Virus record (IMG/VR): IMGVR_UViG_3300030397_000460
Span: 1 to 33,739 of that record
Length of the DNA: 33,739 nt
Origin: a virus
Taxonomy: Duplodnaviria; Caudoviricetes
Direction: 5' to 3' (one strand)
Within the stretch, counting starts at the first letter, position 1. Every line of letters starts with the position of its first letter. The notes below the pieces were generated by a model that was not told the origin of the DNA, made no database searches, and was given only the letters and a program-made list of their open reading frames with translations. Both the position numbers and the translations under genes were made by a program. Below, in pieces: positions 1-33,739 of this stretch.

Positions 1-279
1 GGTCAGCCGCGCACCTGCAACACGCTGTTTGACTCCAATATCGCAAGCCTTGACATGGGCCATGCACAGGGCGGCGGTACTATTCTGGACGCACTAGATA
101 ACACCATCCAAAACCATACCGGCTCGATCACGCTGGATAACGAGACCGGTACCACCGATAACCGGAACGGCGCACAAACCTATACTTGTCCCGCGGCAGC
201 GGCCATGAATGATGGCCAGGCAGGCCCTGACGCCATGCCAAACGCCACACAAGCCTATAAAGACGCGAGGGGCCTATGA
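1..279 (+). CDS. 3' end of a gene truncated by the window edge; Asn/Thr/Gly-rich, possibly a beta-helix or virion-associated protein
   Basis: Frame 1 is open from base 1 to TGA 277-279, which overlaps the next ATG (ATGA 276-279). Confidence 0.6.
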   Translation, partial: GQPRTCNTLFDSNIASLDMGHAQGGGTILDALDNTIQNHTGSITLDNETGTTDNRNGAQTYTCPAAAAMNDGQAGPDAMPNATQAYKDARGL

Positions 280-2366
280 GGAGGTTATTGGCAATTATCG
301 GCCTTCTGGCGGCCTGTGAGGCGGTCATGGCGGCCAATCCCGCACTGACCTGCGGCACGGTTGCCAGTTGTGAGGGTGCAACGTCTTGTGAGGTCACACC
401 GCCAACGGTTGCCAATGATGACCTGATGGTATTGCTGGCCGGCGCCACGGATAGCAGCGCCTTCCCGGCCGACCTTGAAATCAACGAATCCGGCTGGACG
501 CAGCGCGGCCAGATTGAGGACGCCACCGGTAACGACCGTGAGCTGATCGTCGAAACCAAAATCGCGGCATCAGAATCAGGCACCTACACAGTGCGTCTGG
601 CCGATGACAGCAGCACCACATTCGATGCGGTGATTTGCGTCATTCCGGATGGTGACTTCAACGCCTCGTCGATTCTGGATGGCACCGTGGTTACAGACGG
701 CGCCAATAACGTCAATAGCTGGAATCCGACCAGCCACGTTACGGCCACCGATAACGCGCTGAGTGTGCTATTTATGCTCGCCGGTCAGGCCAACACGGGT
801 GACAACAACTGCAACAGTCCGCCCAGTGGATACACTGAGGAGGCGGAATTATTCGATAGCAGCATCGCCCGGCTGTTCTGCGTCTGGGAGAATACCGTCG
901 AAACCGCCGGCACCGAGGACCCGGGCGAGATTACCGGCATTAGCACCTCGAACGCCGCTGATCCGAACGGCATTTTGTTCTCGATCTCGCCGGCCGCAGC
1001 GGTGCCTGCTTTTTCCTCGGCGGTCACGCTTGATGACTGCACCGCCACGCAATGTACGTTTGATTTCACCACCGACAGCACCGGCACGGTGTTTGCCGCG
1101 GCCTATACCCCGGGCGCCAGCGCACCCGCCAACTGCGATGCGGTAGAGACCGGCACGGGCGCCGAGGACACCGCTTCAGTGGCGGTGGTTGCCAGTGTGG
1201 CCAATTCGATCACGCTGGATGTGGTTTTTCCCTCACATGATTTCTATTTCTGCCCAGAGAACTCGCTGGATGTAGACGGCTCGGTGTCCAGCATCGTGGC
1301 CCAGCTTCGCGATGCCGCGACCGGGTATCAGCTTGTGACCAATGTTGGTCTTTCGGCGACCAGCGTATTTGCAACGCCAACCGATACCACCTGTGATGTG
1401 ACCTCAGGCAATACCACGATCAGTGGCTGTGGCGACACCTCAGACTTCGCGGTGGGTATGTTGGCAACCATTTCTAGTGGATTTCCGACCACCGACGTTT
1501 ACCGCATCACCAACAAAACCAGCAGTTCACTGACCTTTGACACCGCGCCAACGTCCTCACCGTCAAATGTGACTGTTACGGGCTTTTTAGAGCCTGATGG
1601 CGGGGCGTTTTTCGACCCGGTCATATCGGCAAACGACATTTTTGAGGTCCAGACCACCTCCAGCATCGGCGGCACGGTGACCTGGGAAACCGATCTGGAC
1701 ATGAAATATGTGGCCGACAGCGGCGAGGAGCAGGACTTCGCCGAGATAAAGTTCTGCTCACAGGACGAATCCGACAGCACCGGAGAATTCACAAGTCCCG
1801 CTTGCTGGACCGGCAGTTTTGCCAGCATCTATCACAACAACGTCCCGCCAAGTTTTGATATTGAGGCGGTGGCGTCGATTTCCTTGCCGGTCGGCTCGGC
1901 AATGGACAGCATCGATTTCAACAATCTGTGCAGCCATTCAAACCTGTCACCGGCAACCGAGTTGCGGGTCGGCTCCAGTCTGCCCGCCAGCCTGACCATG
2001 AGCAATGGCACGGTCTCTGGCACTGTGTCTGTGGAGAATGAGGCCGGCTTTAGTGTGGATATTTGGTGTGGTGCGGGTGGTCTTTTTGACCTGCAAACCT
2101 GGACCGCCTACCCGGTGGATACCTGGACCATGACCAATATTGTCGGCCTGACTCAGACCGCCGCGGAGACCGCGATTGTCAGTGATGCCCCGTGGCGTGA
2201 GGGTGACGGCATCCAGACCTCACTGGCCTGCTCTGACTCGGTGGCCTCAGGTAATATAATCAGCCAAACGCCAACCGCCGCCACAGAGGTTGCGGCAGAG
2301 GTTGCGATTACCGCAATCATTTCGGACGGCACCAAATGCGCAACACGGAGGCGCGGATTCCAATGA
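276..2366 (+). CDS. Secreted multidomain Cys-rich protein (696 aa): signal peptide, beta-sandwich/Ig-like domains, C-terminal PASTA domain
   Basis: N-terminus MRRLLAIIGLLAACEAVMA is signal-peptide-like; Ig-like LPASLTMSNGTVSGT; 2130-2330 encodes MTNIVGLTQTAAETAI...SDSVASGNIISQTPTAATEVAAEVAITAIISDG, matching the PASTA consensus. RBS-like GAGGGG before the ATG. Confidence 0.75.
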   Translation: MRRLLAIIGLLAACEAVMAANPALTCGTVASCEGATSCEVTPPTVANDDLMVLLAGATDSSAFPADLEINESGWTQRGQIEDATGNDRELIVETKIAASESGTYTVRLADDSSTTFDAVICVIPDGDFNASSILDGTVVTDGANNVNSWNPTSHVTATDNALSVLFMLAGQANTGDNNCNSPPSGYTEEAELFDSSIARLFCVWENTVETAGTEDPGEITGISTSNAADPNGILFSISPAAAVPAFSSAVTLDDCTATQCTFDFTTDSTGTVFAAAYTPGASAPANCDAVETGTGAEDTASVAVVASVANSITLDVVFPSHDFYFCPENSLDVDGSVSSIVAQLRDAATGYQLVTNVGLSATSVFATPTDTTCDVTSGNTTISGCGDTSDFAVGMLATISSGFPTTDVYRITNKTSSSLTFDTAPTSSPSNVTVTGFLEPDGGAFFDPVISANDIFEVQTTSSIGGTVTWETDLDMKYVADSGEEQDFAEIKFCSQDESDSTGEFTSPACWTGSFASIYHNNVPPSFDIEAVASISLPVGSAMDSIDFNNLCSHSNLSPATELRVGSSLPASLTMSNGTVSGTVSVENEAGFSVDIWCGAGGLFDLQTWTAYPVDTWTMTNIVGLTQTAAETAIVSDAPWREGDGIQTSLACSDSVASGNIISQTPTAATEVAAEVAITAIISDGTKCATRRRGFQ

Positions 2367-3064
2367 AAACACTCCTACCCCTGATTTTATTGGCGCTATG
2401 CGCACCCTCAGAGGCGCAATTTCACCGCAACAACGGCGAGACCTCGAACGTCATCGGCCCGCTTTGCATACCCGAGTTCACGGGCTCCGAGCTTTTCGAT
2501 GTTGATTTCAATACGGCCAATTTACAAATCGACATCTACGCCAGTGGCAACGGGGTCAATACCGCGTTCAGCTACACCGGCGGCAATATCGATGATTACG
2601 ATGGCGCGCCACCTGCTTGGGGTGCGCCCGCCTCGAGCGCCGTTGAGGTTGAGGACGATGACGAATGTGTTCGCCTGCATATACGGGACGAGGTGTTTTC
2701 GGTCTCAGGGGCCACAGAGTGGGCCATCAAGTTCACCGATGGTGCCTCAGATAACATCATGGACTGGACGTTTTACGTCACGGCGGACAGCGATGATTTT
2801 GTTATTCAGTCTGGTACCTGTGATTCCGGAAGCACCACCACTTGCGTTGATGCCGCTCTGACCGAGACCGATTCAGGCTATTGGCGCCGCGGTGTGGCGA
2901 TTAAGTTCACATCCGGGACTATCCAGAACCAGACTTTTTGCATCACGGCTTTTGCCGATGGCACAGACACCCTGACATTCACACCGGCAGCCACACAGGC
3001 GGTGTCCACGAACAGTTATACTCTGATCGTTGATGCGATTTGCGGAGGCGTGGGCGCGCTCTGA
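2363..3064 (+). CDS. Secreted virion-protein-like protein (233 aa)
   Basis: ATGA-coupled start at 2363; signal peptide MKTLLPLILLALCAPSEA; the C-terminal GTCDSGSTTTCVD...YW...IKFTSGT..NQTFCIT...TLTF module resembles a recurrent phage structural beta-domain. Confidence 0.7.
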   Translation: MKTLLPLILLALCAPSEAQFHRNNGETSNVIGPLCIPEFTGSELFDVDFNTANLQIDIYASGNGVNTAFSYTGGNIDDYDGAPPAWGAPASSAVEVEDDDECVRLHIRDEVFSVSGATEWAIKFTDGASDNIMDWTFYVTADSDDFVIQSGTCDSGSTTTCVDAALTETDSGYWRRGVAIKFTSGTIQNQTFCITAFADGTDTLTFTPAATQAVSTNSYTLIVDAICGGVGAL

Positions 3065-3276
3065 TGGCCGAGGAAAACTATTTTAGGTCTGGTTACTTAC
3101 GTCCCGGCTATGACCGCGATGGGTATTTTCGCGGCGAGGGATCAACCGAATCCGATTCAGAGGGCTCTGATGCGGGCCGCAAGTATGTGGAACGCCGGCC
3201 CAAGCGCCGGCATCGCAAGCTGAATACCGTGATGATGGGCGCGCACAACCGCAACAAAGTGCCGGGAACGCTGTAA
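3064..3276 (+). CDS. Small protein (70 aa) with a Y(F/L/D)RxGY-type repeat at the N-terminus and an Arg/Lys-rich C-terminus
   Basis: TGATG coupling at 3062-3066; sequence NYFRSGYLRPGYDRDGYFRG...RRPKRRHRK. Confidence 0.6.
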   Translation: MAEENYFRSGYLRPGYDRDGYFRGEGSTESDSEGSDAGRKYVERRPKRRHRKLNTVMMGAHNRNKVPGTL

Positions 3277-3287
3277 AGGGCTATACT
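3259..3287 (+). promoter_or_regulatory. Putative sigma70-type promoter
   Basis: GTGCCG (3259-3264), a 17-nt spacer and TATACT (3282-3287), at one of the few intergenic gaps, upstream of 3323. Confidence 0.4.
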
Positions 3288-3322
3288 TGCCGTGAATTTT
3301 CATTTGGCTACGAGGGATCGAT

Positions 3323-3760
3323 ATGCCAGCGACTGACGTACTTGAATCGGAGTTGTTAAATTTAATATTTCTCAACACTGCCTTTGACAATATCGGTGAC
3401 GCATCAGGGATTGGCGGCTCTACCGCCGCAGGAAATCTCGAAATTAGTCTGCATACCGGCACACTGGGTGACACATCGAATCAAAACACCACTGAGGCCG
3501 CCTATACCTCCTATGCGCGCGTTGATGTAGCCAGAGCCGCCGCGCAGTGGACTGAAGCCTCAGGAACGGTTGACAATGACAACGCCGTGACCTTCCCGGC
3601 AGCCACCGGTGGCTCAGAAACCGAGACTGATTTTGGTATTGGTTCTGATGTGGTGGCCAACGAGCTTTGGATTTATGGCGCCTTAAACTCATCGCTTGCG
3701 GTTAGCTCGGGAATCACGCCGGAATTTGCTGCCGGCGCGCTTGATATATCTTTGACTTGA
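3323..3760 (+). CDS. Small beta-rich phage fibre/decoration subunit (Gp80-like 'tail fiber protein' family)
   Basis: Typical pattern LE..LL.L.F.N...LEISLHTG...EAAYTSYARV.V...N...VTFP.ATG...L..G.L.....V..G....FAAGAL.ISL. Confidence 0.7.
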   Translation: MPATDVLESELLNLIFLNTAFDNIGDASGIGGSTAAGNLEISLHTGTLGDTSNQNTTEAAYTSYARVDVARAAAQWTEASGTVDNDNAVTFPAATGGSETETDFGIGSDVVANELWIYGALNSSLAVSSGITPEFAAGALDISLT

Positions 3761-4050
3761 TGGACGACCCGCAATCAAGGCTGACCCGAAAATCGCCTAA
3801 AATACAGACGATTGCGCCGACTGTTCTTGAGTCCACCGATATGGTGGTGTGGCATGAGGGCGATCTTGTTTTTGTTAAGATAAAAGACAAGGTTTTGAAG
3901 CTGCACTATTCCAGTGCAATCGAGCTTTCAACCCTGCTGAGAAATCACGGCAAGCAATCCAAGAATATATCCGGGGATTTTTCCAAACACTGGTCCTGTT
4001 TTGCGGCACTTGCCGATGCCGAGGAAAACGACAAGCGCAATTTTCGCTGA
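3760..4050 (+). CDS. Hypothetical protein (96 aa)
   Basis: TGATG-coupled to the previous gene; fills the operon gap. Confidence 0.55.
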   Translation: MDDPQSRLTRKSPKIQTIAPTVLESTDMVVWHEGDLVFVKIKDKVLKLHYSSAIELSTLLRNHGKQSKNISGDFSKHWSCFAALADAEENDKRNFR

Positions 4051-4558
4051 TCTGGTAGCGCATCCGGTTATCCTGGTCACGGGGTTTCATCGTTCTGGGA
4101 CCACCATCGCCGCCAAGATGATTGCCCACGACACCGGGCATGACTTCGTGCGTGAGGAGGAGTTCAACTTCACCAATGTTGAAGCCTTCGAGTGCATGAT
4201 TGAGGCCGACTATGGGCCGAAGGTCATTCAATGCCCGTTCATGGCCTGTCGCATTCACCACTACACGGATTGTTTTGTGGTCTGGATGGTGCGCCCGATT
4301 GAGGAAATCAAAGCCTCAATCTCGCAGATGCAAACCCCGGCCGGCGAGCAGCTATTCGGGCATGGCTGGCTGGCTCGGGAAATGGCTGCCTATCACACCG
4401 AACGTGACCTGTTCGAGGTCAAACAAGAAAACTGGGAGTTACAACGCGAGCGCGTCCAGCACCTGGAATTGCCGTATCATAGCCTGGTAAACCACCCGCT
4501 ATGGGTGCCCAAAGAGCAAAGGGATTGGCACTACAGGGCAACGGAACATGCAGCGTGA
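4016..4558 (+). CDS. Sulfotransferase-like P-loop protein
   Basis: 5'-PSB-like motif VILVTGFHRSGTT, 3'-PB-like VVWMVRPIEEIKAS, and a downstream LPYHSLV motif. Confidence 0.65.
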   Translation: MPRKTTSAIFADLVAHPVILVTGFHRSGTTIAAKMIAHDTGHDFVREEEFNFTNVEAFECMIEADYGPKVIQCPFMACRIHHYTDCFVVWMVRPIEEIKASISQMQTPAGEQLFGHGWLAREMAAYHTERDLFEVKQENWELQRERVQHLELPYHSLVNHPLWVPKEQRDWHYRATEHAA

Positions 4559-6059
4559 AATTGTTTCATCCAGAACCGAGCGCAGCAAAAGCTGGTTTGA
4601 ACAGGGCACCGGCAAAGGCACGGTGTCATGTTCGATGGGCCGATTTCATTACGAGTCGAGCGAGGGCTCTGGTCAATTCGATGCCGAGTATGACTTTCAG
4701 TTACAGCGGGTAAACACTACGCGCCTAAACGGCTATCGCATCACCGCCAGTACTTGGCATTTTGAAATCCAGACCGAGGCACCGACCGGGCCACAGCCAC
4801 CACAAGGCAGCCACGGCTATGGTGGCAAACGCGGCCAGCACTGGGTCAGGCAGCGCCTGGATGAGGTGGTATTCGCGCGCATCAGCGACGGTACCCGCAC
4901 CCAGATTGGCAAAGTCAGCTATGACTCGGCCAATATCGTCATCACCAATTTTGATCGCCAAGTCGGCCCGAACAAGCAGCGGTTTACGGCAGGCGCCGAG
5001 GTCCGTTGGAATAACGTGCTCACGCTGGGTGCCGGCAATATCAGCATTGTCTGGACGGTCAGCGCGAAGGGTGTCAGGCAGGATGTGATCATGGACGAGA
5101 CGGCGCGCGCGGTGGTCGATGCCCTGCCGCAATCGTGGGCCGCAACCGACACCCTACTTGGCTTTGTGGTGGACATGGACTGGCGCGACGTACCCACGCG
5201 CAAGATGCGTGATGTGCCGCTCGGTGATGGCTCCGACCTCTGGGACGATGGCGACCCGATGATCCTCGAGAACGCACAAGGCGAGAAACTGGGCGAGATG
5301 CGCCAGACCTTTGCTTATGCACAAAACCGCGGCGGCACCGCCCCCATGCACCGACGTTTTTTTCGTGAGTCAGCGCGGGACTTGTTGGTGTATGGCTTGC
5401 GCATGGACGATTACGCCAACTTTTTGCCCGGTGATTTGATATTCGACCCGGATATATCTGAGGATGTCGCCGCCGAGGCCGATGATGGCTATGAAAACCA
5501 GGCCGGCACGTTTGTTGATTTCTATAGCTTCGGTGGCGTTGATCGTTTGTATGCCGGTCAGTATGACGCGACCTATGAATACGATTCGGTGTATCGCTTC
5601 ACATCGGTTGATGGTCCTGTCCGCGGTGACACCATTGATTCGGCGACCATTACGCTTTTCCGAGTCACCGGTGCAAACACGGTAGACATCCTGGTTGACT
5701 GTGATGTAGGCGCCAATCGACAGGATGCGCCGAGTTCAAGTCATAGACCCGACAGCGGCTGGACCTCAGGCACACAAGTCAGCACCACGATTTCAGGCGC
5801 GGCGCCCAATGGTGACAAGGTATCGGGGGATTTCGCCAGTGCTGTGCAGTCAGTGATTGATCTGGCTGCTTGGGCCAGCGGGCAGAATATCTGCGTGGCG
5901 GTGAGGAGCGATAACAACACCGCCGGCACTTACATTGGCCATCATTCAGGGGGCGAGACCAACCCGGCGACGCTGGATATAAGCTACACCGTTGGTGCGC
6001 CATTCCTGCCCATTTTTGCGGACGGCCAGAAGCGCCGCAATCCCTTGTTGAGGCGCTGA
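4548..6059 (+). CDS. Putative virion protein with a C-terminal DNRLRE-like beta-sandwich (503 aa)
   Basis: C-terminal third has ADDGYE...YRFTSVDGP..DTIDSATITL...ATLDISYT, followed by the Arg-rich tail KRRNPLLRR. Confidence 0.55.
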   Translation: MQREIVSSRTERSKSWFEQGTGKGTVSCSMGRFHYESSEGSGQFDAEYDFQLQRVNTTRLNGYRITASTWHFEIQTEAPTGPQPPQGSHGYGGKRGQHWVRQRLDEVVFARISDGTRTQIGKVSYDSANIVITNFDRQVGPNKQRFTAGAEVRWNNVLTLGAGNISIVWTVSAKGVRQDVIMDETARAVVDALPQSWAATDTLLGFVVDMDWRDVPTRKMRDVPLGDGSDLWDDGDPMILENAQGEKLGEMRQTFAYAQNRGGTAPMHRRFFRESARDLLVYGLRMDDYANFLPGDLIFDPDISEDVAAEADDGYENQAGTFVDFYSFGGVDRLYAGQYDATYEYDSVYRFTSVDGPVRGDTIDSATITLFRVTGANTVDILVDCDVGANRQDAPSSSHRPDSGWTSGTQVSTTISGAAPNGDKVSGDFASAVQSVIDLAAWASGQNICVAVRSDNNTAGTYIGHHSGGETNPATLDISYTVGAPFLPIFADGQKRRNPLLRR

Positions 6060-6060
6060 T

Positions 6061-6243
6061 ATGTCCAAGCATAAAGGCGGCAAGGTTTATCACGAGCGGT
6101 TCGAGAAAAAGAACCAGGGACTCAACCCGCGTGGCTGGGAGCATTGGCACGAAACCGACTGTCCCTGTTCTATTTGCGACCACAAAACTCAGGAGGAGTG
6201 CGACCGGGCAGGCTGTGATTGCTGCTCGTCGTTCTGTACCTGA
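6061..6243 (+). CDS. Small Cys/His-rich, metallothionein-like protein (60 aa)
   Basis: 8 Cys in the last 27 aa; starts 1 nt after the upstream stop and is TGATG-coupled downstream. Confidence 0.55.
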   Translation: MSKHKGGKVYHERFEKKNQGLNPRGWEHWHETDCPCSICDHKTQEECDRAGCDCCSSFCT

Positions 6244-8036
6244 TGGCCGACAAACTCGTATACACCGGTGGAACCATTGCCAACATTTATGGCGGTATGG
6301 GCACGGGTTGGAACAATGACAATGGATTTTTCCCGACCAGTGCGGTCACGGGCTTTGGCTCATACAACGATACCACCGGCATCATCACCGCGCCGGCAAG
6401 TGGGTTGCCTGATGCCATTGGTATTGCCTGGAATGTCGAGCTTGAGGACACCAGCAACGGGCGGTGTTGCCCATCCTCTCGATTCACACAGGCCAGCGGC
6501 ACGGCTGATGCCTTCAGTTCCACGCAAGTCAGTGGCTATAACCGAGATACATCAGAGGACCGCGCGTTTTTGACCGGCTTTGCCATTGCGGTCGGCATGA
6601 GCGCCAGTTCCACGTTTCAATTCCAGACCCGGCGCGATACGGATGCGCCGAATTCCGCCGATGGCAGCGTGAATTCCACATTGATGGTGTTCCCGATCTA
6701 TTTCTCGGCGATTGGCGTTTATAGCAGCACCGATGCCTCATTGAACGGCGGCACCACGCCGAACCTGGTGGATGGCTGGACTGCTGACTATCAATCGGAT
6801 ACCGCACAAATTGAACTGGTATCAAACCAAATCGAGTGCAAAGGCGATAACAAAACCTATTGGATCATCGGTGGATACTCCACGGTGGGCGGTGGTGGCA
6901 GCCGAACACAGCGCATCATGCAATTAAGGACCGACACCACGCCAGAGGTCATGGCCTACATGATGAAACGCAATGCCTCCAATGATGTGGTCGGCATGAT
7001 GGCGCATAACATGCTTCAGACCGTGACCGCCACGCGCGATGTGGATATGTACGTGTTCCGAGGTCAGGGCGTGGCTGCCAGAGATGGTGGCGCTGATGTG
7101 GATGCCGGCACACCGACCAGCGGCGAGCATCAACTGATTGTGATTGAGTTGAATGACGACGCCGAGACATTCAGGACCAAAGACGCCACCGCACAACAAG
7201 AATGCGCGCTGACAGGTCCTGTGGACCTGAACATATCCAGAACCAGCGATATTGACTGGAATGATTCGGCCTCGTTTACCCGTGCCAGCGATACCGCCAT
7301 GAACGTCGAGCAGGCGATGGATGCATTGGTGATGGCCAATGTGGCGCTGCCCAGAAACGGCTCAATCACCTCGGGCAGTCGCTGGACCGCGCGCGGACAT
7401 ATCACCGTCAATGGCACCGAGCAAAACCGCACCCGGCATGGTGGCTATAACCGCGGCAACCAGTCCACCACAGACGCACATGGTCTGGTGATCAATCCGG
7501 ATGGCCTGCTCACCCTTGCGGCCAATGACGATATTGGCGTCAGCATCCAGGAATTGTCAGGCACAGAGGGCGGTGCGGGTGACATTGAAACCGAGGATTT
7601 CGCCTCTGATGAGGGCGTCACCTTTATGGGCATCAACCTGGACACCCTCGAGGCGTCCGGGACCAGCCCAATTGAGGCATCAACATCCATTGCCTTTTCA
7701 GAGTCTGCATCACTCACCGGCACCGGTGCTTTGGCAGCGGCCGAGAGCATTGCATTCTCCGAGTCAGCGGCGCTGTCAGGTACAGGCGCACTAGCAGCCG
7801 CAACGGCGATTAACTTCTCAGAAAGCGCGGATCTGACCAATGCCAGTGCTGGCCAGATTGCTGCGGCGACCTCCATTGCGTTTTCAGAGAGTGCGACATT
7901 GACAGGCTATGGTGCATTAGCCGCAGCAACGGACATACAGTTTTCGGAATCAGCGGATTTGACCGGCATACTTGGCCCCGGGCCAATCGGTGACAATCTC
8001 GGTGGTATCATGATCGGAGGATTCAGGAGGGTCTAG
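6243..8036 (+). CDS. Putative virion fibre/receptor-binding protein (597 aa) with five C-terminal 20-aa repeats
   Basis: Start at TGATG 6241-6245; beta-rich Ser/Thr/Gly/Asp composition; repeats of the type GALAAATSIAFSESATLTG. Confidence 0.65.
   Translation: MADKLVYTGGTIANIYGGMGTGWNNDNGFFPTSAVTGFGSYNDTTGIITAPASGLPDAIGIAWNVELEDTSNGRCCPSSRFTQASGTADAFSSTQVSGYNRDTSEDRAFLTGFAIAVGMSASSTFQFQTRRDTDAPNSADGSVNSTLMVFPIYFSAIGVYSSTDASLNGGTTPNLVDGWTADYQSDTAQIELVSNQIECKGDNKTYWIIGGYSTVGGGGSRTQRIMQLRTDTTPEVMAYMMKRNASNDVVGMMAHNMLQTVTATRDVDMYVFRGQGVAARDGGADVDAGTPTSGEHQLIVIELNDDAETFRTKDATAQQECALTGPVDLNISRTSDIDWNDSASFTRASDTAMNVEQAMDALVMANVALPRNGSITSGSRWTARGHITVNGTEQNRTRHGGYNRGNQSTTDAHGLVINPDGLLTLAANDDIGVSIQELSGTEGGAGDIETEDFASDEGVTFMGINLDTLEASGTSPIEASTSIAFSESASLTGTGALAAAESIAFSESAALSGTGALAAATAINFSESADLTNASAGQIAAATSIAFSESATLTGYGALAAATDIQFSESADLTGILGPGPIGDNLGGIMIGGFRRV
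7665..7970 (+). repeat. 5 degenerate ~60-nt (20-aa) coding tandem repeats
   Basis: SPIEASTSIAFSESASLTGT / GALAAAESIAFSESAALSGT / GALAAATAINFSESADLTNASA / GQIAAATSIAFSESATLTGY / GALAAATDIQFSESADLTGI. Confidence 0.9.
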
Positions 8037-8037
8037 G

Positions 8038-8487
8038 ATGGCCAGAGTTTTTTACGCACCACTTGAGAATTTGAGCGTTACCAACGACGCTGACCAGGAT
8101 ATTTGGCAGTTAACCGCCGGCGCGAATGACAAGCTGGAATTGCTTGGATTTGAGTTGTATTCGGCAGCCATAGCCGCAGAAGCCCTGCGAATGCGCTTGA
8201 TTCGACGCACGACCACGGGCACAGGTACCGCAGAGCCTGAGAATGAGGCCGATGAGGGCATGACCACGGCTGCCACCGCTGCGTGTGTGTCGTTAGTCAC
8301 CACACCGGGCACGGCGGGTGAGGTATTGCAGGCGTATCAATGGGAGCAATTGGGTCCGCTCATTTATGCACCCACGCCCGAGCAGTATATCAAGGTCCAG
8401 GAGGGCGGTCGGATTGCGCTCAATCTCCTGACAGCACTGAACGCCACCACTGTCATGGATGGCTGGGTCTGCTGGCGCGAGCTGTAG
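8038..8487 (+). CDS. Small putative virion beta-sandwich protein (149 aa)
   Basis: Strong RBS (AGGAGG) upstream; alternating beta-strand pattern; sits between the two repeat proteins. Confidence 0.6.
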   Translation: MARVFYAPLENLSVTNDADQDIWQLTAGANDKLELLGFELYSAAIAAEALRMRLIRRTTTGTGTAEPENEADEGMTTAATAACVSLVTTPGTAGEVLQAYQWEQLGPLIYAPTPEQYIKVQEGGRIALNLLTALNATTVMDGWVCWREL

Positions 8488-8499
8488 TGAGGTCGGCTG

Positions 8500-9627
8500 A
8501 TGTCCGGCCAAAAATCATGGGTCTACAGGAGACCGTGGCGCCAACGTAAGCGCGGCACTTATCTGGTACTCGTTGCCGAGGGCCAGATTGCCGCCAGCAC
8601 GCAAATCGCCTTTTCCGAGTCAGCCACGCTGACAGGAACCGGTGCGCTCGCCGCCAGTGCATCGATCGATTTTTCAGAAAACGCCGCCCTGACCGCCACA
8701 GGGGCGCTGCAAGGGTCGGCTACGCTCGCCTTCTCAGAGACCGCGGTCTTAACCGCAACGGGCGAGCTACAAGCACAAGCCAGTGTTCAATTCTCTGAGT
8801 CCGCAACGCTATCAGCGACTGGCGCGTTAGGCGCTGCCACATCGATTGATTTCAGTGAGTCGGCAACCCTCAGTGCCACCGGTGCATTGGAGGCATCAGC
8901 AAGCATTGCGTTTTCTGAATCAGCCACCCTGTCAGCCATTGGCGAACTGTCAGCCAGTGCGACCATTGCCTTCAGCGAGTTTGCAGACCTGCGCGATGCA
9001 GGCGGCGGACAAATCAGTGCCAGCACCAGCATTGCATTCTCTGAAACCGCCGTCCTCACAGGCACAGGCGCCCTGTCATCCGATGAGTCTATTGCCTTCA
9101 GTGAATCCGCTGACCTCACGGCCATTGCCTCAATCTCTGCCAGCGCCACCATTGCATTCTCTGAATCGGCAGACCTCACAGACGCAGGCACAGGCCCGGC
9201 ACCACAGCCAGAACAACCCAAAGGCGGCAGGGTAAGAAAAACCCGCACCCCGAAATATCTGGTCGAAATCAATGGCGAGTTTTTTGATGCTGAGAGTGTG
9301 CGCCAAGTCCAGATACTGCTGGAACACACGCGCAAGCTGGCCAAAGTCGCCGCCGAATCAGAGGCCAGCGCGGAGGCAATGCAGGGCGAGGAACAAAAGC
9401 CCATTCGCATCAAGCCACCGAAAATCAAGATTACGCAGGACAATAACCAGCCGGTCGAAAGTGTTACGGTCCGTAGGGAGGTTGCACGTACACAGGCAGT
9501 TATTGATAGAATCTATGCCAACAGTGCCGCACGAGTTCAGGAAATCCGAGACATGGCCGCGCGTCGTGAGGCACGTTTCAAACGTGAGCGCGATGATGAG
9601 GAGGCGATTATTTCGCTGCTGATGTGA
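8500..9627 (+). CDS. Repeat-containing protein (375 aa): basic N-terminus, ten 20-aa repeats, charged helical C-terminus ending DDEEAIISLLM
   Basis: RBS GAGGT; repeats visible in the translation; TGATG-coupled to terS. Confidence 0.7.
   Translation: MSGQKSWVYRRPWRQRKRGTYLVLVAEGQIAASTQIAFSESATLTGTGALAASASIDFSENAALTATGALQGSATLAFSETAVLTATGELQAQASVQFSESATLSATGALGAATSIDFSESATLSATGALEASASIAFSESATLSAIGELSASATIAFSEFADLRDAGGGQISASTSIAFSETAVLTGTGALSSDESIAFSESADLTAIASISASATIAFSESADLTDAGTGPAPQPEQPKGGRVRKTRTPKYLVEINGEFFDAESVRQVQILLEHTRKLAKVAAESEASAEAMQGEEQKPIRIKPPKIKITQDNNQPVESVTVRREVARTQAVIDRIYANSAARVQEIRDMAARREARFKRERDDEEAIISLLM
8581..9186 (+). repeat. 10 degenerate ~60-nt (20-aa) coding tandem repeats, same consensus as 7665-7970
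   Basis: Invariant FSE core every 20 aa (one unit is 22 aa), e.g. GALEASASIAFSESATLSAI. Confidence 0.9.
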
Positions 9628-10085
9628 TGCCAGCCGGTAGACCCACAACATACACCACAGACCTTGCCACCGAGATTTGCGCAGAACTCGCAGAAGGAAA
9701 ATCCATGCGTACTGTTTGCGCACAAGATGGCATGCCTGCCTGCTCTACAGTCTTTAAGTGGCTGCGTGAAATTGACGAATTTTCGGAGCAATACGCGCGG
9801 GCAAAAGAGGAGGCAGCCGATGCAATGGTTGAGGAAATGCTGGACATTGCTGATGATGGGCTGAATGACTATGTGGAGCGCGAACGCGCAGACGGCAGCA
9901 AATACGATGCTTTTGACAGTGAGCATGTACAGCGATCACGGCTCAGGATCGATACCAGGAAATGGATAGCCTCAAAACTTAAATCCAAGAAGTATGGCGA
10001 AAAGATACAGAACGAACACAGCGGAAGTATCATTATTGAGGCCGTAAGCTTTGCGGATACGACTCCCGAACAGTTGGAAACCTAG
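9627..10085 (+). CDS. terS: Terminase small subunit
   Basis: GRPTTYT.DLA.EIC..LAEGKSMR.VC...GMP..STVFKWL......EQYARA...RLRIDTRKW.ASKL..KKYG pattern (Sf6-like TerS); directly upstream of terL. Confidence 0.9.
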   Translation: MPAGRPTTYTTDLATEICAELAEGKSMRTVCAQDGMPACSTVFKWLREIDEFSEQYARAKEEAADAMVEEMLDIADDGLNDYVERERADGSKYDAFDSEHVQRSRLRIDTRKWIASKLKSKKYGEKIQNEHSGSIIIEAVSFADTTPEQLET

Positions 10086-11373
10086 ACCCTACCAGTTGCC
10101 GTTCTGGCAATACCTTGAGAAAGGTGGAACCCAAGCTCTTGAGGTCGCGCATCGTCGCTGGGGCAAGGATGATGTAATCCTTCACTGGACAGCCTACGCG
10201 GCGAACGTCAACCGTGTTGGAACCTATTGGCACATGCTGCCGCAAGCCTCACAAGCCAGAAAAGCCATCTGGGAAGCGATCAACCCGCACAGTGGTATGC
10301 GCCGTATTGACGAGGCATTTCCTCAAGAGATACGTGCCACGACCCGTGAACAGGACATGATGATCAAGTTCCGGAACGGGTCCACATGGCAGGTGGTTGG
10401 CTCTGACAACTATGACAGCCTGGTTGGATCACCACCGATTGGCGTGGCCATGTCTGAATGGGCGCTGGCCAAACCTCAAGCATGGGGCTATCTGCGCCCA
10501 ATCCTCAGGGAAAACGGCGGCTGGGCTGCATTCATCACCACACCTCGTGGCAAGAATCATTTACACAGGCTTTATCAGGCGCTAAAGAAAAACCCCGATG
10601 CGTTCTGTGAGATAAGCCCGGCCACCAAGACCAGCGTATTCACAGCCGAGGAGCTTGAGGAGGAACGCAAAGCCTACATTGCTGAATATGGACCGCAGGT
10701 GGGCAAGGCGTTATTCGAGCAGGAGTATCTATGCTCGTTTGATGCCGCGATTGTGGGCGCGATCTTTGCCGCAGAAATCCAGAAAGCCCGGGATCAGGGT
10801 AGAATCGGTAAGGTCAGTTACGATCCGACTAAGCTGGTTTACACCTCATGGGACATAGGCCGCACGGATACCACGGCCATATGGTTCTATCAGATCGTCG
10901 GTAACGAGTATCACTATATCGATTACTATGAGAACTCAGGCGCTGACATCATGCATTACCTGAGCATCTTGCAGGGCAAGGGATACAACTATGACACACA
11001 ACACATGCCACACGATGCTGACCATGCCAACCTGCTGGCGTTGCAGGGCAAGTCAATCGCAGACTTCATACGCGCCAACGGCTTTCGGGTCACTATCATT
11101 AAGCGCTCGGCCTCTGTCCAGAACCGTATCAACGCCGGTCGTTTGCACCTGCCAAAGTGCTGGTTTGACGAGGAGAAATGCCAGCCAGGACTAGACGCGC
11201 TAATTCACTACCATTGGGCATATAATGAGCGCCTTGATAACATAACGGCACTGCCTGAGCATGACTGGTCCTCGCACGGTGCGGACGCATTCACATATGG
11301 AGCCCAGGCGCCCGAAGGCCACAAACGGCCCAAGCGCAAGAAAGTGCGCCCAGACTCACGAGGGATTGTGTAG
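10051..11373 (+). CDS. terL: Terminase large subunit
   Basis: PRPYQ adenine-binding motif, HRRWGKD Walker A variant, AMSEW Walker B variant, FITTPRG motif III, and nuclease motifs SWDIG..D.T and SHGADAF. TTG start. Confidence 0.93.
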   Translation: MRIRLPNSWKPRPYQLPFWQYLEKGGTQALEVAHRRWGKDDVILHWTAYAANVNRVGTYWHMLPQASQARKAIWEAINPHSGMRRIDEAFPQEIRATTREQDMMIKFRNGSTWQVVGSDNYDSLVGSPPIGVAMSEWALAKPQAWGYLRPILRENGGWAAFITTPRGKNHLHRLYQALKKNPDAFCEISPATKTSVFTAEELEEERKAYIAEYGPQVGKALFEQEYLCSFDAAIVGAIFAAEIQKARDQGRIGKVSYDPTKLVYTSWDIGRTDTTAIWFYQIVGNEYHYIDYYENSGADIMHYLSILQGKGYNYDTQHMPHDADHANLLALQGKSIADFIRANGFRVTIIKRSASVQNRINAGRLHLPKCWFDEEKCQPGLDALIHYHWAYNERLDNITALPEHDWSSHGADAFTYGAQAPEGHKRPKRKKVRPDSRGIV

Positions 11374-13620
11374 ATGGTAGCCGCAGTTGAGGATGTAATG
11401 CCCGAGGAGCCTCAGGAACAGGGGCCAGACCTCGAAGGCTTGATGGCGGCTCAGGACGCCTACGAGGCCAACGCCATTGGCTCAGATGCCGATAGTGGTG
11501 AGCTATCCCTGCAACGTTCGTTGTCGATTGATGCCTTTCACGGCAAGAACATCGAGCCACAGCCTGAGGGCCGCTCACAGGTGGTGGACTGGACGGTATT
11601 CGAGACCATTCAGTGGATGCTGCCAAGTCTGTGCCGCATCTTTGCCGGCGATGACAAAATCGTTGAGTTTGTGCCCTTTGGTGAGGAGGACGAGGCCGCT
11701 GCCGAGCAGGAATCGGACTATCTGAATTACCAGGTCACGCAGAAGAACCGCTGGTTTATTACCTTTCTGACATGGGCACAGGATGCGCTACTGACCAAGA
11801 ATGCCTACTGCATGGCGCAGATGGATGAAACGGTCCGCACCGAAATCACCCTGTATCAGGGCCAGACTGAGGAACAGGTCGCAGCACTCCTTGATGGTGA
11901 TGATGTTGAGGTGGTGGCCTCGAACGAATACCCGGACCCGAACTATGACCCGGAGAAAGCAGAGCCCATCCCCATTGGCTTTGATGATCTGGGTGAGCCA
12001 GTACTGGCCCCGGCCCCGCCTGAGAACTTCTTTGATATAGAAATACGCCAGACCAAAGCCAAGCAGCGCATGGAACTGCGCGTATTGCCGCCAGAGCGTT
12101 GCAAGGTCGATGCCAACTGCACGGACCACACGCTGCGCCGCTGTGATTACTTCGAGTTCTGGGACGATCCCAGCATTTCTGAACTGCGCTCAATGGGCTT
12201 TGATGTGCCCGATGATGCTGGTGATGATGCGGAGTTCGACACGCAGGAGGACACGGCACGGGATGAAATCCTCAAGCTAAACCCGCTGCGTGATCCACGC
12301 CAGACGCCTGACCCCTCTACCCGGCGCGTGAAGGCCCGCTATATCTGGGCACGACATGACCTCGATGGCGATGGCATTGCCGAAATGACCTTCAGCCTGC
12401 GCATTGGCGAGGAAATATACGATTTTGACCATGTGAATCGGATACCGGTGTCCTCGCTGGTGCCGTTCATTAACACGCACAGGCACATTGGCATATCCGT
12501 CAGTGACCTGGTGTTTGACATCCAGCGCATTAAGACCGCGATCCTGCGGCAGGGGCTGGACAGCCTGTATTACTCACAGAATCCCATGAAGGCCTACAGC
12601 AACAAGGTCGATGTGGATGATTTGCTGGTTCCGGTGCCAGGTGCGACCATCTCCGTTGATACCGATCAGCCGGATGTAGAGGGACACGTCAGGAATCTCG
12701 AAGCGCCGTTCGTTTTTCCGCAAGCCCAGGACGGGCTCCGGCACATGGATACGGTCACTGAGGCCAGGGTTGGCGTAAACCGTATCTTTCAAGGCATAGA
12801 TGAGGGCAATCTCAACCATCACGACAGGATCGGTAAGCTGTCAACGATGGCCGCTCAACGGATTGAGCAGATTGCCCGAATCTTTGGTGATGGTGTTGAG
12901 AACCTGTTCAGCATCTGCCATGAACTGATCATCAAGTCCGGGCATCAGCCTGAGGCCATCAAGCTGCGTGGCGAGTGGGTCAACTTCGATCCCAAGCAGT
13001 GGAAAACAGGCCGTGACATGCGCATTGTGGCGCCGTTCGCGGCCGGCAATAAAGACAGCCTGCTTGAGCGTTTGCTGGTGATCAAAAACGTCATGTCCGA
13101 GGCAGCCAGTGCGGGTCTGCCGATGATTCAGCAAGACAACCTGTACAATATGGGCCTTGAGATTGCCAAAGCCGCTGACTTGTCCGGTGAGAAGTTCTTT
13201 ACCGATCCGGCCACCATACCTCCAGAGGAACCAAAGCCTGACCCGACCTTGATTGCGCTCGACATTGAGGGCGAGAAGGCAGAGACCGAACGCCTATCGG
13301 TTGAGCAGCGTGAGCGTGACTCACAGCTTGACTCCGAAACCGAGCTCGAAAAGACCCGCATACTGGCCGAGAAAGACATTGCCATTGCCCTGATCAAACA
13401 AGGCGGGGCTACGGATCTGGAAAGCCTGCGCGCCGAACTCCGTGATGCGCCGATCCTCAGGAACAATCGAGAGCTTGAGGACATGCGCGGTCTGTTCGAG
13501 GGCATGCAGTCAGAAATCACTGAGAATCTGGCCCAGTTGATTCAGGGTATGAATGCACCCAAAGAGATTGTCCGTGATGAGCAGGGCAATATCATAGGAA
13601 CCAGGCCGGTTAGTGGCTAA
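11374..13620 (+). CDS. Portal protein (P22-like, long C-terminal barrel)
   Basis: 748 aa directly after terL; GRSQVV..VFETI.W.LPSL.RIF, DALLTKN and DLDGDGIAE motifs; coiled-coil C-terminus. Confidence 0.88.
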   Translation: MVAAVEDVMPEEPQEQGPDLEGLMAAQDAYEANAIGSDADSGELSLQRSLSIDAFHGKNIEPQPEGRSQVVDWTVFETIQWMLPSLCRIFAGDDKIVEFVPFGEEDEAAAEQESDYLNYQVTQKNRWFITFLTWAQDALLTKNAYCMAQMDETVRTEITLYQGQTEEQVAALLDGDDVEVVASNEYPDPNYDPEKAEPIPIGFDDLGEPVLAPAPPENFFDIEIRQTKAKQRMELRVLPPERCKVDANCTDHTLRRCDYFEFWDDPSISELRSMGFDVPDDAGDDAEFDTQEDTARDEILKLNPLRDPRQTPDPSTRRVKARYIWARHDLDGDGIAEMTFSLRIGEEIYDFDHVNRIPVSSLVPFINTHRHIGISVSDLVFDIQRIKTAILRQGLDSLYYSQNPMKAYSNKVDVDDLLVPVPGATISVDTDQPDVEGHVRNLEAPFVFPQAQDGLRHMDTVTEARVGVNRIFQGIDEGNLNHHDRIGKLSTMAAQRIEQIARIFGDGVENLFSICHELIIKSGHQPEAIKLRGEWVNFDPKQWKTGRDMRIVAPFAAGNKDSLLERLLVIKNVMSEAASAGLPMIQQDNLYNMGLEIAKAADLSGEKFFTDPATIPPEEPKPDPTLIALDIEGEKAETERLSVEQRERDSQLDSETELEKTRILAEKDIAIALIKQGGATDLESLRAELRDAPILRNNRELEDMRGLFEGMQSEITENLAQLIQGMNAPKEIVRDEQGNIIGTRPVSG

Positions 13621-13936
13621 GAAACTCACCAAACGACAGCAGATCGCCCGCGGCAAGCGGGTTGAAAAGCTGCTCGAAAATAAAGATTTGAAAGAGGCTT
13701 TTGCCGATGTGAAGGCCGCCATCCATCAGCAAATCGATGAGCTTAAACCCTCGCAGATCGATGAGCTGATTCTCTGTAAAGAACGCCTGCACGTCCTCAA
13801 GAGTGTTGAAGCAAATCTGACCTTAGCTATCAAACATGGCAAGAAGGCGGAATTTCAGATTCTTGAACAAGACAGGCCGACGCCCTTAGGAGATATACAC
13901 GCATGGAGACGCAAGAAGCTGGAGCAGACCAGCTAA
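13613..13936 (+). CDS. Conserved small head-module protein between portal and scaffold
   Basis: 107 aa, helical and basic; overlaps both neighbours; position typical of P22-like phages. Confidence 0.65.
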   Translation: MAKKLTKRQQIARGKRVEKLLENKDLKEAFADVKAAIHQQIDELKPSQIDELILCKERLHVLKSVEANLTLAIKHGKKAEFQILEQDRPTPLGDIHAWRRKKLEQTS

Positions 13937-14910
13937 CCCCGCAACAGGCCGCCGAGAGCAAGATCGAGAATTTGCTCTTTCCCCAGGCCGAACCAGAACC
14001 GCCAACCGAGCAACCCGAGGCAGAACTTGAGCCAGAGCTTGAGGGTGAGTTCGTGGAGGAGCCTGACCCCGATGATCTAGACGCCCTTGAGGTCGAAGGC
14101 GAGGAGGTCGAGGAACAGGTCACCGAACCTGAAATGTTCGAGATGGAGATTGACGGCCAGTTGTACGAGGTACCGGAGCCGATCAAAAACCAGCTTGAGC
14201 AGGCGCAGGATTACACCGCAAAGACCCAACAGGTGAGCGAGCAGCGCAAGACGCTGGAAACACTGACCGCTGAGCAAAACCAGGCCAAGTTACAGAACGA
14301 ATTCCTGGAGTCTGTGGCCGATGAGCGCAACCAGGCAGAGCGCCTTGAGTGGCAAATGGGTGAGCTGCGTACGTACATGCGTAACAACATTGATAATCTG
14401 TCCGGACAAGACCTGGAAAAGGTCCGCTGGCAGATTGAGGAGTACAAAACCGAGCAGGATGGACTTGTCAGGTCCATGCAGGCAAAATGGCAGTCGCATC
14501 AGCAAGCCGCGGAGCAATCCCAAAGCGAACTCCGCGCCAAGAGCACTGAGGCCATGAAATCTCGTTTGCCCAATTGGAGCGACGAGGCGCACGAGGACAC
14601 GAAAAAATTCGGCCTCACTGTGGGTTACTCCCAGGAGGAGGTCGATGCAGCCGTTGACCCTCGTGACTTACACGTTCTGTGGATGGCCTCCCAGTACATG
14701 CGCCTCAAGGCTGGACAGCCCGCCGCCATTGGTAAAGCGAGAGCCGCATCCGCCATACGTCCCAAAGGTGCACGAGATACCGTGAAACCAGAGACCAGGC
14801 GGAAAATTTCTATAAGGAAACGACTCAACAACGCCAAGCGCGCAGGCGCATCCGACAAGGAAACGGCGAAAATGATCCAGCAGGACTTAGAGGACCGCGG
14901 GATTTTTTGA
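13903..14910 (+). CDS. Capsid scaffolding protein
   Basis: RBS AGGAGA; acidic N-terminus, EIDGQ.YEV and QDYTAKTQ motifs, coiled coil, basic C-terminus; precedes the major capsid gene. Confidence 0.85.
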   Translation: METQEAGADQLTPQQAAESKIENLLFPQAEPEPPTEQPEAELEPELEGEFVEEPDPDDLDALEVEGEEVEEQVTEPEMFEMEIDGQLYEVPEPIKNQLEQAQDYTAKTQQVSEQRKTLETLTAEQNQAKLQNEFLESVADERNQAERLEWQMGELRTYMRNNIDNLSGQDLEKVRWQIEEYKTEQDGLVRSMQAKWQSHQQAAEQSQSELRAKSTEAMKSRLPNWSDEAHEDTKKFGLTVGYSQEEVDAAVDPRDLHVLWMASQYMRLKAGQPAAIGKARAASAIRPKGARDTVKPETRRKISIRKRLNNAKRAGASDKETAKMIQQDLEDRGIF

Positions 14911-14942
14911 GTTCGTAATCTCAAGGAAAGGAGGGCCAAAGG

Positions 14943-15947
14943 ATGGCCGCACTCACAGGAACATCCAGTACCTATTCAGTGGGTACTGGTGGTGGTAACA
15001 GGGAGGACTTGTCAGACACGATTTATGATCTGTTTGCTGATGACACGTTTTTCCTGACCAATCTGGATCGCTCAAGCTCTGCTGCAACCACGCATGAATG
15101 GCTTGGCGATTCTCTGGCTGCCGCGGCTGCCAATATCGCGGTTGAGGGTGATGACGCAACATTCAGCACCATCAGCAACGCTGCGCGATATGGCAACTAC
15201 ACGCAGATTTTCAAGAAAACCTTTTTGGTCTCACGTACTCAAGAATCAGTACGCAAGGCCGGTCGTAGTTCGGACGTTTCACGGCAAGCCATCAAGCAGA
15301 TGCGCGAGCTTAAGAATGACGTTGAATTCGCGCTGGTCAGAAACAGTGCAGGTACGGCAGGTGGCGCAACGACTGGCCGCTCGCTGGCAGGCATGGAGAC
15401 CTGGATCGGTGAGGCCTCGACCTCGGGTGGTGCAACGGCTGCAAACGTAGTCCGCGCAACCACGGCCGCTAGCGCAACCACACCGGCTGTGGCCTCAGGT
15501 GTGCCAGGAACGGCGCCCACTGATGGAACCACGACTGGCGCTCTCACCTCTGGCGCATTGAATGCAGCACTTGAGGGGGCCTGGGAGGATGGTGGCACCA
15601 CCGACATCATTGCAGTAGGGGCACAGGTCAAGAACACGATCAATGATCTGACCTCAATTGCAACCCGTCAGGTGGACGTATCCCGCGGCGCTCAGGCGTC
15701 GATCACGGGTGCGGCTGATCTGTATGTGTCGAACTTTGGCACGCACCGGGTGCTGTTGCACCGTCATATCCGCAACTCGGTTGCGCTCTGCCTGGATACC
15801 TCTCTCTGGGCATGGGCACCGCTTGACGACTTCTTTATGGAGCCGTTGGCGAAAACCGGTGATGGCGAGAAACGCCAACTGATTGTCGAGGGTACGCTGG
15901 AAGCGCGTAACTACATCGGCAATAGCAAGGTCGTCGCTATCGGATGA
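14943..15947 (+). CDS. Major capsid protein (DUF5309/SU10-like family)
   Basis: Strong RBS AAGGAGG; GNREDLSD.IY, HEWL.DSL, EGDDA, NYTQIF.K...VS.T and LAKTGD motifs. Confidence 0.9.
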   Translation: MAALTGTSSTYSVGTGGGNREDLSDTIYDLFADDTFFLTNLDRSSSAATTHEWLGDSLAAAAANIAVEGDDATFSTISNAARYGNYTQIFKKTFLVSRTQESVRKAGRSSDVSRQAIKQMRELKNDVEFALVRNSAGTAGGATTGRSLAGMETWIGEASTSGGATAANVVRATTAASATTPAVASGVPGTAPTDGTTTGALTSGALNAALEGAWEDGGTTDIIAVGAQVKNTINDLTSIATRQVDVSRGAQASITGAADLYVSNFGTHRVLLHRHIRNSVALCLDTSLWAWAPLDDFFMEPLAKTGDGEKRQLIVEGTLEARNYIGNSKVVAIG

Positions 15948-16384
15948 TCGTCATTGTCGGGCATGGGCCGTCTTTATCGGCGGTCCCGCCCGACTTTGAT
16001 ATTGATCAACATACGGTGGTTCGGCTGCGCCGGGCTGAACTGCTGATTGGTACCCGCACTGATGTGATATGTTCGAGCCAGCTTAGATATTCACGGGCCG
16101 GCATTGAGTTCTGGCATTTAACTGGCGCAATCCGCTCACGGTGCGTTGAGGTGTTAAAGCCCTACGCACCGTCTTTTTCCAAACCCTCTACAGGTTTGTC
16201 AGCGGCTATCCTTGCGCGCGACAAGTGGCCTGATGCTGAAATTGGCGTGGTCGGCTTTGATTACACAATGCATCCGGACCGTGCAGCTGCATGGCAGGAA
16301 AAAAGCAGGCATAATCGCTGGATACATGATGCTCATGCCGAAAACGCCTGTATCCGTGACCTCGAAGTGATCGAAATTGCCTGA
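15944..16384 (+). CDS. Minimal sialyltransferase-fold protein (GT29/Maf-like)
   Basis: IVIVGHGPSL...ID..TVVRL.....GTRTD (sialylmotif-L-like), PSTGLSA...IGVVGFD (S-like), H....E (VS-like); ATGA-coupled to the capsid stop. Confidence 0.65.
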   Translation: MIVIVGHGPSLSAVPPDFDIDQHTVVRLRRAELLIGTRTDVICSSQLRYSRAGIEFWHLTGAIRSRCVEVLKPYAPSFSKPSTGLSAAILARDKWPDAEIGVVGFDYTMHPDRAAAWQEKSRHNRWIHDAHAENACIRDLEVIEIA

Positions 16385-16709
16385 ATTACTCGGATATAAC
16401 CCCGACCGCGGCACTTGGTATGAGGCCGAGTTCGATGACTTGGGCAATGCCACCATTGCCACCATGCAGGACACCCAGCCGCTGATTGATCACATCCAGC
16501 GTCAGCGCAATTCCGGCTATATCGACCGGGGCATCAAGAAAGGCTGGTGGAAATACTGCTCAATCCCTGCGTGGCTTGAGGTTGAACTCAGGTCCAAAGG
16601 CATCAATATCTATCGTCGTGAGCAGACCAACGAATTGCTGCGATACATTGACGAGAATTACCCCGCCCTGAAATACACCGACAAAACCCACCGTGTGAAT
16701 TTATCGTGA
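16377..16709 (+). CDS. Conserved phage protein downstream of the capsid gene
   Basis: QDTQPLID...W...SIP....E....GINI pattern seen after capsid genes of this phage type; TTG start. Confidence 0.6.
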   Translation: MPELLGYNPDRGTWYEAEFDDLGNATIATMQDTQPLIDHIQRQRNSGYIDRGIKKGWWKYCSIPAWLEVELRSKGINIYRREQTNELLRYIDENYPALKYTDKTHRVNLS

Positions 16710-17026
16710 AATGGTTTACTAGGGCGGTCAACCGCCGCAAGACATATCCCAAGAACCACTACGGGATTCCGTCAATTGATGATCTGTACGAGGTTGAGGA
16801 TTTCCTCCGAAATACGGGTGAAAAATACCGAGCGGACAGAATTCGCAATGCTCGAATCACCATGAAGATTTATCTTGATCTGATTTATCAGTTTTCAGAA
16901 TTGGCCGAGGAATTGGACTGGTTCGACGGTTTGAAGGATTTCGATGCGCTCCGGGCATTTCTGGAAAACTGTGATGCTGACGATGTTCGACAGGCCAACA
17001 GAGAAAAGGCAAGGAAAAAGGCGTGA
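16706..17026 (+). CDS. Hypothetical protein (106 aa)
   Basis: GTGA-coupled at both ends; more AT-rich than its neighbours. Confidence 0.55.
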   Translation: MKWFTRAVNRRKTYPKNHYGIPSIDDLYEVEDFLRNTGEKYRADRIRNARITMKIYLDLIYQFSELAEELDWFDGLKDFDALRAFLENCDADDVRQANREKARKKA

Positions 17027-18528
17027 CCCGCGAAACCGACCTGAAGCGAGGTCAACACCTGTCAAAGGCTGGCGACTGGGACGCGGCCTACAAGATTGCC
17101 AACAAATACCTGTGGCTTGACCCGAATGATGTCGATGCCCTGATGCTGATGATTTTTGTCATGATGGGCACCGGCAAGCACACCATTGCCTATGCCATGA
17201 CCCGGCGCTGTCTTGAGTTGGCCCCGAATTACGCCTCAGTCCACCTGAATGCCGGCATGGCAGCCAACGAGCTTTGGCGCTCAAAAGAGGCCGAGAGGCT
17301 GTATCGACGCGGCATCAACATGGCCGCAACCCCTGAGCAATTGTCCAAATTCCTGATCAATCTCACCGGCGTCTATATCGACAATGGCAGATTTGACGAG
17401 GCCGAGGAGCTTTGTCAGCAGGTCCTGCAACTGACGCCAGACAGTCCGAAGGGCAAAGCCAATCTCGGTTTTTGCCAAATCGCCACCGGGCGCTGGAAAG
17501 AGGGCTGGCCGAACTATCGCTATGTGACCGGCACCGAGTTTAGGCCCAAAACGCAATATGGTGACGAGCCTGAATGGGACGGTGTTTCACGTGGAACAAT
17601 CGTACTGTATGCCGAGCAGGGCATTGGCGACATGATCTGTTTTGCCTCGATGCTGCCCGACATGATGGAGTGGTGTGCTGAGAATGAATCAACCCCGATT
17701 CTTGAGACCGATTGGCGGCTGTCGAACCTGTTCAAGCGGTCATTTCCGGATCTGGTGATTTATCCGACCGCGAGCGTCACTGAGCAGACCTATAAGCCAC
17801 AGCACAAGTGGAAAGACGAGCATTGCAGCATCGATTATTCGATACCGATGGGCCAGATTGGGGAGTATTTCAGGAACGCTGACGAGGACTTTCCGCGCAC
17901 ACCGTATCTCGAGCCCGACCCCGACGAGCATTTCAAGTGGCGGTCCCTGTTTGAATCGAAGGGCAAGCCCGCGATTGGCATCGCCTGGACCGGGGGCGCA
18001 CCCAAGACCGGCGCCCACAAGAAACGCCTCGATCTTGAGCAATTACTGCCCTTATTTGAGCGCATTGACGCGCATTGGGTTAGCCTGCAATACAAGCCCG
18101 CCACAGAGGAAATTTCAGTATTCAGGGAAAAACACCCGAATATTGACTTGACAGAGTATCCGCATTACACGCTTGCGCCTGATTATGATTTCACCGCCTC
18201 ACTGGTCTCGGCACTGGATGCCGTGGTCAGTGTGCCGACATCGGTAGTGCATTTGGCCGGTGCTTTGGGGGTACGGACTGTGGCGATGGAAGCGCCCATG
18301 CGCTGCTGGAAGTTCGAGGCCGGCAACCCCTTCCACCCCATTACGGCACAGATACCGCATTCCGAGGATTGGGAAGCGACCATTGCCGAGACCGCAAGTT
18401 ATCTGGAGGACTTATGTTTACCGAGCGCGACAAACACCGATTCTGGTCTAGGGTCAATATCAAAGGACCAAACGATTGCTGGGAATGGACTGCCGGAAAA
18501 TCCAACGGATACGGTAGTTTCCGACTGA
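17023..18528 (+). CDS. TPR-repeat protein with a C-terminal GT-B (GT9/heptosyltransferase-like) glycosyltransferase domain
   Basis: TPR helices in the N-terminal ~170 aa; EQGIGDMICFAS, IGIAWTGG, WVSLQY and TASLVSALDAVVSVPTSVVHLAGALG motifs. Confidence 0.8.
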   Translation: MTRETDLKRGQHLSKAGDWDAAYKIANKYLWLDPNDVDALMLMIFVMMGTGKHTIAYAMTRRCLELAPNYASVHLNAGMAANELWRSKEAERLYRRGINMAATPEQLSKFLINLTGVYIDNGRFDEAEELCQQVLQLTPDSPKGKANLGFCQIATGRWKEGWPNYRYVTGTEFRPKTQYGDEPEWDGVSRGTIVLYAEQGIGDMICFASMLPDMMEWCAENESTPILETDWRLSNLFKRSFPDLVIYPTASVTEQTYKPQHKWKDEHCSIDYSIPMGQIGEYFRNADEDFPRTPYLEPDPDEHFKWRSLFESKGKPAIGIAWTGGAPKTGAHKKRLDLEQLLPLFERIDAHWVSLQYKPATEEISVFREKHPNIDLTEYPHYTLAPDYDFTASLVSALDAVVSVPTSVVHLAGALGVRTVAMEAPMRCWKFEAGNPFHPITAQIPHSEDWEATIAETASYLEDLCLPSATNTDSGLGSISKDQTIAGNGLPENPTDTVVSD

Positions 18529-18887
18529 GAAAGAACACAACCGCTGTTGGTAGTCATCGTATTGCATACGAGCTTAATAACGGCCCAATTCCAGAAGGCT
18601 TGCATGTGATGCACAAATGCGACAACAGGGCGTGCTGTAATCCATTTCATCTGATGCCAGGCAACAACCTTGCAAACATTTATGACTCAATGCGTAAGGG
18701 TAGACGCAAGGGCGTAACCAGAAACAGGCCTTCTGGGCTGGTTTATCGGAAAGGCGCTGACTATCAATCGAAGTGGCGCTGGGCGCGTGACCGGATGGTT
18801 GATTTGCGTAGTTATGGTTGCACGTACAGTCAAATTGCTGATTGGTTTGGGTGCGCGCCAATGACCGTGTATAGGCAAACGTCATGA
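18414..18887 (+). CDS. HNH homing endonuclease
   Basis: RFWSRV....DCWEWTAG...GYG.F...SHRIAY......IPEGL.VMHKCDNRACCNP.HL..G...N..D, plus a C-terminal HTH; GGAGGA RBS; lower GC than the flanks. Confidence 0.9.
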   Translation: MFTERDKHRFWSRVNIKGPNDCWEWTAGKSNGYGSFRLRKNTTAVGSHRIAYELNNGPIPEGLHVMHKCDNRACCNPFHLMPGNNLANIYDSMRKGRRKGVTRNRPSGLVYRKGADYQSKWRWARDRMVDLRSYGCTYSQIADWFGCAPMTVYRQTS

Positions 18888-19555
18888 GTCAATATAGGGT
18901 CATGATCGGCTACGATCCCCGACAGCCCGTAGCCTATAACGTCGCCCAGCACAGCGTTATCCGCAATGCCTCGAAACCGGTCTGCATTACGCCATTGGTG
19001 CTGAATCAGCTACCGATTACCCGGCGCGGGCTAACTGAGTTCACGTTCTCGCGCTTTCTGGTGCCCTGGTTGTGCGATTTCAAGGGTAAGGCCATGTTCA
19101 TGGACCCGGATATGATCGTTTTGGGCGATGTCTGCGCCATGATGGATGCCAGGGACCCAATGGCGGGCGTGGTGCATGTGGTCAAGGACCAGCCTGAGTT
19201 TGAATGGCCGTCAATGATGGTGTTTTCCAACGCCAGATGCCGCAATTTGACCCCAGAATACGTCGAAAACCCCGAAAATCCCCTATTTGGCTTCGATTGG
19301 GCCGATAAAGTGGGCGAAATCCCCGCTGAGTGGAATTTTTGTGTTGGGTATCAGGGCGAGGAGTGCAACACGTTTGGTCCAGTCAACCCCAAGAAGCTTT
19401 ACCATTTCACAGAAGGTTTGCCGATTTGGCCCCAGACAAGAAATCACCCTGACCATTCACCAATATGGGAGAAAGAATTCAACGATGCCAATTCCAGCGT
19501 CAGCTATGCTGAGTTGATGGGGAATTCCGTACACGCACAGAGGCGGAAAACATGA
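18884..19555 (+). CDS. GT-A fold glycosyltransferase (GT8/CDI-like)
   Basis: IGYDPRQ..AY.V...S, TEFTFSRFLVP, DxD motif FMDPDM, WPSMMVF, EWNF.VG and HFTEG.P. Confidence 0.8.
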   Translation: MSQYRVMIGYDPRQPVAYNVAQHSVIRNASKPVCITPLVLNQLPITRRGLTEFTFSRFLVPWLCDFKGKAMFMDPDMIVLGDVCAMMDARDPMAGVVHVVKDQPEFEWPSMMVFSNARCRNLTPEYVENPENPLFGFDWADKVGEIPAEWNFCVGYQGEECNTFGPVNPKKLYHFTEGLPIWPQTRNHPDHSPIWEKEFNDANSSVSYAELMGNSVHAQRRKT

Positions 19556-19761
19556 ATCTTGATGCAGCAGAGCGCATGGATGGAGTGCGAACTTGGGTGC
19601 AGTGGTTAAGACCAAAAGGCAGAGGAGTTCGTCATGCTGTTATAAAGCATGAGTGGCAGTATGGATGTTATAGCGCCTGTGGAGAATCAAACTTGCAAGA
19701 CCCACACGTCAGCGATGACAGCCCGAAATGTAAGCGTTGCCTGAAATTGGTAAGACCATGA
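19552..19761 (+). CDS. Small Cys/His (zinc-finger-like) protein (69 aa)
   Basis: H...C...C and CKRC motifs; ATGA-coupled at both ends. Confidence 0.5.
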   Translation: MNLDAAERMDGVRTWVQWLRPKGRGVRHAVIKHEWQYGCYSACGESNLQDPHVSDDSPKCKRCLKLVRP

Positions 19762-20384
19762 GAATCACTGACGATTACCGCGCCCAGCAGCGCGAACTGC
19801 ACGACACCGGCAACTATGGTGTCACGGCACAGAAATATGGTCAGTTCTTGTCACGAATCATTGAAAAGCAGGAAATCGACCACGTACTGGACTATGGCTG
19901 CGGATCCAATCTCAGTCTCACCCAGACTCTGAAGCCCAATCGCGAGATTGTCTATCAGCCCTATGACCCCTGTGTGCCGAAATACGCCGATGACCCGATC
20001 CCGGCTGATTTGGTGTGCTGCATCGATGTGCTGGAGCATATTGAGCCTGACTGCCTTGAGGATGTGCTGGACCACCTGGAGGACCTGACAGGGGCGATCC
20101 TTTTCTGCTCGATCAACACCGGCCCAGCCGGCAAAACCTTGAGCGATGGCCGCAATGCACACCTGATCCAGCAGCCAATGCAGTGGTGGCTGCCAAAGTT
20201 GTTTGAAAGGTTTACAATTCAGACGGTACAGATGGCAGGACAACAGGAATTCTTTGTCATCGCCCAACCCCAAAGGACGGAGTTGGCAATCGGACCCAAG
20301 CCCATCGCGGCCAGTCCGATTATCACAAACGGAGGTGGATCATCGCTGTCATCACCAACTACGCAACACTCCAAACCGCGGTAG
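19758..20384 (+). CDS. Class I SAM-dependent methyltransferase
   Basis: Motif I VLDYGCG, YDP, and DLVCCIDVLEHIEP; ATGA-coupled start at 19758. Confidence 0.88.
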   Translation: MRITDDYRAQQRELHDTGNYGVTAQKYGQFLSRIIEKQEIDHVLDYGCGSNLSLTQTLKPNREIVYQPYDPCVPKYADDPIPADLVCCIDVLEHIEPDCLEDVLDHLEDLTGAILFCSINTGPAGKTLSDGRNAHLIQQPMQWWLPKLFERFTIQTVQMAGQQEFFVIAQPQRTELAIGPKPIAASPIITNGGGSSLSSPTTQHSKPR

Positions 20385-20947
20385 CTGATTACCTCGCGAA
20401 AAGTGATCTGTCCGGCCATATTCCGAACTTCATTCAGAACACCGAAAACAAGCTATACCGCACCCTCAATCTCCGCAATGAGGAAACGCAGATGTCTATT
20501 GCGGTGTCGAGCGGTACGGGTACGGTGCCAACCCCGTTTAAGGCGCTGAAATTCGCCTATATCGACGATGCCGAGCGTCGCATGCTGGAATGGCTGCCGA
20601 TTGAACAGCTTTACGCCAAATATCCGAACAGATCGGGCGCGCACACACCGTCATTCATCAGCCGGGATGGCACTGAGTTCGTATTTGGTCCCGCACCAAA
20701 GGATTTCAGCCTGAAGGGCGTTTATTACGCCAAGCAGGACAATCTGCACGATACTGACGGCAGTTGGTACGTGCAGAATGCCCCCGAATTGCTGCTTTAT
20801 GGCGCATTGCTCGAGGCCGAGCCCTACATCAAGAATGACGAGCGTATTCCGGTCTGGCGTGAGTTATTCAATGAGGCGGTGAAAACGGTCCAGATCGAGC
20901 AGCGCAATGGCGAGTATTCCAAAGGCTTGAAAGCGATGCGCGGGTGA
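20342..20947 (+). CDS. Head-tail adaptor / tail tubular protein A-like; probable non-canonical ATC start
   Basis: The frame is open upstream of the 20492 ATG and encodes the family-typical N-terminus AVITNYATLQTAVADYL..SDL...IPNFI...E; C-terminal PELLLYGALLEAEPYIKNDERI..W; GGAGGT lies 5 nt before ATC 20342. Confidence 0.8.
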   Translation: MAVITNYATLQTAVADYLAKSDLSGHIPNFIQNTENKLYRTLNLRNEETQMSIAVSSGTGTVPTPFKALKFAYIDDAERRMLEWLPIEQLYAKYPNRSGAHTPSFISRDGTEFVFGPAPKDFSLKGVYYAKQDNLHDTDGSWYVQNAPELLLYGALLEAEPYIKNDERIPVWRELFNEAVKTVQIEQRNGEYSKGLKAMRG

Positions 20948-20950
20948 TCT

Positions 20951-21445
20951 ATGTCAAAGGTCAAACTGGACTTTCTGAACTGGCGCCCGGACCTTGAGGA
21001 TTACGATAATCAGGGCTTGATTGAGGCGCAGAATGTCTTTCATCAGCCAGAGGGCTGGAAGGAATACAAAACCCCGACGGTCGGTGCGTTTGTCACCAAT
21101 ACCGCGCTCGGCACCTGTCCCTCGGTGGTCATCAAGTCCGTTGGCACCAACAATCAGCGCATAGCCGCCTTTCTGCATAACCCGGTGGTGGCCGGTGCTG
21201 GCGCCACGATTGACTTTAGTATCGGTATATTCAGCCAGGGCTATACCACCATTGGCCTCTATACCACCTACACCTCATCGACCATCAGTAGTTTGCTGAC
21301 CGGCAATAACGTGATGGCCTTTGATGTCTGTGAGTTGGACGGACTGATATTTTTCTCCGCACAGGCCGAACTGCCAACCGCAACCATACTGAATGCCGCA
21401 GCACCGGTGATAACGCTTAACTCAACGGGGTACGCCACGATATGA
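20951..21445 (+). CDS. Tail nozzle/stabilisation protein (P22 gp10-like), N-terminal part
   Basis: F.NWRPDL.......EAQNV....GW N-terminal motif; follows the adaptor gene. Confidence 0.6.
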   Translation: MSKVKLDFLNWRPDLEDYDNQGLIEAQNVFHQPEGWKEYKTPTVGAFVTNTALGTCPSVVIKSVGTNNQRIAAFLHNPVVAGAGATIDFSIGIFSQGYTTIGLYTTYTSSTISSLLTGNNVMAFDVCELDGLIFFSAQAELPTATILNAAAPVITLNSTGYATI

Positions 21446-21942
21446 GCAAGTTTTCATACGACTTGCCGGGGTCCGGCGGTGGCACGTTTGCCAGCGTGTC
21501 GGTGCCAAGCGTGGGCTGTGCGCGGGTGCGCGATCATGTGGTGGTGTTGCCAACCGCGGATCGATACAGCATTCGCTGGTGTGCGATTGGTGATCCGACT
21601 GACTGGCCAACCCCTGACACCGATGATGCCCGCGCCAAGCAGGCAGGCTTGCAGCAATTCCCCAGTGAGTTTGGCGTAGTCACCGGTGTTGCCGGCAATG
21701 ACTTTTTTGCCTATGTGTTTCAGGAGACCGCCATCACCAAAATGGTGTATATCGCTGGCGATGAGGTCTATAGCTTCGATACCTTTGAGGAGGGCCGTGG
21801 GTGCTGGCGTTTGAATCGCTTCTCGCGCACTGATGACAAGGTGTTTTTTGAGTCGGAATTCGGCTATCACATGCTGGAAAACGACATCATTTTGGATATT
21901 GGCGAGGGCGCCGTCGATAAAACTTACGAGCCGTCTACCTAA
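21442..21942 (+). CDS. Tail nozzle/stabilisation protein, central beta-propeller part
   Basis: RDHVVV...IRWCAIGDPTDW...Q...Q.FP..G.VTG...VFQE.AI.KM.Y....YSFD....GRGC...VFF.S..GY....IG...VD. Confidence 0.7.
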   Translation: MSKFSYDLPGSGGGTFASVSVPSVGCARVRDHVVVLPTADRYSIRWCAIGDPTDWPTPDTDDARAKQAGLQQFPSEFGVVTGVAGNDFFAYVFQETAITKMVYIAGDEVYSFDTFEEGRGCWRLNRFSRTDDKVFFESEFGYHMLENDIILDIGEGAVDKTYEPST

Positions 21943-22499
21943 TGGCATTAGTCACCCCCGCACAGAATGAGCAAAAAAATGTCGTGGTCAACGAATCGTT
22001 GTCTGTGGTGTTTTTTCAGTCTCGGGGCTTGGCCTACAACTGGAAAACCGAGCAATGGTCACGGCTCAATGCCTCGGTCGGCAAACGCTTTTTTGCCGTT
22101 GAGGACAATGAGCGCGTACTGGGCACCGTTGAGGCATCAGGCAGCGCCGTCATGGTGCAGGACTCACGCCAAACCGGGCTTTCTGTGGCAGCGACTGCAA
22201 CCTTTGTCACCGGTGAGTTTGAGTTCGAGACCGGCCGCCAGGTAACTGTGGATGGTATGCGTCCCATCACAGACGGGGCGAGCCTTACATCGACCCGCAT
22301 TGGTGTTCGCGATTTGGTGGATGATGCCGTGACCTTTGTCACCGGTAGCGCGATCAACAGCCGTTCAGGGTTTTCCGGCTATCGTGGCGTGACCGCCAAG
22401 CCGACCGGTCAGTATGCTCGTGCCGAATTGATATTTGAGGGCGGCTTTACCACCGTCAGCGGTGCCGAATTTGAGTTCTTTTTGGCGGGCGAGCTTTGA
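21942..22499 (+). CDS. Tail nozzle/stabilisation protein, C-terminal part
   Basis: LAYNW.TEQWS, TGEF, RPITDG, IG.RD and GQYARAEL motifs; TAATG-coupled. Confidence 0.65.
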   Translation: MALVTPAQNEQKNVVVNESLSVVFFQSRGLAYNWKTEQWSRLNASVGKRFFAVEDNERVLGTVEASGSAVMVQDSRQTGLSVAATATFVTGEFEFETGRQVTVDGMRPITDGASLTSTRIGVRDLVDDAVTFVTGSAINSRSGFSGYRGVTAKPTGQYARAELIFEGGFTTVSGAEFEFFLAGEL

Positions 22500-22930
22500 G
22501 GGTAAACGGTTCCCGGATACTGGAAAGTCCGCGTCTTTGCAGGGTTTTAGAGGGGGAGGTTCCGGAGCTTTGGCGGCTGGTCAAGCCAGAGATTGAGCGC
22601 GCCATTGCCAACGGTTGCCAGTGGAATATGCAGGAAATCCACGACCGCATCACCGATGGCCGAATGCAGCTTTGGATCTATGGTGAGCATGAGATTGATG
22701 CGGTTCTGGTCACTCGCTGCACCGATCATTGTCTATTATTGGCCTGTGCGGGTTACAATATGCACCGATGGCTAAGGCATTTGAGCCTGATTGAGGTATT
22801 CGCCAGGCAGATGGATTGCCAGCGAATGGAGCTTCACGGCCGCAGAGGCTGGCAAAAAGTGCTGAAAGGATACCGGCACCAGGGTACAGATGAGCTTGGC
22901 TTGCACGTTCTCACAAAGGATTTGACATGA
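22496..22930 (+). CDS. GNAT-fold virion morphogenesis protein (P22 gp14-like position)
   Basis: W..VKP.IERA...I..G.MQLW...VLVT...AG..M..W...IE.FAR..DC.R.E..GR.GW.KVL.GY pattern. Confidence 0.7.
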   Translation: MRVNGSRILESPRLCRVLEGEVPELWRLVKPEIERAIANGCQWNMQEIHDRITDGRMQLWIYGEHEIDAVLVTRCTDHCLLLACAGYNMHRWLRHLSLIEVFARQMDCQRMELHGRRGWQKVLKGYRHQGTDELGLHVLTKDLT

Positions 22931-23526
22931 GCGGCGGCAGCAGACAGAACACCACGGCAACCACCAACCAGAGTGCGTTGACCAATTCCAGCATCAGGAA
23001 TAACCCCATTCTCAATGAATCCGTTGGCGTTGGCACTGATTTCATCAACCGCGCGTTGCAGTTTGGCGAGGAGGACCCGCTTACCACGGGCGCTCGTGAT
23101 GTGGTGGGCGATACCCTGTCTGGGCAAAACTTAGGCGAGGAAAACCCCTTTCTCGAGCGCGTATTCAATCGTGGTGCTGATGCGATCACGCAGCGTTTGC
23201 AGGGCGGTTTTTCCCGCGCCGGGCGCAATATTGCCGCGGCAAGGCCGGTCGCCGCTGATGAATTGGGCTCATTTCGTGCGCAGCTATTCGGTGATAACTT
23301 CCAGCGCGAGCGTGATCGACAGGTGAATGCGGTTGGTCAAGCGCAGGGCTTGGCGCCGATTGACCAGTTTTTGCGCAGATTGGGCCAACTGGGCAATGTG
23401 GCGGGCCGTGATGTCAGCGGTAGTTCCGTTAGTTCCGGAACCACAGACCAGACCACTAGAGAGCGTAGCAGCGTTCTTGATCGTGTGCTTGGCATAGGTG
23501 CTAGCCTATTTCTCCCGGGGGCGTAA
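22927..23526 (+). CDS. Ejection/pilot protein 1 (P22 gp7-like)
   Basis: MSGGS..TT N-terminus, NPFL, ERDRQ..A and an amphipathic C-terminus VLGIGASLF; position after the GNAT-like gene. Confidence 0.7.
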   Translation: MSGGSRQNTTATTNQSALTNSSIRNNPILNESVGVGTDFINRALQFGEEDPLTTGARDVVGDTLSGQNLGEENPFLERVFNRGADAITQRLQGGFSRAGRNIAAARPVAADELGSFRAQLFGDNFQRERDRQVNAVGQAQGLAPIDQFLRRLGQLGNVAGRDVSGSSVSSGTTDQTTRERSSVLDRVLGIGASLFLPGA

Positions 23527-23527
23527 T

Positions 23528-24739
23528 ATGCCAATTGGACCGTTTTTGCTCGCCAATCAGCGATTCACCGACCCTGAGGAATTGTTGCGCAATCCCGAGG
23601 CTTTCGGGGGTACGCCACCGTTTGTGCCCAATGAGCAGGTACCAAGCCCGACATCGGGGCCGCCTGCGGTAACGAGACTGCCGGGCGGCTTCAATAGTGG
23701 CCCTCCGCGTCCCGGGGCTGGCGACAGAGGGCCGATCGATCGAAATCGGACCCCAAGCATTGCTGAACTGATTTTGCGCCGTACAGGGCGTTTCGGTGAG
23801 GCTGTACGCCCAGCCACCAACTTTATCGGCGATGTATTCAATTCGGCCCGGAGTTCTGCCAGGCAGGGCTTTCTGGCCGGCGTCGCGCCTGACTTCACCC
23901 GTGGTGTGTTGCTGGGCGATCAAAATCGCAGGGCCGAGGAGGCCAATACTCGTCAGAACGCACTGGCCAGCACCGAAATTGCCGCCGCGTTGGCGGGTGT
24001 GGGCGGCCCTCAGGAGTCGCCGTTCGGAAAAATCAATCCGTCTGATTTCACTACCGAGTCATTGCAACGCTTCCAGAACAGTGGCGATTTCGGGGATTTG
24101 GTGGCCCGTGATGGTACCCCGGCCGATCCTGCCGCGGTGGCTGCGTTTAAGTTCCGCGAGGGTCTGAGTCCCGAACAGCAAAGGCAATTTGATTTGGTGC
24201 AACGTGGCTTTAGTGCCAGCAACCAACCGGGTGTGGGCGTTGTGTCCAACCGTGGCGAGGTATTGGCCACTGAGCAGGATGTTCAGGATGCACAAGCGGG
24301 CCGTGCCGGTGCGACGAGGCAGGCCACAGCCGATGTTGGTGCGCCGGTAGAGCTTCAGGGTCGCATTGACGAGGCCGAGCAGTTCATTGAGCGTCTGCTG
24401 GGTGCCAGGAATGATTTGCAGTCCGGACGCCTGAATACCGGCTTTATTGCGGGTAGGGCGCCGGCGTTATCAGATGCCGCGCAGCGTTTTGACGAGATTG
24501 CCAGCACTGGCGTTTTGAATGATCTGGCCAGTGGCAGCTTTGGGCAGTTGAACACCTCAGAATTGCAATTTGTGAAGGATCTGAACATCGCCCGGACCAA
24601 AAATGAGGATGTGAATATCGACCAGATTGATCGCTTAATTGAGATTCTACAGCGTGAGGTCGGACGCTCACGGGATGAAATCAGCAGAATCCAGGGCGGA
24701 CGCTCTGAAGTAATTAACTTTGGCGACTTGCCGGAATGA
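23528..24739 (+). CDS. Ejection protein 2 (P22 gp20-like position)
   Basis: 403 aa, Gly/Ala/Gln/Arg-rich; C-terminal GQLNTSEL.F...L......N...IDRL motif typical of injected proteins. Confidence 0.65.
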   Translation: MPIGPFLLANQRFTDPEELLRNPEAFGGTPPFVPNEQVPSPTSGPPAVTRLPGGFNSGPPRPGAGDRGPIDRNRTPSIAELILRRTGRFGEAVRPATNFIGDVFNSARSSARQGFLAGVAPDFTRGVLLGDQNRRAEEANTRQNALASTEIAAALAGVGGPQESPFGKINPSDFTTESLQRFQNSGDFGDLVARDGTPADPAAVAAFKFREGLSPEQQRQFDLVQRGFSASNQPGVGVVSNRGEVLATEQDVQDAQAGRAGATRQATADVGAPVELQGRIDEAEQFIERLLGARNDLQSGRLNTGFIAGRAPALSDAAQRFDEIASTGVLNDLASGSFGQLNTSELQFVKDLNIARTKNEDVNIDQIDRLIEILQREVGRSRDEISRIQGGRSEVINFGDLPE

Positions 24740-24740
24740 T

Positions 24741-26381
24741 ATGCCTGACGTACGCCTGCCAGACGGTCGAATAATTCGCGATGTCCCGGATGGCATAACA
24801 CAAAGCGAACTGATGGGCCGCCTGGACCGGGCTGATCGTCGTGCCCGTGTTGAGGAGCGCATTGCCAGCAATCCGGCCGAGTTTGACCCCTCCAGCGCGG
24901 AATTTCAGGCCCGCTTTGGACCAACCAGCGCCAGTTCACGCTTTGAGAATTTCCTTGCAGGGGCAGGCAAAGCCGCGATTGATACCGCGCGTGGCTTTCG
25001 CCAGTTGCTGGGCTCCGACACGGTACAGGCCGAGATTGACGAATCCCGCAGGCTTGATGAGCCGCTTTTGAATACCACCTCGGGGCTTGTTGGTAACATC
25101 ACCGGCAATGTGGGTATTGCGCTGGCGCCGGGCGCCATTGCGACCCGAGCACCGGGTGCTGCAACGCGCTTGTCACAGACCATCCAGGCCCTGTCTAACC
25201 CCAACACGGTCAGGACGGCCGCAGCCTCAGGCGCGGCGCTGGGTGCTGTGCAGCCGGTCGCCACCGATGAATCCAGATCCTTTAATGTCGGCGCTGGTCT
25301 GGTTGGTGGTGCGGTTGGCCAGAGATTGGCCCGGCCCATTGCAAATCGCTTGTCGCAGGCGGGCAATGATGCGGTTGAACTTCTGAGAAATGCCGGTGTG
25401 CCGCTTGATGCGGCGCAGCGCAGTGGAAGCCGTGCGCTCGAGGTATCACGAGCCCTGCTTGATGACAGCATATTCACCGCGGGCGGCCAGGAGGCTTTTG
25501 GCGAGGCACAGGCCCGCGGCTTTACCCGCGCTGTGTTGCGCACTATCGGTGAGGATGCCGATCAGGCCACGCCCGCTGTACTCAGGAGGGCCAGAAATCG
25601 CATCGGGCGGGTATTTGATGAAATCGCCGAGACCAGCCCGCCGCGGTTTGATCAGGAGCTTATGGGTCAGTTGGTAGAGATTGGCCAGACAGCAAGGCGC
25701 GCATTGACGGCTGCCGATCAGCGGGTATTGGCCAGGAACTTGCGCGATATTGTCGAGGCCAACCAGGGCGGATTTATTAACGGCAATCGGTTTAACCGTA
25801 TTCGCTCGAATCTCGGCAGGCTGACCACCCGCCCGGATATTGGCGAATTTGCAGGCATGGCACAGGATGCACTGGTTGGTGCATTGCGGCGCAGTTCCCC
25901 AGCGCAGGCTGACGCGCTTGATGTGGCAGTCCAGCAGTTTCGCAACTTGAGAAACGTCCAGAGCGCCATCGATAAGGGATCAGATCGCTTTATCAATCCA
26001 TTACGCCTGTCAAACGCTTTGCAAAACAAGCGCAATCAAAATCTGAGCCTGTTTGGTCTGGGCGGTGAGCTAAACCTCGAGCTTGCAGACCTTGCCCGCG
26101 CGGGTCGTGAGGTCTTGCCAGATGCGATTGGCAATTCAGGGACTGCCGCCAGGCAACAGCAATTGTCCAGGAGCCTGCTTGATGTGGGCGTTGGTGCACT
26201 GGCTTTACCATTGGGTGGCCAGAGCCTTTTGAACAGCCAGCGGGTTGCAGGGCGTTTGCTCACCGGTGAATTACCGGGCCTTGCTGGTGCGGTTGCCAGA
26301 CAAGCGCCATCGGCACAGGGGCGCAATATTCAGTCGCAGATATTTGAGCGCGACTTTGATTTTGAGCCACCCTTGCAGTGA
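24741..26381 (+). CDS. Ejection / DNA transfer protein 3 (P22 gp16-like position)
   Basis: MPDVRLPDG.II.DVPDG.T N-terminus, Gly/Ala-rich membrane-like stretches, and the NSGTA.R motif near the C-terminus. Confidence 0.72.
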   Translation: MPDVRLPDGRIIRDVPDGITQSELMGRLDRADRRARVEERIASNPAEFDPSSAEFQARFGPTSASSRFENFLAGAGKAAIDTARGFRQLLGSDTVQAEIDESRRLDEPLLNTTSGLVGNITGNVGIALAPGAIATRAPGAATRLSQTIQALSNPNTVRTAAASGAALGAVQPVATDESRSFNVGAGLVGGAVGQRLARPIANRLSQAGNDAVELLRNAGVPLDAAQRSGSRALEVSRALLDDSIFTAGGQEAFGEAQARGFTRAVLRTIGEDADQATPAVLRRARNRIGRVFDEIAETSPPRFDQELMGQLVEIGQTARRALTAADQRVLARNLRDIVEANQGGFINGNRFNRIRSNLGRLTTRPDIGEFAGMAQDALVGALRRSSPAQADALDVAVQQFRNLRNVQSAIDKGSDRFINPLRLSNALQNKRNQNLSLFGLGGELNLELADLARAGREVLPDAIGNSGTAARQQQLSRSLLDVGVGALALPLGGQSLLNSQRVAGRLLTGELPGLAGAVARQAPSAQGRNIQSQIFERDFDFEPPLQ

Positions 26382-26797
26382 CCCGGCAGACCAGAACCAG
26401 GATTGATCAAAACCGGGGCCGACCGATCGATGCCCGCACCTTTGAGCAATCCTCAGATCCACTGAAGTTTGCCATTCGGCATCGCAATATCAGTTCCGCC
26501 TCTGGCGTGTTGACGCTGGACTTGGCACAGGCCAATAGCTTTACCTGCACCCTGACCGAGAACATCACCAGCATTGATGTCAATGGCCCGATGCGCACCG
26601 ACCAGTTTTGGTTTTTCTATCTTGAGCTGATCCAGGAGGCCACAGCCCGCACCGTGACATGGCCAGCGGCTTTTCTATTCCCCGGCGGGACCGATCATGT
26701 GATGTCCACCGGCAATGCCGATATTGACAGCATTTTTGGATATAGCCTTGATGGCGGTAGTAATTGGCGCTGTCGCTTTGAAACCAATTACGCATGA
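26378..26797 (+). CDS. Short tail-fibre-associated beta-sandwich protein (139 aa)
   Basis: LTLDL..ANSF..TLT.NIT...L.L.Q....RTVTWP....PGG.......D....S.DGG.NW domain common in phage fibres. Confidence 0.65.
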   Translation: MTRQTRTRIDQNRGRPIDARTFEQSSDPLKFAIRHRNISSASGVLTLDLAQANSFTCTLTENITSIDVNGPMRTDQFWFFYLELIQEATARTVTWPAAFLFPGGTDHVMSTGNADIDSIFGYSLDGGSNWRCRFETNYA

Positions 26798-27216
26798 AAG
26801 TACGCAGAACAACGGATTTTATTGTTGTGCATTGTTCGGCCACGAAGCCGACTCAGGATATAGGGGCGGCCGAAATTCGTCGATGGCATGTTGAGGATCG
26901 TGAGTTTAGCGACATTGGCTATAATCAAGTAATAAGACGGTCTGGTGCAATTGAGCTTGGCCGACCGCTGCATCTGGCAGGTGCTCATGCCAAAGGTTTT
27001 AATGCTGTCTCGGTATCAGTTTGTTTGGTTGGTGGCATAAATCCGAATGGCAGACCTGAGAACAATTTCACTGATGATCAGTTTGAATCGCTTCACAAGA
27101 CGCTAGAATATTGGTCTTGTATATATCCAGCGGCTACTATACTTGGCCATAGAGATTTACCAGACGTTACAAAAGATTGTCCATGTTTTGATGTGAGGGA
27201 ATGGCTGGATGGATAA
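26794..27216 (+). CDS. Endolysin, N-acetylmuramoyl-L-alanine amidase (T7 lysozyme-like)
   Basis: IVVHCSAT, DIGY..VI.R.G..E.GR....GAHAKGFN, GHRDL and KDCPCFDV (Zn ligands His/His/Cys). Confidence 0.93.
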   Translation: MKVRRTTDFIVVHCSATKPTQDIGAAEIRRWHVEDREFSDIGYNQVIRRSGAIELGRPLHLAGAHAKGFNAVSVSVCLVGGINPNGRPENNFTDDQFESLHKTLEYWSCIYPAATILGHRDLPDVTKDCPCFDVREWLDG

Positions 27217-27352
27217 AGCTGAGATTAAGGACAGACTAAGCAAGCTAAAACCCCGCCTGGAAAAACTTTGGGGCAAATACCCGTTGGTCGCGCTGACCTA
27301 TTTCCTTGCAGGGGCATTGGCCGGCGTCGGTCTTTGTTTGGTGCTGTCATGA
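27209..27352 (+). CDS. Small membrane protein (47 aa; not in the ORF track)
   Basis: MDKAEIKDRLSKLKPRLEKLWGKYPLVALTYFLAGALAGVGLCLVLS; overlaps the amidase stop and is ATGA-coupled downstream. Confidence 0.6.
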   Translation: MDKAEIKDRLSKLKPRLEKLWGKYPLVALTYFLAGALAGVGLCLVLS

Positions 27353-27603
27353 TTGGTGAGGTTCCACCGGACTTTCCAAAGATTTACTGGTTGGCTTGGT
27401 TGATCATTGGCTTTGGTGCAATGGAGGCTTGGGCGGTCTATACCGGGCGCGTTGAGTGGACTTTTTCATATACGGTTTGGTGGCTGCTTGGCACAGGTGA
27501 GGAAACCAGGGAATGGTTTCGGTGGATTGCCCGCGCAGGTGTTGCGGTCTTGTTTGCGTGGCTAATTCCGCACTTTTTCACGGGATGGGAATGGTTCCGG
27601 TGA
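27349..27603 (+). CDS. Trp-rich membrane protein (84 aa), holin candidate
   Basis: Two hydrophobic segments; coupled at both ends. Confidence 0.55.
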   Translation: MIGEVPPDFPKIYWLAWLIIGFGAMEAWAVYTGRVEWTFSYTVWWLLGTGEETREWFRWIARAGVAVLFAWLIPHFFTGWEWFR

Positions 27604-27785
27604 GTTCATTTGGCCAGTGGGGCTCTGCTGACGTTCATTCTCGATACATAGAGAAGGTGCCAAGCAAAAGCAGGCGGCGATGCAATTGTGGTTGTAAGCA
27701 AAGGGCCACCCACATGGGCATGGCAAATGGTGTTTGCTTGATTAAAGGGTGTAGTTTGTCCATACGGAGGTGGTCCAAACAATGA
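27600..27785 (+). CDS. Small Cys-rich basic protein (61 aa)
   Basis: GTG start overlapping the upstream stop; CNCGC...H...C...C; ATGA-coupled downstream. Confidence 0.5.
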   Translation: MSSFGQWGSADVHSRYIEKVPSKSRRRCNCGCKQRATHMGMANGVCLIKGCSLSIRRWSKQ

Positions 27786-28060
27786 AATACGCAAGTGCAG
27801 AATGGATTAACGAACACCGGGTATTTCCGCGGATATTCGTGGCGTCGTATCTGTGGTTTTACGGCTATGTGCTGATTCAGGTCTTTGACTGGTTCGTACA
27901 GTACGATTTCAACAATCTGCCCAGCGACCAGATCATCGGTGCCGCAGCCGTTGCCGGTGTGGTGGCGTTTCCGGGATTGATCCTGACCACCATGTCAAAC
28001 ACCCTGAAACAAATCCTGTCCAGCTATTGGAACGGAACGCCAAAGAGTGCTGATCAGTGA
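27782..28060 (+). CDS. Two-TM membrane protein, holin-like
   Basis: RVFPRIF...Y.W followed by two hydrophobic segments; immediately upstream of the spanins. Confidence 0.55.
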   Translation: MKYASAEWINEHRVFPRIFVASYLWFYGYVLIQVFDWFVQYDFNNLPSDQIIGAAAVAGVVAFPGLILTTMSNTLKQILSSYWNGTPKSADQ

Positions 28061-28653
28061 ATAACCTCCTCATCGGCGGGACAGTCACTGGCTGGATTGG
28101 GTGTATCTTATGTTTTAGCTTGTGGCAGGAATCCAAAGAGGATCTGGCCGCAGAAGTGGAGCGATGCAATGCCGACAAACTGGCTTCGATCACGCAGGCG
28201 CAAGATGAAACACGAATCGCCTTGCAGCGAATCCATGACAACGAACTCGCCCAGATTGAGCGGAACATTACACTTGCCCAGCAAGCCCGAGACACTGCCC
28301 AGGCTGCCGCGGATCAAGCGGAATCCTTACTTGCAGGACAGGCGGCGCGGATAACCCAGCTAGAACTGGAGGCCAACATCGATGAAATACCCAGCTATGC
28401 TGATTGTTCTATTGTCTATATTCCTCGGAGCGTGTTGTACGCCGAGGGTTGTCACGCAGACGGAAGTGGTGACGGAAACGATTACCGAGTTTGTGTCGGT
28501 GCCTCCGGACTTAACCCGGCCGATTCCGCCTTCACCAATATTACCATCGGTGACGCCCACAGACTCTGGACCAGAGACCGGGCAGCATTAGGCGCCTGCA
28601 ATGGACGGCTTGACGGCATAAGGAACTTAACGGGTGAAGAACATCCTCGCTAA
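28057..28653 (+). CDS. Inner-membrane spanin (Rz-like); as sequenced it runs on into an o-spanin-like C-terminus
   Basis: N-terminal TM segment, long Ala/Gln coiled coil, and an embedded lipoprotein ORF in the +1 frame. Confidence 0.7.
   Translation: MNNLLIGGTVTGWIGCILCFSLWQESKEDLAAEVERCNADKLASITQAQDETRIALQRIHDNELAQIERNITLAQQARDTAQAAADQAESLLAGQAARITQLELEANIDEIPSYADCSIVYIPRSVLYAEGCHADGSGDGNDYRVCVGASGLNPADSAFTNITIGDAHRLWTRDRAALGACNGRLDGIRNLTGEEHPR
28382..28591 (+). CDS. Outer-membrane spanin lipoprotein (Rz1-like), probably frameshifted
   Basis: GGAGG RBS; MKYPAMLIVLLSIFLGAC lipobox; Pro-rich VSVPPDLTRPIPP. Confidence 0.7.
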   Translation: MKYPAMLIVLLSIFLGACCTPRVVTQTEVVTETITEFVSVPPDLTRPIPPSPILPSVTPTDSGPETGQH

Positions 28654-28939
28654 AGCCTCAATTCCGACCGTGGCCGCGGTTATTGGCATCTGGTACACGC
28701 TGGACCCGTGGCCAAAGGTGGGCTGGATTACCCCAAACCAGCATCAGGCGGCGTATGAGGTCACCCAGGAGGCCGTCAAGGACTTCAGGGATGAATGGCG
28801 CTGTGACGAGTATGAGGAGGAATTGCTCGACCTCAGGCTGGCCCAAGCTGCCGGCGATACCTCCGAGGAAACCAAGCGCAAGATCGAAATTTTGCTGGCC
28901 AAAATCGACAAATTGAATTGCCATCGATTTGACGATTAA
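28634..28939 (+). CDS. Membrane-anchored helical protein (101 aa)
   Basis: Hydrophobic N-terminus, two Cys, coiled-coil C-terminus. Confidence 0.55.
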   Translation: MKNILAKASIPTVAAVIGIWYTLDPWPKVGWITPNQHQAAYEVTQEAVKDFRDEWRCDEYEEELLDLRLAQAAGDTSEETKRKIEILLAKIDKLNCHRFDD

Positions 28940-28940
28940 G

Positions 28941-29015
28941 TGTTAAAATCGGGCGAACGGTGAGGTTCAGTCACCGCCCACCACTTCCATAAATGCTAAA
29001 TAGGAGCTAGCAAAT
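28941..29015 (+). promoter_or_regulatory. Putative extended -10 promoter, leader hairpin and RBS for the HNH-AP2 gene
   Basis: TGTTAAAAT (28941-28949), then the inverted repeat CGGTGA-ggttcag-TCACCG extended by GGGC/GCCC, then AGGAG. Confidence 0.4.
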
Positions 29016-29543
29016 ATGGCGAAAAGACAATTTAGAAAATCCCCACAGGTTTGGCAAATCATGGGTGATGTTGCAACGATTGAAATCGTTCGCCGAAATG
29101 GTGAGAAACACACTGTTTATGCATCACGGCCAGATGTCTCTAAACTCGAAAAATATCGATGGCATATATGTGGCAAAGGTTATGCGTGGACCACTTGGGC
29201 TAGAAAAGACAAAATAGTATCCATGCACTCAATAGTTCTGGGTCGTGGTTGGCTTGATCACATCAACGGCAATAGATTAGATAACACACGCCAAAACCTT
29301 AGAAAAGCTACTCAAGCGCAAAACATGCGAAACAAAAAGCCGCATAGGGGCAAAAGAAGTAAGTATAAAGGCGTTTTTATTAGACGATACGGGAGAACAA
29401 GGGCAAGAATCGGTGTAAACGGTAAATTATTAGATTTGGGTGGTTTTGATTCAGAGAAAGAAGCGGCCCGGGCCTATGATATAGCAGCCGAAAAATTTCA
29501 TGGTGAGTTTGCACTTACAAACAAAATGTTAGGCTTGATATAG
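29016..29543 (+). CDS. HNH-AP2 homing endonuclease
   Basis: MH..V.....LDHINGNRLDN.R.NLR.AT..QN..N followed by the AP2 motif SKYKGV...ARI...LG.FD.E.EAARAYD.AA...HGEFA; AT-rich. Confidence 0.92.
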   Translation: MAKRQFRKSPQVWQIMGDVATIEIVRRNGEKHTVYASRPDVSKLEKYRWHICGKGYAWTTWARKDKIVSMHSIVLGRGWLDHINGNRLDNTRQNLRKATQAQNMRNKKPHRGKRSKYKGVFIRRYGRTRARIGVNGKLLDLGGFDSEKEAARAYDIAAEKFHGEFALTNKMLGLI

Positions 29544-29608
29544 CTCATTATGGGAAAAATGGCACAATCGGAATGTGCTAATGTTCGAAAAACTACGGAT
29601 GGTTTATC

Positions 29609-29911
29609 ATGGCGCTTGAGGTCGGATGGTCAACGGTTGCAAAATGGGGCGCTGGGGTCATTGCCTCAATAACTGCTCTGTACGCCGGCCTCCTGAATCG
29701 TTGGTACAATGATCGACTGGCACAAGTGGACAGAAAACTCTCTGAACAGGATAAGGTTTTGACCAATCATTCTGAAAGACTGAGTGAGCATGAAACGACG
29801 ATGGCCACAATTACGGCGCACATCGAACATGCTGACGAGCATCGTCAAGACACCAAAGACCGCCTAGCCCGGATTGATGAAAAGCTAGACAAACTCATTG
29901 CCGAACGATGA
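29609..29911 (+). CDS. Single-TM coiled-coil protein (holin/XhlA-like architecture)
   Basis: N-terminal hydrophobic helix; C-terminus RLARIDEKLDKLIAER. Confidence 0.55.
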   Translation: MALEVGWSTVAKWGAGVIASITALYAGLLNRWYNDRLAQVDRKLSEQDKVLTNHSERLSEHETTMATITAHIEHADEHRQDTKDRLARIDEKLDKLIAER

Positions 29912-30119
29912 AATAAACTCTGCCTGGGCCAGAAACTGGCAACGCGCCAAACGAACCGCGGTTGAATATCTGGCGGTATTTATCTCCACGATTGGATTTA
30001 TATTTGGCGTTCTCGGTCTAATGGTTGGAATGGTGGCGGCATGGATTGCATGGGACGCTAACCAACAGGCCAAAGTAGTTCAGCTACAATTGCAGCATCA
30101 TATGGAGGGACACCAATGA
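29898..30119 (+). CDS. Small membrane protein (73 aa)
   Basis: Central ~28-aa hydrophobic stretch; overlaps both neighbours. Confidence 0.5.
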   Translation: MPNDEINSAWARNWQRAKRTAVEYLAVFISTIGFIFGVLGLMVGMVAAWIAWDANQQAKVVQLQLQHHMEGHQ

Positions 30120-30316
30120 GCGGCAGACCCTGCAAGGCAGCCATCGATTGCACCGGATTTATCTATCAGCTTGATCGCGTGATTGATCTAATCCTGACCG
30201 GGCACATCACCGATCCCGGGGCGATTGACGAGTTCAACGAGCTAAAAGAAAAAATGCAAAAGAAACTCGACAAGTGGATTGAGAAAAACGTCGATTTTAG
30301 TGAGACACAGCCATAA
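30116..30316 (+). CDS. Hypothetical protein (66 aa)
   Basis: GGAGG RBS, ATGA-coupled; last + strand gene before the convergent block. Confidence 0.55.
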   Translation: MSGRPCKAAIDCTGFIYQLDRVIDLILTGHITDPGAIDEFNELKEKMQKKLDKWIEKNVDFSETQP

Positions 30317-30410
30317 TCAGCGTATAAAGCCATAAGGCGCACCAAAAACTAAAACCAGCGCCAGCTATGAATATTAGCCAGCACCACCAACAAATTGGCT
30401 CGCGGCTCAT
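30297..30410 (-). CDS. Small hydrophobic peptide (37 aa; not in the ORF track)
   Basis: MSREPICWWCWLIFIAGAGFSFWCALWLYTLIMAVSH; ATGA-coupled to 30407. Confidence 0.45.
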   Translation of the reverse strand: MSREPICWWCWLIFIAGAGFSFWCALWLYTLIMAVSH

Positions 30411-31105
30411 TTAGCGTTGACCGCTTCTTTCATGCGCGCCTCACGCAACGCCTCACGCAGGTTTTCCCGTTCTTGCTGCAAGCTGCGAATGGTGTTTTGC
30501 ATATGTGAGTAGTTGCGCTGGAATTCCTCGTTATCGACTTTCAGCATTGCCATCTGGCGATGGTAGTCATTCGAGGCGGTGCAGCCTGGATTGTCCTCAC
30601 CGGCCTGCGGCATGTTGCAGATCGCATACACCGCAGCATCGCGCAAGCCCACTTGATAGGCCATCCGTGCCCATTCGAGTTTCTGACAGACCTCGTCCAC
30701 ATAAGACTTGCCCGCTGACAGGCTGGCACCGGTAATGGATAGGCCACCATCGACCACGCCCATGCAGGGTGCGCTTGGATACAGGCTGCCCCGACCCACT
30801 GCCACAGTGCGATCAATATCGATGTCATCGGGCGCTGTGAAGTTCACAATCGCGGATGATTGATTGTGATTTTCATTCTCGGATTGCGCCAGTGCGCTTG
30901 AGAAGGCATTCGACTCTGACCGGGCGTTAGCCTCTGCATTGGCCTCAGATGAGCGGTCATAAATATTATCTTTGTTGATGATTACCTTTTGCGGCCCTTT
31001 GTCTGGTGGTGTGGCATGTGCCCGTTCCATCACCAGCATGGTCCCGAGAACGCCGACCACAAAAACTGCAATCATCCAAAGTTTGTCTCTCATTCGTTGT
31101 GTCAT
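30407..31105 (-). CDS. Secreted or membrane-anchored Cys-containing protein with a C-terminal coiled coil (232 aa)
   Basis: AGGGGA RBS; signal-like LWMIAVFVVGVLGTMLVMERAHA; APCMG...G.S.G.S..D..C..LE.AR.....G...AAV...C motif. Confidence 0.7.
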   Translation of the reverse strand: MTQRMRDKLWMIAVFVVGVLGTMLVMERAHATPPDKGPQKVIINKDNIYDRSSEANAEANARSESNAFSSALAQSENENHNQSSAIVNFTAPDDIDIDRTVAVGRGSLYPSAPCMGVVDGGLSITGASLSAGKSYVDEVCQKLEWARMAYQVGLRDAAVYAICNMPQAGEDNPGCTASNDYHRQMAMLKVDNEEFQRNYSHMQNTIRSLQQERENLREALREARMKEAVNAK

Positions 31106-31181
31106 GGTTTTTCCCCTGTTAAGTGCGCGCCCCTGCATTGATTCAATTGACCATGAAAGTCCCCATTATGCAGGAACGCGC

Positions 31182-31514
31182 TTAATTTTGGTTCTGTCTG
31201 TCGGGGGCGGAGTAGTGCTTTAGTTTAATTTGGTTCAAAAGCCCATAAATAGTGCCCAGGTGGCGCCAAATGCCGTCCATACCTATGTCCTTACATGCAG
31301 TTCGTAGCTTGTCCGTGTGATACATGGCATTTGAAATATCTACTGCCATCTTTTCATCTTCTGTCATTTCTCTAGAAAACATCCAGTTACTAGCGGCAGT
31401 TTGCCAGTAATTTTCTTGATCTATCTGAACCGCATAAGCTTGATGACAGTCTGCTCTTTGGCACTCATGATCGCTTTTAGTGTTAGCCCCACATTTCGAG
31501 CAATACCACTGCAT
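31182..31514 (-). CDS. Hypothetical protein with an N-terminal CxxC motif (110 aa)
   Basis: ATG 31514 overlaps the upstream TGA; begins MQWYCSKCG. Confidence 0.5.
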   Translation of the reverse strand: MQWYCSKCGANTKSDHECQRADCHQAYAVQIDQENYWQTAASNWMFSREMTEDEKMAVDISNAMYHTDKLRTACKDIGMDGIWRHLGTIYGLLNQIKLKHYSAPDRQNQN

Positions 31515-31681
31515 CAGCTTTCTGGCCCGATAACGACCAAAAACGCAAAGCACAGGCTGAGCCACCAAATAGGAATAGAAATCCACCCCCATTCTAAGAA
31601 TGAGGCGATAAAGCACATGGGGACAATAACAATCATCATTCCCCAAACAGCGACAAAGACAGTGCCTTCCATCAGCTTTCT
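31512..31681. repeat. 12-bp direct repeat CATCAGCTTTCT at 31512-31523 and 31670-31681
   Basis: Exact match read from the sequence; brackets one small ORF. Confidence 0.8.
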
Positions 31682-31687
31682 TAGCAT
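31514..31687 (-). CDS. Small two-TM membrane protein (57 aa, or 52 aa from 31672; not in the ORF track)
   Basis: MLRKLMEGTVFVAVWGMMIVIVPMCFIASFLEWGWISIPIWWLSLCFAFLVVIGPES. Confidence 0.5.
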   Translation of the reverse strand: MLRKLMEGTVFVAVWGMMIVIVPMCFIASFLEWGWISIPIWWLSLCFAFLVVIGPES

Positions 31688-31700
31688 TGTTCCCGCCCGC

Positions 31701-31907
31701 TCAAGGCAGTAACCAAGCTATAGCAACGCAAAGAATCCCGCCGACAAAGAGAATTACTAGAAGCCCACGGGCCTCGTTCTGTTCCCTCTGTCTTTCAATT
31801 CGTGCCTTGTGCGCTCTGATGGCTTCAATGTCGCCTCTCTTAAACACGATTCTGCTCCCGTAAGGCGGCTTTACTGTGAGCCTTCTGGAAACATATCGTT
31901 TCCACAT
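31701..31907 (-). CDS. Small protein with a C-terminal TM segment
   Basis: Charged helix followed by GLLVILFVGGILCVAIAWLLP; start uncertain. Confidence 0.45.
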   Translation of the reverse strand: MWKRYVSRRLTVKPPYGSRIVFKRGDIEAIRAHKARIERQREQNEARGLLVILFVGGILCVAIAWLLP

Positions 31908-31984
31908 CTTGGGCACCTGAGAATGCAACACGGAGTTTCAAACCATTCTCGCCAACCGCACATCCAGCATATATATTCAGTCAT
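31871..31984 (-). CDS. Zinc-ribbon microprotein (37 aa; not in the ORF track)
   Basis: MTEYICWMCG...RCPRCGNDM (two CxxC); start overlaps the upstream gene's end. Confidence 0.5.
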   Translation of the reverse strand: MTEYICWMCGWREWFETPCCILRCPRCGNDMFPEGSQ

Positions 31985-32255
31985 GATTCCGCCCCGCTAC
32001 GACAGGCTCCTGAATTTTGACGGGCCACCACTCGCCCCACGCTGGTAATGTATTGCACAGGTCATTCTCAAGCGGTCTCGGTGGATGGCCTTCGGCACGC
32101 CACCAATACCACCCGAGCTCACTTGGTAGGGTTTTGGTCCACAAATCTGGAATCGTATCCACACAGAAGTAACACTTGCAGCCTAGAAAATGCACCGTGC
32201 CGCAATCCTTGCACGGAAATCGTCGGTGTTCTTCACAGAGTCTTGGATCACTCAT
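31977..32255 (-). CDS. Cys/Trp-rich hypothetical protein (92 aa)
   Basis: CxxH/CxxC motifs, then WTK.LP...GWYWWR, a recurrent phage accessory motif. Confidence 0.55.
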   Translation of the reverse strand: MSDPRLCEEHRRFPCKDCGTVHFLGCKCYFCVDTIPDLWTKTLPSELGWYWWRAEGHPPRPLENDLCNTLPAWGEWWPVKIQEPVVAGRNHD

Positions 32256-32427
32256 CAGGTAACTGCCGTGATTGGGCGGAGACGGCTTCCCCAATGACTT
32301 GCTCCGCTGCTCGAAAAATTGTTTTCTTTAGCTGTGCTAACAATTCCGGTTTCCCCTCCAAGATTTCACCGTAATCAATCCTCTCGTGTGTTAGTACGAC
32401 GGCCCAATAGTGCGGGGTTTTATTCAC
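32248..32427 (-). CDS. Hypothetical protein (59 aa; not in the ORF track)
   Basis: GTG start with GAGG RBS; overlaps both neighbours; MNKTPHYWAVVLTHERIDYGEILEGKPELL... Confidence 0.45.
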   Translation of the reverse strand: MNKTPHYWAVVLTHERIDYGEILEGKPELLAQLKKTIFRAAEQVIGEAVSAQSRQLPDE

Positions 32428-33028
32428 AACGCTGCCTCAACTGGGCGGGAACCCACTTAGCCGCCATTGCCTCAAGCATTCCTGGGTATGACCGTGATCG
32501 GTCCTTGCCTCTGGTCTCGCTTGGGCTCGCGTACCAAACCTTGTGACGCTCCTTTGGCGGTAGCGTCATCATGTAATCGTAAACATCCTTTGTGCGCTCA
32601 AGCGGCTCAAGATTGTGCAATGCGAGGCCGGTTTTCTTTGTCTCCGGGTATCCGAACCACCACGGCTGAACGTACTGCACATTCGCCTTGATGTAGGTGA
32701 ATATCACTGATGCCGGATTTTCCAGACAGACCGATTTGGCCCGTTTCTTGGCTTCGTGGAACAGGCGCAGGGTCCAGCCTACGTCCTGATCGCGCCCCGG
32801 TGTCTTGGCGTGTGTTCCGTTTCCGCAAACCGCCATTCGTGTGCAGTCAGGGTGCAAAATAATCAGATCCCACGGCATGTAGTCCAAAGCCTCGAAAATA
32901 TCGCATTGCAGGTGTTTGTCGGGGTTTCCCTCTGTCGGATCAACGTCACAGGACCAAGCATTGCAACCAGCAGACTCAAAGGCTTTCTGGCCTGTTCCGG
33001 TGTACTCGCATCCGATAAGTACATTCAC
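32420..33028 (-). CDS. Phage DNA cytosine-5 methyltransferase-like protein
   Basis: VLIGCEYTG...AF...G..AWSCD, WDLIILHPDCT (motif IV), LENP (motif VI), QPW.FG..E.K.T and RSRSYPG..EAMA..W; GTGA-coupled start at 33028. Confidence 0.8.
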   Translation of the reverse strand: MNVLIGCEYTGTGQKAFESAGCNAWSCDVDPTEGNPDKHLQCDIFEALDYMPWDLIILHPDCTRMAVCGNGTHAKTPGRDQDVGWTLRLFHEAKKRAKSVCLENPASVIFTYIKANVQYVQPWWFGYPETKKTGLALHNLEPLERTKDVYDYMMTLPPKERHKVWYASPSETRGKDRSRSYPGMLEAMAAKWVPAQLRQRCE

Positions 33029-33105
33029 TCTCGTCGCTGTCTCTGTCGGGCGGAGACGAGTCTGCACGACCCGTTACAGAACCCCTTGCAATGTTTGCAT
33101 GTCAC
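33025..33105 (-). CDS. Possible 26-aa four-Cys microprotein
   Basis: MTCKHCKGFCNGSCRLVSARQRQRRE; exactly bridges two genes with GTGA overlaps at both ends. Confidence 0.4.
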   Translation of the reverse strand: MTCKHCKGFCNGSCRLVSARQRQRRE

Positions 33106-33398
33106 TGTTGCTGCTCCTGTACGGCGGGATCAGGCGACCAGTCCTCGCAATCCGCCACATCGACCCGTAAGTCGTATCCTGTGTGTCTATCAAAGTCGCG
33201 AGCCAGCCAAACATCACCCAACCGACTCGCCCCTGTGCATCTATATCTGTTTCCGTTGTAGGTGCAGAACAGCCTGCAACCTTCCATGAACTCGCGAAAA
33301 TCATTCTGCAATGCAGCGGGCAGACGGAAGTGATTTAGCACCCACCGGGCATACTTGTGCTTGCAGAATTCCGTGTCTATGAATTCGTCAACGTGCAT
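33102..33398 (-). CDS. Conserved-looking phage hypothetical protein (98 aa)
   Basis: LFCTYNG.RYRCTGASRLGDVWL..DF....GYDLRV motif. Confidence 0.6.
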   Translation of the reverse strand: MHVDEFIDTEFCKHKYARWVLNHFRLPAALQNDFREFMEGCRLFCTYNGNRYRCTGASRLGDVWLARDFDRHTGYDLRVDVADCEDWSPDPAVQEQQQ

Positions 33399-33627
33399 CA
33401 GGACGCCGCCCCCTGTCGGCGGAGCCACGATCAGCTAATTTGTTCAGCCCAACAACCATGCCCCATGACACCCAAATGACTGGCCCACAAGCAAAAAACA
33501 ATGCCGCAGAAACCCAATCCTTTTTGGCCATTGCGTCAATCGCCGCTACAAACAGCCATAGACCAACGAAAGTCCACACAATCAGTGCGATTAATATCCA
33601 GCTAACAATGTCAAATTCGCCTGTCAC
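33388..33627 (-). CDS. Two-TM membrane protein (79 aa)
   Basis: Two hydrophobic segments; GAGGG RBS before the GTG. Confidence 0.5.
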   Translation of the reverse strand: MTGEFDIVSWILIALIVWTFVGLWLFVAAIDAMAKKDWVSAALFFACGPVIWVSWGMVVGLNKLADRGSADRGRRPDAR

Positions 33628-33739
33628 TGCCCTCGCCCGGCGGAATCACAGCCAAGCTGCACCCCTAAATATCTAAATAATTAGCGACCTCAGATCCGTA
33701 GAAAGACCCAACAGTCCTTAACATAATCATGCGTCCTGA

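Follow-up and report, generated by a model that had tools for sequence, protein, structure and literature searches.

Why should three consecutive genes of a tailed phage encode proteins with no tyrosine, tryptophan, cysteine or histidine, and with almost no lysine or methionine? The window analysed here is a stretch of 33,739 nucleotides of viral DNA (Duplodnaviria; Caudoviricetes; IMG/VR record IMGVR_UViG_3300030397_000460), and the genes in question lie among predicted virion and lysis genes (Table 1). Together the three products comprise 1,145 non-start residues, of which 7 are Lys, 3 are Met and none is Tyr, Trp, Cys or His; the residue counts of the original prediction, made from the letters of the locus alone, proved exact on recount. 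An assembly artefact is ruled out as the source of the DNA by matching contigs from four runs; the window itself may come from run X3. Two differences are listed over 9,001 nt, Leu330Val in the second (gp20-slot) gene being one of them. The originally chosen starts are supported by stop-start coupling and by homologue N-termini; longer starts in the list of open reading frames (GTG at 23498, TTG at 24720) run into the gene upstream, and with them the proteins would gain one Tyr and one Cys.

Table 1. Coordinates of the three genes and of the features used as controls (positions in the window).
Feature	Position	Strand	Composition or match
SU10-type portal, scaffold, major capsid protein	11374..15947	+	PF23899 E 4e-135; PF17236 E 1e-74
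TPR protein (weak glycosyltransferase-like C-terminus), GT8-like, methyltransferase genes	17023..20384	+	family matches
Adaptor and three-piece tail-hub-like genes	20492..22499	+	PF24175 SU10_adaptor E 9.7e-16; phrog_3287 for 21442-21942
P22 gp14 / T7 gp13 slot gene (control)	22496..22930	+	Y3 W5 C6 H8 M5 K4; match only phrog_7642, function unassigned there
gp7-slot predicted ejection protein	22927..23526	+	199 aa; Y0 W0 C0 H0 K0, no internal M
gp20-slot predicted ejection protein	23528..24739	+	403 aa; Y0 W0 C0 H0 K4, no internal M
gp16-slot predicted ejection protein	24741..26381	+	546 aa; Y0 W0 C0 H0 K3 M3
Amidase endolysin and Rz/Rz1-like spanin genes	26794..28653	+	PF01510 E 1.8e-12; PF23793 weak; phrog_3001 weak

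What are these proteins? The genes are consecutive, coupled and of small, medium and large size, and they follow 22496-22930 (whose product is presumably acetyltransferase-like, as labelled) in the order found in P22. This position fits the P22-type identity first proposed, and the three are predicted to be ejection proteins in the gp7, gp20 and gp16 slots of a short-tailed phage. The virion module is of the short-tailed kind (SU10-type portal, capsid and adaptor matches), with no match to tape-measure, tube or sheath proteins among the 39 ORFs scanned of a record that may be incomplete. The gp16-slot protein matches phrog_26400 'DNA ejection protein' (E 7.5e-35; an annotation label, denoting predicted function) in a family of 67 homologues, itself included; a single-protein locus search with it found nothing. 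The gp20-slot protein has no direct family match, and its link to phrog_2534 ('released from the phage upon host infection') is transitive only: it shares 29.6% identity (E 4e-31) with a protein of locus L006, this in turn shares 49.8% with the L020 protein, and the L020 protein matches that family at E 8e-4. Its atlas lead is PF16928 Inj_translocase (0.89). The gp7-slot protein matches nothing directly in Pfam, PHROG or NCBIfam, or among annotated phages; a PDB sequence search gave no match, and a fold search of PDB and BFVD with its predicted model (all-helical, pLDDT 70, pTM 0.42) gave none at E 0.001 or better. A homologue (P0008, E 8e-19) matches phrog_4287 'DNA ejection protein' at E 6.7e-16. 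The nearest named atlas cluster is PF25688 P22_gp7 (46% of members, score 0.91), which 1 of 41 aligned gp7-like members also matches (E 0.0084); the match of the gp7-like profile to P22 gp7 is confined to a 29-column glycine-rich tail.

The depletion is marked for some of the six residues only. Expectation from 39 other, hand-picked ORFs of the window (9,090 residues) is Y 33.1, W 23.2, H 23.2, C 18.1, K 43.2 and M 22.2 in the three proteins, with binomial P values of 2.5e-15 to 4.2e-7. A fairer comparison is with a slot-matched baseline of 123 gp7-like, 17 gp20-slot (assigned from gene order) and 58 gp16-like ejection-type proteins. Against it, Tyr (0 observed, 24.8 expected; P 1.7e-11), Lys (7 and 42.4; P 2.2e-11) and Met (3 and 28.4; P 2e-9) stand out; the shortfall is modest for Trp (0 and 5.1; P 0.006) and His (0 and 4.6; P 0.01), and Cys is ordinary (0 and 0.1; P 0.95). 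Decrease is limited to Y, W, H, M and K, and strong increase to Phe and Arg, both near twice expectation (Arg 119 observed, 65 expected), with all remaining residues inside 0.42 log2 (Pro 60 and 63). The original list of missing residues thus stands for Tyr, Met and Lys and was overstated for Trp and His, already scarce, and for Cys: 67/67 gp16-like, 141/150 gp7-like and 22/23 reference ejection-slot proteins are Cys-free. None of those 23 reference proteins, which come from seven other phages, P22, T7 and SU10 included, is free of Tyr.

Replacement of Lys by Arg often follows GC content, and Tyr, Trp, His and Met are costly amino acids, facts that would favour GC drift, a constraint on codons or DNA motifs, or the cost of amino acids as the cause. 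Such explanations are scarcely credible here. GC3 is 0.60 as against 0.63 and out-of-frame TA, TG and CA dinucleotides are normal, on which grounds a DNA-level constraint is rejected; the GC contents of depleted (0.45-0.55) and non-depleted (0.43-0.71) loci overlap, and the assertion that GC drift is not responsible is borne out by all three measures. Moreover, codons for Tyr and for Phe do not differ in AT-richness and the two residues cost about the same, Lys needs less nitrogen than Arg, and no economising is seen in the capsid protein, which is far more abundant.

The purge acts at the protein level, conservatively site by site, and is limited to the ejection slots. In an alignment of 50 of the 67 gp16-like homologues (P0016, with six Tyr, placed in the outside group), eight Tyr columns hold Phe in 36 of 64 cells inside the window's clade and Tyr in none; position 351 is Tyr in 33/42 outside and Phe in 8/8 inside. 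Met110, conserved in 37/42 outside, is Leu in 6/8 inside, and 13 Lys columns hold Arg in 46 and Lys in 15 of 104 cells inside. Nine Tyr columns of the gp7-like alignment hold Phe in 151 of 288 cells. The surviving Lys of the gp16-slot protein include the family's most conserved Lys columns, K77 and K430 (90% and 62% outside the clade), and K412, invariant across the 9-member clade. Systematic Y>F and K>R replacement, as originally claimed, is therefore found at homologue-conserved sites, together with M>L; among the Phe motifs cited for it, NPFL and LFGDNFQRER have Tyr versions in homologues, and for KINPSDFT (gene 2) none was seen.

Neighbouring genes are of normal composition. Y+W+C+H+M amounts to 9.8% in the four genes at 20951-22930, and the portal (Y14 W8 C6 H12 M18 K28), the capsid protein (Y6 W5 C1 H4 K9 M3) and the spanin (Y4 W3 C7 H4 M0 K2) are equally unremarkable. 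The nearest relatives show no capsid-level shift between states: the Y+W+C+H+M count is 22 and 23 in depleted L020 and L119, 21 and 23 in non-depleted L018 and L080. Where S74-like, chaperone-like tails are appended to Tyr-free or nearly Tyr-free gp7 cores, the tails keep Tyr and Trp (3/3: L020, P0102, P0110; in L020 the 212-aa core has Y0 W0 H0 M0 and the 60-aa tail Y4 W3 H1 M1). Within the ejection slots there is a gradient: depleted phages have 24-fold less Y+W+C+H+M in the gp7 slot, and 3.3-fold less in the gp20 and gp16 slots, than other phages (8, 8 and 6 depleted as against 13, 11 and 11 others). The phage's own TPR/GT8/methyltransferase cassette is rejected as sole cause; it occurs in depleted and non-depleted relatives, the TPR gene being found by tblastn (many short fragments) in 6/11 and 7/17 loci, respectively.

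Low Lys (0-1.3%) is also found in four further structural genes of the window, with no accompanying gain of Arg. Lys-poverty of other virion proteins speaks for alkaline or saline adaptation, by removal of residues whose side chains titrate between pH 8 and 11 (Cys, Tyr, Lys), and Y>F and K>R do preserve charge state at high pH, as their established pKa values require. Adaptation of this kind is nonetheless highly improbable as the cause: it does not predict loss of Met and Trp, exposed tail and capsid proteins retain Tyr, and several Tyr-depleted gp16-slot proteins still have ~4% Lys.

The depleted state recurs in related phages and probably arose more than once, as judged from sequence comparison. 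The gp7-like family is bimodal in Tyr, 114/150 members having 2% or more and 24/150 none, a figure that overstates the Tyr-free share because the underlying profile was built mostly from Tyr-free rows. When members are grouped on Tyr only (8 S74-like tails trimmed, 4 intermediate rows left out; rows related, not independent), Trp is absent in 25/27 low-Tyr and 22/119 high-Tyr proteins, and Met in 15/27 and 6/119. In the wider group of depleted phages, His is no scarcer than in Tyr-rich relatives (1.0-1.9-fold) and the drop in Lys is just 1.3-2.1-fold, so the shared core of the depletion is Tyr > Met > Trp. Loci L116, L117 and L124 have a different pattern, with Trp, His and most Met lost yet 32-39 Tyr kept. 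The gp16-slot protein of L079 (one Tyr) groups with these Tyr-rich loci (support 0.89-0.95) and outside the window's clade (support 1.0, also after recoding), and only 1 of their 14 Tyr columns is Phe in L079. A 28-locus tree of adaptor and hub-like marker genes (20492..22499) is compatible with one gain and four reversals as well as with several gains. Partial L006 and L079 are classed as depleted and intermediate L071, L072 and L110 as non-depleted. The AU test had 2,000 replicates, below the program's advice. The gp7-like trees (147 rows kept, those outside 120-420 aa dropped) need 10-12 parsimony changes as against 29 when shuffled; having 243 columns and weak support, they are not used to count origins. 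Near-identical phages differ in state (L079 as against L071/L072), as would be expected if modules are swapped when the host changes.

What chemistry would single out these residues? Table 6 of Davies 2016 (PMC4819570) lists C, M, W and Y as targets of peroxyl radical and ONOOH; C, M, W, Y and H as those of singlet oxygen and of the carbonate radical; C, M, H, K and W for HOCl/HOBr; and C, R, K and H for aldehydes. No single oxidant in it lists all six lost residues, which equal the singlet oxygen/carbonate-radical set plus the Lys of the HOCl/HOBr set; the table is a chemical listing and describes no biological system. The former set (C, M, W, Y, H) numbers 0, 3, 0, 0 and 0 of 1,145 residues here, Cys being uninformative and His unreduced in the wider group; the HOCl/HOBr set is avoided and Arg spared in the window, the His and Lys effects being weak in relatives. 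A passage of PMC7873122 gives Lys as reacting ~300-fold faster than Arg with HOCl, and Tyr as a slow target (k 47). The lost set thus matches the targets of selective oxidants, the match being drawn after the fact. Aldehydes, an agent originally suggested, are disfavoured because Arg, itself an aldehyde target, is doubled; aldehydes and hydroxyl radical would also remove Arg (the latter Pro and Thr too), and Pro is near expectation.

The reading to which we tentatively incline, at somewhat less than an even chance, is that oxidant-reactive side chains have been selected out of predicted ejection proteins that would be used once only, in an unfolded and exposed state, at a host surface that is oxidising. 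By analogy with P22, the proteins would be packed in a disordered state, exit via the tail and fold again as a channel, whose extracellular and outer-membrane part would be gp7, with gp20 spanning the periplasm and gp16 located at the inner membrane. Oxidation or cross-linking of a single subunit, out of a few dozen copies, might prevent refolding and end the infection; capsid and tail proteins, which are folded, would tolerate comparable damage. The agent could be a selective oxidant produced at the cell surface or close to it (a peroxyl or carbonate radical, peroxynitrite or singlet oxygen), with hypohalous acid for the window's extra Lys and His loss. A passage of bioRxiv 10.64898/2026.09.03.749273 describes P22 gp7 as the extracellular channel, and the purge, strongest in the corresponding slot, may to that extent count for surface oxidation; the gp7 > gp20 = gp16 gradient is equally accounted for by a gp7 position near the tail opening of the stored virion. 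Against surface oxidation stand the undepleted spanin, a periplasm-working protein; the unlowered His and mildly lowered Lys of the wider group; the Lys-poverty of four other structural genes here; and the loss of Trp, His and most Met from L116, L117 and L124, Tyr being kept.

The main rival is oxidation in the stored, extracellular virion, where light-driven oxidants or packed-DNA holes would cross-link disordered internal proteins and jam their exit, so that habitat, not host, selects. Tyr, Trp, Met, Cys and Lys would cross-link to DNA or to each other. Lys forms adducts with oxidised guanine, which would favour this alternative, and it accounts for the exemption of capsid surface and spanin. 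A passage of PMC8402733 has P22 ejection proteins taking up space that DNA can fill, and one of PMC7064263 gives W, Y, H, M, C and guanine as targets of sunlight-made reactive intermediates. In-virion oxidation is unlikely all the same: the portal touches DNA yet has normal composition, capsid counts of the nearest relatives do not differ between states, the gp7 slot is purged much harder than the gp16 slot, and near-identical phages differ in state.

Tyr loss is the sharpest and is near-binary, and modifying-enzyme-like genes are present in the phage, as escape from a host or phage enzyme tagging Tyr (oxidase/tyrosinase, sulfotransferase, kinase, nucleotidyltransferase) or Lys might lead one to expect, with other losses secondary. 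Escape from tagging is distinctly unlikely: a residue-specific transferase would not demand the accompanying loss of Met and Trp, the phage cassette is found in both states, and an oxidase working through radicals or quinones would merge into surface oxidation. Physical fit to an unusual envelope is very unlikely. Tyr, Trp, Lys and Met would be membrane-interface or translocation-slowing residues, with unusual lipids or a thicker surface layer favouring Phe, Leu and Arg; the purge is indeed strongest in the slot whose P22 counterpart enters the outer membrane, but the exclusion spans all 1,145 residues, long polar stretches included, and Phe and Arg match Tyr and Lys in bulk.

Returning to oxidation at the host surface, a host defence may lie behind the depletion, as the original prediction proposed. 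It is possible, if somewhat unlikely, that a group of aquatic two-membrane bacteria oxidises or cross-links foreign proteins at the cell surface so strongly that this serves as a chemical barrier to phages, against which short-tailed phages have repeatedly rebuilt their channels from ~14 unreactive residues; if so, Tyr/(Tyr+Phe) of the gp7-like gene would flag such hosts from sequence alone. The predicted amidase endolysin and Rz/Rz1-like spanin genes point to a host with two membranes, and the runs carrying the window bear the sole label 'aquatic metagenome', with no RNA holder among those listed. Capsid-protein searches found 5 distant loci (32-39% identity) in genome contigs and <45% identity among cultured phages, where the amidase is 51-57% identical to those of T7-like phages; protein clusters (20 proteins) gave no organism, and searching 43 records with a profile yielded only 2 gp7-like matches, both weak.

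Ejection proteins decide the entry of short-tailed phages and evolve fast and mosaically. A per-residue penalty able to clear Tyr from columns 75-95% conserved elsewhere would be an unrecognised selective force on phage entry, whether a chemical barrier at the surface of some hosts or virion decay through internal protein damage. Searches of open-licence PMC and bioRxiv found no earlier description of Tyr-free ejection proteins or of a near-binary compositional switch in them, and no phage protein evolved to avoid the selective-oxidant residue set; 'amino acid composition', 'cysteine' and 'tyrosine' do not occur in the text of an ejection-protein review (PMC8954989). The three proteins are also natural candidates for functional proteins of 200-550 residues made almost wholly of 14 amino acids.

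Among known systems, SU10 resembles the window in portal, capsid and adaptor; SU10 gp20-24 and T7 gp14-16 likewise have 0-1 Cys and scarce His and Trp, but keep Tyr (1.4-3.7%), Met (1.9-4.6%) and Lys (1.6-8.6%). P22 gp7/gp20/gp16 share the small-medium-large order after the gp14 slot, freedom from Cys, the Pfam and atlas leads to P22_gp7 and Inj_translocase and, for gp16, a weak N-terminal profile match (probability 84%, 88 columns). They differ in retaining Y11/11/15, W2/3/1, K9/17/34 and M4/17/15 and in giving no full-length sequence match, and the window's head and tail are SU10-type. Clear homology links the gp16-slot protein to the PHROG 26400 family (Rhodoferax phage P26218 gene 27, Bradyrhizobium phage ppBeUSDA76-2), in which the 58 homologues outside the 9-member clade have Tyr counts of 3-18 and Met counts of 3-26, whereas the clade of the window has 0-6 Tyr and 3-9 Met, with Phe raised to 18-25.

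The three predicted ejection genes of the window hold no Tyr, Trp, Cys or His, seven Lys and three Met among 1,145 non-start residues; this exact recount upholds both the ORFs and the residue counts of the original prediction. The starts of all three proteins are backed by stop-start coupling and by the N-termini of homologues. The window's DNA is matched by contigs of four public runs, one of which may be its source; over 9,001 nt the comparison lists two differences. The window takes up the entire record.

The claim that whole residue types are abnormally missing survives only in part. Absence of Cys is ordinary: 67 of 67 gp16-like homologues and 141 of 150 gp7-like homologues are Cys-free, as are 22 members of a reference set of 23 ejection-slot proteins drawn from seven phages, with P22, T7 and SU10 among them. 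Since His (0-1.6%) and Trp (0-1.2%) are also scarce in these references, a genome-wide baseline exaggerates the surprise. Tyr (0.6-4.9%), Met (0.8-4.6%) and Lys (1.4-8.6%), in contrast, are retained in all 23. Against slot-matched baselines the window has 0 Tyr where 24.8 are expected, 3 Met (28.4), 7 Lys (42.4), 0 Trp (5.1) and 0 His (4.6), with Phe (55 against 28.7) and Arg (119 against 65.1) in excess; every other residue lies within 0.42 log2 of expectation.

Judged from the alignments, the replacements are site-conservative. In the gp16-like alignment (50 proteins), the depleted (Tyr-poor) rows carry Phe in 36 of 64 cells at 8 Tyr columns and never Tyr. At position 351, Tyr occurs in 33 of 42 outside rows, and all 8 depleted ones have Phe; Met110 is Met in 37 of the 42 and Leu in 6 of the 8. 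At Lys columns the depleted rows have Arg in 46 of 104 cells and Lys in 15, and the Lys residues remaining in protein 3 occupy the family's most conserved Lys columns. At 9 Tyr columns of the gp7-like alignment (147 proteins), Phe fills 151 of 288 cells. The systematic Y>F and K>R exchange first proposed from the sequence is thus found at conserved columns of the gp16-like alignment, and Y>F at those of the gp7-like alignment as well. A DNA-level cause is rejected, as the proposal had also held in setting GC drift aside: GC3 is 0.60 versus 0.63, out-of-frame TA, TG and CA are normal in the ejection genes, and the GC ranges of depleted (0.45-0.55) and other loci (0.43-0.71) overlap.

The portal, scaffold, capsid, hub, gp14-slot and spanin proteins have normal composition. 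An internal control is provided by three gp7-like proteins (of locus L020, P0102 and P0110) in which a Tyr-free or nearly Tyr-free core bears an S74-chaperone-like tail, assigned by a Pfam match under cut-off, that retains Tyr and Trp; in L020 the 212-aa core has no Tyr, Trp, His or Met, and the 60-aa tail has four, three, one and one. Tails of the S74-chaperone kind are known to be cleaved off. Such tails, of 60-74 aa, occur in L020 and in 8 of 150 gp7-like proteins (P0102, P0110, P0138, P0151, P0156, P0170, P0211 and P0221); the gp7-like protein of L081, a close relative of L020, has none.

The best 150 matches to the gp7-like profile, which is biased toward Tyr-free rows, are bimodal: 24 lack Tyr, 114 have at least 2% and 12 lie between. 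Loss of Tyr is accompanied by falls in Met (2.25 to 0.27%) and Trp (0.69 to 0.03%), and by little drop in His and Lys. Among loci with context, the window, L005-L007, L019, L020, L076, L078, L079, L081, L085 and L119 are depleted and L018, L071, L072, L077, L080 and more distant phages are not, some loci so classed being short fragments or intermediate. The window is the most extreme of the phages with all three genes present. The depleted phages are non-monophyletic on tail markers (delta lnL 254; AU p 0.0005, from few replicates), and the marker tree of 28 loci requires five state changes, for which either a single gain with four reversals or a number of separate gains may account. Depleted gp16-slot proteins are of at least three sequence-distinct types. 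That of L079 clusters, with or without recoding, with the Tyr-rich proteins of L116, L117 and L124, outside the window's clade, an argument that purging happened more than once, though the site-level signal is weak there. The ejection genes of L116, L117 and L124 follow a second pattern (Trp 0, His 0-1, Met 2-7, Tyr 32-39, Lys retained). The compositional trait is real, shared and selected at the protein level, and it is probably recurrent. L019, L020, L076, L081, L113 and L075 carry one or two additional small genes without Cys, placed between or ahead of the ejection genes; those of depleted phages lack Tyr as well. The public ids of L020, L081 and L085, all depleted, contain the same dataset number even though L085 belongs to a distant lineage, which hints weakly at a link to habitat or host.

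The mechanism is likely oxidative. Arg, according to PMC4819570 and PMC7064263, is also a target of aldehydes and hydroxyl radical, and since it is doubled here these agents are disfavoured. Across depleted phages the purge reaches 24-fold for gp7-slot proteins and 3.3-fold for those of the gp20 and gp16 slots, a gradient whose Tyr share is circular because the groups were set by Tyr. A preprint on P22 (bioRxiv 10.64898/2026.09.03.749273) describes gp7 and gp20 as disordered when packaged, gp7 as building both the channel outside the cell and the pore in the outer membrane, gp20 as spanning the periplasm and gp16 as reaching as far as the inner membrane. P22 gp7, gp20 and gp16, injected at ~12, 12 and 30 copies, share space with DNA (PMC8402733); in SU10, gp20-24 exit the virion at ejection (PMC9509320). 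The outside-in gradient and the switches of state among close relatives suggest that residue-damaging chemistry would be sited at the host surface, where one damaged or cross-linked subunit could block a single-use channel. Selection against oxidative damage acting there is our tentative preference, at somewhat under an even chance; the undepleted spanin and the Lys-poverty of further virion proteins of the window count against it. Oxidation within the capsid is the main rival, and a rather unlikely one. Lower still rank an enzyme that tags residues, a fit to envelope lipids, an effect of pH, and drift. As to host-surface oxidation, a capsid scan of genome contigs, cultured-phage searches, cluster look-ups, a profile search and run labels identified neither host nor oxidant.

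Features of the window and of two related loci
Location	Strand	Feature	Observation
276-2366, 3323-3760, 6219-8036, 8038-8487		structural proteins	acidic, Lys 0-1.3%; family matches mostly absent
4001-4558		sulfotransferase-like ORF	PF13469 under cut-off; no tblastn match in 28 related loci, the majority of which do not extend over this region
6219-8036, 8500-9627		repeats	short Ala/Ser/Thr-rich units
17023-20384		TPR protein (weak glycosyltransferase-like C-terminus), GT8-like and methyltransferase genes	capsid-adaptor interval; conserved in group; possibly virion glycosylation
18369-18887, 29016-29543		two HNH endonuclease genes
20951-22499		tail-hub-like protein	three genes, also in close relatives
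22927-23526	+	protein 1	gp7 slot, 199 aa
23528-24739	+	protein 2	gp20 slot, 403 aa
24741-26381	+	protein 3	gp16 slot, 546 aa
22927-26381		codon usage	U-ending codons favoured above other genes (GAT 51, GAC 20; TTT 37, TTC 18)
L020:10085-10903		gp7-like gene	S74-chaperone-like tail
L028:16177-17139		ADP-ribosyltransferase-type domain ORF	PF18760, E 3.4e-7; inside structural module

In L028 and, by similarity, L113, a radical SAM-type gene is added to the TPR/GT8-like/methyltransferase cassette. The tail-hub-like protein is single, of ~500 aa, in more distant loci, for example L022, L085 and L115.

No earlier description of the compositional switch was found in the open-licence papers searched, nor by a term search of the ejection-protein review PMC8954989. 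The kind of protein is already known. The window constitutes the late module of a short-tailed phage: family matches give a portal, capsid and adaptor of SU10 type, with amidase and spanin-like genes behind them. Hub-like genes and a P22 gp14-slot gene precede proteins 1-3, which are predicted to be ejection proteins. Protein 3 matches phrog_26400 'DNA ejection protein' (E 7.5e-35). Protein 1 is linked indirectly to phrog_4287 through its homologue P0008, and protein 2 to phrog_2534 through a weak match of the L020 gp20-slot protein; atlas leads are P22_gp7 and Inj_translocase, respectively. The structure model of protein 1 is all-helical and had no significant match in fold searches. The order and size ranking of the three genes are those of P22 gp7, gp20 and gp16.
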